Part shown: one piece after another, positions 1 to 64,000 of the stretch
How the letters are laid out: each line of letters starts with the position of its first letter
How positions within the stretch are numbered: position 1 is the first letter of the stretch
Assembly (NCBI GenBank): GCA_051294905.1
Contig: CM119371.1
Location: 18,602,001-18,666,000, forward strand
DNA: 64,000 nucleotides
Source of the DNA: Botryllus schlosseri
Taxonomy: Eukaryota
Reading direction: 5' to 3'
Position numbers and translations under genes: made by a program
The notes under the pieces: model-generated
Told to the model about the DNA's origin: nothing
Seen by the model: only the letters and a program-made list of their open reading frames with translations
Database searches by the model: none

Positions 1-933
1 ACCCGCGTTGAAGAATTCAACCTGAGTAATTGCAAGATGCTTTCATTGCAAATCAGGAATTTTACCGAAGAGATGGGGAAGCGATGCGCTACAGTAAGTT
101 ATTTCCTGCTCTCTCGTGGTTCTCAATAAAGCAATGTAGTTCAGATTTCGTTTATGAAATTGATCTAAACCGCCTAATAATCAATTATTCAATGAACAGC
201 TAAAGGTATTCGACCTCAGTGACAGCGATAGAACAAGAATCGACGAGGAATATGTGACTACCATTCAGAGCTTCGTGAAATATCATCCTGAATGTCGCCA
301 ACACAAACCGATCTTACCGCGCTTGAATGGCGTAGACAGGAACACTTTAAGGAAACAATTGCATTCGTCCGGTAAGACGATATTTCCGCGTAAACACGCA
401 TCTATACATTGGGATTTGGCCCCCTTATTCCTTCACTTCATATTACTTATCGTGTTCGCTACGTCTTGGTAAAAGTGTAGGTAATTACATAACACTACAG
501 GTTAACCCAGGTAAATGTAACTTGGCTCACTTGCATGTATTGAAGTTTAGAATCCCCGTGAAATTAATCACTGAGCAAAGTATTCTTCGTAAATAACAAC
601 AAAATAGCAACATTTATATCTGATCCATATACACAATATTTATAGAACACGATATTTGGTCGTGGAGAACCAACGATATTTGGCATAGAAAGATGGATAA
701 TTTTGAGCTGTCATAAGTCCCTGTCGCAACTATGGTCGGAATTGGGTCGAATATGACCTGCGGCGTTTTCTAGGTAACCTAACAATTCCCTTACGCAGCT
801 GGATAAATTTGAAGAATAGAAATGTTCCAGATAAAGACGGTTTTATGGATTAATCTTTCATGTAATCTCAGAAGAAACTGCATCCGTCCTGCAGTATTTA
901 TTGATGTAATGAAACGGCGAAGAAATATATTAT

Positions 934-1813
934 TTAAAAAATATTACATGATGTATGGCAAAGGAGTATCCATGATCTTGTTATTGCCATTGCAATAGAC
1001 GTCAGTCCAATTCCGACAAACATGAGCCTCTTCCAAACTTTGCTATCATCGAAAGCTGCGTTATCAAAAAATCCTACAAAACTGTCCTGAAACAAAAAAA
1101 AATGTAAGGGTTCCTAATCTTGCAGAGGAAAGTCACCGTACTTGCTAGGTAATTCAAAGCTCGGAGCGCTTGGTCTGTAAATTTCTGTGCCTTATGACAA
1201 AATGTGAATTGAAAACCGAATTGTGAAGTGCAAGCTAAGTTTCATTATCGATAGATGGTATTGGCTCTCGAGAGCAGATACACAGTACCTCAAGCTAAAC
1301 GATAATTCCCAAATCCTTATCAGGGCATGCAAAATCGCTTACTCATCCTCCATTTTCCCCTATCCACTTTCGTCTTCTTCTACCGATGTAATTCCCGACT
1401 GACTGTATGATACCTTCTATATTATCACCGTGATGCTCTTCCTCGTTTTTGCGAGCAAGAATGCTACCCAGCACAAACACAGATACAATCCGACCCCAAT
1501 TTTCTTGGGTATCTTTAAAAATTTCATCAGCTATCATCAGAAACATCCGCTCATCCGCAGAATATTTTTCATATTTTTCATCGACTTCAACAATAGTGTA
1601 TCGGAGACGTTTAGAGATTGCGTTTACGACAGTTCGATGTCGCTCGAACATTTCATCACCAACTCGCCGTAAGGTTGCCTCCGCATTCGTATTTGCTTTA
1701 ACGCTTGGTCCGTCTAGTTCGTACATGATAAAATTCCTGGCCAAGGAATATGCCCCGGATATAATATCATCCTTTTCTTCAGTGACCGATGGTGAAACTC
1801 GTAATAATTCCAT
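934..1813 (-). CDS. Bcl-2 family (Mcl-1/Bcl-2-like) gene, 2 exons (1813-1343 and 1086-934), with in-frame TGA at the BH2 Trp
   Basis: Exon 1 has BH3-like LRRVGDEM, BH1 NWGRIVSVFVLG and BH2 start WIGENGG. A GT..AG intron spans 1342-1087 (gtaagc ... ttttgtttcag). Exon 2 translates DSFVGFFDNAAFDDSKVWKRLMFVGIGLTSIAMAITRSWILLCHTSCNIF*, i.e. the BH2 end plus a hydrophobic tail. The last codon of exon 1 is TGA rather than TGG. Confidence 0.9.
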
Positions 1814-1923
1814 GGTTTGAAGATAACAGCGAGTCAGAGCTCATTCAGATATCTAAGCTAAGCTACTTTGAAAATCAGGATCCAAGGATTTGCTAATTCA
1901 TTATTATGAGACACTGGTGATGG

Positions 1924-2296
1924 GGTTGAAATTACGAATTAGAACATATTCTCTGGTAACCGCAAAGAAAATATTGCCTGTTTCATAATACATACCACAT
2001 TAATGATATTTTTATGTTTCCCAGACCTTGCATGATAATGTTTCGGATTAATTACTATTCAAGGAAAATTCATTAAGAGATTTACGTTATTTTGAAACTA
2101 GCATCAAAGTATTTGTTTATTTATTTTTATGAAAAAACTACCAATGCGGTTGAAATTACGAATTGGAAACTAATTGCGGTCTACCGCAAATACAATATTT
2201 CCAGTTTCATAATACATACACCATTGATGATATTTTTATGTTTCTTCAACATTATCTATTTATCATAATGTTTCGGATTGATTACTATTCCGGGGA
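1924..2296. repeat. Diverged local direct duplication (~150-bp unit) upstream of the Bcl-2-like gene
   Basis: ggttgaaattacgaatt...ttcataatacatac...atgatattttttatgtttc...cataatgtttcggatt..attactattc occurs at ~1924-2070 and ~2148-2296. Confidence 0.7.
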
Positions 2297-2991
2297 AATG
2301 GCTACCAAATTTCGTATCGGTCATATAACTATATTACTGTAATTTCAGTGCTCGCTAATTAAATTTTACAACTCGACTCGAATCATTATGACAAACATAG
2401 TCGATTCGGATTTCAGCACTCGAATTAGTGCACTAGGCGCATCGAAGAAATATCGACTCCTTGAATATCCAATTCTAAATGGTCACTATGGCCAATGTCA
2501 GAGCAAATTTCATGTATAGCAATGTGAATATTATGAATATTATTCGTTTTTCAGGGATATTCAATATCGCCATTCGGAAGGGATCAGATAACGTGTTGTT
2601 ATTTAGGTTTTAGGCAAAACTGGGTCCGTAATACTTATTTTCTAATCATCTTACAATCGCTACTTCTCTTACTTGAGTAGAAGTTTACTATGTCATGATA
2701 GTTAAATGTTGATAAGTACTTTTTCAACGACCTTGATGAAAGGTAGCAGTTTATTCTAAATTGTAGGCTACTATGAATTTTCGCGATGCTGAATGGCTAT
2801 TGCAAGGAAAACATGACTAAATAAATCGAAAAATATTGCAAAGTTAGGCTATGCGATATTAGAGTTCTAAAAATTACCCTCGACATGAGCCCGTATGTTG
2901 GATTTATCGAAAGTAAACGAATGTCATTTCTCACTACTATCGCCAGCGCAATGCCGAGTAACGTTTTACTCGGTCGGAAATAGCTATATAC

Positions 2992-5044
2992 CAGGGTTGT
3001 AATGACTCGAGTCATGACTCGACTCGAGTCGGACTCGAGTCACGATTTTTTTATGACTCGACTTGACTCGAGTCATTTTCTTGAAATGGGAAAATGACTC
3101 GACTCGACTCGAGTCAATATTTGGATTGACTCGACTTGTACTCGAGTCATTACGCATGACTCGACCCAAGTCATTGACTCGGCTTATTTTATATGACTTG
3201 AAGATGAAGAAATTTGCGAATCATAATGGCTAGATCAACGCATCCGACGAATTCTGCCGACATCGCTATTTGTCACCACTGCTTTCGTTGCACTTGTCTG
3301 ATATCAGATATGCCGACGTAAAAACAACAGAAAATGATACATAGTAGCAATGCATTGTACAAAATCGTCCAGTGATGAAGAGGTAATAGATCAACCGCAA
3401 TTAAAGTACTCAAGACTTTTCAATTATGCAAGCAAATAATTGAATCAAAGTTCAATTAGAACCAATGAAATGACTCAGATGGTGAAGAGACTGATAAGCT
3501 CATGTGTAGACTTGAAGGCGATGATTCTTTGCATTTTTGGGCGACTAGAAAGAATGAGTATTCAATGCTCTTCAGTGTGGTTCAAAAATGCTTATCAATT
3601 CCTGCATCTAGTGCACTAGTGGAACGTGTATTCAGTAGATGTGGATTCATTCTACGGCCATGCCGCTTTAACATATTTGAGGATCTCCTTTCCACATTAG
3701 TATTTTTGAGGTGTAACTCATTGATTTGATCTGCTGTCTGTGAAAACACACAATGCCCCTCGTCCATTTGACGTTTTGTTAGGTATGTGCATTGTGCACG
3801 TGAGTAATAATGAATGGCTAATGTTGTGTGATGTTTGTACAATATGCCTGTTCTAAAATAACTTCTTTTTTATTTTACTGGCTGGTTACATGATAAAATT
3901 GTTAAGTTGCATAAAAGGAACACTGAATCTGGCTTAATTTGAAAAAAATGGAATCATTGATGTGAGAGGAGAATATTTTGGATTTGAAAATAAATGGAGT
4001 ATTTTAGTGAGAAATTCTTTCATATAATATAATTACATAGTAGTAAGCCAACTATTTTTTCATATCCAAAACATTCTACTCTAATAACTTCACTTTTTCT
4101 AGTTGGAATTGAGTCAAATTTGCTATGAATCATATTTTTACACAATGTAACAATATCATAAAATAGCCGGTAAAATTCGAAAATCTCTATTTGTAATTAG
4201 TCTAAAATTTTCTTTCATAGCATTGCTTTCTACTGGTTGGAATTGAGCCAAATTTGATTTTTTAGGCATTCTAGCAATTTTAAGAAGTAGCCGGAAAATT
4301 TGAAAAAATGTTTTTGAACAGCCCCATTGTACAATTATTTCTCCAATGCTGTAACTGCGATGTAGTCTGTAAAGCAATTGGGAAAACCTTTAGTATAATC
4401 AAAAGGTATCTGTTCTGTTGTCACTGCACAATGCACATAGTTGCATGCACGCTTTTACAGCATGCTGGCCTGTTGTAAATACCTCTACATAAACATGCAT
4501 TTATTGATTATCTATCAACTAGTATCTTGACGTGAATTTGTTGGTTCTCTATCAGATAGTATGTAGACGTGAATTCGTTGGTTCTCTATCAGCTATTCGC
4601 GAGCTATCGTCCATGTGTTCATAATAAAAACTGAATGCTTGTATTGGTGATGTATCAGACTGACAAGAGAGATATTTGATTTTAAGTTCTAAGATTAGTA
4701 AAGTTATCTTTAGCATCGGTAAATGAGGCCAGGACCTGTCCGTTATCTGCCTAAATAAACACGTGCCAAGACTCTGATATTGACAAAATGAGCATGTTTC
4801 GCAAACAGGGAATTCGATATCACCCAGGCAGGATAGAAAACATGAGTTGAACATGACTTCAATACTGTGACTTGGACTCGACTCGAGTCATAACACCATG
4901 ACTCGGACTTGACCCTTTAAACGGTGACTTGGACTCGGACTCGAGTCTGTGATGAATTGAAAATGACTCGACTCGACTCGAGTCAAAACCACAAAAGTAT
5001 GATTGACTCGTGACTCGGAACCATGTGACTTGGTTACAACCCTG
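2992..5044 (+). mobile_element. Non-autonomous hAT element with GACTCGAGTC-rich subterminal repeats
   Basis: Termini CAGGGTTGTAA...TTACAACCCTG, GACTC/GAGTC arrays at both ends, internal hAT transposase remnant. No clean TSD seen. Confidence 0.8.
3502..3729 (+). pseudogene. hAT transposase C-terminal dimerisation domain remnant
   Basis: L.FW...YS.L...LSIPASSALVERVFSRCG.IL.P.R...LSTLVFLRCN matches the hATC motif. Confidence 0.85.
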
Positions 5045-6823
5045 CACTTCTACTTTAATTGAAAGGAATTATCGGACATCGTAGCTTCATGTCCTGTTCA
5101 TATTGCATGCTGTTCATTTATTTCGAGAGGTCGCGATTGGTCACCCATTTTGTGTTACTGAAGAAGTTGCTAACGAAAGGGGCTCGATAACGATTTACTC
5201 CCGCATTTATCAAAATATACTCTGGTAGGGCTTGCCTACCAACGGAACTCACTTGAAAGATTATGATTAAAACCAGGGATGAGCAAACTACGGTTAGCGG
5301 ATCGCATGCGGACAACATTTTAGTGGCTCACGATAGCATCAAGATATATTTGTAGATATGGACGAAATGTATTCAAGAAATATATAAGTAGTTAGATAAA
5401 TGTGCACGACGCGCCCATTCGCGATTTATAAAGAACAAACAAAGATTATCAAGATAAAAGATAGTGAAAGAATTAGCTCATTCTCATTTTTGCAGCAATA
5501 CTCGAGGGGATTTCCCTTCTGACTGTGCGGCAATTAAAAAAGGGGGATTGACTGAGAGAAAACGAACAAAGAATCTGGATTGACCTTTGTACTGGAGTCA
5601 TTCTACTTGTACTTTTTCCACTCCTGATTCTACCTCGCCTGACTTCTGGACACGAGACTTGCGTATTGGGTATTTATTATATTTTCCCACGTATTTGATA
5701 GTATTTATTATATTTTCCCATGAATAGCAATGGCTCGGTTTTTAATTTCCACTCCTGATTTTACCTCGCTTGATCTCTGAACACGAGACTTGTATATTTA
5801 GTATTTTTTTAATGAGGCTTGATAATAGCCACCTGTCGTGACCTATCGGTCCGTGGCCAATCCGAGGACGAGTCTTGGAAATAATTGCCCCTCAAATCCC
5901 CCTCGGATGACTTGTCGCTCCGCGTTTGATTCAATTTCGTGTACGGGGAGGTCATAATTACCGGTCGTGACGTCAGTGTAGTTTTCTCCTGATCCGTTAG
6001 ATTCTGGTGCGTGTTTTAGGTGTCCATACGTCCGGCTGTGTAAAGTGACGCTTGTGGTCTGTCTCATACTGTCGTACTTGTCCGCCTTTTGCTGTTTTGT
6101 TGACTTAAATAGTGAGGAGAAATGATCTGTTATGATTATAAATATGTGTGTCATTTCGAGTCATACCGAGAATCAGATTTGGTAGAAATTTGTATTAGGC
6201 GCCCCGACATGGATTGACTTAAATAAAGCAGGATTATGAAAATAATAAGTAATTAAACAAATAGCTGATCCTCAATTCATCAACGTGTTAACTTCCGGCA
6301 TTACGTACCTAGTAATCGGTGCAAGCAACAACTGCTGTTCCATACTTATACCGCGTTCTAGCGTCTTAGGACAGACAGTCCCAACCAAACAATGTATTTA
6401 TGATGGGTTCTTTTACTGCTTCACGTCTGGTCAAGCGTAATCGGGCCGGTGTCTGTAAATAACATACAATTTACCGCGGCATATTAATTTTGTATGTTGT
6501 ACATGATGTACATTGCACAACTTGAATCGATCTGTTGGCGAACGAATGCTTTGCCCGTCTGTAACATACACATATCGATCACGAGCTCACCACGCAGTTG
6601 TCGTTCGAGGGCGACTCATTTCGCTGCAGACAATCACTTGTGTCCGCGTGCCCCGTAAAAAAATCCTCAACACCTCCACACATATTTACAATATCATACT
6701 ACGGGTATATTGCTTCGGCAGCCACGCACTATCGCTCGAAGTCGACAAATTTCGCTGCAGACAATCAGTTGTGTTCGCGTATGTGTCGTAAATATATCCT
6801 CAACACATTTTATGCCAACACCT

Positions 6824-8457
6824 GGTGTAGGAAATGGGGATTCGTCCTCTCAAAAACGAAGTCTGTGGCAATGCTCTTCACCAGGAAAAGAAAGATTCCC
6901 GATGTGTACTTGCACATTGACGGAAATCGAATCACCCTCGTTGACAACTTCAAGTATCTTGGTATTACTTTTGATAAGTTGTTGACATATAAAACACACA
7001 TTGACAACGTCGCGAAAAAATGCTCCAGAAGAATGGGATTACTTCGTGTCGTCACAAACACCGCATGGGGTGCTAATAAACACGCACTCCTACAGTTATA
7101 CAGATCTCTTATCAGATCCGTCATCGACTATGGTATGCCAGCATACTTTTTCACATCGAAGTATAACACTCACAAATTAGGGCTCATACAGAACCAAGCT
7201 TTACGTTTGTGTTGCGGAGCAATGCGGAGTACACCCATATGTGCTTTGCAAGCCGCATGTAACGAGCCGCCTCTCCACATTCGACACAAATATTTGTGTA
7301 TGAATTATCGGTGCCATTTGCTTGGTCAGGAATACAACCAACACCCATCAACTGAACTACTAACTGATACATGGCATGAAATTTACTCCTTGATAAGACC
7401 AAACTTCAAGACGTTCAATACCCTGTCAAAATCCCCTATTCTGGAACGGTTGGTGGTGGAAAAAGAACGAATTCAGTGCGTGGCACCCTGGACAGTTCCA
7501 CCCCCCACGGTCGACAGATCATTACTTGGGCTTATACGAAAGGGGGACTCGCCGATCTCAGTGAACTCGTGTTTCAGAGATTACCTTTTCGAGTGCCACG
7601 ACCAAGCCGTCGAGATCTACACAGACGGTTCTAAGACGGATACAGCAACGGCTTTCGCGATTTACATACCATCTCAGTCAGTCCGACTTAGCCAGATCTG
7701 CCCGAGTTTATTTTCCGTTTTCCAAGTGGAGATGCTAGCTATCGCTAATGCCCTATCGTGGATAATCAATCATGGCAGACGAACCGATAAATATGTTATT
7801 CTGACAGATTGTCTTAGTGTTCTGAACACGATCGCCACCCCGAACCGCACACCGAGCAGAACTTTCAATAAGATTTTTCCTCTCTTCCTGCAGATGGCAG
7901 GGATGGGGATGGACGTTGCCTTCTCCTGGGTTCCAGGACATAGTGGCATTCCCGGGAATGAGGTTGCAGATGAACTTGCACGTTCCACCGCCTCTTTCGC
8001 ATTTGACAGTCAGGGAATACCTCAAATTACCTATAGAGATGTCAAGAACGAAGTACGCAAATACGTCCGGACTGAGTGGCAGACCGAGTACCGCTCAACA
8101 GAGACGGGAAACCACTACAAACGTTTCCACCAAACGGTACAAACAACGTTTCCGTCGATGCACAGATCGCGTTTGTATGAAACGATAATATTCCGTCTCC
8201 GGTCCGGCCATTGTCGCCTAAAAGGGCATTTATTTAAAATAGGCTGCATCGACACGCCCTTGTGTGACTTATGCCTCGTACCGGAGAATGTGGATCACTT
8301 CCTCCTCGTATGCCCAAAATACGATTGGCACCGAGCATACTTGATTCATTCCTGCTTGAACTTGAAAGTTGAGTTCACTACATATAACCTTCTCGTACGA
8401 CCAGAACTTCTCTCGCCTCTCGTCGAGTTCGTCCTGGCCAGCAATGTTTTGATTTGA
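6824..8457 (+). CDS. LINE ORF2 C-terminal part: RT thumb, RNase H and C-terminal zinc knuckle
   Basis: FKYLGITFD; RNase H motifs IYTDGS, EMLAI..AL, ILTDC.S, WVPGHSGIPGNEVADELA; RLRSGH...CDLC...E.VDHFLLVC. The N-terminal part of ORF 6598-8457 is flanking arm sequence. Confidence 0.9.
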
Positions 8458-8580
8458 CAAATTTTCTTCAAGGTACACGATTTGCGACAGGTAATACGAC
8501 AATTCTGTCGTGGCGCACCAGACCGATAAGGTGACAAGCGCCACAATGTCCCTTTTTCAAAATTAATAATAATAATAATA
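6824..8580 (+). mobile_element. 5'-truncated LINE of the I group (I/Nimb-like), inserted in the left arm only
   Basis: 12-bp TSD ATGCCAACACCT (6812-6823 and 8581-8592) and a (TAA)n 3' tail. The empty site is visible in the right arm near 24706-24718. Confidence 0.93.
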
Positions 8581-10577
8581 ATGCCAACACCTCCAAGCAT
8601 ATTTGCGGCATCATATATCCTCAGCACATGTTATGCCAACACCCCCAAGCATATTTGCGGCATCATACTACGGATATATGGATTCGGGGGGAGTGTTACC
8701 GTCAGAGAATTGCTGTGTCACGCCTTTGAGCCTTGCATTTTCCTCTCGGTAACTGCGAGTACGATGTCAGATTCAATTGTACAGTGACGAATCTGGGATA
8801 GCTCGCTTTAGCGGGGTGGACCGACGTTATTTTGTTGAAACACGCTCGGTTGCGGTGGTGCAATAATGGGGGATAAATTGTGTCAGATCATACGAGATGC
8901 GATCTAGCCTACTTTCGGTGAGGTGTAAAGATGAGCGAGAGATTTCGAATTCTGACTCCACCCCGACTCGGGTTGCCAAATCAAAGTCCAGAAAATGTGG
9001 CTAGCACGTAAAGTCCTGTTATTTTCACATGTTGTGAGGACAAAATATAGTATAAATCCGACTTTCAAGGCCATTTGGTCGCATCCAATCTGGCTTCGCT
9101 GAAAACTGATGAAATCTGCGCCGGGTCCGGAGATGTTTCGTGACCTCCCCCCGTCCAGACAAGATTGTTCTGCTGTAATATAGGTGTCGTTGTATAATAA
9201 TTTACGTACAAGGAGACTTGGTATCGCTCCTTTGGCGGGATTCTGTTTGATTCGTCTATACAGGTGTTATTAGGGCGATCAGATTTGGTACCTCAAGGAG
9301 TATATTGGTAAAAATCGTGTCACGATGACAATAGCTTTACCGGTCAACATGCGGTCAACGGTCAACGACGCGGTGTGATGTACGTAAATCAGCTGTGATC
9401 AATCGAGCGTGACACAATCGCTGTCAGTCATCAATCTGCGACTTGACAAAACTCGCGTTTTCTGGTTGACAGCAACGCGATATATTTGATGTCCCCGTCG
9501 ACCCTCCTATTTTAATAGGGTTACCATGCGGCCTCATTTAGGGGAGCATATGTCCTTCATTTCCCAGTCACCCTTTCGCCAAAATGTACTCTCTTTCTGT
9601 CAATTTGCTCTCCTTGTTAGCTTAACATATCCAAAAAAAAACACCACGAGTAACGCAAAATGTGGGCCTAGATTACAAAAGTCGGGTATGTAGCCAAATC
9701 GGAAAAATGACGCTATGATGGTATTGTGCTGTCTATTACATGGATATACGTGCGGACCTGTGTAAACATGTGAATAGTAAAAGCGACTTAATCTACCGTT
9801 ACATGTAAAAAGATCGAGCGCAGTCGACCATGCCGGGGTATACCTACCTTAGTACAGCCAAATGATCCAACGTCGTACCGAGAATGGCCGGGGTGGTGGT
9901 ATATCATTCTCACGAGATGTACTTTGGAATGCGTGTGAAATCGACATCGCCCGTTACCCGACTGAAGCAAGTCGCCGCTGTAGTCCCTCTCTCTGTGTAT
10001 GCACAACGTGCTGAGAGCTGCAGATCCAGACGAAACTACGCATTCTGGCGAGGTTATCGAGATAGCCGGAGCGATTTACAACACATGCTACATTTACTTC
10101 AAAACGGAAAGACAAAATATAGCTTTGGAGTACTCAAGTAGTTTTTAAGAAATGTCGGTATCGTGAAATCGCCTTCTATCCTAATTATAAAAGAGTAGGT
10201 GCCCATAAAACTGTCGAGCGCAAGCACGTTGGTAACTGTGATAGTAGACAAAACTGACTCGAGTACCTCAGAAATAGTGCCTGTATTTCGTTGCTGGCCA
10301 CGCGCCTGCTTATTCACACCGACTGACTCGCGTAGTAAGCCACTGCGCCCCGTCATCTTCTTATTGCTCAAATAATATTACAATGAATATACACGAAATT
10401 GATTCTAATTTGTTGGTATTGTTATCAGCACAAAAGACACAGTTACATCAAATAATTTTACAATTCACGAAATCCATTCTCATTTGTCGGTAGTTTTATC
10501 AGCACAAAAGACACAGTTACACAAGTCTCGTAAATAGGTGTCGATACACTACAATCGTTTTATCGCCACTATTCAAC

Positions 10578-11756
10578 TCATAGCCCGATCACACGACTGA
10601 CGTTTCCGCAGATCAATTTTTGACGTTTGATCAACTCTTGCCTGGTTATGGGGTTTCTAATCACAGGGCGATTGAGATTCGGGTGTGTCTTTTCGATACG
10701 TTGCGCAAACTCGATACCTTTCGTTCGGAGTACGTATTCACACTGCGGAAACCATTTTGCATGTTCTGTCCAAACCTCGTCTTCACGGTCCCAACGAAGC
10801 CCGCCGTCACAGTAAAAACATTTGGTTCTGTCCGAATCAATGTAGTAAAACCCCGCTTTTGCTAACTGTTCAACACTAGCTCTAATTTTATTCGGTTCCC
10901 AGCCCTTGTCGAACGTTGCGATTCTTTTTGACAACGACGACATGAGAGGATTCACGGGGTTAAGACAAGGAAATAGTTGCTCAAGACATCGCTTTTCGTC
11001 CTCGGAGGGTTCCCGTGGTTCTTGCAGATGTAAAGTGAGACGTCGTATTTTGTCGCCGAGCAACTTATCCAAATTGTCTCGTTCGTGCTCGGTTAGCGCC
11101 ACATTCCCCGAATCGTCGCCACGTGCGAAACAACAACCCGGGTGATACGTCAAGTGTATTTCAGATACATCGTCTGTAGGCCTCCAATTGCGGAGAACGC
11201 CGGAGCAGTTGAAGCACTGCGTTCTGTCCAGGTCACCGAGGTAGAATAAACCTTGTTTTGCCAACTCGCCGACCGCCCGCGGTATGGGATAGCTGGGCCA
11301 TTTCTCAAAGGTTTCGCGACGCTTCGACTCCTTTCGCAAGTCGAGATTCCTAACCCGATACTCGTGCTCTTGATCAACGATATTCGCAAAGTTGATGTTG
11401 GCGTTTCCAACGGCTTTACACTGTCTCAATAAACTTTTGAAATTCGATTTCACAATAGGTATGTTCAACGCGTCTCGTACACAATTCGCGTCATGACGCC
11501 GTGCACTCGACCCGGTCCATCTTTCGAGGTATACACTGCATCCAAAGCATTTGATTTTGTCTTCAAATCCTAGCCAGTAGTATCCTTCAGATGCTAAATC
11601 GGTGCGTGTCGCGTATGATACTTTAGAGAATTTGGCGAACGTGGCGAGTCTGTACAATTCACTGCGGTGTGAACCGGAAGCGATATACACGCGTTTCTGT
11701 CCGGGTGGATCAGAGTATCTCTCCATTGACCTAATGCCAAGCTCTTTCATAAACAT
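10578..11756 (-). CDS. Inhibitor of apoptosis (IAP) protein, three BIR domains, no RING, intronless
   Basis: RLATF..LASEGYY..IKCFGC (BIR1, shortened); RRETFEKWP..LAKQGLFYLGDLDRTQCFNC-x16-H-x6-C (BIR2); RIATF..LAKAGFYY..DRTKCFYCDGGLRW..WTEHAKWFPQC (BIR3). First ATG at 11756; the ORF is open from 11804. Confidence 0.93.
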   Translation of the reverse strand: MFMKELGIRSMERYSDPPGQKRVYIASGSHRSELYRLATFAKFSKVSYATRTDLASEGYYWLGFEDKIKCFGCSVYLERWTGSSARRHDANCVRDALNIPIVKSNFKSLLRQCKAVGNANINFANIVDQEHEYRVRNLDLRKESKRRETFEKWPSYPIPRAVGELAKQGLFYLGDLDRTQCFNCSGVLRNWRPTDDVSEIHLTYHPGCCFARGDDSGNVALTEHERDNLDKLLGDKIRRLTLHLQEPREPSEDEKRCLEQLFPCLNPVNPLMSSLSKRIATFDKGWEPNKIRASVEQLAKAGFYYIDSDRTKCFYCDGGLRWDREDEVWTEHAKWFPQCEYVLRTKGIEFAQRIEKTHPNLNRPVIRNPITRQELIKRQKLICGNVSRVIGL

Positions 11757-13600
11757 GAAGTACCAAGACAGAGCTTTTGTGTCTATGCGTGCCCCATAGG
11801 TCAACCGAGTCGGCTCACACTTATATTCCTAGTTTATCCTTGAGAGCTGTATTACTGGTTAGTTGTACTTTTATGGCTGATTGACAACCGTTAGCTGTCG
11901 CTATTGCACCATTTACGTATGTGTAGGAGCAGGCAACTTCTGCAGTCCGCGGGGCGTGTGTAGCATAGTACCTCGGGCGGTGCGAATTGCTGAATCGATA
12001 CATTATTCGACCACCGACCAACACATACGAGGAATAAATCGTATTCAATATATTTTGGCAACAGCAATATCACTACAAAGCCGTATCTCCCCGATAATAA
12101 CGAGGACAATGTGGATTTTATAACAGTATTTTTATACAGGCACCGCCATGCCTGCTTCTCTCTAATCAATTAACGCGCGGTACAATACTTAAATAAGGTT
12201 TCATAGTGGTCTATAAGCCCGATACCCTAAATTGACAGAGATATCAATTCATTAAGTTGTTTTCTAACGACGCTACAGACAAGTACCAGTAAAGACAAAC
12301 CAAATTGTCACGCTATTGCGTCAATTCACCGACGACTCAGTATGAGAAATTCACTCTGTTTTACAACGGAACTCTGTTTTACAACGGGCTCTCATCGCTT
12401 GTCGTACGAGTACTTGTAATTTCGGTGTGACGTGCGCAAATCAGCTGTGATCATTCGAGTGTGACACGATCGCCCATCAGCTATTTGAGAAAACTCGTAT
12501 ATTCAGTAAGGTTGACGGCAATGCGTTATATTTGATGACCCTGTTGATACTAATGGGGGGTTGCCGTACGTCCTCCTTCCCCAGGAAAATGTCCTCGCAC
12601 AAATGTACTCCTTTTTGTGAATTTATCTCCCGATTCAGCTTAAAATACCCAAACAGACCATGAATAACGCGAAATGATGACCTACGAGAGACAGGTTTCG
12701 CCTGAAGCGGTTGAGGAGTAAGTTAAAAACGACTTGGGTATATAGCACGAGTACTCGAATCAGTAGCGTGACACCATTACTCACCCAAGCCCACACAAAC
12801 CGAAGAAATGATATACTGATGTGGAAATAACCCACAATATTTTCCGCCGATACGTGTTAGTACAACTCTACAGTCGAGTCCATCTAGCTGCGGCTTGCAA
12901 TTTGAAAGAGTTTGAAAAAGCAGGGTGGTACCAAAACGTGATATTGTTTCAGTGTGGACAGGCGCCAACATGCTATTTTGTTATTCTCTCCCCGTGGCAT
13001 GAAAGCAGGCGTTGGGGTGTCCCCGCAAGTCCACTGCGAGCGTAAGTCAATCTCACTGTTTGGACTGCTAATGCCGTCGCAATAATGATCACTCGCTCAT
13101 GCTTAGAAAGCAGAAATTGACGCCTCGATTATTTTTACGACCTCGTGGCTTTAGTAGGCTTACTAAAGCGGAAAAGACACCGTCACATGGGACATTAAAT
13201 GAGTTGATACTTGTTCTCTAGTTAGCGTTGATATTCGTTGGTACATGTGTTCATGCTTTTAAAATTTATGCTGGTTTTTGGGGTGCTCACCAATACAGTG
13301 TTGAACGTGATCTATAAGGACCCCGCTGCGTGCTATACGTCTAAATAAATATGTTTACTCGAGTTTACACCCTGCGTGGAGCAGTGAAGCGGGTGCAAAA
13401 TCGCTATATGCTCACCCACTATCATGGTCGTTTCTAATACTCGGCTAGGACGAGTCGTGTCTATTGTAATACCGTCTCTTTTATCTCCGTAATACCCACT
13501 AAATGATTATAATACCAAGAAGCCTCGGACAAACAACACAGAATTACACAGACGCGAAAAAAAACATTTATTGACACACTCATATCGAAATACGATCGGC

Positions 13601-13750
13601 TCACACAAAGTGAGTAGTCTCGTGTCTGTGAAGATTTGCTTGTGAACCAAAAGCTTTACCGCAAACACCGCATGGATGTTTTCTCAGTCCCACGTGAGCC
13701 TGGAGGTGAGTTTGTAACCCGCATTGATCAGGAAACAGTCTCCCACACAC
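13601..13750 (-). CDS. Terminal exon of a C2H2 zinc-finger gene (not in the ORF track)
   Basis: After acceptor-like gtgatAG: VCGRLFPDQCGLQTHLQAHVGLRKHPCGVCGKAFGSQANLHRHETTHFV*. AATAAA about 30 nt downstream (13572-13567). The last finger is mirrored at 14166-14237 (+). Confidence 0.75.
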   Translation of the reverse strand: MCGRLFPDQCGLQTHLQAHVGLRKHPCGVCGKAFGSQANLHRHETTHFV

Positions 13751-14087
13751 CTATCACGACGTCATTTTAGATTTTTATTTAATTGGCAATATATAAGTGT
13801 CACATATATCTTTTCAGGTTGCAAAGTAAGAATTTCCTCTTGGATTGCTCCGAAAGCCCGAAACTATTCATCAAACTTCACTATCCCATCAATTGCAAGC
13901 GCTACCATGCAGCGGAAAATTCACAATTTCGCCACATTTCCACATCATGATGACAAAACCTGACCCTTAGACGATTTGTGACTGATATTTGTGAGGCAGT
14001 CTGAAACACAACGACTCATATAGCGCAGATGGACAAATCCTAATCGAGTACATCGGATAGAGTTGCATCCTTGAAATCGTTATTTCC

Positions 14088-14164
14088 TAGGGATGGTGTG
14101 AACCTCTGAAAGGTTCGGGTTCGTGTGAACGCGAACCTTTTTGAAAGGTTCTGTGTGAATGTGA
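14088..14164 (+). mobile_element. Solo terminus of a hAT-type MITE at the palindrome fold junction
   Basis: TAGGGATGGTGTGAACCTCTGAAAGGTTC...GGTTCTGTGTGAA is nearly identical to the start of the complete MITE at 18946. Confidence 0.85.
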
Positions 14165-14500
14165 ATGCGGTGTTTGCGGTAAAGCTTTTGGTTCACAAGC
14201 AAATCTTCACAGACACGAGACTACTCACTTTGTGTGAGCCGATCGTATTTCGATATGAGTGTGTCAATAAATGTTTTTTTTTCGCGTCTGTGTAATTCTG
14301 TGTTGTTTGTCCGAGGCTTCTTGGTATTATAATCATTTAGTGGGTATTACGGAGATAAAAGAGACGGTATTACAATAGACACGACTCGTCCTAGTCGAGT
14401 ATTAGAAACGACCATGAAAGTGGGTGAGCATATAGCGATTTTGCACCCGCTTCACTGCTCCACGCAGGGTGTAAACTCGAGTAAACATATTTATTTAGAC

Positions 14501-15719
14501 CAGGGGTTCTCAAAGGGTGGGCCATGGCCCACTGGTGGGCCACAGAGCATTTTGAGGTGGGCCACAGAGCTATTTAGAAAATTTCAGAATTAATGTAAGT
14601 TTAGTTATATTTCTTACGTTATTCACTTAAAAATATAGATACGTAATCGAATTATACGTAGGCTACATAAAGCTTTTCATCCGACTCTGATTAGGCGTAG
14701 TGGCACGTATGAAGTCAGCATGTACAAATCGAAAACGTTAGGGAGAAACGGTGGCTTTTTCTACTGGCTATGACAAACTACGGCTAACAGTAACTAAAAT
14801 AATTTCAAGCGTATAATAACTGGAAGATGATGCTGAAGTAACCAAGTATTCCGGCACGGTCATTTGTCGTATGCCGTTGAAAAGGGTGTGCAATGGACTC
14901 GCATTGAAGTGCAATTGATGTACAGATTTACTGTACTTCGGCAGGCCGTATTATTGCAAGCTAAAATGAGTCATAATAGCAAATTATTTGCAACTTCTGC
15001 CGGATGTATACTGCACCAACGCAACGAATCTTAATGGATTGAGAATTTATCGGAGCGCAAAAATCTTTGAAGTCGGTTTAAAATGTCCGGCCTGGAAATC
15101 ATTGTATACATAATGGAAGAGTCACAGGAATTGATTGTATCATTGGATTGAATATTCTGACATCGCAACTTCACTTGTTTTGGCACAAGACATACAAAGT
15201 ACATCATGCATATTGAAAAATCATTCTCCGATTCTCTGTGGTACCATATTCACCAATGAATTGTCCGATGCAGGCCCATAATGATTATAGTATTCCCCAC
15301 AATAGTAGCCTATCACTTAAGTCCCAATCACACAGTGCGGGGAAGTGATCATTGTGTTTCGCGACGTGAATGGAGCAGCGGACGAAAATAATCTACTTAG
15401 GAGTTTTAGCTTATGATATACTATAGGGCTGTAACTGCCGCACCCTCACCCCCAATTGGGGGAGCTCGAAGGAGCCCAAGATTATTTCGTTGGTCGTTTG
15501 TTGGAGGATGTTTACTCTAGTTGAAATTTATTTCGCGCTTGGCGCGATTTCATATCCCGGGAGATCGAGTTCTAAATATCATCAGTTAGAGAAAAATGCG
15601 CCTATTTTAGAGAAATAGGCATATCGGCGCTGTCCATGACGACGCATTAAACAGGTGGGCCACAGCACATTTTTGAACCGGAAAATGGGCCATGGCCAAG
15701 AAAGGGCTGAGAACCCCTG
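14501..15719. mobile_element. hAT-type MITE in the right arm only
   Basis: TIR CAGGGGTTCTCA/TGAGAACCCCTG; 8-bp TSD ATTTAGAC (14493-14500, 15720-15727); empty site in the left arm near 13339-13346. Confidence 0.93.
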
Positions 15720-18700
15720 ATTTAGACGTATAGCACGCAGCGGGGTCCTTATAGATCACGTTCAACACTGTATTGGTGAGCACCCCAAAAACCAGCATAA
15801 ATTTTAAAAGCATGAACACATGTACCAACGAATATCAACGCTAACTAGAGAACAAGTATCAACTCATTTAATGTCCCATGTGACGGTGTCTTTTCCGCTT
15901 TAGTAAGCCTACTAAAGCCACGAGGTCGTAAAAATAATCGAGGCGTCAATTTCTGCTTTCTAAGCATGAGCGAGTGATCATTATTGCGACGGCATTAGCA
16001 GTCCAAACAGTGAGATTGACTTACGCTCGCAGTGGACTTGCGGGGACACCCCAACGCCTGCTTTCATGCCACGGGGAGAGAATAACAAAATAGCATGTTG
16101 GCGCCTGTCCACACTGAAACAATATCACGTTTTGGTACCACCCTGCTTTTTCAAACTCTTTCAAATTGCAAGCCGCAGCTAGATGGACTCGACTGTAGAG
16201 TTGTACTAACACGTATCGGCGGAAAATATTGTGGGTTATTTCCACATCAGTATATCATTTCTTCGGTTTGTGTGGGCTTGGGTGAGTAATGGTGTCACGC
16301 TACTGATTCGAGTACTCGTGCTATATACCCAAGTCGTTTTTAACTTACTCCTCAACCGCTTCAGGTGAAACCTGTCTCTCGTAGGTCATCATTTCGCGTT
16401 ATTCATGGTCTGTTTGGGTATTTTAAGCTGAATCGGGAGATAAATTCACAAAAAGGAGTACATTTGTGCGAGGACATTTTCCTGGGGAAGGAGGACGTAC
16501 GGCAACCCCCCATTAGTACCAACAGGGTCATCAAATATAACGCATTGCCGTCAACCTTACTGAATATACGAGTTTTCTCAAATAGCTGATGGGCGATCGT
16601 GTCACACTCGAATGATCACAGCTGATTTGCGCACGTCACACCGAAATTACAAGTACTCGTACGACAAGCGATGAGAGCCCGTTGTAAAACAGAGTTCCGT
16701 TGTAAAACAGAGTGAATTTCTCATACTGAGTCGTCGGTGAATTGACGCAATAGCGTGACAATTTGGTTTGTCTTTACTGGTACTTGTCTGTAGCGTCGTT
16801 AGAAAACAACTTAATGAATTGATATCTCTGTCAATTTAGGGTATCGGGCTTATAGACCACTATGAAACCTTATTTAAGTATTGTACCGCGCGTTAATTGA
16901 TTAGAGAGAAGCAGGCATGGCGGTGCCTGTATAAAAATACTGTTATAAAATCCACATTGTCCTCGTTATTATCGGGGAGATACGGCTTTGTAGTGATATT
17001 GCTGTTGCCAAAATATATTGAATACGATTTATTCCTCGTATGTGTTGGTCGGTGGTCGAATAATGTATCGATTCAGCAATTCGCACCGCCCGAGGTACTA
17101 TGCTACACACGCCCCGCGGACTGCAGAAGTTGCCTGCTCCTACACATACGTAAATGGTGCAATAGCGACAGCTAACGGTTGTCAATCAGCCATAAAAGTA
17201 CAACTAACCAGTAATACAGCTCTCAAGGATAAACTAGGAATATAAGTGTGAGCCGACTCGGTTGACCTATGGGGCACGCATAGACACAAAAGCTCTGTCT
17301 TGGTACTTCATGTTTATGAAAGAGCTTGGCATTAGGTCAATGGAGAGATACTCTGATCCACCCGGACAGAAACGCGTGTATATCGCTTCCGGTTCACACC
17401 GCAGTGAATTGTACAGACTCGCCACGTTCGCCAAATTCTCTAAAGTATCATACGCGACACGCACCGATTTAGCATCTGAAGGATACTACTGGCTAGGATT
17501 TGAAGACAAAATCAAATGCTTTGGATGCAGTGTATACCTCGAAAGATGGACCGGGTCGAGTGCACGGCGTCATGACGCGAATTGTGTACGAGACGCGTTG
17601 AACATGGGCAATTCCATACACAGACAAACGATGTTCACATCACCACCTCTTCAAATCTCCTGAAATTTGGTACACGCAGAGATGAGCTTATTCCTAACAG
17701 GATGAACTTTATTTTATGAAAATTGGACTTTGGGGTCAAAAGTTACGTCACTTTGAAAATTGACAATTTTCTGCTCATTTCGGATCTGCACATCTCAGGT
17801 TTTATCAGTGAAATATTCAAGAAGGTGTAGCTAGATGTTGAACGAGAGTTGAGATACGGCACTTGGATTTATCTGAAGCTTGTCTGATCGTCTATATTTC
17901 CAAGTGAAATTTAATACCCTGGAGGTTAGGGTCAAAGGTTAAATTGAGGGGGAAATCTAAATGCAGTCAGGCGTTACACGATTTAGACAGCGGATTGCTC
18001 CAAAACATATTAAAATATTTTGGAAAAAACGATCTTAAATGAAAGTTTGCTTCAAAGAGAATTCGTTCATAGCTGTTTGATTTTGGTTTTGAAACTGTGA
18101 AGTGATGAAATTGCAGTTTTAAGAGCACACTTCATTTGTACATGGAAATGCAGTACTAGTAGGGCGTGTTCGGACATCGAGTCTGGGGTGTGTGCGGGTA
18201 ACATGTCTGGGGTGTGTTGGGACTGTGTTGCCATTAGGACATTTAATCTGGGGTGAGTTCGGACTGTTTTGCCCCTCGGACATCGTGTCTGGGGTATGTT
18301 CGGGACATCATGTCTTGGGTGCGTTCGGACAGTTTTGCAACTCGGACATCGTGCCTAGGGTGTGTTCGGAATGTGTTGCCATTTGGAAATCGTGTCTAGG
18401 GCGTGTTCGAACATCATGTCTGCGGTGTTAGGACTGTGTTGCCACTGAGACATCGCGTCTGGAGGGAGTTGTTCGGACATCATGCCTGGGGTGTGTTCGG
18501 ACTGTGTTTTCACTCGGACATCGTGTCTGGAATATGTTCGTGCTGCGCCAGGCATGCCTCAGACCTGACATTTGCGCACTATTTTTATCCTGACATGTTT
18601 CGGAGCTGATAACTGCGCACCAAATACTCCCAGGCATGGTCCGGACCTGATATCTGCGCGCTGAATGGACACAGACATGCTTCAGACGTGATACCCGCGT

Positions 18701-18945
18701 CCTAAATGACGCGTGACCTATATATGACCTCTATGTTTGCGGTTTTTGGTGATAGATATCTGCGATAGCTGAGTATATCCACTGTAGCGATAGCTGAGTA
18801 TATCCACAATTCCACATCCACAGTATTGTTATCTGTGATGGCTGAGCATATCCACAGTAGTGATAGCTGTGGATATACTCAGCTATCACTACTGTGGATA
18901 TACCCAGCTATCGCAGATATAAGCAAAAACCGCAGACATATATAG

Positions 18946-19851
18946 TAGGGATGGTGTGAACCTCTGAAAGGTTCAGGTTCGTGTGAACGCGAACCTTTTT
19001 GAAAGGTTCTGTGTGAACGCGAACGTGAACCTCATGACGTCACGTGACGTCATATTGCTACTTCCAACCCTACATTTCAGTAGTGAAGTGATAGCCTGTA
19101 TTAACGTACAGATTGAGCACGATGCCTAGCGACAACTCGGGCAACATTATGCCACGATGCTGAAGTGTAACATTGACGTTTTAAACGTCTCCAAATGTAT
19201 CAACTGGGGTAATATTATCAGTATCCCATGAAATCAATATCTTCTGTCGCTTTGCCAACAATTTCGACGACTACTTGCAAGGAATATAAGCTTACGTCTT
19301 AACGGTCTATAGCCCAGACCAGACAATGTACTGCTACGTTGATATTGAGCAGAGTGTAAAACGGGGCTCTATATCTGGTACCGATATTACCCCATTAACA
19401 AGTTTTACAGCAGTAGCCAACAACCCAATAGCACGGATTTGGTTTTTATGATACAATAAACATAGGAAGTCAAGATTGACCCCGTCCTCCTGCTAGATTT
19501 TTTACATCGGACTTAACGATATCAATTTGGTTGATTGGTAGAATAAGCAATTGAGCATTATTCGCTGATTACCTACATATGTAATGTATTTCGCTCTTGA
19601 TGTTGTGCGATTGCGGGTGCATGCTCGTTTGGTGTTGATTTTTTTACGCTGCCAGCGCCATGCATATAGTGGCCCGCAGTTGAAATGTCATAAATTTCAA
19701 CCAAAGATGTTATAATGAAGCGAAAATTGTAATATATGAAAAAGGTTCACAGTGTAGAACCTACCAAGGTTCGTTTGTGAACGTGAACCTCTAAATTTCA
19801 GAGGTTCGCACACAGAACGCGAACGTGAACCTCACGTTCACACCATCCCTA
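18946..19851. mobile_element. hAT-type MITE nested in the foldback element
   Basis: TIR TAGGGATGGTGTGAAC; 8-bp TSD ATATATAG (18938-18945, 19852-19859). Confidence 0.92.
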
Positions 19852-19860
19852 ATATATAGG

Positions 19861-20673
19861 CAGGTTTGCCATCGACATGGACCCAAAAATAAGGACAGTC
19901 GAAAAATTAGATTGGCATTTAAAAGCGTTTTCGTGCATAGTGTATTTATACGAGGCGTGGCATATCATTTTTCATACTTTCGCCAGAAACAATCTGCTCC
20001 AGCAACTCCTTGTTATCAGAAAGTGCTTCATTGATCTCACGACCGCTCATGTCTAGGTTTACCTTTACTCAGAGCCAAACAGCACTTCATCACCCCCCCC
20101 CCAAAAAAAAAAAAACATTACGATGGTCTTGGGTCCTCATAAGGTGATAAACTAAACTTATTCACCTCGCTGTGATTGGAGGCGTCAACGAATATGGGAA
20201 AAGGCTGTACACAAAGTTCAGACAAAATCATTTTTGAGTGTATGGAGCAAGACCTCCAATAACAAAGCTTGTAGTCTTGGTCCTGGCCGAAGCAAACTCC
20301 TTGCGATTTTATAATCGGGGAATATTGCGTGTGCAATCGTTGGGGAGGGAAGATTGCTGGTTTTTGTCAGCATGGAATGCCCCAGGTATCCTCAGCAGCA
20401 GCTTACACACTTCTTGTATTTTGGGGTATCAATATAAGTTGAAATAGGGGTCTTTTTCATATCGCTCCTAGGTCAATGTCGCAATTGCAGATATTGCAAC
20501 ACAGATACCAGAGGAAAATGATCGAAGTTCTGAAGTTGTTGAAAATAAGATAAAATAAGGACACAAGTCGAAAACCAGGAGATTTCTTAGAAATAAGGAC
20601 AGTTGAGTTTTCTAAGACGTGGCTCTTCAAAATAAGGACAAATCTTAGAAATAAGGATGGTATGGCAACCCTA
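19861..20673. mobile_element. Second hAT-type MITE nested in the foldback element
   Basis: CAGGTTTGCCAT...ATGGCAACCCTA; AAATAAGGAC subterminal repeats; TSD TATATAGG/CATATAGG (7 of 8 match). Confidence 0.75.
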
Positions 20674-23600
20674 CATATAGGTCATGCGTCGTTTAGGACG
20701 CAGGTATCACGTCTGACGCATGTCTGTCGTCCATTAAGCGCGCAGATATCCGGTCCGGGCCATGCCTGGAGGTATTTAGTGCGCAGATATCAGCACCGAA
20801 GCATATGTCCGGATAAAAATAGTGCGCAGATATCAGGTCTGAGGCATGTCCGGCGCAGCACGAACATATCCCAGACACGAAGTCCGAATGGCAACACAAT
20901 CCGAACACATCCCAGGCATGATGTCTGAACATCCCCCAGACACGATGTCCGAGTCACAATACAATCCGAACACCCCCAGACACGATGTCCGAGTGGCAGC
21001 ACAGTCCTAACACCACAGACATGATGTCCGAACACGCCCTAGACACGATGTCCGAATGGCAACACATTACGAACACAGCCTAGACACGATATCCTAGTTT
21101 CAAAACTGTCCAAATCCACCCCAAACATGATGTCCCAAAGACACCCCAGACACGATGTCCGAGGGGCAAAACAGTCTGAACTCATCCCAGATACGATGTC
21201 CGAATGGCAACACTGTCCGAACACACCCCATACATGTTGCTCGCACACACCCCAGACTCGATGTCCGAACACGTCCTACTAGTACTGCATTTCCATGTAC
21301 AAATGAAGTGTGCTATTAAAACTGCAATTTCATCCCTTCACAGTTTCAAAACCAAAATCAAACAGCTATGAACGAATTCTCCTTGAAGCAAACTTTCATT
21401 TAAGATCGTTTTTTCCAAAATATTTTAATATGTTCTGGAGCAATCCGCTGTCTAAATCGTGTAACGCCTGACTGCATTTAGATTTCCCCCCTCAATTTAA
21501 CCTTTGACCCTAACCTCCAGGGTATTAAATTTCACTTGGAAATATATACGATCAGACAAGTTTAAGATAAATCCAAGTGCCGTATCTCAACTCTCGTTCA
21601 ACATCTAGCTACACCTTCTTGAATATTTCACTGATAAAACCTGAGATGTGCAGATCCGAAATGAGCAGAAAATTGTCAATTTTCAAAGTGACGTAACTTT
21701 TGACCCCTAAGTCCAATTTTCATAAAATAAAGTTCATCCTGTTTGGAATAAGCTCATCACTGCGTGTACCAAATTTCAGGAGATTTGAAGAGGTAGTGAT
21801 GTGAACATCGTTTGTCTGTGTATGGAATTGCCCACATACCTATTGTGAAATCGAATTTCAAAAGTTTATTGAGACAGTGTAAAGCCGTTGGAAACGCCAA
21901 CATCAACTTTGCGAATATCGTTGATCAAGAGCACGAGTATCGGGTTAGGAATCTCGACTTGCGAAAGGAGTCGAAGCGTCGCGAAACCTTTGAGAAATGG
22001 CCCAGCTATCCCATACCGCGGGCGGTCGGCGAGTTGGCAAAACAAGGTTTATTCTACCTCGGTGACCTGGACAGAACGCAGTGCTTCAACTGCTCCGGCG
22101 TTCTCCGCAATTGGAGGCCTACAGACGATGTATCTGAAATACACTTGACGTATCACCCGGGTTGTTGTTTCGCACGTGGCGACGATTCGGGGAATGTGGC
22201 GCTAACCGAGCACGAACGAGACAATTTGGATAAGTTGCTCGGCGACAAAATACGACGTCTCACTTTACATCTGCAAGAACCACGGGAACCCTCCGAGGAC
22301 GAAAAGCGATGTCTTGAGCAACTATTTCCTTGTCTTAACCCCGTGAATCCTCTCATGTCGTCGTTGTCAAAAAGAATCGCAACGTTCGACAAGGGCTGGG
22401 AACCGAATAAAATTAGAGCTAGTGTTGAACAGTTAGCAAAAGCGGGGTTTTACTACATTGATTCGGACAGAACCAAATGTTTTTACTGTGACGGCGGGCT
22501 TCGTTGGGACCGTGAAGACGAGGTTTGGACAGAACATGCAAAATGGTTTCCGCAGTGTGAATACGTACTCCGAACGAAAGGTATCGAGTTTGCGCAACGT
22601 ATCGAAAAGACACACCCGAATCTCAATCGCCCTGTGATTAGAAACCCCATAACCAGGCAAGAGTTGATCAAACGTCAAAAATTGATCTGCGGAAACGTCA
22701 GTCGTGTGATCGGGCTATGAGTTGAATAGTGGCGATAAAACGATTGTAGTGTATCGACACCTATTTACGAGACTTGTGTAACTGTGTCTTTTGTGCTGAT
22801 AAAACTACCGACAAATGAGAATGGATTTCGTGAATTGTAAAATTATTTGATGTAACTGTGTCTTTTGTGCTGATAACAATACCAACAAATTAGAATCAAT
22901 TTCGTGTATATTCATTGTAATATTATTTGAGCAATAAGAAGATGACGGGGCGCAGTGGCTTACTACGCGAGTCAGTCGGTGTGAATAAGCAGGCGCGTGG
23001 CCAGCAACGAAATACAGGCACTATTTCTGAGGTACTCGAGTCAGTTTTGTCTACTATCACAGTTACCAACGTGCTTGCGCTCGACAGTTTTATGGGCACC
23101 TACTCTTTTATAATTAGGATAGAAGGCGATTTCACGATACCGACATTTCTTAAAAACTACTTGAGTACTCCAAAGCTATATTTTGTCTTTCCGTTTTGAA
23201 GTAAATGTAGCATGTGTTGTAAATCGCTCCGGCTATCTCGATAACCTCGCCAGAATGCGTAGTTTCGTCTGGATCTGCAGCTCTCAGCACGTTGTGCATA
23301 CACAGAGAGAGGGACTACAGCGGCGACTTGCTTCAGTCGGGTAACGGGCGATGTCGATTTCACACGCATTCCAAAGTACATCTCGTGAGAATGATATACC
23401 ACCACCCCGGCCATTCTCGGTACGACGTTGGATCATTTGGCTGTACTAAGGTAGGTATACCCCGGCATGGTCGACTGCGCTCGATCTTTTTACATGTAAC
23501 GGTAGATTAAGTCGCTTTTACTATTCACATGTTTACACAGGCCCGCACGTATATCCATGTAATAGACAGCACAATACCATCATAGCGTCATTTTTCCGAT

Positions 23601-26600
23601 TTGGCTACATACCCGACTTTTGTAATCTAGGCCCACATTTTGCGTTACTCGTGGTGTTTTTTTTTTGGATATGTTAAGCTAACAAGGAGAGCAAATTGAC
23701 AGAAAGAGAGTACATTTTGGCGAAAGGGTGACTGGGAAATGAAGGACATATGCTCCCCTAAATGAGGCCGCATGGTAACCCTATTAAAATAGGAGGGTCG
23801 ACGGGGACATCAAATATATCGCGTTGCTGTCAACCAGAAAACGCGAGTTTTGTCAAGTCGCAGATTGATGACTGACAGCGATTGTGTCACGCTCGATTGA
23901 TCACAGCTGATTTACGTACATCACACCGCGTCGTTGACCGTTGACCGCATGTTGACCGGTAAAGCTATTGTCATCGTGACACGATTTTTACCAATATACT
24001 CCTTGAGGTACCAAATCTGATCGCCCTAATAACACCTGTATAGACGAATCAAACAGAATCCCGCCAAAGGAGCGATACCAAGTCTCCTTGTACGTAAATT
24101 ATTATACAACGACACCTATATTACAGCAGAACAATCTTGTCTGGACGGGGGGAGGTCACGAAACATCTCCGGACCCGGCGCAGATTTCATCAGTTTTCAG
24201 CGAAGCCAGATTGGATGCGACCAAATGGCCTTGAAAGTCGGATTTATACTATATTTTGTCCTCACAACATGTGAAAATAACAGGACTTTACGTGCTAGCC
24301 ACATTTTCTGGACTTTGATTTGGCAACCCGAGTCGGGGTGGAGTCAGAATTCGAAATCTCTCGCTCATCTTTACACCTCACCGAAAGTAGGCTAGATCGC
24401 ATCTCGTATGATCTGACACAATTTATCCCCCATTATTGCACCACCGCAACCGAGCGTGTTTCAACAAAATAACGTCGGTCCACCCCGCTAAAGCGAGCTA
24501 TCCCAGATTCGTCACTGTACAATTGAATCTGACATCGTACTCGCAGTTACCGAGAGGAAAATGCAAGGCTCAAAGGCGTGACACAGCAATTCTCTGACGG
24601 TAACACTCCCCCCGAATCCATATATCCGTAGTATGATGCCGCAAATATGCTTGGGGGTGTTGGCATAACATGTGCTGAGGATATATGATGCCGCAAATAT
24701 GCTTGGAGGTGTTGGCATAAAATGTGTTGAGGATATATTTACGACACATACGCGAACACAACTGATTGTCTGCAGCGAAATTTGTCGACTTCGAGCGATA
24801 GTGCGTGGCTGCCGAAGCAATATACCCGTAGTATGATATTGTAAATATGTGTGGAGGTGTTGAGGATTTTTTTACGGGGCACGCGGACACAAGTGATTGT
24901 CTGCAGCGAAATGAGTCGCCCTCGAACGACAACTGCGTGGTGAGCTCGTGATCGATATGTGTATGTTACAGACGGGCAAAGCATTCGTTCGCCAACAGAT
25001 CGATTCAAGTTGTGCAATGTACATCATGTACAACATACAAAATTAATATGCCGCGGTAAATTGTATGTTATTTACAGACACCGGCCCGATTACGCTTGAC
25101 CAGACGTGAAGCAGTAAAAGAACCCATCATAAATACATTGTTTGGTTGGGACTGTCTGTCCTAAGACGCTAGAACGCGGTATAAGTATGGAACAGCAGTT
25201 GTTGCTTGCACCGATTACTAGGTACGTAATGCCGGAAGTTAACACGTTGATGAATTGAGGATCAGCTATTTGTTTAATTACTTATTATTTTCATAATCCT
25301 GCTTTATTTAAGTCAATCCATGTCGGGGCGCCTAATACAAATTTCTACCAAATCTGATTCTCGGTATGACTCGAAATGACACACATATTTATAATCATAA
25401 CAGATCATTTCTCCTCACTATTTAAGTCAACAAAACAGCAAAAGGCGGACAAGTACGACAGTATGAGACAGACCACAAGCGTCACTTTACACAGCCGGAC
25501 GTATGGACACCTAAAACACGCACCAGAATCTAACGGATCAGGAGAAAACTACACTGACGTCACGACCGGTAATTATGACCTCCCCGTACACGAAATTGAA
25601 TCAAACGCGGAGCGACAAGTCATCCGAGGGGGATTTGAGGGGCAATTATTTCCAAGACTCGTCCTCGGATTGGCCACGGACCGATAGGTCACGACAGGTG
25701 GCTATTATCAAGCCTCATTAAAAAAATACTAAATATACAAGTCTCGTGTTCAGAGATCAAGCGAGGTAAAATCAGGAGTGCAAATTAAAAACCGAGCCAT
25801 TGCTATTCATGGGAAAATATAATAAATACTATCAAATACGTGGGAAAATATAATAAATACCCAATACGCAAGTCTCGTGTCCAGAAGTCAGGCGAGGTAG
25901 AATCAGGAGTGGAAAAAGTACAAGTAGAATGACTCCAGTACAAAGGTCAATCCAGATTCTTTGTTCGTTTTCTCTCAGTCAATCCCCCTTTTTTAATTGC
26001 CGCACAGTCAGAAGGGAAATCCCCTCGAGTATTGCTGCAAAAATGAGAATGAGCTAATTCTTTCACTATCTTTTATCTTGATAATCTTTGTTTGTTCTTT
26101 ATAAATCGCGAATGGGCGCGTCGTGCACATTTATCTAACTACTTATATAATATTTTATCGACCTGATTAAACTTACTATGTTAATTTTTTTTATTGCTGG
26201 TGCAATGACCTGACTTTGGGGCGCACGCATTTTCAAAGGTAGTTTATAAAAATATCATGAATTCAAAATGGCAATGACTTATTTCGTGTCATGAATGTGA
26301 TTTTAGATTGACAACTCCAGCACGTTTATTACTTTAAGCGATTTATTTGGAATAAGCGATCAATGCGCGTGTTAAGTAGATTCCGCATCTATAGGTGCAC
26401 TGGACAGTAGGCACAATATTAACTTATTCATAACTACCGCCACGACTCGAAGCAATCTAAAATGCGACGAGTTGAATATAAACGCCTTTTGCAGTAAAGA
26501 AACGATCAAGAAGTAACGTAAAATGTAAGACTTGTAATGTAATGAAGTCGTTGCTGATTTCAAATTATGAGCTGCCAGATAAAGTAACCGAATGAATTAA

Positions 26601-26893
26601 ATATTTAGGACATCAGTAAATTACGTTCGTCTTCACGGAAGAACGTGCAGAAAGCAAGTTTTACATAGTAAGACATTAGCTGACGGGTAAGTAAAGGTCG
26701 CATGGTTATGATGCTGTCAGCAGGTACCATAAGCAAATCTATAACCAGATTCTCGTGCTGTTCTAAGAATCCGTACAATCCACTTCTTCACTAGTTTCCA
26801 CAAATTGGTTAGGCCTATTGAGGATAAGCAGCTTATAAAACTCGCTAAATGTTTATGACGTTATAACGAATACGTTATCATAAATTCAATACT

Positions 26894-28445
26894 TGATTTG
26901 CTCTAAATATATAGGCTAGTTATTATCTCCATTTCCTCGCCTACGCGTTTTGGCTCATCATCCTAAATAGGCTATAGTGCGTCACGCGAATGGATCCATA
27001 TGTTGCATTCAACCCTCGAGCCAAAACAAGCCGCAGGCACCTTAGTTGCAATTAAATTACCCTTATTCTCGACCTACAAAAATTATGCTGGTATTAGATT
27101 GAAGACCAATGTGTCAGCTGTTGGGAGTTTATCGCATCGGCGGGCGACGATGACACTACAAATAACAACTGTACGTGTACACAGGTTTGTGTTGCCACAT
27201 ATTGTAGTGTTGCGACATAGGCCGGACGCATCAGTCCAAATTCTGAAAGCGAGAAAAGCCACTCTGATCTTATTTGATGTGGAATTTAACCCAACGGAAT
27301 CTCAAGTTCGTGCCCATTGGACTGACAGCTGTGTCATAGATGTCTGCGAAAACGAGCTCATTCGATTTATTGGGGTCGTCAATATTCAACGAAAATTGGG
27401 CTACATAATTGTGCGCGGGTCGCATTGTTAAATGTGAATTGGTTAGCATCCAGCTACACATACTGCGCTATATCGATAAAGCATCAATGCTAGTTGAATA
27501 TGCTCGTTTGTACGTCTATAATGTTATGGCACACTCGTCGTTTATTATTGCTCATGATTTACAGAGCCACTTACATTGAGCGCTTGTTGTACGTCTGCAA
27601 TAGTAATTGTACACTCGTCGCCTCGCCGTGCAATTGAGGGCGCGGGCTCGGAAGCGTACGGTAACCATCTCTAATTTAATGGCAGCTTTCTTGAGGCTGG
27701 AAAATGGACCTGAATCCTTTTCTGAGGTCGACGAGAAACATTATAGCAAACATATCACAATATGTAATATCACAATATTAAAAGAATAACTGGAAAAATG
27801 TGTTTCAATGCTTGAATGCTAATCGTCGCGAATTCGATGTCGTATTAATTAAAATATTTATCAATGAACATTAATAATGAACGTAATTAGATGTAGCTAG
27901 CAATAGCTTAGTCGTATATAGCCAATGTAATTATCATTAATAACGAACGTAATTAGAGGAAGCTAGCAATAGCTTAGTCGTATACGAGCTTCGTTCAATG
28001 TTTATACTTGAAAGTTGCTGATAGCCTTTTAAAAGCTTCAATACGGACAGGGTTTGGCAGCGAGTGCGATAGTGTAATGGTCACGGTTCTGTTCTACAAG
28101 ACATAGGGTCCTCGGTTCAAATCAGGGAGAGGAGCCGTATTCATTCGGCGTTATAGGTTCAGTACAGACGGGATTTCTCAGTGTAGTGTAGTTGGTTACA
28201 GTTCAGGTCTATAAGACACGAGGTTCTCGGTTCGATTCCGGGATTCCGGGAGAAGATGCGTTTTCATATCGGAGTAGTGAGATCCTCGGTTCAATTCTCG
28301 GCGAGAATCCGTTCTCATAATCCTTTAAAATTCGAGACAGCAAAATTAAAAAAAAATACGCGGGAAAATTTAAATTTGAAAGTGGGCGTGGCTGGACACG
28401 TGGCGTAATCTCATTGGTGGCTATAATCGGCCTACTCCTACTACT
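26894..28445. repeat. 1.55-kb unit, copy 1 (copy 2 = 40125-40297 plus 47421-48808)
   Basis: Near-identical sequence with shared ends TGATTTGCTCTAAAT... and ...CCTACTCCTACTACT. Confidence 0.9.
28058..28318 (+). ncRNA. Tandem tRNA-like (Pol III A/B box) cassettes: two full, one partial
   Basis: A-box-like TAGTGTAATGG / TAGTGTAGTTGG and B-box GGTTCAAATC / GGTTCGATTCC / GGTTCAATTC. No convincing acceptor stem, so not true tRNAs. Confidence 0.55.
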
Positions 28446-29208
28446 AATACCCTAGCTAGATGTTAGCAACCGCTAATACTCGTAGTCAAAGAAGACGAGC
28501 AATTTCACATTTGACATTAAAGGTAATTTGCACAATGTACCGGAACGTCTACTACGATAAATTTTACCAATATTGCTCTTTGTGCGATTGAATTACTCAT
28601 CATTACTTTCGCTTTCACATCACCAGCTGTCAAAATAGGCTTCTTTGAATGCAGATATGATTCCTACAAAATATGCGATGACATCCACGCCAAAGATACC
28701 GCCAGCAATGGATAAACTTTGCATCAACCGAATCCATTTTTCTATTACTTTCATAGACATGTCATTCGTTTGATATCTCTAATTAACTAAGTTTGGCGTG
28801 CTCTGGAGATCGTATCTAGGAAAGCATATCAATGGACTAATTCCGACCTCAAATGTCGTTCTATACTGTATAGGACACACCACGATCTACGATTTACTTA
28901 TGGAATTAAATGCCAAGTTGCTGTGCAGTTTATTTCAGTAACTTAAATACATTAGTAGACTCACAATTTACATGTAACACACGCGTTGACCGCAAGACTA
29001 TCACACATCACAAATGTCAATACGGATCGAAAATACACATACATGACGCTGAGTAGGCCTACTATACTAAAATGCACTCAAGTGCTACCTATACTGAACA
29101 ACATCCAACATTTCATGGAACTAGTTCCATTGAAAACCAATCAGTGATTAGTTTATCCAACGAACGTGAATTGGAGAGCAACTAATCATATCCAAATAGA
29201 GTTTGAAC

Positions 29209-29567
29209 TAGGGTTACCATATTTTGGGTTCCGGACTGGAGGACACTATTTACAAGTCACAAATGTTAGATTACCGCACTAGAAACCTACTGATGTCAAA
29301 ATATTTACCGGGATTTTTGTGTTGACTAAGAAAAGGGCATTTTTATAGTCCGACTCCCTAAAGAACCGCTGCAGCATCCACATTACGGATTTTGCGTTAT
29401 ATATATGGCGTTTTTTTAGTTATGCTTGACATGACCAGTGACCACTGATGACCACTGGTATGTCTGTAAAAGCCATAAAGGAGGACGAATTGATGAAAAT
29501 GATGAATCTTTCAATTTCCTGAAAAAGGAGGACAAATCTTCCTAAACGGGGACATATGATAACCCTA
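29209..29567. mobile_element. Short hAT-type MITE (related copy ~37406-37701)
   Basis: TAGGGTTACCATA...TATGATAACCCTA, flanked by TTTGAAC repeats. Confidence 0.7.
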
Positions 29568-29745
29568 TTTGAACCAAATTACTAAAGGGCCAAATACTTC
29601 TCCCCCCGTAAATATAATTATGAAATCTGTAAAGCTGCATGACACATGACAAATCTTCAGTAAAAAGTATTGAAAGAGCACTTATGACAAAATGGAAGAA
29701 AAATGTCTCTCTTAGACTGGAAATTAGACTCACATCGACCTAGGG

Positions 29746-31305
29746 CAGAGGTCTCAAACACGCGGCCCGCAGGCCGCATGCGGCCCTCGTGAACATTTTG
29801 TGCGGCCCGCGAAGGCATTTTTCAATTTCAAGTATTCGACAATATATTCTAGTGTCATATATCTTTTTTTAGATGTAGGAACTTAAAGTTCACCCTAAAA
29901 CTACTATAAAACCCTGGAATCTAAACAAACTTCACTATAACATCACTTTCTAAAATCTACCATGCAGTGGAAGATCGCTATCACGTCACATTTCAGGTTC
30001 ATGATGATAAAACATGAACCGTTGATGATTCGTGACTGAAAATAGTGATTTTGTGTGGTGCGACCTTTCGTCAAATTACTCGATTTTGGATTGACTGAGT
30101 GATAAAGTAAAAGTGACTCGAGTTGAGTGGGGTCGAACGTTAAAATCAGAGAAGGACTTGACTCTCGGAATACTGACTTGGCAATCCTACTGACGCAAAA
30201 ATCTAGGAAGCTGTCGTGGGGAATAGTAATATATTAAAAGCCCTTAGCTTGCATTGCGTAGGGTATATAGAATATAGAAATCTAATCAGGTCTGTATGGG
30301 AACCATTGGCATTCTGTGGCCCCGTGACGTATATTTACATTCTGGATGTTGTTTGTGCTCTCTGTCCTTGTTATTATCGGTTGCGAGTAAGGTAGTGGTA
30401 CGCTCCACAGCTGCAACACCAATGGATTCTTCCGCGATGAGTCATTTCTATTCCAGGGGTTCCTAACCAAGGGTACGTATTCCCTTCGTGGTACAAAGAA
30501 CCATAGGGGGTACCAGATGCATTGTGGAAATTGGCCTATAAGCTGTGGAATACTTTCTGGGCTAATTTATTCAACTGGAAAATATTTTTCGCGATACGCG
30601 CGGTTTTATGTGAATCGTCTTTCTGATTGTTATAGGTCCCATCAGAAATTGTGTTGAAAATCGACAGGGGTCACTGGAAATCTAATTGAAAGTACAAGGG
30701 GTACGATCGCTAAAACGGTTAAGAAACAATGCTATTACTATGAAACAATGATGATTATATTCAAGTTGTTATTGATCTGTTCCAATATTAATCGAAGAAA
30801 ACTTAACGCTGGTTTAATTTGACCTTGGCAATGACAGTAACAATAGCCTATACTTATCACGAGTATATCAAAAACCCCAATTATAGGCTACACCGCTCAC
30901 ATGCTCTGATATCAGATCAATCTTTGGTGAATTCTAAAATATTCTACATAAAATTGTGGCATTTCAAAGGTCCAATAGCTGCAATATTACAGCTCGATAG
31001 CTTTTACGATATCATCATGCGTCCTATCGCATGATGTCTAAACTCATTATTTCTAACAAATTATGCCCGGCACAAAAACTATTTTATTCAAATATTTGAA
31101 AATGTGATTTGTTCGTGCCAAGCGTGAATAGTATAATAGTAAATTGCATTTTCTCGATGGCTGTGGAATGCCTGTCTGCAAGGTGCCGTTAAATAAGGCC
31201 AAGTTGAATATTATATTGAATACCTCCATTTATTGATGCTGCGGCCCGCGGGTCATCACAAATTAGGAAATTGGCCCGCGAGCACATTTGAGTTTGAGAC
31301 CTCTG
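29746..31305 (+). mobile_element. hAT (Charlie-like) MITE
   Basis: TIR CAGAGGTCTCAAAC; GCGGCCCGC subterminal motifs; 8-bp TSD ACCTAGGG. Confidence 0.92.
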
Positions 31306-31957
31306 ACCTAGGGTGTGTGTTTTCGCAGTTGTAACAGTCAATTAAACTATGTCTAGTAAATTCATCAGTGCGTTGCAGTGTAATGTTCATCGATTAAATC
31401 GAAGTCTTTTTAGAATATAGGTGATATAGATGCAATACATGGCGAAAGGTGGTAACAAGAGGTACGTAATCATGAATAGTGGTCGAGAGCAACGCCATAG
31501 CGAGTTTGATTTCATATTGCCATCGACGTGACTATGAGATATCTCGGATAAATCTAACAATAATTCGATATTAACACAGATAAACAAAGTTCCATGGGCT
31601 TAATTAGTTTACCCCTCTTATCGTGACACATCTAACAGTACTGCGACATTTCAGGCACAGGCACTTAAGTTTTTAAACTATTCTTACGAGTGTTTTTGTT
31701 CCACAAAAATCTCATATGCCTGCATCGACGGTATGATTTTTGGCATCAGAATTCATATGCCTGAAGGTAATTTTTCCCAAAAAAATCAGCTATCCATAGG
31801 AATACTGAGATGGGAGATTTCTGTCTACCGAATGCACATACGATTTTTATACCATTGTAAATCCGAAGGTTCTTTTCAGATGCGACCTTCTGGTAAATTC
31901 TTCCCGCAAGCATAGCATTTACGATTTTTGACACGAGCCCGAGCATGCATTGTCACC

Positions 31958-33418
31958 TTATTTAGGGCTTGTCATACGAGCATGAATATCAATATGCCTC
32001 TTCCATGCAGATTTTGACATGTATTCCGCATCACAAATGTTGCATTTATATTTCTTGAAACCCGCATGAATATACATGTGTGTCTGGAGTTGATACTTGT
32101 GACCAAATTGTTTCCCACAAATATCACATTTATGATTTCTTCCGGCATGCATGTTACAATGGCTGTCCAAGCCTGATTTAAAAGTAAATTCTTTCCCGCA
32201 CACACCGCAGCTATATATGCGCAGAGCTGTATGCATATCCATATGTGTCTTGAGACTATCCTTTTGAGTAAATTCTTTCCCACAAACATCACATTCATGA
32301 TCCTTGACACCAGCATGTATTTTCATGTGATTGTTAAGGCTGCCCTTCTGAGCAAATCCTCTTCCACAAACTTCACATTCAAATTTTTTGCTGCCAGCAT
32401 GAAACATCATGTGAGTTCGGAGGGAACTCGTGTAACTAAATTTCTTCCCACAGACATCACATTTATGATTCCTGACACCGGCATGCATCATCATGTGAGT
32501 GCTAAGGTCGCTTTTCCGAATGAACTCTTTCCCACACACACCACATCCATGGTCCTTGACACAGGCATGAATCTTCATGTGAATCTTCACGAGATGCTTT
32601 CGAGCAAATTCTTTCCCGCAAATATAACATTCATGATTCTCGTCACTAACATGAGTATTATTATGATGCCTCTTTAATTCATATTTGTCGATAAATGCTT
32701 TTCCACAAACATCACAGCAATGATTTTTGACACCAACATGAATATTCATGTGAGCGTTCAGGCCAGCCTTCAAGGCCAATTCCTTCCCACAAATAAAACA
32801 GCGATAATTCCTGCCACCGGTATGCGTATTCATATGTGCCTTAAGAGGAGTCTTTCGAGAGAAATCTTTCCCGCAAACATCACAGCTATGGTTCTTGACA
32901 CCGGAATGCATATTAATATGATTCTTGAGATGATGTGTTCGAGCAAATTTTTTCCCACAAATTTCGCATTCATGTTTTTTGACACCAACATGGATATTAA
33001 CATGACGCTTCAAGACAGATTTTGCAGTAAACGCTTGTCCACAAATATCACAGTTATGTCTACTGACATTCCTGCCACCGGTATGCGTATTCATATGTGC
33101 CTTAAGAGAAGTCGCTCGAGAAAAATCTTTCCCGCAAACATCACAGCTATGGTTCTTGACACCGGAATGCATATTAATATGATTCTTGAGATTATATTTT
33201 CGAGCAAATTGCTTCCCACAAATTTCGCATTCATGATTTTTGACACCAAAATGGGTATTAACATGAATCTTCAAGGAGTATTTTGAAATACATGCTTGTC
33301 CACAAATATCGCAAGTATGTCTACTGACACCAGCAGGCATAGTCATGTCTGTTTTGTACACTATTGTAGGCAAACTCTTTCCTGCAAAACGCACAGCTGT
33401 AATTTTACACACCAACAT
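31958..33418 (-). CDS. Tandem C2H2 zinc-finger protein (16 fingers); true 5' end uncertain
   Basis: 16 C-x2-C-x12-H-x3/4-H repeats with H(A/V)GVKNHxC linkers. Degenerate fingers lie both upstream and downstream of the open frame. Confidence 0.85.
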   Translation of the reverse strand: MLVCKITAVRFAGKSLPTIVYKTDMTMPAGVSRHTCDICGQACISKYSLKIHVNTHFGVKNHECEICGKQFARKYNLKNHINMHSGVKNHSCDVCGKDFSRATSLKAHMNTHTGGRNVSRHNCDICGQAFTAKSVLKRHVNIHVGVKKHECEICGKKFARTHHLKNHINMHSGVKNHSCDVCGKDFSRKTPLKAHMNTHTGGRNYRCFICGKELALKAGLNAHMNIHVGVKNHCCDVCGKAFIDKYELKRHHNNTHVSDENHECYICGKEFARKHLVKIHMKIHACVKDHGCGVCGKEFIRKSDLSTHMMMHAGVRNHKCDVCGKKFSYTSSLRTHMMFHAGSKKFECEVCGRGFAQKGSLNNHMKIHAGVKDHECDVCGKEFTQKDSLKTHMDMHTALRIYSCGVCGKEFTFKSGLDSHCNMHAGRNHKCDICGKQFGHKYQLQTHMYIHAGFKKYKCNICDAEYMSKSAWKRHIDIHARMTSPK

Positions 33419-33442
33419 GAATATTCATGTAAGCCTTTAGAC

Positions 33443-35461
33443 CAGTGATTCCCAACCGCGGCCCTGAGGGCCGCATGCGGCCCCCAGCTAGCCTTCTTGC
33501 GGCCCCCACAAAAATATTAAGAAATCGCTTTATGAAAAAAAAAATATATTTATAAAATACTTTTGCTTGGCTTGGAGTCTGGAGTTTTCAATTAGGATTG
33601 CAGGAAAGTTGTGAGTAGACTGCTAAGATTACGTCACTGTTGTTTCAATGCAATGTGCCCTAACTTTCCAGTTCAACGGGCAGTACCTATAGATATAGGT
33701 ATTGACAGGACCGTAACTGCCGCATCTCAAGCCCCCCAATTGGGGGGAGCGAGCTCGAAGGGGGCCCAAAATTATTTAGTGAATTAGCATAAATTATATG
33801 AAATTTTTTGCACCTTTTTCAACGATTTTTCGCGCTGCGCGCGATTTCGAGTATCCAAGTACCTTCATTATTCGGTACTCTTCGACAAAGATAAAATAGA
33901 TTTATAGAAGTAGGCATACCGGTGTTGGCCATTACCGCGCCTCTACGCACGAAGACATATACAGTTTTAGGCCATGTAACATGCGACTCCAAGAAGCGTA
34001 CCAGGACGATCGGCAGCGAGAAGACCTTTGCCGAAAAGGACTGCCCTTACGCTGACCGAAAACTTCGTTATGTATATTCAAAATACATATAGGTATAATT
34101 GACCATAGGCGCGTAAATGACTGGCGCCGAATGTTCCTGTCTTGGCAATCTGAACGTCACGAGACAAATAGGCTGCCATCCCGCAGGGAAAAATTATATG
34201 CCAGTGAAGAACTACCAATTGGAAATTGTGTGCATCTTTTAGTTTAGTATGTTTGGGCGATTCTATATTTCTTGATATAGCAGACTGGAGGTCACGAAAT
34301 AACAAATAACATCATGTAACGAAGTCGTACCAACGGGTTCGCCCGTCCGAATACGTTTAATTATTATTTACGGGCTCTACAGTTTCCAAGACACCTCATT
34401 CAGCTCTACAGGTAAATCTGATTACGTGAGCAGAGAGGACAAGTAATTGATAGCAATATATATGCAATTGCCGATCTTATTGACCTAATTTATTTTGAAT
34501 TATCGAAAATTTTCGAGCTCCATGCTGGCTCACTAAACGGGGATCCTAATTTCGTGGCAGAAGCGAACAACAGGACGGGGGGTCGGTTTATCACCCAATG
34601 GGAGCTCAAGACCTAAGTGTTTTGGGGGGCATAACGAAGTGCTGTTTCGTTCCTGCCAACAGGTATACGCCCGAAGATGTTTAATTATTATTGAGTGGTC
34701 CTACCGTTTCAAACACAACTCACTCGGCTCAACCGGTCAATCTGATTACGTGAGCAGAGAGAGGATAAAAATTGATACCAATATATATGCAATTCCCGAT
34801 TATATTGACTGATTCAATCATGAATTTTATAAATTTTCCGCGCTTCGCGCGATTAGTCGAGAGAAGCTGCCTAAAACGGACACCCGATTTAGATGATAAA
34901 TGACGGTAAATAGCCATCTAGCCTGAGGAGGTCTGGGGGCTTCGAAGTTCTGTTTATCACCCTATGGGGGGCTCAAGAGAAACGTTTTTTTTGTGGGGGG
35001 CGGCTGACTAAGTGCTGTTACGGCCCTTGGTATTGATAACTCATTTACGGATAGATGTGCAACAAGTGACTCACGATTGAATACGCCGAGATGCGTACTG
35101 CTTAGCCAGCAAAAAGCAGCATAATTTGTAGTCCTATAGCTCGCGACCCAAGCGTCCGTATAATTTGATATGTCGGTGTTTATCGAAAGCAAGTGTCGCA
35201 CTGATTCCAAAAATAGGAGTTGAAATCTCGCCAGGGCAATAAAACTACTCCGAAATAGCCAGCAAAGGTTGATTGTTCTGAACAACGGGAGCGCGGCAAC
35301 GCAATGGCCAATGGCGTCAAGCGAATGATCGGAACAATGCCAATTTTCATATTTTGGTGACTATTTTGGGTTCCTTCCATTGCCTTGGTATTCGTGCGGC
35401 CCCGGCCGTACTCTGAAATTCTAAATTTGGCCCTGCCACCGAAAAAGGTTGGGAACCACTG
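33443..35461 (+). mobile_element. Composite hAT MITE inserted in degenerate zinc-finger sequence
   Basis: TIR CAGTG(A/G)TTCCCAACC; TSD CTTTAGAC. Contains nested element 33706-35028 with TSD GGTATTGA. Confidence 0.9.
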
Positions 35462-37779
35462 CTTTAGACTAATCTTGTAGATTATTCTTGCTTGTCATAT
35501 GCTAATATAATAATAATAATTTATAGAAGACCGAATATAGCATTGCTCTACACATATGCGCTTTACACAAGAGGCAATAACATATAAAAGAAAAGGTCCT
35601 ATTTTGCGGCCCGCGACCTGATTTGAAAAAAAAAATCAGAAAAACGCTTAGTAAATCATGTTGAAACGCTAAAATTGATTTCAGTCGAAACATAATGTTG
35701 TTGTTTTTCAAAGTGAGCCATTCTATGTGCCCACTATCACTATTACTCACTAGTTGATACGGCTTCGGCATGGTAATATCATTCCATGGATGAAGAATTT
35801 GCTGGTACGAATGGGCATATTGCCTTGACGTGCAATGGCCCACCACTGCCAAGACCGAGACGCCTGCAAAACGACTTCGGGCGCTCCAAAAGACCATGCT
35901 TTACGAGGAGATAGTTTTCTAGCAAGTAGGCCTACCGTGTATAGCTAACCCCAATATTGATTCTTCAATCCATGGGTGGCCAATCTGCAGCAGTAGAAGG
36001 AAAATTATGCGGCTGTCGACACTTGTAATAACAACCCTAAGTTTTCGCAGATACCCCCTGCATCAGCTGTATCTGGGAATCTGATCACCATGGCCGAGAA
36101 AGGATAAATATCTTATAGTAATATGTGAAACTATACTAATATTTATTGACGAAATTCACTCATGAACATGAAAAATTTTTCGCGCTTCGCGCGACTACAG
36201 ATTGGTTCTCTGTGGCTCTTTACAACATAACTACTAACGATTTGGTGCGCATAGTAAGCCGATATGTGCATATAGATTAGTTCGGAGTGTACCGGCAATG
36301 GACATGGACATGATAACGTGGGTATTTGGCCCCAGCTAGTTTGTCACGACTAACCACCGGTATGCGGCCGCAGGCTAGCCTACATGAGTACGCGAAATGC
36401 GGCCGTGAATTACAAAAATGTTGGCCACCCCTGTTTTAGCGGCTAAAGAGTGTTGTCATTGTCAGGTATCGTGTACAGCTCATAGTCCAAAATATAATGA
36501 CATTGATGATCATGATACTTTTTGTTGTATTTGTGTTTGTTCAATAAAATATTAGTTCTTTTGTGGTGACTTTAACCGTCGCCTATGTTAGAAAGCACAG
36601 CGTTGTAATAACGTAGAGTTATCAGACGTGGTTGTTGAACTGCGTTGCCTACTTTTATATCGATATTGATGTCATGCGGCCCGCGGCCTCCAGAAATTTG
36701 GAAAAGTGGCCCGCGACCTATTTTGAGTTGGCGACCCCTGACTTAGAGAATAGGGAAAAGGAGAACTGGAGAAAATAGATTTTTGCAAACAATTTCTTTC
36801 CGAAACCATAACAAAATATCTCTTAACAGTAATGCTTGTATAAGTAAGCTATTGGCAATTAAAATGAGTTTGCACAGTGGAATATTTCGTCTCTGACGGT
36901 TATTCTGTTTATGTGAGTTATGAAGTTTTAGTAGGTATGAATCGAAACTTTGTTGTGATTTTTCTAACTAAAAAAATACAAATTTGCTACCAACGACTCT
37001 TCAAATTCAGAGGTTTCGCGGACCGCTGAACTAGAACTTGAAGTAGTCTAACAGCATAAGTAATGCAACTAGATAAAATCTGTTTGAGTATTTGGGAAAT
37101 GTACTTTGTTACTGGCCACCTGTGAGTATTATGCAATGGTAACTTTACGCCTGTGCCCTGGGCAGTAAGGCTGTTCAAAATAACTCTTTTGTCAAATTTT
37201 ACTGGTTACTTGACAAAATTGTTAGGTTACCTAAACACTATTAACTATTTTGGCACAAGCATTGTGATATACCAAAAAAAATCATTTTTTTTATAAAGTC
37301 CCGACCAGTAGAAGCGAAGTCATTGGTGTACAAAATCTTGGATTTGAAAAGAAGTACCGTAGTATTTACGGTGGCAAAATCTTTTTAATACAGATCACCA
37401 TAAATTAGGGTTACCCTATTTTGGGAATCTGAAAAAAGGACACTTTTTCAAAATTTTCAGATTTAGAATACCAGAATAAAATCCTGAAAAATTGATAAAA
37501 TTCATTCAGAGTTTGTAGTTGGTTGACTAAAAAAAGGTAATCTTTCTGGCTCAACTCCCGAAAGACCCGCCGGAACGTAACTTGAGTACTAATTGCCTTT
37601 ATCTCAGTATGTTTTTAATATAAATTTACCCAAAATTTAAAAAAAAGAAGACATTTGGGTGTTTTCCATGGTCACTTAAAAGAGGACATATGGTAACCTT
37701 ATCGTAAATACTATGATTAGAGATCCTAAATTTTGATACTGGTTGGAATTGAGCAAAATTTGTTGCGGATCAATCAAAG

Positions 37780-38088
37780 CAGTGGTTTTCAACCTTTTTT
37801 TAGACAAGCCCAACTTTATGACAGAGAAAAATTTTGCGCCCCCCCCCCCCTTTTTCGTCATATCACAAAATTCAACCGGGATTCTAGCAACCCCAACAGA
37901 TTGTTTGATGGCACGGAAGGTTATGACTGATGAAGAGAGAATAACAAAATATGAAATTCGGTCTATATATAGAGAAACACGCATGAATTGGAGGTAGTTC
38001 GCGCAGAGCGCAAAATTTTTTTCAGTTGACCGCTTCTTCGCGCCCCCCTTCAGATGCTTTCACGCGTCCCCCAGGTTGAGAACCACTG
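37780..38088. mobile_element. Short hAT-type MITE
   Basis: CAGTGGTTTTCAACC...GGTTGAGAACCACTG with a degenerate 8-bp TSD. Confidence 0.7.
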
Positions 38089-38089
38089 A

Positions 38090-39550
38090 ATTAAGGCAAC
38101 CTAACCAGTAAAATATTTATATTATTTTTAATACATAAATCCAACATCTTTTTCTTAAATATCAATGCTTCTATAGGTTAGAATTCACTCAAAATTGGTG
38201 TACAACGATTTTAACTTAGCTAACAATTTAATCAAGTAGCCAGTGAAATTTGAAAAACGAATACGAACCTGAACCTCGCATCCGCATATTACTACTATTT
38301 AGTTGTCCCATGGCTGAGTTTACGAGCGATGATTTTTCTTTATTGCTTTAGTCGCACGCTATGTATTACGGTCTGTTCTAGGTTCTGCTGGGATTTGTAT
38401 GTAAAGTGGTTGCCGGTATAACATTTTCACTAATAAACATGATTGAAATCTAACAAAAATATACGTTCTACCTGACATTAAGAATCTATTGAAGTGGAAA
38501 TAGCCTTTATAAACATAACTATTTGAACAAATGGTAGATATTGCAAAATAGATAGAAACCTACTCGCATTATCCGCAAAAAATAAGTAGCCTACCTTGCT
38601 ACCGATAGTAAAATGATTTACTAATACATGCACCACTGAAGAAGAAAGATTGCTAGAAATTTATACTACAGTACAAGCGATATATTCTATATGGGTCCGT
38701 ATTACTTTTCCTCTGCTGGTTCTCATTTGTACTGTTGGGCTCAGATTGCAAGGACACAACTATCCTGAAAACAAAAAACAAAAACAAAAAATCCCCTGAA
38801 TCCCGTGAAGTGCGAATAAAATTTCAAGTTGAATTAAATACTCTCAAAAATTTGTGATCCATTTCATTAATTCAGATTGCATGTTGACAGCCACCAGCAC
38901 ACGCTAATTTAAACACATTGTATGGACGGCCGCGTAATTTTCGTTCTACGGCCGCTGGTAGACCACCCCTGGGTTACACCTTTTCTGATGCCCACTGACT
39001 CAAATAGGAATCACAGCCTTCAGAAAGTAAATAGTATTCAAGCATAGCCTACTCTCATATCTTTGAGTCTGAAAAGCATGAAAGACTTTGATTGAGAAAG
39101 AAATGCACACGAGCTTTCTTTTCAAAAATCAGTAGCAGTTCCTATCGTATAGAATATATAGAATACAAAATCACACATAAAACTGATACAGCAGCACCAG
39201 CCAATATATCGGGTGCTGTGGGTATGATAACCTGGTGTAAGTTGATTGCGCTATAGACCATGAACGATGCCTGTATTGCGACTGTACATCACAATCCCTC
39301 ATCTGAATTATTCAACTTATCGACTGGCACGACATGAGACACAATCTCTCGCCTGCAAAGAGCACGTTTTGTTTTGTCGTTGAGTCGTTAACACATAACA
39401 CTTAGCACACTGGCCCATCCATCCATACTTGCGGTTTCTTTTCCTGTGGGGAAACCCCATAGTGGATATCACCGCGTAGCATTTACGCTATCTAGCGTGA
39501 TCTAGTTTAATGAGTTACATCTTCTAGGCAGAATCTCGGAAAAACAGCTA
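38090..39550. repeat. Old diverged repeat, present in inverted orientation at ~61615-63880
   Basis: Collinear reverse-complement blocks, e.g. ttagttgtcccatggctgag/ctcagccatgggacaactaa, aacattttcactaa/ttagtgaaaatgtt, ggggaaaccccata/tatggggtttcccc. Confidence 0.7.
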
Positions 39551-40466
39551 TTTTTGAACAGCCCTAATGCACATGCAGTGATATCTGTAATTCTCGCATA
39601 GTAGATATCCTCGAGTGACAGTATTCTCCGAGTAAATTTCGAAAGAAATGGTTTTGATTCTCATCAGTCACATCATTGGTGTCAATAACTACAGAAATTA
39701 AACATGATTTTTTTAAATTGCATTGGAAGTTTGAAACGTATTTTCCGCATGGTGTGTAATAAAGGGTTCATGCTCTACGATGCCTCAAAAGTATGAAACC
39801 TCGCTTTGGACTAATGCCTTGGATGGTATCTAAGGTGAAGCCCCCCTCCGAAGTTAGGTCGTTCACCCTATGGGAGGGCATGATCAACGTTTCGGGGGGT
39901 ATTGACGATGCTGTTGCGGCTCTTGATGGAGGCAAGAGTTAATGACGAAGTCGTATTTATTTGAAAGGAAACCGAATAATCGCAATACAGTTAGTGGCCT
40001 TAGAATGGCACTAGAACCTCAGCAGGGCGATGTTGTGAAGGACTACCCCATCAACATGAAATTCGCAGCCGCTAGGTGTCGCTATGTTAATGAGCAAAAT
40101 CTCCAAAATTGTAGCTCCACTTTCTGATTTGCTCTAAATATATAGGCTAGTTATTATCTCCATTTCCTCGCCTACGCGTTTTGGCTCATCATCCTAAATA
40201 GGCTATAGTGCGTCACGCGAATGGATCCATATGTTGCATTCAACCCTCGAGCCAAAACAAGCCGCAGGCACCTTAGTTGCAATTAAATTACCCTTAAGGG
40301 TGATGGACACTAGTTTACATTGAAGGCGAAGGCTCTGTTTGTTTATTATAATTTGGAGCGCCTCATTACGCCTCAATACGCTTCATTACGCTTCGCCTCA
40401 CTGCGCTCGAAAATCGATCTCCGAGCGTTTTTTTCGTGGCGTAGGGAAGCGCACAGCGGCGGCAAC

Positions 40467-41696
40467 CAGTGTTGCCAATTTAGCGATTTTCGCGCTAGAT
40501 CTAGCGATTTTTCATCCGGTTTAGCGCCAAAAAATATGGATCTAGCGCCTAGCGCTAAATCTAGCGATTTTTGAAAAGTATTTAGCGATTATTTAGCGCT
40601 TTTTTGCCGAAAATAACCACTAAAGATCAGTTCTGGCTGACCACCGCATTGGCTATACCGGTCACCAGAGTGCGGACTCCGATGATATATCAATATAGAT
40701 CACTACCTACCGATAGATAGTAGGAGATACGCAACTCCGGGCGGTTACGCATGGGCAAACAGTGTGTCTTCTTGCTGAGTAATCTAAAGTAGCATAGTTG
40801 GCAGTGCTACATCTGGCGACCTGAACGCTGAAATTTAATATAATTTGCCAATGGTCATGATCGAAAGATAGTGTCGCAGTGATTTCGAAAATACAAAATA
40901 AAATCTCGTCCGGACAATGGAACCATGCACCCCGAAACAGCCCTCAAAGTCTGAAAACCGGCATTATTGCTCCAATGGCACCGCCCGAACACAATGAACA
41001 TAATAATGACCAATTTTGTCCAGCGATTGTTCTTATCAATGCCGATTTCCAGACTTCGGGGGCTGTTTTGAGGTCGCTCCAATGTCTGGGTATTCGTTTA
41101 AGACCAGATTAATTACATTTCATACACCGGGCTGGTCTTCGGATTATTTTCTTAAGGTCTCTACTTATAGTGGCAAACAAACCCGTTTCAATGTCGTGTT
41201 GTGTCGGGTCAAGTCGCGTGTCGTGTACACGTGTGTCAAGTCGCATGTCGTGTTCAAGTAGGCCAACTCCAACACAGTTTAGAGAAGAAGTCAAGCGCAT
41301 AACCACGGTACATTGCATCACGTATTCACGGACGCATCGAGTAAGGCACGCTGATATAGTGAGCGGTTATGTCTGCAAACCTGGTCAGTGTTCACGTATA
41401 TAGCGATCGTTGCGCAAAACGATCTGTTTTATCGAACTGCACTGCCGTTTTGTCCCGCTTGGATATGATCGACTATTACGTATTATGAACTAGAAATATG
41501 ATAAGTGACTTTGGCCCCAGACGAGTAAAATACAGATGAGAAGAATATATCGATATAATGGTCCAATTTAACACATTTAGCACCTTTTGCAGATTTAGCG
41601 CTATTTTTTAGCGCTTTTTTCTCAATATTTAGCGCCATCTAGCGATTTTTGACACCAGTTTTAGCGATTTTCTTCTATCCGGAGTTGGCAACACTG
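40467..41696. mobile_element. hAT-type MITE with TTTAGCG subterminal repeats
   Basis: TIR CAGTGTTGCCAA; 8-bp TSD GCGGCAAC. Confidence 0.9.
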
Positions 41697-42389
41697 GCGG
41701 CAACTCGGACTCGCGGTCGTAGTCGAATCAGTATATCGCGATGCCGGTATTGATGAGTAGAGACGGAAAGAAAAAACGACTCCTTGGCGTTGACTTTGCT
41801 ACTTTTGACTGAAACTGAAGAAAAGAAAAGATTGAGGGTTGACCCAATATTGAAGAAAAGAGAAACTTTAGGTAGGTAGACCACTAATGCTTTATATTAC
41901 TCTTATGAAATGAAGTATTTCCCAGTACCAATTTTAACCTACTCAGAATCGGTTCGTGTGCTGGAAAAAGTTGTCTGACAGGCCAGATGCGACTCGCGGG
42001 TCGTATGTTTGACGACCCTGCTCTAGAACCATCCGTGCAAAAAGCGATATCATTTTTGGCTGATTTCAATTTTTGATGTTTCACCGGCCCGCCAAATACC
42101 TTATAAAATTTTATCGGTCCACTAGGTGAAAATTTGAGAACCACTGCTCAGCACTTATGTGAAGTACCATAAATGCTTTTTTCAACTCATAAATACTATT
42201 CAATGGCATAGCCAATTCTCAATTATCTCACTATCCTTTCCACTTGGCTATTTCAATGAGGTGGACCAATTTCCTGCTAATCCGTGCCGTATCTTTTTTT
42301 TTTGTTTATTGGCGATGTCTCCATCCAAACACCACCATAGGCCCTTGTCAAGATCAAAACAAATAGGAAAGACATCCCTACCTCTACCG

Positions 42390-44010
42390 CAGTTGTTCCC
42401 AACCTTTTTCGGTGTCAGGGCCAAATTTAGAATTTCAGAGTCGGTCGGGGTCGCACCAATACCAGGGCAATGAAACATACCCAAAATAGTCATCAATATA
42501 TGAAAATCGGCAGTATTCTGATCAATCGTTATTGTTATGGTCATTGTGCTGCTGCGCTCCCACTCCTCCCAGTGCTCAGAACAATCGACCCTTGGTGGCT
42601 ATTTAGGAGTAGTTTTATTGCGCTGGCGAGATTTCAATTCGTATTTTTGCATTCATTGCAACACTAGCTTTCGATAATGACCAGACCTATTAAATTATTC
42701 GGACGCTTCGGTCGTGAGCTATAGGACTACCAATTATGCTGCTTTCGGGGCAGTTTTGTGAGTCAGCTTTTATCGCCTATAAGCGCGAAAATTTTCTATA
42801 ATTCAGATTGAATCGGTCAATACGATCGGGAATCGAATATATATTGCCATCAATTTTTATCCTCTCTCTGCTCGCGTAATCAGTTTTACATGTAGAGCCG
42901 AGGGAGGTGTGTTTGAAAAGGTGGGACTACTCAAAAATAATTAAACATCTACTAGCGTATACCCGTTGGCAGGTACGAAACAGCACTTCGTCAGCCCCCT
43001 CCACAAAAATAATAATAAATAAAAATAAAATAAACTTGGGTCTTGGGCTCCCATAGGATGATAAACCTACCCCTGTTACCTTTTCGCTGTTGCCACAAAA
43101 CTAATGGTACTGTTAAGTGGGCCAGAGCGAAGCGCGAAAATTTTCGATAATTGATGATAAAATCGGTCAATATGATCGGGAATTGCATATATATTGCTAT
43201 CAATTTCTTGTCCTCGCTTCTCACGTAATCAGATTAACCGGTAGAGCCGAGTAAGGTGTCTTGGAAACTGTAGGGCCCGTTAGTATGATTCCGTAACAAG
43301 TTATTTCGTGACGTCCTGTCTGCTATATCAAAAATATAGAATCGCCCAAACGTAGGCTTCTGAACTGAAAGACGCACACGATTTCAAATTGTTATTTCTT
43401 CACTGGAATATAATTTTTCCCTGTCCCGTGAGGTTCAGATTACCTAGGCAGTATTTTGTATATATAACGAAGTCTTCAGTCATCATAAGGGCAGTCCTGT
43501 TGGGCCAAGGTTTTCTCGCTGCCGATCGTTCTGACCCACTTCTTGGAGTCGCATGTTACATGGCCTAAAACTTAATATGTCTTGGTGCGTCGTGGCGCGG
43601 TAATGGCCAACGCCGATTTACCCAATGCCTATTTTTATAAATTTTACGCATTTTTTCTTGGGGATGACTACCCAAAAATCTCGATATTTGGCAGCATGAA
43701 ATCACGCCTAGAGTGAAAAATTTTTGAAAAAGATGCATAATTTTGAAAAAACACTCTATAATTTATGCTAATTCACGAAATAATTTTTTGCCCCGTTGGG
43801 GGTTTCACATGCGGCAGTTATGGTCCTGTCTTTACCTAGTGACGATAGCAATCTACTCACTTTCCTGCAATCCTAATTAAAAACTCCAGACTCCAGGCCA
43901 AGCAAGTGTATTTTATAAATATAAATTTTATTTGTTGTCATAACTCGATTTCCTAATATTTTCTGGGGGCCGCAAGAAGGCTAACTGGGGGCCGCGGTTG
44001 GGAATCATTG
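42390..44010 (-). mobile_element. hAT MITE related to 33443-35461, inverted
   Basis: CAGTTGTTCCCAACC...GGTTGGGAATCATTG; TSD CTCTACCG/CTCTACAG. Confidence 0.8.
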
Positions 44011-44552
44011 CTCTACAGGCATACCTGGAAATCCTATGTTGCCTCTCAGCTGCGCACGTGCGCAAATGCGCAGTGCTGACATGGTCTCTGCGCACACAAA
44101 ATCTAAGTTGCACACGAAGAATCCGAAGTGATGACCTTTTTTTTAGTCGTTACGCACTGTCGTCCAAGTGTCTGCGCAGTAAGTTGGTGAGTGTGCGCAG
44201 ACTCGTCAAAAATTAGAGGTAACATTGCCTGGAACATGATTTTTAGTCATGACCGAGTGATGCAATTGGTCACCGTAAATACTATTATTTGTAAAATGAA
44301 CGAAATTCCAATTTGACTGACCTCGGGTTCTACTGGTTGGAATTGAGTCAAATTTGGTAACGTGACGATTTGACGACTAAGCCGATAAAATTTGAAAAAA
44401 AAATTTGTACGCTCCTATTGCTTACATTGAAAAACAGATCATTGATTAGAAACCATTTGATGTATTATTATATTTTTAGGCGAATATCATCGACTTGTTC
44501 AAGAGCTTCGGCACAATCATGAAGAAGAAGAATTGAAGAATTTAATAGAATA

Positions 44553-44938
44553 TGGCATTTTCCAAATTGCCTCGGATCAATAGACGAGAAGCATGTCATG
44601 TCGCTAGCACCAGCCAACTCTGGCTCATTATTCTTCAACTATAAGAAATATTTTAGTATTGTGCTACTAGCAGTTGCTGATGCTTCATACAAGTTCAGAG
44701 TGGTTGACATTGGTGCGTACGGTGCTCAATGCGACAGCTCGATATTTGCGAATTCGGCCTTTGGCAAACATGTTTTGGGAAAGACATTGAGTGTACCCCA
44801 GATAAACCGCTTCCTGGGGAAGTTGCTACTCTCCCTCATGTTTTCATTGCGGATGAAGCATTCCCTTTGAAACCAATTTGCTAAGGCCTTTTCCTGGTTG
44901 TGATCTAGACAACTCAAAAAGAGTATACAATTATCGAA
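44553..44938 (+). pseudogene. Harbinger DDE transposase remnant
   Basis: WHFPNCLGSIDEKHV...PANSGSLFFNYKKYFSIVLLAVADASYKF..VDIGAYG...DSSIF, then frameshifted FIADEAFPL...LLRPFPG...RVYNYR. Confidence 0.9.
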
Positions 44939-45960
44939 TGAAATTATAGAATGAAATGCTGGTAATCTAATTCTAATCTAATTTGTAGAAGCTGAAAATT
45001 TTCAAGTTGTCGAAGTCTGTTCTTAATGAGAGAACATTGAAACTATTGCCACGTTGGAAGTTTTTAGGCGTCTTGCTGTCAAACACTGTTGTATGCTCCT
45101 GTGCAATATCAACTTGCTATTGGTAATTGTATCTACTGTCTCTCACTCTCGCATTAATGTTGAACAGTGGTATCAAAATGACTTGAGTCAATTTAACACA
45201 TTTTGAGAAAATTGACTTGAAGTAAAGTTTTCATCTTCTTGCAGACACATATTCACCATGATCAACTTTGAATTAGTGAGACAGACATTAGCATGGTTAA
45301 GATATTGCCGAAAATTATTGTAAATTTTCAAAAACTGTATTTCTTCAAGTTTTAAAAAATAGATACTTTGATTCCACTGTTACGATATACGGAATTGTTG
45401 CTGTATGTGTGGCATTGAGAAAGTTGCCTACATTTATGCAACTCTAGTAGAATGCATGCTGGTCTCCATTTTCATGTTGTATTTCCTATGAAGTAGGCTA
45501 CTGCACGACCGTACTAATATGAGTTTATCTGATTGTTATACTGTGAGCTGAACGAAAACATTCCGTGTTGTAGAATAAATGTATTCCTATTAACCTTTGT
45601 CGAGTGATGGACCCTGGTTTACACTGAAGCTGAAAGCAGGACACCAATACTTGATCAGTCGTAAGGGCCTTTTTGCACAGTAAAGACCTTCTGCAGGTTG
45701 ACACAAATAACAACAGGTTAGAAATGGTTCATGTTATTTACAGGAAAGAAGGCTACTGCATGCCAATATACACAAAGTATATGGGTGCATCACAATTGAA
45801 ACATAAGTAAACAGTCAAAGAAGGGAACTGCATGTTATTTACAGACATTATATTTGCGCATCCCAGTAAAACCATGAAAACTGGCAAGGAATGAGGCTAC
45901 TACATATTCCATGTCTCCAACTAATCTTCACTTCTATTTTCTGCAACTACTTTCATAATT

Positions 45961-47227
45961 TCAATTTCCACTTTCAGCCTTTTCTCTGGATTCATACTTC
46001 TCCAAGAGCGGTGCAAGCATGCGTGCGAATAAGTCAACTTCGTCTTCTTTCTCATCTACAAAAATTAAACTAGATGCATTCACGATATTTTTTTCATAAA
46101 TAAGATTGTAATAATTACCTGCAGCAAGGCGTTCAATCGCAGAAAGAATGATTCGCTCACGATCTGACGACCGTGAGTCTTGTTTGTTTTGCTTTCCTGG
46201 AACCAGTTTGCTTAATGGCGTGCTGCAATCACTTGGCAACGGTGGTGCTGGATCTCCAGAACGCAATGGTCCTGTAGAGTGATAGGCCATCTATTCTATA
46301 AACATAACGAAATACAATTTGACAGGGTGTTCACAATTAATATTTGTAACTGAACTGAGCTGCTGGTAACTAAAGTCCTGACCAATGTTCCCTCCAAGCT
46401 GCGCAAACGCGCATCGCTGATCCTGATACGGTCTCTGCGCACAGAAAATCTAAGTTGTGCACAAAAAATCCGAAGTGATGACCTTTTTTTGGTATTTACG
46501 TACTGTTGTCCAAGGGTATGCGCAGTGAGTTGGTGAGTGTGCGCAGACTCGTCAAAAATTAGAGGGAACATTGGTCTTGACCAACGTCTTTCATGTTACA
46601 TGAAATTTGAATGTTGTACTAACCTTGATTCTGCAAACCGCCATTCAGAACTTCAGTCAGGGTCAAAGTAACTAGTGGGTCATGTGTATTTAGAGGATTG
46701 GGGTCATGTGTAATGTATCGACGGCATTATGTGTATCCTCCAGGGAATCCTGTTCTTCACTACAATATTCGTCGACGTTTGAATATGTGCTGGAATAAAC
46801 ATATGAATTTATTTCATGATAGGAAATCGTATCTAATCAGTACCGTAACTAATAGTCATTTACCTTCGGATTTCAACAACTGCATCCAGAAAATCAAACA
46901 TTGGCATTAGCTGCCACGGCCTGTATTTTGACTTTCCCGAACCAGATCTGGTTTGTTCTTGCATATTCTTTTTCTCCCGTCGATATTTATCACGGAGATA
47001 ATTCCATTTCTTTTACATTCATCAACTATGAGAAAAAATCAGCAAAGCAATTGGTGAGTAGTTCGAAGTACTGTACGCGTTTTTTTTATAATTACCTGGA
47101 AATTGTACATCCCAGCTCACGCGTTCCCAGCAGTTTGCATAGCCACTTTGTCGCCATACGATTTGTGTGACTTTAAATACAGCGCTGGGAATTGCCTTAC
47201 CAATTCGATCAGTACCTCCGGATCCAT
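45961..47227 (-). pseudogene. Harbinger accessory MADF (Myb/SANT-like) protein remnant with BESS-like C-terminus
   Basis: MDPEVLIELVRQFPALYLKSHKSYGDK... with an internal TGA; next exon KKWNYLRDKYRREKK...SGSG...WQLMPMFDFL; distal DEVDLFARMLAPLLEK. Confidence 0.75.
46383..46573. mobile_element. 190-bp hAT MITE (related copy ~44033-44227)
   Basis: TIR CAATGTTCCCTC/GAGGGAACATTG; TSD GTCCTGAC/GTCTTGAC. Confidence 0.8.
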
Positions 47228-48400
47228 TAATGCAGATTGCAAAATCACAGCCGTAATAGACATCGTGCCGGGAATGTTTGTTGTTAGCGCGCGAACAATC
47301 AGCTGATCTCAGTGACGCCTGACTGAGCACAATTTACGCTGCCAGTGTGAACCTCAGGTTCGCTTCACATAGTTTAGCTTAGTTTAGCCTAGCTTAGCTT
47401 ATTCTCAGTGTACACCGCCCTTAAATTATGCTGGTATTAGATTGAAGACCAATGTGTCAGCTGTTGGGAGTTTATCGCATCGGCGGGCGACGATGACACT
47501 ACAAATAACAACTGTACGTGTACACAGGTTTGTGTTGCCACATATTGTAGTGTTGCGACATAGGCCGGACGCATCAGTCCAAATTCTGAAAGCGAGAAAA
47601 GCCACTCTGATCTTATTTGATGTGGAATTTAACCCAACGGAATCTCAAGTTCGTGCCCATTGGACTGACAGCTGTGTCATAGATGTCTGCGAAAACGAGC
47701 TCATTCGATTTATTGGGGTCGTCAATATTCAACGAAAATTGGGCTACATAATTGTGCGCGGGTCGGATTGTTAAATGTGAATTGGTTAGCATCCAGCTAC
47801 ACATACTGCGCTATATCGATAAAGCATCAATGCTAGTTGAATATGCTCGTTTGTACGTCTATAATGTTATGGCACACTCGTCGTTTATTATTGCTCATGA
47901 TTTACAGAGCCACTTACATTGAGCGCTTGTTGTACGTCTGCAATAGTAATTGTACACTCGTCGACTCGCCGTGCAATTGAGGGCGCGGGCTCGGAAGCGT
48001 ACGGTAACCATCTCTAATTTAATGGCAGCTTTCTTGAGGCTGGAAAATGGACCTGAATCCTTTTCTGAGGTCGACGAGAAACATTATAGCAAACATATCA
48101 CAATATGTAATATCACAATATTAAAAGAATAACTGGAAAAATGTGTTTCAATGCTTGAATGCTAATCGTCGCGAATTCGATGTCGTAATAATTAAAATAT
48201 TTATCAATGAACATTAATAATGAACGTAATTAGATGTAGCTAGCAATAGCTTAGTCGTATATAGCCAATGTAATTATCATTAATAACGAACGTAATTAGA
48301 GGAAGCTAGCAATAGCTTAGTCGTATACGAGCTTCGTTCAATGTTTATACTTGAAAGTTGCTGATAGCCTTTTAAAAGCTTCAATACGGACAGGGAATGG

Positions 48401-48660
48401 CAGCGAGTGCGATAGTGTAATGGTCACGGTTCTGTTCTACAAGACATAGGGTCCTCGGTTCAAATCAGGGAGAGGAGTCGTTTTCATTCGGCGTTAAAGG
48501 TTCAGTACAGACGGGATTTCTCAGCGAGCGCGGTAGTGTAATTGGTTACAGTTCAGGTCTATAAGACATGAGGTTCTCGGTTCGATTCCGGGAGAAGGTG
48601 CGTTTTCATATCTGAGTAGTGAGATCCTCGGTTCAATTCTCGGCGAGAATCCGTTCTCAT
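48401..48660 (+). ncRNA. Tandem tRNA-like cassettes, copy 2
   Basis: Same A/B-box units; the first two are each followed by GTTTTCAT. Confidence 0.55.
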
Positions 48661-49729
48661 AATCCATTAAAATTCGAGACAGCAAAATTAAAAAAAAATA
48701 CGCGGGAAAATGAAAAAATTACGCGGGAAAATTTAAATTTGAAAGTGGGCGTGGCTGGACACGTGGCGTAATCTCATTGGTGGCTATAATCGGCCTACTC
48801 CTACTACTGGTATTTATCTAATTTTGGATTGAAAGTCGCGAAACTTAAAGAATTGGCATTGAAAACATTCATATTCGTCGCGAGACCAATAAAGGACCCG
48901 GTACCCAACTGTTTGAAATATTGGTGTTCATTGTGACGCCCAATGCAGGAATATTCTCTAGCGACGGTGTACGAGTTGTTGAACAAGTTAAAAGTTTTAT
49001 TTTCTTTCCTGCGCAGGTTTTAAAAGTGATTCCTCAACCTGATTTTTCTCGTAATTGGAATTTACTATGGGATGTACCATAGTTTCAAATCAACACCCCT
49101 AATTGGAGACTTAATCGAAGGAGGCCACATTTTGATGTGAACGAGCAGGAAGTATCTGCGAAACTATAGTTACAAAATATCAGCTGCTATCAAATAATGC
49201 GGACCTTTATCACGGAATCTTAACCACACCGAAAACAAAACGGGCAACGGGCATTTCCGTAACATCGAAAACGTTATTATTGGCAAGTTCGTTAAACCTG
49301 AAGTAAAGTCGTATATTTCTACTCTTAAGTAGTTATGTTAAGTTTAGTTTTGTTTAACAAACTGGAGAAATACGAACAACCACTCAATTCAGTGAGCAAA
49401 GCCTACTTGAGTACTCCAAAAAAGTAGTAATTCCAGGAAACAGATATATTCTTACGGAAACAGAAATCTTGACGTCATCATTCATTGGTTTATTAGCAAT
49501 TTTTATCAGTTCAATACACCACAAAAATGCGATACAATGAAAAGACAGGAAGGTGTCGAAGCGAATTGGAGTAGTCTATGGATTCAGACACCCACCTTGG
49601 CCTAGTTAATGTAAAGAGGAGGTATGCACACTGAATGAAAGTAAAAAAGAAAGCGACAAGAAATGGGGCGGCATGTCATGGAAAGCGAGATCGATAGGCC
49701 AGTCATGGTCTGGTAGTCCTGAGGATGGA

Positions 49730-49925
49730 CTGTATTTATTTAGTAGTAATTGTTTGTATTTCGACTTGAAGGTGGACATGCTCGTCGACTGTCGGATGGC
49801 CGGCGGGATACTGTTCCACACATCAGGTCCGGCATATTTGATAGAGCGATGATCTTTTCGGTCGATGATATGATATTTGGACGACGTGGACGCGCGTGTG
49901 TTATAGGGGAGATGCGGTACCGATG
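49730..49925 (-). pseudogene. 3' fragment of a CR1/L2-group LINE ORF2
   Basis: H.PYNTR...RSIKYAGPDVWNSIP..IR...SMSTFKSKYK..LL.KY. Confidence 0.65.
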
Positions 49926-50207
49926 GATCACTGGGACCGAAAATACTTGAAAAAATCTCCATGATAATTCCACGATTACACTCTGTGAATTTGTCTACAT
50001 GCATGCTGGCAAAATTTTTTCCCTCCCATTTAAAAAATTTCCACGTGCGCGAGTTGTTGGGTCTCTGACAGATGTTTTCTGTTTTTTGGGGTGTAAAGTA
50101 AATTTGGATCGACGTATACATTTTTCATTGTCTCGTTCAACCAGAACAATCGAGCAATCATTTTTATTGTGATGTGTAGGGCTTGTATCAGGCTATATAA
50201 TGGCACA

Positions 50208-50647
50208 TGTAAACGACTGTCATGTGCGAAAGCATAAGTAGGCCGCACGCAAACCAAAACCGTGACGGCACACACGGGCACAGCCAATCTGCGAGGCACG
50301 TGTTCTCAGAACCCGCATATTGAGGTCGGCGCGCTCGCGCTTCAGGCGTAAGTTAGACAATTGGCTCCATTTCGCTTCATTTATTCTTTATATTTCTTGT
50401 TTAACCGCAGTATCATTTGAACCTGGTAAATCTATAAGTTTCTGACCATTAATTACTACTATTCGGCTGTTCTGTGCTATAAAGAAAGCTCCTTGGATCT
50501 GCGTGTGTGATCAGGATTGCCAGAGTACTCGGAGCGGTCATTAGTCAGTGACTAGTGCGTACAACAGGAACTGTAAGCTGTAGCGTCGACTCCAATCAAG
50601 CACTATACCAGCGTGTCTTGCAACAACCCGTTGCAGCGACCGCTACA
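50208..50647 (+). repeat. 5' LTR
   Basis: Direct repeat of 54653-55092, about 7 substitutions seen. Confidence 0.95.
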
Positions 50648-50687
50648 GTCAGAAACTTTCCAGTTACAAAGTTGAAAGTCGGAGAAG

Positions 50688-52816
50688 TTGAAAGCAATGG
50701 AAGCTGCAGCAACGCCAGAGAAAGCTGACTGCTCAGCCGTACAAAGTAAAACTGTGGCAACGTCAGGGACGAGTGCTGACTGCCCAGCTCCACCAAGTTC
50801 GGAAAATGTTGAAGATGAACGTGGAAGTGTCAAGAAAGAAATTGTGGACCAGATCCCCGCGAAGAGCAAGTCAGTGGGTTCTGATGTTCCAACCAGTAGT
50901 GACGGCACTTTCCATGGATTCGATCAGAAATTGGTTGGATTTGAACGTCAGTTCCGTGAAACAAAAAGAGAAGTTGAAAGATGTTTTGATGCAACTGAGA
51001 CTGCCATAGCGCTATCCACAAATAAGGAGGAAGTGCGTGAAGAAATGAAAAAAGTTGTGTGCCATCGAAACGAGTTGAAGGGAATTACTGAAGAGATTAT
51101 TTCGAACTACGCCGAGAATACGGAAACCAAGGAATTCGCCAATAGCATGAGGTTGGTTGAAATGAAATTTGAAAAAGTCCGGCAAGCCGTTACGGATTTC
51201 GTGATGCTTCCATCCGAAAATGGATCCGTCTGTAGCCGCGCGAGATCTGGAGCCAGCTCGAGATCGAGTCGTCATACGCAAAACAGTCGCACCAGTCACA
51301 AACAGCAATTTTATGATCATCAAAAAGAAGCGGCTGCTCTGAAAACAAGACTTGAATTTACGAAGCGAGAAACGGAAGCAAAAAGAGAAGCTTTCGAAAA
51401 TGAAACTAAATGCAGGGCAGAAATTGAACGAATGAAAATGGAAAACGAAGCAAAGTTGAAGCAATTGTCTCTGGAGTCTGAGCTAGCTGAAAAACTAGCC
51501 ATGATCAAAGTTTGTGAGCAAATTGAAAGGGAGGAAAACGAAAACCTCTTTGGTTTTGATGACGATGAAGATGTCGTACGTGAAAAGCCAAGTTATAGAG
51601 ATATACGGAGTAAGGTTCCCGTGTTGAATTCGGAAGACAAGGTACAAGAGTTTATTAGTAGTAACGCACGCGTTTGCCCTGAAGTAAGGCAATGTAATGT
51701 CAAATCTAGTGAACCCGTATCCTACGGGTCAGTTATCGATAAAACCCCTGTGCAAATGAACAATGTTCCACATATTGAACCGGAAGAAACCGGCCGAAAC
51801 ACGTTTGTAAAGATGCCCGGTAATCATTCCTTCGATATACCAATTGACAGTCAGTATAACATGAGACCGTTGACGCGAATACCTGATATAAAAGTTTGGG
51901 TTTTTGATGGCGATGAAACTTATTATATGGAATGGGAAAATTCGTTTAAAGCGTTAGCTGAAGATAGAGTGTATTGTGTTCATGAAAAGATGAATTTGTT
52001 GAAACAACATCTTGGTCCGGGCCCGTTGAAAGTTGTGAAATGTTATTTTTTGCGTGGTACCGAGGAATCTTATCGAAAAGCAATAAGTGACTTGCGAAGT
52101 AGGTATGGAAGCCCTGTCGTTGTTGGGCAGGCCTTTCTTGATAAATTGAAAGGTTGGCGTCATATAAAGGAAAATGATAGACTTGGGCTGCAAGAGTTCT
52201 CTGATTTCTTGGAACCAGTTTTTGTGAACAAACGGTTTGTGCCAGAGTTAGGCACTCTTGATTACTCGTCAAATCATGTTTACGTTGTGAAAAAGTTACC
52301 TCCGTCACTTATTGACAAGTGGCGTTGTAAAGTGTCAAAGTACAAGGCACAGATGAATGATGTAAATTGCTACCCCCCATTTGAGTATTTTGTGTCATTT
52401 GTGAGAGATCAGTCTGAACGTCGAAATATGCCAGAAACAGAATGTTGGATGAAAACCGAAATAGCAATATCACGCAATCTGCTCGAAAGTATGGCAGTGA
52501 TAGGCCATGTGTTTCATTTGGAACTAAAGTTATGTCAAGCGAATATAATTGCATGTTTTGTGGAAGAAATGACCACCATATCCCAGATTGTGTGGATTTT
52601 GAGAATTTACCGTATTCTGAACGAATATCGTTTATGCGTGACAAGTTTTTATGTTATGGATGTGGGGAAAGATGTACTAGAATGCACCATGGTAAAGATT
52701 GTCCAAAACGCGTAGTTTGTGTGAAATGTGGAAAGTTACATTCAACTAGCTTGCATCCGTGCTCTGCTCCCGCTGTTTCGAATTGTATTGAAGTGTCCGA
52801 GCATGAAACTGTAGGT
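50688..52816 (+). CDS. BEL/Pao Gag-like protein (coiled coil, DUF1759-like core, three Cys/His knuckles), frameshifted near 52445
   Basis: FDGDETYYMEWENSFKAL...EKMNLLKQHL...Y..AISDLRSRYG; in the shifted frame CMFCGRNDHHIPDC, CYGC...HHGKDC, CVKCGKLHSTSLH. Confidence 0.85.
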
Positions 52817-54403
52817 CAGTGGTTTCCAACCTTTTTCGTCTCGTGCCTCCCTTGGCCGAAATTTGAGCCAAAATTCCCCCCTTAAGAGAAATCTGCCCGA
52901 TGATTAAAAAAGGTAATTTTTACCGCGCAAACACCTGTTGACTGAGAGAATAAGACGGGCAGGTACCGAGTGTTTGTTTCTAGCAGGGCTGTAACAACAC
53001 TTTGTAGACCTCCAAAAACAATGATCTTGGTCCCAATCAAACAAATTCTGTGAGGCTTGACTCAACAGACCCCCACACTTCCATTTGTGTTTTCGTCTTA
53101 CCATGCACCAATCGCTAATATAACTGCTGTGAAAAATCGGTATGCATAAATTTACTGGTCTCGCGATTTTTTTCTCAAGATTGCCTATGCATTTGGCCAA
53201 TAATATTGGTACATTCATATATAGCAGGGTTGACTAGACTCGAGTCACCATTTTCTGATGACTCGACCTGACTCGAGTCATTTTCTCAAAATATGGAAAC
53301 GACTTGAATCAAGACAATCTGTGTATTGACTCGACTTGGACTCGAGTCATTGTGCATGACTCGAACCAAGCCATATGACTCGAGACTATAAGACGGCCAT
53401 GACCGACATTTCGTTGTAATTTCGAAGAACAGTAAAGTGACCTGACCAGTGACCACCCTATTGGAATTTCGTCTATTGGTCCTGGTACTTGAAAATGCGA
53501 CAAGAAACTGCTCAAAGTGAGGAAAATTAGTATATTATAAATCCAAATTATTCAATATCACCAAACAGTGTTATAAAAAGTGGGTTTAACAAGACTTCAA
53601 CTGGAAACTGAGCAGTCAACACAATGACTTGGACTCGGACTCGGACTCGAGTCATAATACAATTACCATGACTCGGAGTCGATCCCTCTGCTCGGTGACT
53701 TGGAGTCGGACTTGACTCAATGCTGAATTGGAAATGACTCGACTTAATCTCGAGTCTAAACTATGAAAGTGAGATTGACTTATGACTCGGAGCATCGTGA
53801 CTTGGTTACAGCCCTGATATATAACATACACGTGATGAGATTTCCTGCTGGAGCTCATTGAAATTTAGGAAACCCATTACGTTTCGGCAACATTGCACTA
53901 AGTTTAACATGTCTTTTTTAGATGGGGGAGCTGCGTTCACTAAAAATAAAGCAAGGCTAGCGATCTCTTTGACTTGAATCGATGACGTTGGAATATTTTG
54001 TCACTGTCTGAAAATGTTGACTTGAAAATATAAGATAAATACCTTCACTAGAGGCCTGGTTGCGATAGATTCGGCACGACATTTGCTCGCTTATAGGATA
54101 TATTTGATTGAGAGGACGTCGCTGGCCTACAAAATTGTCTATCGAACTGCAGCACATCTGAACTAGTTAAAAAAAAACTAGGGGGAATTTGTATGTGAAA
54201 AAGAGATTTCAAATAGCATTTGAACATACTTTCAGCAATAAAACAGCCATAAGGAGCATACATTCGGATATAGCTGGTTGACTACATGACAGTTCGGACA
54301 TGAATAAGTTGGGAAATCCGTTACCATTCTAAAGTGGAATTCCTCCCTAAAAATTGCAAAATTCCCCCCAAGGGGGGAATTCCTCCCCGGTTGGGAACCA
54401 CTG
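52817..54403. mobile_element. hAT MITE inside the LTR element, with nested MITE 53225-53816
   Basis: TIR CAGTGGTT(T/C)CCAACC and TSD CTGTAGGT. The nested CAGGGTTG...CAGCCCTG element has TSD ATATATAG/ATATATAA and resembles 2992-5044. Confidence 0.9.
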
Positions 54404-54652
54404 CTGTAGGTGATTAATGATAGTATATAATTTGTGATTTGGTCTCAGATTATCCTTGTCTGTTTTGTATTATCGCTGTATGATGTATTATGCTATTAGC
54501 ATTTGCCCGTCTTTGTTGCCTGTTAGGGTCTATTTCTTTGGTGTTCGATGTAATGCTTGTAAAAGTCCGATGCCCCGACGTGGAGCCACATTGTTTACGA
54601 AAATAGTTGTAAAGACATTTTGTGTTGCACAAAAATGTCCTTAAGGGGGGAG

Positions 54653-55092
54653 TGTAAACGACTGTCATGCGCGAAAGCATAAGTAGGCCGCACGCAAACC
54701 AAAACCGTGACGGCACGCACGGGCACAGGCAATCTGCGAGGCACGTGTTCTCAGAACCCGCATATTGAGGTCGGCGCGCTCGCGCTTCAGTCGTAAGTTA
54801 GACAATTGGCTCCATTTCGCTTCATTTATTCTTTATATTTCTTGTTTAACCGCAGTATCATTTGAACCTGGTAAATCTACAAGTTTCTGACCATTAATTA
54901 CTACTATTCGGCTGTTCTGTGCTATAAAGAAAGCTCCTTGGATCTGCGTGTGTGATCAGGATTGCCAGAGTACTCAGAGCGGTCATTAGTCAGTGACTAG
55001 TGCGTACAACAGGAACTGTAAGCTGTAGCGTCGACTCCAATCAAGCACTATACCAGCGTGTCTTGCAACAAGCCGTTGCAGCGACCGCTACA
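54653..55092 (+). repeat. 3' LTR
   Basis: Direct repeat of 50208-50647. Confidence 0.95.
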
Positions 55093-55744
55093 GCACATAT
55101 TCTTTTATTCAATACCTTGTTTGAGTGGAATTTTTTTTCGACTCATTTATAAAATTCATATGGTGGGGAACGATGATACAATAGCCAAAATCAAGCAAAT
55201 TAGTTGCACTAACTATTCATACAACATCTGAAACATTCCTACATACAGAAACTCGTTATGTAATAATTGCTTGTGCTCGCTATAACGAGGTATTTGGAAG
55301 TCAAAATGTCGATCAACGAGCAATATGTAACTACCCTCAAATTGATAAGTTCGAGCCTAAATCGAAACGTGATTATATGGCAACATTTAAGTTAATATTA
55401 ATTCTATATTTTAACGGTTGCGACCATACATTCTTCTTTGGCATGCTGTAGCCCAGGTTATACTACACAGCAAGAAAAGATGTAACATCTGAGTTTTTGA
55501 GAATATATCTCATAGGTCCCCGGGTCGTGCGCCTTCGGACCCACCGGGTTGGGACCGATGACACGTTCGAGCAACAAATTTTGAACGTTCATAAATATTT
55601 TTTGAAAAGACGGATATTCATGTATATAAGCGCGATAGGTAGAGATTGTATCAAAGTGTTGAGTCAGCAAAAGATCTGCTGTTACCGGCTGAACATTTTG
55701 GGGCCAAAGGTCATTTTCCAATTTTTGATCCGTCGGTACCACAT

Positions 55745-55910
55745 CTCCCCTACTTGTGCGATTTTGATTCAGAGGTAAAGATGTCATTGAAATATTTGGG
55801 GCAACGACTGCAGTGGAATTGATACATAAACTTGGCGATTTCTAGTTTCCGCATGTCTTCTATGTTTAGGAAACCGAATCTCTTCAGAAGCGACTTGTTG
55901 GAAGGGCAGG
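55745..55910 (-). pseudogene. CR1/L2-group LINE ORF2 fragment
   Basis: SLLKRFGFLNIEDMRKLEIAKFMYQFH...PKYFNDIF. Confidence 0.55.
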
Positions 55911-55984
55911 GCAGACAGGCCCCAGGTGAGGGTATATATATATCGGCTTTCAATTAAATAAAAGGGCAAAAGAAAACAGGAAAC

Positions 55985-56866
55985 AAATGAACATCAAGAT
56001 AATCAATTTTGGGCCCTTATTAAGCGCCTCCAGCGTGGGCGGTCGTGGGCGTCTTCGAGGGATAGCCCGCCTTGCGCTAGCTCGGTCTCTATTGTTGAGC
56101 GCCATGTGGTTCTATTCCAGCCACCTCTGCGCCATGGCTCCGTCGGAATGTGGTTGATGATGGCGGCGGCTGGTTGATCGTCTTGATGCCGCACTAGATG
56201 ACCGATTAAGCGTAAGCGTCGTTCAGCAGCCAGCAAACGGCATGGGACTGTTTTTGTGAGTTTGCCCAGAGCATTGGTGGATATGTGCTCCGGATGGTGG
56301 ATGCCGAGTGCGTAACGGAGGAGTGCATCGTAGTTGGCGTTGAGTGTCTTAGCCAGCTTTTCCGTCGTCGTGAGTGCTTCTATTCCGTAGAGAAGAACCT
56401 GCTCGACAGTGGCACGGAAGATGCGGGTCTTGAGCTGGGTTGAGGCACTTGAATGGAAGAGGCTATGTAGCCGTCTTACCGCGCCCCAGGCCTTTGCTCG
56501 CCTCGCCTTGAGCGCTTTTCCAGAGTCAGCGACGTCAATACCGAGGTATACAAAACTCGTTACATACTTGAGATCGATATCTCCCAGTTGAATTGGTGTC
56601 GCGTTCTCCGGTAGAGCTGTATGGCCAGAACCTCGGTCTTCTTAGCGTTGACCTGGAGGCCAACAAGAGCGGCGGCGGCCTCTAGCTGGTTAATGAGGCC
56701 CTGTGCCGATGCGGTGTTCGGGGCAAGCAGGGCTAGGTCGTCTGCGTAGGCAAGAATACCTACGTGGATTGCCTCGCGGGTCGTACGCGTGCGCGTTCCT
56801 TGCCGTGGCCACCATTCAAAGAAGTTCGTAGTATCCGGGAAGGCCGTTCGTAGCACGAAGTCAAGG
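55985..56866 (-). mobile_element. 5'-truncated RTE-like LINE
   Basis: RT motif LAYADDLALLA...VGLQVNAKKTEVL; C-terminal RRLRLIGHLVRH...RTTWRSTIE...DRPRWRRLI; frameshifted; GC-rich relative to flanks. Confidence 0.8.
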
Positions 56867-57741
56867 TGAGGCGGCAGGCCTTCACAAGATCGCCCTGCTG
56901 AGGTTCTGGTCCCATTATAAGGCCACTAACTGGATTGTTATTATTCGGTTTCCATTCGAATAAATACGACTTCGTTGTTAACTATAGCCTCTATCCAGAG
57001 CAGTAACAACACTTTGTGACCTCCTTCCAAAACGTTGATCTTGCCCGCTCCCCCCCCCCCCATAGGGCGAACGACGTAACTTCATTCTTTTGAGGCGTCG
57101 TAGAGCATGAACTCTTTATTACACACCACGCAGAAAATACGTTCAAAGCAATTAAAAAATACGTGTTTAATTTCTCTAGGCCTTCGTCCAAATTATTGCG
57201 TTAAAATTGAGATAAAAGGTTTCTTTATATGTGACCGAACCGCGTTTGAGAACCACTGTGTTTGAGTGAGAGATCGCACTTGGTCGTTTCGACATCCTCC
57301 TCTCATTACATTACATCGCATTGTGTTTTGTGTGGCGCGGTGTACACTGTGTGTTTTGATCGGTAAAAATAAATAAACCCGCCCATTGCATATTAATTTA
57401 TCGCACTTTCAATAGAGATTGCGCCGCTAGCACATCATTTGTAGGGCTGGGTAAAATCGAGTACCTGAGTGATTCGATTCTGAATCATGTATTATGCTTC
57501 GAGTCGAGTCGAGTAATCGAGTATCACTCATTATGACTTCATAACAGAACATATTATGTCAAGGTTCAAACATGTACCTTTCATGCAACCGCAAAGAATA
57601 AAATGCCTGTTCCTGTTACCCATCACATTAGACACTTTGGTATTTTTTCGACCATACCGATTTTATTGCACTTGGTGACTATGTTGTGGGACGATCATGA
57701 AATGTGCTAGTTCCAGTAACGTTCGTAGCTTTGCACTATAT

Positions 57742-59585
57742 CAGTGATTCCCAACCGCGGACCCCAGCTAGCCTTCTTGCGGCCCCCACAAAAATATTGA
57801 GAAATCGATTTATGAAAAAAATTATATTTAAAAAATACTCTTGCTTAACTTGGAGTCTGGAGTTTTCAATTAGGATTGCAGGAAAGTTGTGAGTAGAATA
57901 CTTAGATTACGTCACTGCTGTTTCAATGCAATGTGCCGTAACTTTCCAGTTGAACGGGCAGTACCTATATAGATATAGGTATTGACAGGACCGTAACTGC
58001 CGCACCCCAAGCCCCCCAATTGGGGGAGCGAGCTCGAAGGGGACCCAAAATTATTTAGTGAATTAGCATAAATTATAAAGTATGTTATGAAATTTTATGC
58101 AACTTTTTCAAAGATTTTTCGCACTGCGCGCGATTTCAAGTTTCCAAGTACCTAAATTATTGGGTACTCTTCGACCAAGATGAAATGCGCAAGATTTATA
58201 GAAGTGGGCATATCGGCGTTGGCCATTACCGCGCCACGACACACGAATACATGTAAAGTTTTAGGCCATGTAACATGCGATTCCAAGAAGTGTGCCAGAA
58301 CGATCGGCAGCGAGAAAACCTTGGCCGAAAAGGACTGCCCTTACGCTGACCGAAAACTTCGTTATGTATATTCATAATACATATAGGTATAATTGACCAT
58401 AGGGCATAGGCGCCTAAATCACTGGCGCCGAATGTTCCTGTCTTGGCAATCTGAACGTCACGAGACAAATAGGCTACCATCCCGCAGGGAATAATTATAT
58501 GCCAGTGAAGAGCTACCAATTTGAAATCGTGTGTCTTTTAGTTCAGTATGTTAGGGCGATTCTATATTTCTTGATATAGCAGACTGGAGGTCACGAAATA
58601 ACAAATAACATAATGTAACGAAGTCGTACCAACGGGTCCACCCATCCGAATATGTTTAAATATTATTCACGGGCCCTACAGTTTCCAAGACACCTCACTC
58701 ATCTCCACCGGCAAATCTGATTACGTGGGCAGCGAGGACAAGTAATTGATCGCAATATATATGCAATTCCCGATCTTATTGATCTATTTTATTTTGAATT
58801 ATCAAAACATTTCGCGCTCCTCGCTGGCTCACTAATCGGGGATCCTGATTTCGCGGCAGAAGCGAACAACGGCACGGGGGTCGGTTTATCACCCTATGGG
58901 AGCTCAAGACCCAAGTGTTTTGGGGGGCTTGACGAAGTGCTGTTTCGTTCCTACGAACGGGTATACGCCCGAAGATGTTTAATTATTATTGAGTGGTCCT
59001 ACCTTTTCAAACACAACTCACTAGGCTCAACCGGCCAATCTGATTACGTGAGCAGAGAGAGGATAAAAATTGATACCAATATATATGCAATTCCCGATTA
59101 TGTTGACCGATTCAATCATGAATTATAGAAATTTTTCGCGCTTCGCGTGATTAGTCCAGAGAGGCTGCCTAAAACGGACACCCGATTTAGATGATAAATA
59201 GCGGTAAACAGCCATCTAGCCTGGGGGGTCTGGGGGCTTCGAATTTCTGTTTATCGCCCTATGGGGGGCCAAGAGAAACGTTTTTTTGGGGAGGGTGACG
59301 AAGTGCTGTTACGGCCCTGGGTATTGATAACTAATCTACGGATAGATGTGCAACTAGTAACTCACGATTGAATACGCTGAGATGCGCACTGCTTAGCCGG
59401 CAAAAAGCAGCATAATTTGTAGTCCTATAGCTCGCGACCCAAACGTCCGAATAATTTGATATGTCGGTGTTTATCGAAAGCAAGTGTCGCACTGATTCCA
59501 AAAATACGAATTGAAATCTCGCCAGGGCAGTAAAACTACTCTGAAATAGCCAGCAAAGGTTGATTGTTCTGAACAACGGGAGCGA
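57742..59585 (+). mobile_element. Right-truncated copy of the composite hAT MITE at 33443
   Basis: Collinear with 33443-35295, including the nested element 57986-59319 with TSD GGTATTGA. Confidence 0.85.
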
Positions 59586-59606
59586 TGAGCGATTCGAGTA
59601 TTAAAG

Positions 59607-61131
59607 CAGAGGTCTCAAACTCAAATGTGCCCGCGGGCCATTTCCTAGTCTTTGATGACGCCGCGGGCCGCTGCATTAATAATCGGAATATTCAATATAT
59701 AGGTTCCAACTAGGCCTTATTTGACGGGTCCTTGCAGACAGGCATTCCACAAACATCGTGGAAATGTGATTTACCATTGCATTGACAGGAAATAAAATCA
59801 CATTTTCAGATATTTGAATAATTTTTCTGTGACTGGCATAATTTTTCTAATTAATAAGTTATAGACATAATACGGGAGGATGCACCATGACATCGCACAA
59901 CTGTCAGGTTTTAATAGTGCACCAAGGGGACCTTTGACGTGCCACAATTTGATGTAGTGTATTTTAAAATATACTGAAGATTGATCTGATATCAGAGCAT
60001 TTGAGCGGCGTAGTCTAATCCTGGTTTTGATAAAGTCGCGATAAATATAGGATATTGTTATTGTCATTGCCAAAGTCAAATTAAATCCGCGCTAAATTTT
60101 GCATTCGAATATTATTGGAACATATCAATAACAACTTATATATAATAATTATTGAGCCACAGTAATAGCATTGCTTCTTTGCCTTTTTAGCGATCGTACC
60201 CCTTGTGCTTCCAATGAGGTTTCTCGTAGCGCCTATCCATTTCAGCACAATTTCTGATGGTACCTATATTAAAATCAGAAAGCCCATTTATTTTCCAGTT
60301 GAATAAATTGGCCAAGAAAATATTCCACAGTATATAGGCCTAATTCCACAATGCATCTTGCACACCGTGATGTGGTGCTTCCTACCCCGATGGGGTCTAC
60401 GGACCCTGGTTAAGAACCCCTGGATTAGAAATGCCCAATCGGCGAATAATTCATTGGTGTTACAGCTGTAGAGCGTAGTACTACCCTACTCGCCTACGAT
60501 AATAACATGGACAAAGAGAATAAACAACAGCCAGCATGTAACCGCAACTATACGTCACGGGGGTCATAGAATGCCAATGGTTGCCATACTAACTTGATTA
60601 CATAGTTATACACCCCAAGCAGCGCTAGCTACGACCTTTTGATATATTACTATTCTCCATGACAGTTTCATAGATTGTTGCGCCAGTAGGATTAACAATT
60701 CACCGTTTCGATTCGCAAGTCATTGTCTGTTTTTAACGTTTGATCCGACTCAACTCGAGTCATTTTTATTTAATCACTCAGTCAATCCAAAACCGAGTCA
60801 TTTTACGAGAAGGTCGCACCAAACCAAACCACAATTTAAAGTCACGAATCATCAACGGGTCATGTTCTATCGTCATGAACTAGAAATGTGACGTAATAGC
60901 TGATCTTCTGCCTCATGGTAGCTTTTAAAAGTGATATGATAGTGAAGTTTGTTGAGATCCCAGTGATTTTTATAGTAGTTTTAGATTGAACTTTAAGCTC
61001 TTATATCTAAAAAAATATATGACAGTTGAATACATTGTTGAATACTTGAAATTCCAAAATGCCGTCACGGGCCGCACAAAATGCTCTTGCGGGCCGCATG
61101 CGGCTCGCGGGCCGCGTGTTTGAGACCTCTG
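59607..61131 (-). mobile_element. hAT MITE, diverged inverted copy of 29746-31305
   Basis: TIR CAGAGGTCTCAAAC; degenerate TSD TATTAAAG/CGTTAAAG. Confidence 0.85.
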
Positions 61132-64000
61132 CGTTAAAGGATTACATTACTCTAAAAATATTTTAACGAAACGTAAGTTTCAAAAAAGTCTGGAAAAATA
61201 TCGCTTGAGAAACTAGAAATATTGAGAGATGCACCTGATCCGCGGTACGCCATATACATTGCGAATTTTGTGACAGTCCACCGGTCCCCCGTTTAGATGC
61301 GAGCTATTTCGCTGTGGTCCGCTCGGTCGTCGGTCCGCAGTTCCGCTTGGTCCGCCGTTTAGTATTGCAAGTTCCGCAGTCCGCTCTTTCCGCCGTTCAG
61401 AGTTGCCCTGCCTTATCGAATGGTTTCTTATCGCATTGTAGTGTACATCGTGTTTGTCTTGTTCAGATAAAAATAAAATCGGACGATTATTATCATTATT
61501 GATATGACCCATCATAATCAAAACCATTTCTTTTAGAAATTTCATAGATTGAAAATACTGTCGCGCATCCAACGAGCATGGGAGCATTAATAAGTTTTCG
61601 TGTTATCCTAATTTGTAATTGCGAGGTTCTGCCTAGAAGTTGCAACCCACTGAGCTATATAACCTCATTCAACTAGATAACGCCAGATGGCGTAAATGCA
61701 CAACGGTAAGTCGGTGACTTCCATTATGGGGTTTCCCCTCAAGAAAAGAAAGCGCAAGTATCATTTTGAATATAGATAAGATAACTAACCTACATAGGTC
61801 AGTTATCTATAGTATGATGAAGGGCCATGTTAAATTGTTAATTCTCAAGTGTCAGTGTCAACAGCAGAACGTGATCTTTGAAATCGAGAAATTGTTTCTC
61901 GTGTCGTGTCAGTCGATAAGTTGAATATGTCAGATGAGGGATTATGATGCACAGTCGCAATGCAGGCATTGTTCATGTTCATGGTCTATAGCGATCAGTT
62001 TATGTTGATGTGTGATTTTGTATTCCATACATTCTTTACTATAGCAACTGCTACCGATTTTTGAAAAGATATCTCGTTTGCACTTCTTTTCAAACAAAGT
62101 TTTTCATGCTTTTCTAACTCAAAGATATCAGAGTAGGTTACTGAAATCCTAGTGATTCTGCAATTTACTACTGATACTTCCTGACGCTGTGACGATTCCG
62201 ATTTCAGTGTGCATCAGAAATGGTATACCCAAGAGTGGCCAACCTGCAGCCATAGAACGAAAATCATGCGGCGGTCATTACATGTTGAAATTTACGTACG
62301 TTGGCGGCCGGTAACATGCATTTGAATTAGAGAATGGGATCATAAATTTCTGATTGATTCAATTCAACTTTAATATTTCTTTGCACCTCACGTGATTCAC
62401 GGGACTTGGTTTAAATCGTTTTAACATAACATATTGTGGAGGTCTACCGATATTGCTTTTGCAGTCCGATACCGATTATCGACACACTCGCAAGGCCGGT
62501 TACCGATAGCATAGGTTGATATACATATGGAAGGCGCAGAGAGCCATTTGGCCGAAAATATCGTGTGTTAGGCAAGATGGCCATTGTACATGCCACAGAA
62601 AGCTGAACAACAAACAAGCAAACTGAAATTAGAAAGAATTATTGCTGAATTGTTCACATTCATTGAAATCTGGGCTAACCCAAAAAGCAAAACATACTAC
62701 AGAATTACAGATCAATCCAGTAGTTGTAATTTGTAATGCAGGAGGCACAAAGTTTTTCTGCATAACCACATAGTAAAACTCGTCCTGCAAGCGTAAATCT
62801 GTCCCGTGTCTCCCTTTGTGTCGTTGATTTCTTGAGATTGTGAACTCGGAGCATTAAATCTCCAATATTTTTTCAATATATAAAATATTGGCCTTCAAAT
62901 GCCGATATCGATAATCGGGGAAAGTTCCAAATATCGGCCTCGATAATCGGTCGACCTTTTGCACTCTGAGCCTCATGGCACAAATGAGAACCGCATAATA
63001 CGATGATACGCTCACATAAATTAAAACCAATTTGGAATCGTGTGTGTCTCACGAATGAAGGTTTTTGGTACGTTCAAGCGATTCCTATTTTCACTATATT
63101 GACAATTCTGATGGGGGGAGGGGAAGGAATGAATTACATGCGAATAACTGATGCATTCATGCAACATCTATTGTTGCATATAATTGTAATTGTGTACCAG
63201 GAACCCTGTCGTGTTCTACTTGCCGTAGTTTGGATCTACTTGCAAAACTTATATCACTTGTACTTTAGCATAATTTCTAGCAATCATTCTACTTAAGTGG
63301 TGCATGTATTAGTGAATTATTTGACTCTCGGTAGCAAGGGACTTATTTTTTGCGGATAATGAAAGTAGGTTTCTATCTATTATATCTATGCTTCTTGCTC
63401 AAATGTTATATTCATAAGACTACCTCCACTTCAATTGATTCTTCAGCGAGACAGCTACATTTTTACCTGATGTCAGGTAGAACTTAGATTTATTTTAGAT
63501 CTCAATCATTTTTGTTAGTGAAAATGTTGTACGGGTAACCACCTTCCATAAAAATCCCAGCAGACAGAACGTAATACATGGCCTTCAACCTGAGCTACAA
63601 AGAAGTATCATGGCTCCATTAGCTCAGCCATGGGACAACTAAATAATAGTGATATGCAGACGCGAGGTTGCCGTCCGTATTCATTTTTCAAATTTTACTG
63701 GCTTCTTGACTGAATTGTTAAGTAACCTAATAACGCTGTGCACTGCACCAATTTCGAGGCAATTCTAACCTATAGAAGCATTGCTATTTAAGTAGAAGGT
63801 TTTGGATTTATTTATAAAATTATAATCAAAATGTTAGTGGTGAGTGGTGACCTCATTCATTTGTTAGGCTGCCTGAATTGATCCACAACAAATTTGACTC
63901 GATTCCAACCGGTAGACCTGTACCGGTAGTTATTAAAAATGTAGGATTTCTAATCATAGTACCGTAATTTTCTGAATATAGTGCGCCCCCATGTATAATA

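Follow-up and report, generated by a model that had tools for sequence, protein, structure and literature searches.

A fold-back mobile element with Maverick ends and an IAP gene in Botryllus schlosseri, probably a helper-dependent satellite propagated as an inverted dimer

The window analyzed in this study, a stretch of 64,000 nucleotides from contig CM119371.1 of Botryllus schlosseri, contains a 20.8-kb inverted repeat that is a real mobile element and was inserted recently. This element is probably a Maverick satellite that depends on a helper and is propagated as an inverted dimer of approximately 13.5-15 kb. We found no published description of such an inverted-dimer Maverick satellite.

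The initial annotation had placed a giant fold-back element at 5381..26149. The inverted repeat was indeed present there; however, this span counts in the 6-bp target duplication, and the element proper (5387-26143) reads AGTAGTTAG...CTAACTACT. Both ends showed the AGTAGT...ACTACT termini described previously, and each was flanked by a copy of TATATA. The arms of ~6518 and ~6520 bp, the 491-bp spacer, and the original size of ~13.5 kb were likewise reproduced, with a total of 13,529 bp after removal of the later insertions (Table 1). The two arms differed by six substitutions and two one-base indels, corresponding to ~99.88% rather than perfect identity, the element's centre being known from the assembly alone. 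At this identity, chance cannot account for a 6.5-kb inverted repeat. No terminus-like sequence was observed in the centre of the window element. Three insertions flanked by target-site duplications had also been claimed; each was found to have its own target duplication and to be present in one arm only. The second is presumably hAT-like, and no Pfam domain was detected in the three ORFs tried from the third.

Table 1 Features of the element and their positions in the window.
Feature	Position	Strand	Details
Target-site duplication, left copy	5381..5386	.	TATATA; flank reading and empty-site contigs X11 and X12
Left arm	5387..13673	+	6518 bp after subtraction of 6824-8580 (insertion 1) together with one copy of its target duplication
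Terminal region common to autonomous Mavericks	5387..5809	+	Starts AGTAGTTAGATAAATG; right counterpart 25721-26143
Insertion 1, 5'-truncated non-LTR retrotransposon	6824..8580	+	RNase H domain, (AAT)n tail; target duplication up to 12 bp, ATGCCAACACCT
Left-arm IAP, intact, intronless	10578..11756	-	392 aa from Met25; three BIR stretches, no RING
Spacer, non-palindromic	13674..14164	.	491 bp; first 86 nt collinear with the C9 copy as left-arm continuation
Right arm	14165..26143	-	6520 bp without insertions 2 and 3
Insertion 2, non-autonomous	14501..15719	.	1219 bp; TIR CAGGGGTTCTCA, 8-bp duplication ATTTAGAC
Right-arm IAP, N-terminal part	17310..17605	+	To ~residue 121 of the stop-to-stop frame; interrupted by insertion 3
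Insertion 3	17606..21833	.	4228 bp; ~1-kb TIRs GGGCAATTCC..., 4-bp duplication ACAT
Right-arm IAP, C-terminal part	21834..22720	+	Beyond insertion 3
Target-site duplication, right copy	26144..26149	.	TATATA; flank reading and empty-site contigs

An allele with a single TATATA was searched for and found in two other runs, X11 and X12. One contig per run (with 151 loose letters in X11 and 11 in X12) had the left flank and TATATA joined directly to the right flank, indicating that the window element is an insertion. Other palindromic copies with different 6-bp duplications, for which the initial annotation had also called, were found in the genome. Among the 16 elements examined, comprising family members and helpers, the 6-bp duplication was perfect in 13, and five of its six positions matched in the other three.

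Autonomous Mavericks (Polintons) with the same ends were found in the same genome and measured 16.4-16.6 kb. The first ~310-430 bp of the window element showed 86-91% identity to four of them (L031, L035, L038, and L046). The (AGT)2...(ACT)2 motif is present on the window element, and such 5'-(AGT)2//(ACT)2-3' ends together with 6-bp duplications are among the features reported for Mavericks (PMC8097293). When the terminal 400 bp were used as the query, many of the 44 genomic matches listed formed +/- pairs 14-17 kb apart; a 19-nt end pattern gave 218 + 230 matches versus 80 + 72 for the reversed control. The autonomous Mavericks encode a 1381-aa ORF resembling a protein-primed PolB, an rve integrase, a weak match to the ATPase, and a DJR-like capsid candidate with a low recognition score, and no protease was identified in them. 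The polymerase scored 0.97 to the PF03175 clusters, and the integrase matched rve with an E value of 2.6e-7 (31.3 bits, slightly below the Pfam cut-off of 32.6). Of at least 35 matches to the polymerase, six ran full-length with no stops (95-100% identity), and one on another contig was 100% identical to the query. Taken together, the shared ends, the duplications, and the empty allele show that a Maverick-type integrase inserted the window element with a 6-bp duplication.

None of these core genes is carried by the window element itself. The absence of pPolB, integrase, ATPase, capsid, and protease noted at the outset was borne out by both Pfam and tblastn searches. Pfam analysis of 14 ORFs of the window element and 98 arm ORFs of five copies gave BIR only, in addition to the RNase H of the inserted retrotransposon, and none of 13 Maverick ORFs matched the window element by tblastn. 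Past ~430 bp, the arms showed no likeness to the autonomous copies at either the DNA or the protein level.

The cargo, described previously as an IAP, is a real ORF with three BIR stretches (Pfam, E = 3.6e-46). In this ORF, Met35 is the start conserved with the second palindromic family described below. The strict BIR spacing motif is C-X2-C-X16-H-X6-8-C; this spacing occurred only in BIR2, and BIR1 and BIR3 retained the zinc ligands at other spacings. The nearest tunicate homologues are proteins of 574-675 aa with a C-terminal RING (PF13920). Their C-terminal part aligned nowhere in the window, indicating that the IAP of the element has no RING. With dN/dS values of 0.23 and 0.15, this RING-less IAP is under purifying selection. 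One single-cell RNA run covered the 3' end of the gene at ~4x depth, with variants that assign the reads to sister copies, which gives a weak hint of expression. IAP homologues are also mentioned in accounts of adintoviruses (PMC8502044; bioRxiv 10.64898/2026.07.28.741253).

The same architecture recurs throughout the genome. Among 100 IAP matches scored, we counted at least 37 inverted pairs belonging to two families (28 in -/+ and 9 in +/- orientation) and 26 singles; these family and match counts are lower bounds. Five palindromic copies of family 1, including the window element, had arms of 6.2-7.2 kb with 99.8-99.98% identity between the arms of a copy, whereas different copies were only 78-93% identical to each other. 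Family 2 had arms of at least 4983 bp at 100% identity around a 31-nt spacer, and its ends were common to no polymerase-bearing element among those listed. Spacers varied by copy (31, 491, 1217, 1529, 1654, and ~2800 bp), as did the boundaries between arm and spacer. Two copies on different contigs, however, shared the inner arms, the 1217-bp spacer, and the boundaries at 99.8% identity. The recurring architecture and these two copies with the same centre indicate that the family propagates as palindromes; this sister pair may be a segmental duplication, its target duplications being unreadable. The arms evolve in concert, since substitutions between two palindromic lineages were symmetric at 204 sites and asymmetric at only 3 (3376 columns).

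Three further elements bear on the origin of the palindromes. One is a monomer of 7,485 bp, the only one found, which has a 1.4-kb TIR, a single IAP, an interior 97% identical to the arm of the window element, and homology to the Maverick ends over 1.04 kb. Another is the C10 copy, in whose centre two terminus-like sequences face each other (terminal nt 2-116 and 14-116). Because two termini are fused there, C10 is an inverted dimer. The features of an inverted dimer, namely the monomer and the fused termini, are seen at the level of the family; the window element has no termini in its own centre, so that an internal snap-back, or a deletion that later removed the centre, may account for its palindrome in place of end-to-end dimerization. 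The third is a hybrid, in which an arm is fused with the polymerase-bearing half of a Maverick within one 6-bp duplication. It contains a 132-bp inverted piece, and a short inverted repeat of this kind could act as the nucleus of a fold-back. Copy number, polymorphism, shared ends, and this hybrid suggest that helper proteins may act in trans to mobilize or replicate the window element.

The initial annotation had explained the element as a copy-back defective Polinton that carries one of its terminal segments twice, in inverted orientation; taken literally, this would be a one-off product of a resident autonomous Maverick. The shared ends, the absence of replication genes, and an asymmetric spacer without fused termini, as an internal snap-back would leave, all agree with this idea. 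However, the arms match the helpers over only the first ~430 bp, none of the 13 Maverick ORFs matches the element, and the palindromes form a diversified set with at least 28 + 9 inverted IAP pairs. The copy number largely refutes a one-off event, and we regard this explanation as quite improbable. Given the monomer, the copy with fused termini, and the family as a whole, an inverted dimer of a half-size satellite fits better than a copy-back of a helper. It is also conceivable, albeit unlikely, that short-lived palindromes re-form repeatedly from monomer-like satellites, so that the arms are alike because they are young and not because of homogenization in each cycle. A monomer close to the window arm does exist, boundaries and spacer lengths differ between copies, and at one duplicated locus the arms differed by 0.33%, with an equal number of differences in both duplicates and no sign of in-situ conversion. 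Against this, inverted pairs outnumber single IAP matches (37 vs 26), the two copies with one common centre indicate that palindromes spread as such, and the symmetric differences (204 of 207) would require each lineage to descend from a close monomer ancestor of its own, whereas only one monomer was found.

We give almost no credence to an assembly artefact, such as long reads made chimeric by folding back, or to an in-place duplication of host DNA. Palindromes are a recognized type of error in long-read libraries, and no read or contig bridging arm, spacer, and arm was present among those listed for the locus. Nevertheless, the arms hold three different insertions with their own target duplications, the same build occurs at dozens of loci with distinct 6-bp duplications, and the empty site shows TATATA only once, which speaks against both the artefact and the in-place duplication. 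Only a very slim chance is left that the element belongs to another, unrelated group of fold-back or long-TIR DNA transposons, relies on a cut-and-paste transposase from another locus, and has Maverick-like ends by coincidence. The long, nearly non-coding arms are like those of Foldback-type elements; nevertheless, the homology to Maverick ends extends over 310-430 bp (1.04 kb in the monomer), the end motif and the 6-bp length of the duplications agree with what is reported for Mavericks (PMC8097293), and the hybrid joins an arm to a Maverick polymerase half inside one duplication. Furthermore, the arm contains no tandem sub-repeats, the only array being one of 35 bp.

For the preferred reading, a helper-dependent satellite, the following mechanism can be proposed. 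The satellite retains only the cis-acting ends, namely the (AGT)2 motif and a few hundred bp common to the helpers, and the mirror-image form is the one in which the whole family is propagated, not an accident at the window locus. Inverted dimers would form while the helper polymerase carries out protein-primed, strand-displacing replication, through either a turn-around at the end of the template or a snap-back at an internal point. By analogy with the half-size adenovirus vectors considered below, such dimers might be favoured under a capsid-size constraint, as ~13.5-15 kb approaches the 16.4 kb of the helper. Some palindromic or paired elements are much smaller, with their paired termini 8.3 kb and 4.8 kb apart, which does not agree with a strict size rule. 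Dimers might also be favoured because the displaced strand could fold on itself and restore a duplex origin. If one arm served as the template for the other, or if the dimer were re-formed repeatedly from a single arm, changes would appear in both arms together. Presumably, the IAP is retained because a block of apoptosis would prolong the life of cells replicating helper and satellite, a proposal based on purifying selection only. More tentatively, the whole may represent a working helper-satellite system in a chordate lineage, with half-size satellites stripped of genes, capsid-limited inverted dimers, rebuilding of arms, and a RING-less IAP keeping the cell alive. If this were true, the germline would have been seeded with dozens of near-perfect palindromes of 14-15 kb, one of them with a 31-nt spacer; metazoan genomes are thought to tolerate near-perfect palindromes poorly.

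Compared with known systems, the window element resembles Mavericks/Polintons (polintoviruses, adintoviruses) in the end motif, the 6-bp duplication, and the terminal inverted repeats, and its ends are homologous to those of the co-resident 16.4-kb elements; unlike them, it has no core gene. The earlier statement that Polinton TIRs are normally below ~1 kb is roughly right, the range given for vertebrate Mavericks being 46-1447 bp (PMC8097293), whereas the TIRs here (6.5-7.4 kb) make up the whole element. The non-autonomous family is multi-copy, in contrast to the apparent absence of such copies in a survey of Anolis (PMC3014272). There is also a likeness to helper-dependent adenovirus vectors of 15 kb, which are described as being packaged as direct and inverted dimers (PMC4189039). 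These vectors are also protein-primed, linear, helper-dependent replicons of end sequences only, and a half-size genome was recovered from them as an inverted dimer near helper length (PMC4189039), comparable to C10 with its two central termini. The adenovirus dimers are laboratory or within-infection products, whereas the elements here form a germline-integrated, diversified family with a selected cargo gene. Genomes of incomplete adenovirus particles, reportedly described by Daniell in 1976, belong to the same comparison.

Foldback (FB) and other long-TIR transposons are similar in their very long inverted arms, little coding capacity, and dependence in trans. FB arms consist of tandem sub-repeats and FB duplications are 9 bp, whereas the window element has no tandem array, a 6-bp duplication, and Maverick ends. 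Large palindromes, such as those of sex chromosomes and of Tetrahymena rDNA, undergo arm-to-arm conversion and have arms of at least 99.9% identity around a short unique spacer. The near-identical arms and short spacer of the window element resemble these; however, such palindromes are fixed chromosomal or amplified structures without target duplications or empty alleles, whereas the elements here are mobile units.

A repeat search recovered the inverted repeat of the window as collinear segments spanning 5381-26149. As the initial annotation had proposed, this repeat is real, although its limits include the TATATA target duplication, and the element proper (the window copy) lies between the two TATATA copies. 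The element is interrupted by three insertions, each confined to one arm and flanked by a target duplication of its own. Their removal left arms of 6518 and 6520 bp and a spacer of 491 bp (13,529 bp in total), reproducing the lengths first annotated. The two arms differ by six substitutions and two single-base indels (99.88% identity). The sole recognisable gene native to the window copy is an IAP gene with three BIR stretches, and its right-arm counterpart is interrupted by the 4.2-kb insertion 3.

Features of the window copy (window positions) and of four further palindromic copies
Feature	Position	Strand	Description
Target duplication TATATA	5381-5386 and 26144-26149		End reading
Element proper	5387-26143		Termini AGTAGTTAG...CTAACTACT
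Insertion 1	6824-8580		5'-truncated non-LTR retrotransposon with RNase H domain and (AAT)n tail
Insertion 2	14501-15719		1219 bp; 8-bp duplication
Insertion 3	17606-21833		4228 bp; 4-bp duplication
IAP, left arm	10578-11756	minus	Intact
C10 palindrome			Arm at least 7153 bp; arm identity 99.92%
C4b palindrome	C4:17287568-17302004		Arm 6459 bp; arm identity 99.95%; spacer 1529 bp
C9 palindrome			Arms 2923 + 3253 bp; arm identity 99.8-99.9%; spacer ~2.8 kb
C14 palindrome			Arm 6238 bp; arm identity 99.98%; spacer 1654 bp

The host assembly (495 Mb, 219 contigs, eukaryotic) was searched, and four public sequencing runs were compared with window 4500-24499. One contig each from runs X11 (labelled as another species) and X12 (from another sample) passed from the left flank through TATATA and position 5387 and then into TATTTTATCGACCTGATTAAACTTACTATG, which is the right flank of the window from 26151 onward. 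An empty site with a single TATATA therefore exists, and this rules out that the arms are host DNA duplicated in place. The element was inserted with a 6-bp duplication, and an allele lacking it is present. The contigs listed for X1, X11, and X12 were at most 461 nt, shorter than needed to bridge the spacer; thus, the palindrome centre rests on the assembly and on many parallel loci.

Mavericks are usually described as gene-rich elements of 15-25 kb with terminal inverted repeats (TIRs) of a few hundred bp, and to our knowledge non-autonomous relatives are rarely reported. The terminal 400 bp of the window copy had 44 genomic matches, many of them as +/- pairs 14-17 kb apart, and a 19-nt end pattern allowing up to 3 mismatches had 218+230 matches versus 80+72 for the reversed control. 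Some of the end pairs delimit autonomous elements of 16.4-16.6 kb (helpers), whose homology to the window copy is confined to the first 310-430 bp at 86-91% identity. A 1381-aa ORF of the helper contains YSDTDS, with no other strict PolB motif found by regex, and has a score of 0.97 to the PF03175 protein-primed PolB clusters; since PF03175 was not called by Pfam at E ≤ 0.01, the polymerase assignment rests on that cluster score. The helper integrase matched rve at E 2.6e-7, slightly under the Pfam cut-off, the AAA match was weak, and a 504-aa ORF was similar, at a low recognition score, to DJR-like capsid clusters. The polymerase had at least 35 genomic matches (34 scored of 365 candidates); among those listed, six (95-100% identity) spanned the full length free of stops, and one on a different contig did not differ from the query (100% identity). 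At a greater distance, at least two more polymerase lineages of Mavericks were observed (62-65% and 38-39% identity to the helper polymerase), several with open frames.

Other copies have different 6-mers as duplications (e.g. ATTACT and TGCATC). Among the 13 end pairs read, the duplication was perfect in 10 and matched at 5/6 positions in the other three, and it was perfect again in three additional elements. Barreat and Katzourakis report that vertebrate Mavericks average 16.9 ± 1.7 kb, have TIRs of 46-1447 bp, and carry the motif (AGT)2//(ACT)2 and a 6-bp duplication (PMC8097293). At the level of sequence, Maverick-type ends are thus shown to be common to the window copy and to elements with stop-free polymerase frames, which are the autonomous relatives that the initial annotation had suggested looking for.

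Replication and capsid genes were absent from the arms, as first noted: a Pfam search of the arm ORFs of five copies (98 ORFs, minimum length 75 aa) gave nothing besides BIR, and none of 13 Maverick ORFs matched any palindromic copy. By tblastn, no arm ORF other than IAP was conserved intact between copies. No Rfam family reached its gathering threshold in window 5000-26500, and TRF found no tandem array in the arms beyond one of 35 bp. In the copies lacking IAP, a relic of the IAP N-terminus remains.

Four further +/- end pairs were giant palindromes with whole-arm homology to the window copy (family 1; see table), and the family-1 palindromes were only 78-93% identical when compared with one another. 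The genome was then searched with the IAP protein, and the best 100 of 472 candidates were scored, so that the pair counts are lower bounds. Matches at 77-100% identity (74 of the 100) comprised at least 28 -/+ pairs 0.9-14 kb apart and 18 singles, and those at 70-73% (26 of the 100) comprised at least nine +/- pairs 0.6-2.7 kb apart and eight singles. The latter group is a separate palindromic family (family 2). Its copy at C4:18241053-18255846 (loci L048/L049/L050; ~14.8 kb) has arms of at least 4983 bp that are 100% identical, a spacer of only 31 nt, inward-pointing IAPs beside the centre, ends AGTAGTAAAG..., and the duplication ATTACT; it constitutes a near-perfect ~14.8 kb palindrome in a metazoan germline. 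The family-2 end formed at least 13 +/- pairs across the genome, and no helper with such ends was found among the matches listed. Compared with the listed helpers, the gene-less mirror-image form is more numerous, and it is still polymorphic.

On separate contigs, two family-1 copies (C5:11.68 Mb and C2:10.45 Mb) have inner arms, a 1217-bp spacer, and boundaries in common at 99.8% identity; a further sister palindrome lies at C13:7.85 Mb. One centre at two such places indicates that palindromes are copied as palindromes. The centre of the C5:11.68 Mb copy differs from that of the window copy. A single arm homologous to the window copy was also observed at C2:20816901-20826900 (L034), ending at a proper terminus; a search of the 20 kb around this arm at C2:20826580 revealed neither a partner arm nor a left terminus. 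In addition, a long-TIR element occurs twice on C2 (28555785-28570513 and 28650610-28682017; L011-L014), ~95 kb apart and 99.8-99.9% identical, with identical flanks and the duplication TCCATG in both; this reflects either segmental duplication or a haplotype left uncollapsed.

Other arrangements of the same arm were also found. The monomer at C9:328816-336300 (7,485 bp; duplication TGCATC) has a TIR of 1407 bp and one IAP; its interior is 97% identical to the window-copy arm, and its TIR matches the right end of a Maverick at 88% identity over the outer 1.04 kb. The hybrid at C5:1057222-1072800 (L051/L052; 15.6 kb), lying inside one 6-bp duplication TTCATT, consists from left to right of an IAP arm, a C4b-type spacer, 132 bp of inverted arm, the polymerase half of a Maverick joined directly, and the right end of that Maverick; its polymerase has three stops. 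At the centre of the C10 copy, two terminus-like sequences (terminal nt 2-116 and 14-116) face each other about the symmetry axis with a 15-nt filler between them, each ~81% identical to the outer end. To judge by these two facing termini, the C10 copy is a tail-to-tail inverted dimer of a ~7.43 kb monomer. The centre of the window copy is without terminus-like sequence; the first 86 nt of its spacer extend the left arm and are collinear with the C9 copy, and the spacer matched none of the other centres examined except for 79 nt in the C9 copy. This centre is compatible either with a snap-back at an internal point or with a central deletion that arose later and asymmetrically.

Comparison of the window copy with C4b over 3376 aligned columns gave 207 substitutions, of which 204 were symmetric (shared by the two arms of a copy) and three asymmetric. 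At the duplicated C2 locus, each duplicate has six differences between its arms in 1793 positions, so the arms do drift in place. Symmetric change together with drift in place argues for arms that are renewed between insertions, with either the opposite arm or a single-arm template as the source. That gene conversion in situ alone accounts for the arm identity is rated unlikely because the C2 duplicates show six differences each and no sign of conversion, one locus being thin evidence. As far as these comparisons go, one family is shown to hold many copies, with monomer, inverted dimer, and hybrid, and with arms that change in concert.

Among named proteins, the nearest relatives of the element IAP were BIRC7/XIAP-like and came from tunicates (Styela clava, 44%; Phallusia; Ciona); they are 574-675 aa long and carry a RING domain. 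Their alignment to it is unbroken, and no part of the window aligns with their RING portion; the element IAP is therefore intronless and RING-less. The dN/dS ratio was 0.23 against C4b (13 synonymous and 11 non-synonymous differences) and 0.15 against family 2, for which dS (1.14) is near saturation, and these ratios show purifying selection on the gene. Most genomic IAP copies have a single TAG. In C4b a TAG stands upstream of Met25 in both arms, and the left-arm gene has a TGA in BIR3, the right-arm gene being open; two of the three C4b arm differences lie in adjacent IAP codons. In the single-cell RNA run X23 (~3% read), a single bin, 22509-23175, was covered, at ~4x depth. The presumed 3' UTR, immediately past the IAP stop (window 10400-10520, minus), contains an imperfect ~50-nt direct repeat in two copies, and a canonical AATAAA is absent from the 380 nt next to the stop. 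Adintoviruses are noted to have homologues of IAP and Bcl2 (PMC8502044).

The initial annotation had regarded the element as a copy-back defective Polinton that could be mobilised as a satellite carrying an IAP. The Maverick derivation and the IAP cargo stand, and the one-off copy-back is not supported, given the palindromic families, monomer, and dimer. The window copy is probably a helper-dependent Maverick derivative with an IAP, on which the helper integrase and polymerase would act in trans. Rather than a one-off copy-back of a resident Maverick, it is one member of a family of giant-TIR satellites that propagate, probably as inverted dimers. Inverted dimers may arise by turn-around or snap-back in strand-displacing, protein-primed synthesis, and could be favoured because 13.4-15.1 kb nears the helper length of 16.4 kb. 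The palindromes measure 13.5 (window copy), 14.9 (C10), 14.4 (C4b), 14.1 (C14), and 14.8 kb (family 2), with further pairs among 13.4-15.1 kb; paired ends 8.3 and 4.8 kb apart also exist and are at odds with a strict size rule. Helper-dependent adenovirus vectors below ~27 kb rearrange, a 15-kb vector being packaged as direct and inverted dimers (PMC4189039), and such dimers are the closest documented parallel to the palindromic satellites. No description of palindromic or giant-TIR non-autonomous Polintons was found in the literature outside subscription journals and Repbase.

If the inverted-dimer and size reading is right, the family would provide indirect genomic evidence that the host's Mavericks package DNA in fixed-capacity capsids, as well as a natural counterpart of adenovirus-vector dimerisation. 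The 204:3 arm symmetry offers a tractable case of concerted evolution linked to a replication mechanism. The satellites disperse dozens of IAP genes under purifying selection, which bears on IAP family expansion in marine invertebrates, and they supply natural long palindromes for the study of genome stability.

Insertion 3 has TIRs of its own (~1 kb) and no Pfam domain. In the read sets its interior, especially 18507-19840, is an extremely repetitive sequence (summed depth 72,000-214,000), and single-cell RNA reads cover it as well. The left flank at window 4500-5044 is likewise a very high-copy repeat (summed depth ~78,000-99,000) with RNA reads present, and many contigs break or jump at window 5044.

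What the first reader, a model, noticed from the sequence alone, without database searches (positions are those of the whole stretch)
10578..11804. Intronless, RING-less three-BIR IAP carried inside the mobile element
Seen: an uninterrupted ORF with three BIRs (BIR1 with shortened H-C spacing, BIR2 canonical, BIR3 one residue short) that stops soon after BIR3, with no UBA, CARD or RING. A TATAAG lies about 70 nt upstream of the first ATG. Established: cellular cIAP/XIAP genes usually have introns and a RING, and large DNA viruses such as baculoviruses carry captured IAPs. Inference: a captured or retro-copied host IAP used by the element to block apoptosis, and a possible route for IAP family expansion in invertebrate genomes.
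Basis: partly seen in the sequence, partly recalled or inferred. Interest (0 to 1): 0.8.

Follow-up and report, generated by a model that had tools for sequence, protein, structure and literature searches.

The report
IAP gene on palindromic Maverick-type transposon
A sea-squirt-like genome holds about a hundred copies of a shortened cell-death-blocking gene, each sitting in both arms of a mirror-image jumping element with the end marks of Maverick virus-like transposons, which shows one concrete way such gene families can multiply.

Summary
The ORF is real: 10578-11804 (-), three BIR domains, no RING, UBA or CARD, none elsewhere in the window.

It lies in a mobile element, 5387-26143, with AGTAGT/ACTACT ends and a 6-bp duplication. 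This is not a Polinton proper. No polymerase, integrase, ATPase or capsid gene was found in it. It is a near-perfect palindrome: two 99.9%-identical arms, each with one IAP copy. The second copy is split by a later transposon.

The genome holds at least 106 IAP matches, mostly in inverted pairs. The 19-nt terminus occurs 117 times, in pairs with a median spacing of 15.1 kb.

Twenty-seven of 30 copies keep the frame; dN/dS is 0.22. Between two element families only the IAP coding sequence is alignable. Sense-strand single-cell RNA reads cover the 3' end.

The same genome holds at least 118 protein-primed polymerase matches. One examined 19.6-kb Maverick has the same end motif and TSD length, and carries BIR, Death-domain, caspase-like and E2 genes.

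The window's Bcl-2-like ORF belongs to a second such family, with at least 150 matches.

IAP and Bcl2 homologues on adintoviruses are already published. The single-gene palindromic derivative appears new. Trans-mobilisation and anti-apoptotic function are inferred.

The parts
5387..26143 (.). Whole IAP-bearing element: 20,757 bp, a palindrome with three later one-arm insertions
   Evidence: Inverted repeats I1-I7 and I17. Blastn arm identities are 99.1-99.93%. The termini were found only at 5387 (+) and 26143 (-).
5381..5386 (.). Left target-site duplication, TATATA
   Evidence: The sequence beyond it differs on the two sides.
26144..26149 (.). Right target-site duplication, TATATA
5387..5407 (+). 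Left terminus, starting AGTAGT, the (AGT)2 Maverick end motif
   Evidence: The 19-nt version occurs 117 times in the genome against 0 for the control.
26123..26143 (-). Right terminus, the inverted copy, ending ACTACT on the + strand
10578..11726 (-). IAP coding sequence, 382 aa from the MERYSD start. The open frame extends to 11804, with an upstream in-frame ATG at 11756.
11481..11666 (-). BIR1 (C-X2-C-X14-H-X3-C)
   Evidence: Translation; alignments.
11127..11336 (-). BIR2 (canonical spacing)
10731..10925 (-). BIR3 (C-X2-C-X15-H-X6-C)
   Evidence: Best Pfam stretch, residues 294-358 of the 408-aa frame.
11820..11825 (-). TATA-like box. It reads TATAAG in this copy and TATATG or TATATATG in 19 of 20 copies.
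17340..17605 (+). Second IAP copy, N-terminal piece with BIR1, in the right arm
   Evidence: Arm D' 15720-17605 mirrors 11461-13346. tblastn 17346-17549; 98.9% identity.
21834..22720 (+). Second IAP copy, piece with BIR2 and BIR3
   Evidence: 294 of 295 residues identical to the first copy.
17606..21833 (.). 4.2-kb transposon that splits the second IAP copy. It has 29-nt perfect terminal inverted repeats, a 4-bp duplication ACAT and internal fold-back arms.
   Evidence: The empty site is seen in the left arm at 11461-11464.
6824..8580 (+). Insertion in the left arm only: a 5'-truncated non-LTR retrotransposon piece with RNase H, an (AAT)n tail and a 12-bp duplication
   Evidence: Pfam RNase_H 1.1e-13. 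Absent from copy C4. Junctions.
14501..15719 (.). Insertion in the right arm only: a 1.2-kb element with CAGGGG... inverted ends and an 8-bp duplication, hAT-like
13674..14164 (.). Unique centre of the palindrome (491 nt)
   Evidence: It lies between arms I17, 13557-13673 and 14165-14281.

Best explanation
The ORF is the only recognisable gene of a non-autonomous, palindromic transposon derived from, or parasitic on, Maverick/Polinton virus-like elements.

Shown:
- The element has (AGT)2/(ACT)2 ends and 6-bp target duplications.
- It is present in dozens of copies of about 14-17 kb.
- It consists of two nearly identical inverted arms with one IAP gene each.
- The IAP belongs to the ascidian IAP clade and has lost the UBA-like and RING parts.
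- It is kept open and under purifying selection across copies.
- It is the only sequence conserved between two diverged element families.
- The family is transcribed in sense.
- The same genome holds many autonomous Mavericks with intact polymerase. The one examined has the same end motif and TSD length, an rve integrase, and carries cell-death genes itself.

Inferred:
- The element is integrated in trans by the integrase of such Mavericks, and perhaps replicated or packaged by them.
- The mirror structure comes from snap-back (strand-switch) copying of one end of a linear, protein-primed genome, or from hairpin repair. Either would keep the two arms identical.
- The RING-less IAP pays its way by delaying death of the cell in which the element or its helper multiplies. 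It would do so by binding caspases or IAP antagonists through its BIRs. This role for a RING-less IAP is reasoned from general knowledge of IAPs and comes from no call.
For: Mobile element:
- The termini were located at 8 of 11 locus pairs examined. TSDs are perfect at 6 of these 8 and match at 5 of 6 bases at the other 2. Family 2 has a perfect TSD.
- The 19-nt terminus has 117 matches against 0 for the control.
- Of the 100 listed matches, 37 inverted pairs can be formed. Their median spacing is 15,089 bp, and 23 of 37 lie between 13.4 and 16.9 kb.

Palindrome:
- Copy C4 has arms of 6,459 nt at 99.95%.
- Copy C10 is self-inverted over 14,875 nt at 99.74%.
- The family 2 copy is self-inverted over 14,804 nt at 99.82%.
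- Three TE insertions with their own TSDs, each with an empty site in the other arm, show that the arms are two real segments.

Copies of the IAP:
- There are 106 IAP matches: 73 at 87-100% identity, 28 at 70-73%, 5 others.
- 56 of the 73 have a partner within 16 kb.
- The two arm copies differ by 0-3 of 1182 nt. Copies in different elements differ by 34.5 nt on average. The partner arm is the nearest or co-nearest copy for 19 of 20.

Selection:
- There are no indels in any of 30 coding alignments, while indels are visible in the 140 nt upstream.
- 27 of 30 frames are open. dN is 0.0166, dS 0.0767, ratio 0.22 over 190 pairs of 20 elements.
- Between the halves of family 1 and family 2 only the IAP coding sequence aligns, and it lies in opposite orientation.
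- No other Pfam domain was found in 28 further ORFs of three copies.

Origin:
- The nearest named proteins are Styela clava IAPs at 40-44% identity.
- The quick tree puts families 1 and 2 together (support 100), inside the Styela clade (95) and the tunicate clade (99).
- Both families share the same truncated tail.

Helper candidates:
- At least 118 polymerase matches in several identity classes, most with frames of about 1290-1310 aa.
- Element C16:14427197-14446771 has AGTAGT ends, the TSD GATGTA, rve plus chromodomain and an A32-like ATPase, and BIR, Death, UQ_con and caspase-domain ORFs.

Published hallmarks: (AGT)2//(ACT)2 ends, perfect 6-bp TSDs and sizes of 12.7-24.6 kb (PMC8097293, passages).

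RNA: 87 reads of a single-cell RNA run, all on the sense side. Depth is 26 at 10641-10797 and about 0 from 10955 to 11739, across the 5' part of the gene.
Against: - No polymerase, integrase, ATPase or protease was found in the element. Membership in Polintons proper therefore fails, and dependence on a helper is inferred only.
- The termini share only AGTAGT and a loosely A/T-rich continuation with the one autonomous element examined. No matching helper family was identified.
- None of the listed polymerase hits lies within 60 kb of a listed IAP copy or terminus (compared by eye). Both lists are truncated.
- 22 of 37 listed terminus pairs hold no listed IAP hit. One copy, C10, was verified to keep only the first 47 residues. 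The IAP is therefore dispensable for persistence in the genome.
- The RNA evidence is thin: about 3% of one run was read. No read is 99% or more like the window copy (76 at 95-99%, 11 at 90-95%), so other family members, not this copy, are shown as expressed.
- BIR1 and BIR3 have non-canonical spacing and the E3 ligase part is gone. Activity is untested.
- dN/dS below 1 does not say whether selection acts for the element or for the host.
- The palindrome centres were not checked against reads.
- The size clustering is loose: the Bcl-2 family measures 9.5-15.1 kb.
- The tree is the quick version; the careful search did not finish.
Confidence: 0.6

Rival explanations
1. Host-level adaptation. 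The IAP copies are kept because many RING-less IAPs benefit the animal, for example in stress tolerance or regeneration, as proposed for bivalves. On this view the transposon is only the vehicle of duplication.
For: dN/dS is 0.22 and most frames are open. The family is transcribed. Large IAP expansions with dispersed, intronless duplicates are described in other invertebrates (PMC13159474, passages; PMC7831173, abstract only).
Against: The copies differ by as little as 1 nt between chromosomes, and the arm copies evolve in concert. IAP-less derivatives of the same element persist. Three of 30 copies have internal stops. The same architecture carries a Bcl-2-like gene, and the autonomous element carries its own cell-death genes. 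All this fits selection on the element lineage better.
Confidence: 0.15
2. Antidote or interference. The autonomous Maverick encodes pro-death parts (caspase-like and Death-domain proteins). The palindromic elements would supply IAP or Bcl-2 as an antidote. They would act either as an addiction pair that favours cells or gametes carrying them, or as a satellite that blunts the helper and so protects the host.
For: Caspase-domain, Death-domain, E2 and single-BIR ORFs lie in the accessory regions of the autonomous element. The satellites carry exactly one anti-death gene each. Mavericks with selfish cargo are reported in nematodes (10.1101/2022.07.12.499685, abstract in the search listing only).
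Against: There is no evidence that the caspase-like ORF is active or pro-death. Viral caspase and Death-domain homologues can also be decoys. No linkage between helper and satellite loci was seen.
Confidence: 0.1
3. Neutral passenger. The IAP was captured once and is merely copied along, and the open frames reflect the youth of the copies.
For: Many copies are very young (minimum 1 difference in 1182 nt). Some elements have lost the gene.
Against: dN/dS is 0.22 over comparisons with up to 62 differences. There are no indels in 30 of 30 copies, although indels occur just upstream. The IAP is the only conserved stretch between families that are 73% identical in protein and unalignable elsewhere.
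Confidence: 0.05
4. Assembly artefact. The inverted duplication is a fold-back chimera of long reads, so the 'second copy' and the palindrome are not real.
For: The arms are 99.9% identical. The palindrome centre was not checked with reads.
Against: The same architecture, with its own TSDs, occurs at dozens of loci. Arms of other copies differ at 0.05-0.26%. Three transposon insertions with TSDs sit in one arm only, with the empty site in the other.
Confidence: 0.02

Closest known systems
Accessory IAP and Bcl2 homologues of adintoviruses / Polintons (Starrett et al. 2021, PMC8502044, passage read; leafhopper adintoviruses, bioRxiv 10.64898/2026.07.28.741253, figure legend passage)
   Same: An anti-apoptotic host-type gene carried by an element of the Polinton/Maverick/adintovirus kind. 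In this genome an autonomous Maverick also carries a BIR ORF.
   Different: In those cases the gene is an accessory ORF of a complete element with polymerase, integrase and capsid genes. Here it is the only gene of a core-less palindromic derivative, present twice per element and in about a hundred copies. Their supplementary figures were not seen, so the domain make-up of those IAPs is unknown to me.
Vertebrate Mavericks (Barreat & Katzourakis 2021, PMC8097293, passages)
   Same: The 5'-(AGT)2//(ACT)2-3' end motif, perfect 6-bp TSDs, a size within 12.7-24.6 kb, and accessory regions next to the ends.
   Different: TIRs there are 46-1,447 bp and eight core ORFs are present. Here the 'TIR' is the whole arm (6.5-7.4 kb) and no core ORF is present.
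Butterfly polintons with ~2-kb gene-bearing TIRs (Pannagram preprint, 10.1101/2025.02.07.637071, passages)
   Same: Genes lie inside the terminal inverted repeats, so each insertion has two copies.
   Different: There the duplicated genes are core genes (hexon, adenain) of an otherwise complete element. Here the inversion spans the whole element and the gene is cargo.
Snap-back defective genomes of linear DNA viruses (AAV snapback genomes, PMC8235507, abstract in the search listing only; adenovirus defective genomes with large inverted repeats, recalled, no call)
   Same: A sub-genomic molecule made of one genome end and its inverted copy. It keeps both termini and depends on a helper.
   Different: Those are transient replication by-products. 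Here the form is integrated, heritable, diversified into families and carries a selected gene. The link is by analogy only.
IAP expansions in invertebrates (PMC13159474, passages; hard clam PMC7831173 and oyster PMC8917759, abstracts in the listing only)
   Same: Many dispersed, often intronless IAP copies, including BIR-only architectures.
   Different: Those papers ascribe dispersed copies to retrotransposition or to unspecified transposon activity. Here the vehicle is identified, with ends and TSDs.
Drosophila Foldback (FB) elements (recalled, no call)
   Same: Long inverted arms make up most of the element.
   Different: FB arms are built of tandem subrepeats and make 9-bp TSDs (recalled). 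Here the arms are unique sequence, the TSD is 6 bp and the ends are (AGT)2.

Membership tests
IAP / BIR-domain proteins | At least one BIR domain with the C-C-H-C zinc ligands | tested here: met
   Pfam PF00653 in 3 stretches, E 3.3e-46. All four ligands are present in each BIR. The spacing is canonical in BIR2 only.
RING-type IAPs (XIAP/cIAP/DIAP1/BIRC7 type) | C-terminal RING (PF13920) E3 ligase domain | tested here: not met
   There is no RING in the ORF or anywhere in the window. Homology to the 583-aa RING-bearing relative ends at residue 360.
IAP (functional sense) | Binds or inhibits caspases or IBM-type antagonists and suppresses cell death | not testable with these tools
   Inferred only.
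Polinton / Maverick (autonomous) | [quoted passage not shown] | tested here: not met
   No such ORF in the element (Pfam on the long ORFs of the window, 6 and 67 of 85 aa or more; 28 ORFs of other copies). Pfam did not recognise the genome's own polymerase fragment either, but no ORF over 205 aa other than the IAP exists in copies C4, C10 and the family 2 copy.
Polinton / Maverick (autonomous) | Retrovirus-like (rve) integrase | tested here: not met
   It is present in the autonomous element C16.
Polinton / Maverick (autonomous) | Capsid proteins, packaging ATPase, maturation protease | tested here: not met
   No Pox_A32 or protease hit and no long ORF. Capsid families are poorly covered by Pfam.
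Polinton / Maverick (structural hallmarks, also of non-autonomous derivatives) | (AGT)2//(ACT)2 or (AG)3//(CT)3 end motif | tested here: met
   Motif as defined in PMC8097293.
Polinton / Maverick (structural hallmarks) | 6-bp target-site duplication | tested here: met
   Perfect at 6 of 8 pairs and 5/6 bases at the other 2. Family 2 has ATTACT. The autonomous C16 element has GATGTA.
Non-autonomous derivative of a resident autonomous family | Terminal sequences shared with an autonomous element of the same genome beyond the 6-nt motif | tested here: inconclusive
   Only one autonomous family's ends were read. They share AGTAGT and an A-rich continuation but not more.
Processed retrogene | Poly(A) remnant and LINE-type TSD directly flanking the coding sequence | tested here: not met
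   No T-run on the + strand within 280 nt downstream of the stop. The TSDs flank the whole 20.8-kb element instead.
Baculovirus-type IAP | Groups with the viral two-BIR plus RING architecture | tested here: not met
   Three BIRs and no RING. The best hits are ascidian, and the tree places it inside tunicates. No viral sequence was among the 18 hits. No baculoviral IAP was put in the tree.

The most novel reading that the evidence does not exclude
The palindromic elements are heritable satellite genomes of Maverick viruses. Each would be a snap-back copy of one viral end that keeps the replication and integration ends on both sides. Each would be copied, packaged and integrated by the helper's machinery, and would carry exactly one host-derived death-control gene (IAP or Bcl-2-like). 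Control of host cell death in this virus-host system would then be spread over a helper (caspase-like, Death-domain, E2 and BIR genes) and a swarm of single-gene satellites. A large part of the 'expanded' IAP and Bcl-2 repertoire of the animal would in fact be a virus-satellite population.
Probability: 0.2. Interest if true: 0.9.

Novelty: new variant of a known kind. Interest (0 to 1): 0.72.

Why it matters
1. It gives a concrete, testable vehicle for the dispersed, intronless IAP (and Bcl-2) copies that comparative studies ascribe loosely to retrotransposition or 'transposon activity'. Gene counts in such genomes may partly count transposon cargo.

2. A core-less, fully palindromic element with Maverick ends, diversified into families and still moving (copies on different chromosomes differ by 1 nt in 1182), bears on how Mavericks replicate. 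Arms that stay identical while families diverge call for a copying step that regenerates one arm from the other.

3. The sole conserved content is an anti-death gene, and the autonomous element carries caspase-like, Death-domain, E2 and BIR genes. Together these point to cell-death control as the central battleground of Maverick-host relations in a chordate relative.

Tried and rejected
- Pfam PF03175 search of the whole genome for the polymerase gave 0 hits. This was a false negative, overturned.
- A scan of viral contigs with the IAP found no pattern match.
- The AGTAGT-like end at window 28445 and 48808 might have marked the carrier. It occurs only at those two places in the genome, so it is a local duplication and not a family.
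- TATAAG as a baculovirus-late-type signal is rejected: it is in 1 of 20 copies.
- The RNase H ORF 6565-8454 as an element gene is rejected: it is a later LINE-type insertion absent from other copies.
- The 204-aa ORF of copy C10 has no family and reads like non-coding sequence upstream of the lost IAP.
- Sequencing runs: no RNA holder was listed. Run X22 (another organism label) gave 0 reads, which is no test. X15 and X16 are contigs of uncertain kind and show presence only.
- Earlier findings of this scan: three look-ups, nothing held.
- Kapitonov & Jurka 2006 could not be read: two ids are not held. The hallmarks are cited from PMC8097293 instead.
- The careful tree search did not finish in 288 s. 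The quick tree is reported.
- Print searches for this arrangement: 'polinton' + 'inhibitor of apoptosis' (3 papers); 'adintovirus' + 'apoptosis' (2); polinton/maverick with cargo/palindrom, with defective/snapback/hairpin/head-to-head and with Bcl-2/anti-apoptotic. None of the listed papers describes palindromic single-gene Maverick derivatives. Only listings and the named passages were seen, and supplements were not opened.
As a result only one autonomous element and three to four satellite copies were read.
Full report
**1. The observation**

The window has an uninterrupted frame at 10578..11804 on the minus strand, 408 aa counted from a TTG. Pfam finds BIR in three stretches (E 3.3e-46) and nothing else apart from the related zf-C3HC model.

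- BIR1: C-X2-C-X14-H-X3-C
- BIR2: C-X2-C-X16-H-X6-C
- BIR3: C-X2-C-X15-H-X6-C

The frame ends 50 residues after the last zinc ligand of BIR3. The tblastn query file held all 18 proteins, and rows were printed for 7 of them: the named Styela and Ciona proteins plus unnamed P0005, all with BIR and RING by the precomputed Pfam column. None of their C-terminal parts matched anywhere in the 64 kb at E<=1. The furthest query residue matched was 488.

TATAAG lies 64-69 nt before the first ATG.
- In 5 of 20 elements a TGA sits directly before the ATG at 11726. The likely product is the 382-aa protein starting MERYSD.
- TATAAG is found in 1 of 20 copies. The other 19 have TATATG or TATATATG.
- The short H-X3-C of BIR1 is shared by RING-bearing ascidian IAPs.
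- There is a second copy of the gene in the window.

**2. The surroundings: a palindrome**

The repeat search showed a set of nested inverted repeats. Together they make one palindrome from 5387 to 26143 with a 491-nt centre at 13674-14164. Blastn gives 99.1-99.93% identity between the arm pieces.

The IAP at 10578-11726 (-) has a mirror copy on the plus strand. That copy is split between 17605 and 21834 by 4.2 kb. The part from 21834 to 22720 is identical at 294 of 295 residues.

Three stretches occur in one arm only, and each is a bona fide transposon insertion with its own target duplication and an empty site in the other arm:
- 6824-8580: a 5'-truncated LINE-type piece with RNase H, an (AAT)n tail and a 12-bp TSD. 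It is absent from another copy of the element.
- 14501-15719: CAGGGG... inverted ends and an 8-bp TSD.
- 17606-21833: 29-nt perfect inverted ends and the 4-bp TSD ACAT.

These insertions show that the two arms are two real pieces of DNA and not a duplicated read.

**3. It is a transposon with Maverick ends**

The palindrome starts AGTAGT, ends ACTACT, and is flanked by TATATA on both sides. The sequence beyond differs on the two sides.

The first 300 nt find 43 places in the window's own genome (495.5 Mb, 219 contigs), mostly as inverted pairs. I looked at 11 locus pairs and could locate the ends in 8. Six of these have perfect 6-bp duplications (AACGGT, AGTACG, GCCCTA, TGTAGT and TATATA twice), and two match at 5 of 6 bases.

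The 19-nt terminus, with one mismatch allowed, occurs 117 times (52 forward, 65 reverse) against 0 for the reversed control. Among the 100 listed matches I could form 37 inverted pairs. Their median spacing is 15,089 bp, and 23 of 37 lie between 13.4 and 16.9 kb.

According to Barreat & Katzourakis 2021 (PMC8097293, passages read), vertebrate Mavericks have these features:
- the end motif 5'-(AGT)2//(ACT)2-3'
- perfect 6-bp TSDs
- sizes of 12.7-24.6 kb
- TIRs of 46-1,447 bp
- accessory regions next to the ends

The IAP element meets the end motif, the TSD and the size.

**4. It is not a Polinton proper**

Pfam scans found no polymerase, integrase, ATPase or protease. They covered the long ORFs of the window (6; 67 of 85 aa or more) and 28 ORFs of three other copies. 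Inside the element they found only BIR and the RNase H of the LINE insertion.

Other copies have no ORF longer than 205 aa besides the IAP. Their structures are:
- Copy C4:17287568-17302004 has arms of 6,459 nt at 99.95% and a 1.5-kb centre.
- Copy C10:8933786-8948646 is its own reverse complement over 14,875 nt at 99.74%.

**5. The IAP is the selected content**

The genome gives 106 matches to the protein. Of these, 73 are at 87-100% identity, 28 at 70-73% and 5 are others. Only 105 of 450 candidates were scored, so these are lower bounds. Of the 73, 56 have a neighbour within 16 kb.

For the 30 best copies:
- The coding alignments have no gap, although indels are visible in the 140 nt upstream.
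- 27 of 30 keep the frame from MERYSD, and 3 have one internal stop.
- Nei-Gojobori estimates over 190 pairs of 20 elements give dN 0.0166, dS 0.0767 and a ratio of 0.22.
- The two arms of one element differ by 0-3 of 1182 nt. Different elements differ by 34.5 nt on average (range 1-62). The partner arm is the nearest or co-nearest copy for 19 of 20.

The arms therefore evolve in concert while the family diverges. Some copies on different chromosomes are almost identical, which means recent movement.

The 70-73% class belongs to a second family. C4:18241053-18255850 is a 14.8-kb complete palindrome (99.82%) with ends starting AGTAGTAAAG and the TSD ATTACT. Its 407-aa three-BIR ORF faces the centre. 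Between half-elements of the two families the IAP coding sequence is the only alignable stretch, by blastn and by tblastx, and it lies in opposite orientation.

Both families share three derived features:
- the same truncated tail after ...HPNLNRP.IRNPIT
- one-residue deletions in BIR3
- deletions in BIR1

So the RING was lost before the families split.

Not every element keeps the gene. Copy C10 retains only the first 47 residues, and 22 of 37 listed terminus pairs hold no listed IAP hit (the IAP list is truncated).

**6. Origin of the gene**

The nearest named proteins are Styela clava IAPs at 40-44% identity over 91-96% of the query. They are 574-675 aa long with BIR and RING. Ciona and Phallusia follow, and insect proteins come at 27-31%. 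No viral protein is among the 18 hits.

The window's own genome has RING matches at 112 places, 25 of them inside intronless frames of 505-605 aa. The one I read is 583 aa with three BIRs, a UBA-like stretch and a RING. It is 47% identical to the window IAP, and the homology stops at residue 360 of 382.

The quick maximum-likelihood tree has 21 rows and SH-aLRT support; the careful search did not finish. It shows:
- the two element families joined (support 100)
- the 583-aa protein as their sister (90)
- this group inside the Styela clade (95)
- that clade inside the tunicates (99), apart from arthropod and bird IAPs

This fits a host-lineage gene taken up and truncated. It does not fit a baculovirus-type gene, although no baculoviral sequence was in the tree. 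Nothing marks it as a retro-copy. No A-run follows the ORF, and its RING-bearing relatives here are also single-ORF genes.

**7. Candidate helpers**

A first search with Pfam PF03175 found nothing, but that was a false negative. A Pox_A32-type ATPase hit lies next to a polymerase fragment with the YxDTDS-type motif. That fragment finds at least 118 places in several identity classes (91-96%, 66-71%, 56-64% and 38-43%). Most have open frames of about 1290-1310 aa.

One element, C16:14427197-14446771 (19,575 bp), has:
- inverted ends starting AGTAGTAAAT
- the TSD GATGTA
- the 1289-aa polymerase frame
- an rve integrase with chromodomain and an A32-like ATPase
- accessory ORFs at its two ends with a ubiquitin-conjugating E2 domain, a caspase domain, one BIR and a Death domain

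Autonomous Mavericks with the same end motif and TSD length, which themselves carry cell-death genes, are therefore abundant in this genome. What I could not show is a helper whose ends match the IAP families beyond AGTAGT and an A-rich continuation. None of the listed polymerase loci lies within 60 kb of a listed IAP copy or terminus. Further fetches were not possible.

**8. Expression**

No run on record as RNA holds the stretch. I laid four runs on window:8600-13300.
- The single-cell RNA-seq run X23 has the same species label as the best DNA holder, and about 3% of it was read. It gave 87 reads, all second mates and all on the side that is sense for a minus-strand gene. Depth is 26 at 10641-10797 and 7.5 at 10484-10640, and it falls to about 0 from 10955 to 11739, across the 5' part of the gene. 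This is the 3'-biased picture expected of such libraries.
- None of these reads is 99% or more like the window copy (76 at 95-99%, 11 at 90-95%). The family is shown to be transcribed, but not this copy.
- X22 gave no reads, which is no test.
- X15 and X16 are contigs of uncertain kind.

**9. How it most likely works**

Shown: a high-copy, recently mobile element with Maverick ends and TSDs. It is built as two concerted arms, and its one conserved, selected and transcribed gene is a RING-less three-BIR IAP.

Inferred:
- (a) Integration in trans by a Maverick integrase.
- (b) A copying step that regenerates one arm from the other. This could be snap-back strand switching during protein-primed replication from one end, or repair within a single-strand hairpin. 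Snap-back defective genomes of AAV (PMC8235507, abstract only) and of adenovirus (recalled) are the analogy.
- (c) The IAP delays cell death to the element's or helper's benefit, by binding caspases or IAP antagonists through its BIRs. Whether a RING-less IAP is shielded from RING-dependent turnover is reasoned from general knowledge of IAPs, not tested.

I put about 0.95 on 'cargo of a mobile (AGT)2/6-bp-TSD element', about 0.7 on 'Maverick-derived and Maverick-mobilised' and about 0.5 on 'anti-apoptotic for the element's benefit'. The compound statement gets 0.6.

**10. A general phenomenon in this genome**

The Bcl-2-family ORF at window 1346-1813 (-) is not an ordinary host exon either.
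- The genome has at least 150 matches (150 scored of 411 candidates) at 76-99% identity. Almost all have intact 165-228-aa frames, and most are in inverted pairs.
- An end reading AGTAGTGAGA... on the minus strand lies at window 2918-2938.
- That 21-nt terminus occurs 41 times against 0 for the control, in pairs 9.5-15.1 kb apart that enclose the ORF pairs.
- Inverted pairs of decayed RING remnants about 10.5 kb apart hint at further, older families.

**11. Comparison with what is known, and novelty**

Already in print:
[quoted passage not shown] An IAP ORF is also drawn in leafhopper adintovirus genomes (bioRxiv 10.64898/2026.07.28.741253, legend passage).
- Gene-bearing 2-kb TIRs in butterfly polintons (10.1101/2025.02.07.637071, passages).

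I did not find the architecture in the searches, of which I saw listings and the named passages only. The architecture is core-less, fully palindromic Maverick-end elements whose only conserved gene is one anti-death gene per arm. They are diversified into families and present in tens to hundreds of copies in a tunicate-like genome.

The 2026 survey of metazoan IAPs ascribes dispersed intronless copies to retrotransposition or unspecified transposon activity (PMC13159474, passages). Here the vehicle is identified.

I rate it a new variant of a known kind, with interest 0.72.

Noticed in passing
window 1346-1813 (-) and 2918-2938 (-): A Bcl-2-family ORF (Pfam Bcl-2, 4e-20) lies 1.1 kb inside the end of another (AGT)2-ended element, whose terminus sits at 2918-2938. 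The genome holds at least 150 matches at 76-99% identity, nearly all with intact 165-228-aa frames and mostly in inverted pairs. The 21-nt terminus occurs 41 times against 0 for the control, in pairs 9.5-15.1 kb apart. Pair C4:298685-311661, for example, encloses the ORF pair 299809+/310070-. This is a second single-gene, anti-death, inverted-pair family.
   Followed up: partly
G000:C16:14427197-14446771 (L069, L071, L072, L068): A 19,575-bp autonomous Maverick with AGTAGT ends and the TSD GATGTA. It has a 1289-aa polymerase frame, an rve integrase with chromodomain and an A32-like ATPase. Its accessory ORFs have a ubiquitin-conjugating E2 domain (5.6e-47), a caspase domain (2.8e-13), one BIR (1.1e-10) and a Death domain (2.3e-10).
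   Followed up: partly
G000:C9:2479420-2481190 (L070) and 24 further loci: Intronless IAPs with 505-605-aa open frames occur at 25 of 112 RING matches, scattered over the chromosomes. Only L070 was read: 583 aa, three BIRs, a UBA-like stretch and a RING. Their flanks were not examined, so they may also be cargo. L070 is 47% identical to the window IAP.
   Followed up: partly
e.g. G000:C1:3171892+/3182457-, C3:33645362+/33655923-, C16:3642837+/3653358-: Decayed RING remnants (39-58 aa, with stops) occur in inverted pairs about 10.5 kb apart. This suggests older palindromic families that once carried RING-bearing IAPs.
   Followed up: no
G000:C4:18241053-18255850 (L065+L066): IAP family 2 is a 14.8-kb complete palindrome (99.82%) with ends starting AGTAGTAAAG and the TSD ATTACT. 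Its 407-aa three-BIR ORF faces the centre. The protein is 72% identical to the window's in the alignment (71% by tblastn). 28 matches lie in the genome.
   Followed up: yes
window 17606-21833: A 4.2-kb fold-back type transposon with 29-nt perfect terminal inverted repeats, the 4-bp TSD ACAT, inner inverted arms of 92-98% identity and arrays of 41- to 68-nt repeats.
   Followed up: partly
window 26894-28445 and 47423-48808 (also 40125-40296): A local direct duplication, 96-100% identical, holds tRNA-like sequences (ARAGORN calls one tRNA-Tyr(ata) at 28177-28251). It ends in an AGTAGT-like motif that occurs nowhere else in the genome.
   Followed up: partly
window 50208-54952: 300-nt direct repeats (98%) at 50208-50507 and 54653-54952 flank a 675-aa ORF with DUF1759. 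It looks like an LTR retrotransposon of BEL/Pao type; the type is recalled, not tested.
   Followed up: no
window 31958-33418 (-): A 486-aa ORF made of about 15 C2H2 zinc fingers in 84-nt repeats.
   Followed up: no
window 3469-3726, 44523-44867, 56563-56925; 33537-35289 vs 57815-59580: Fragments of a hAT dimerisation domain, a DDE_Tnp_4 (Harbinger-type) transposase and a reverse transcriptase. Also a 1.7-kb dispersed repeat at 84-95% identity.
   Followed up: no
window 12054-12367: A minor pile of single-cell RNA reads (depth 2-3) lies upstream of the IAP. Ten reads carry a common foreign 5' extension at 12178. It is an unexplained second transcript or a chimera.
   Followed up: no
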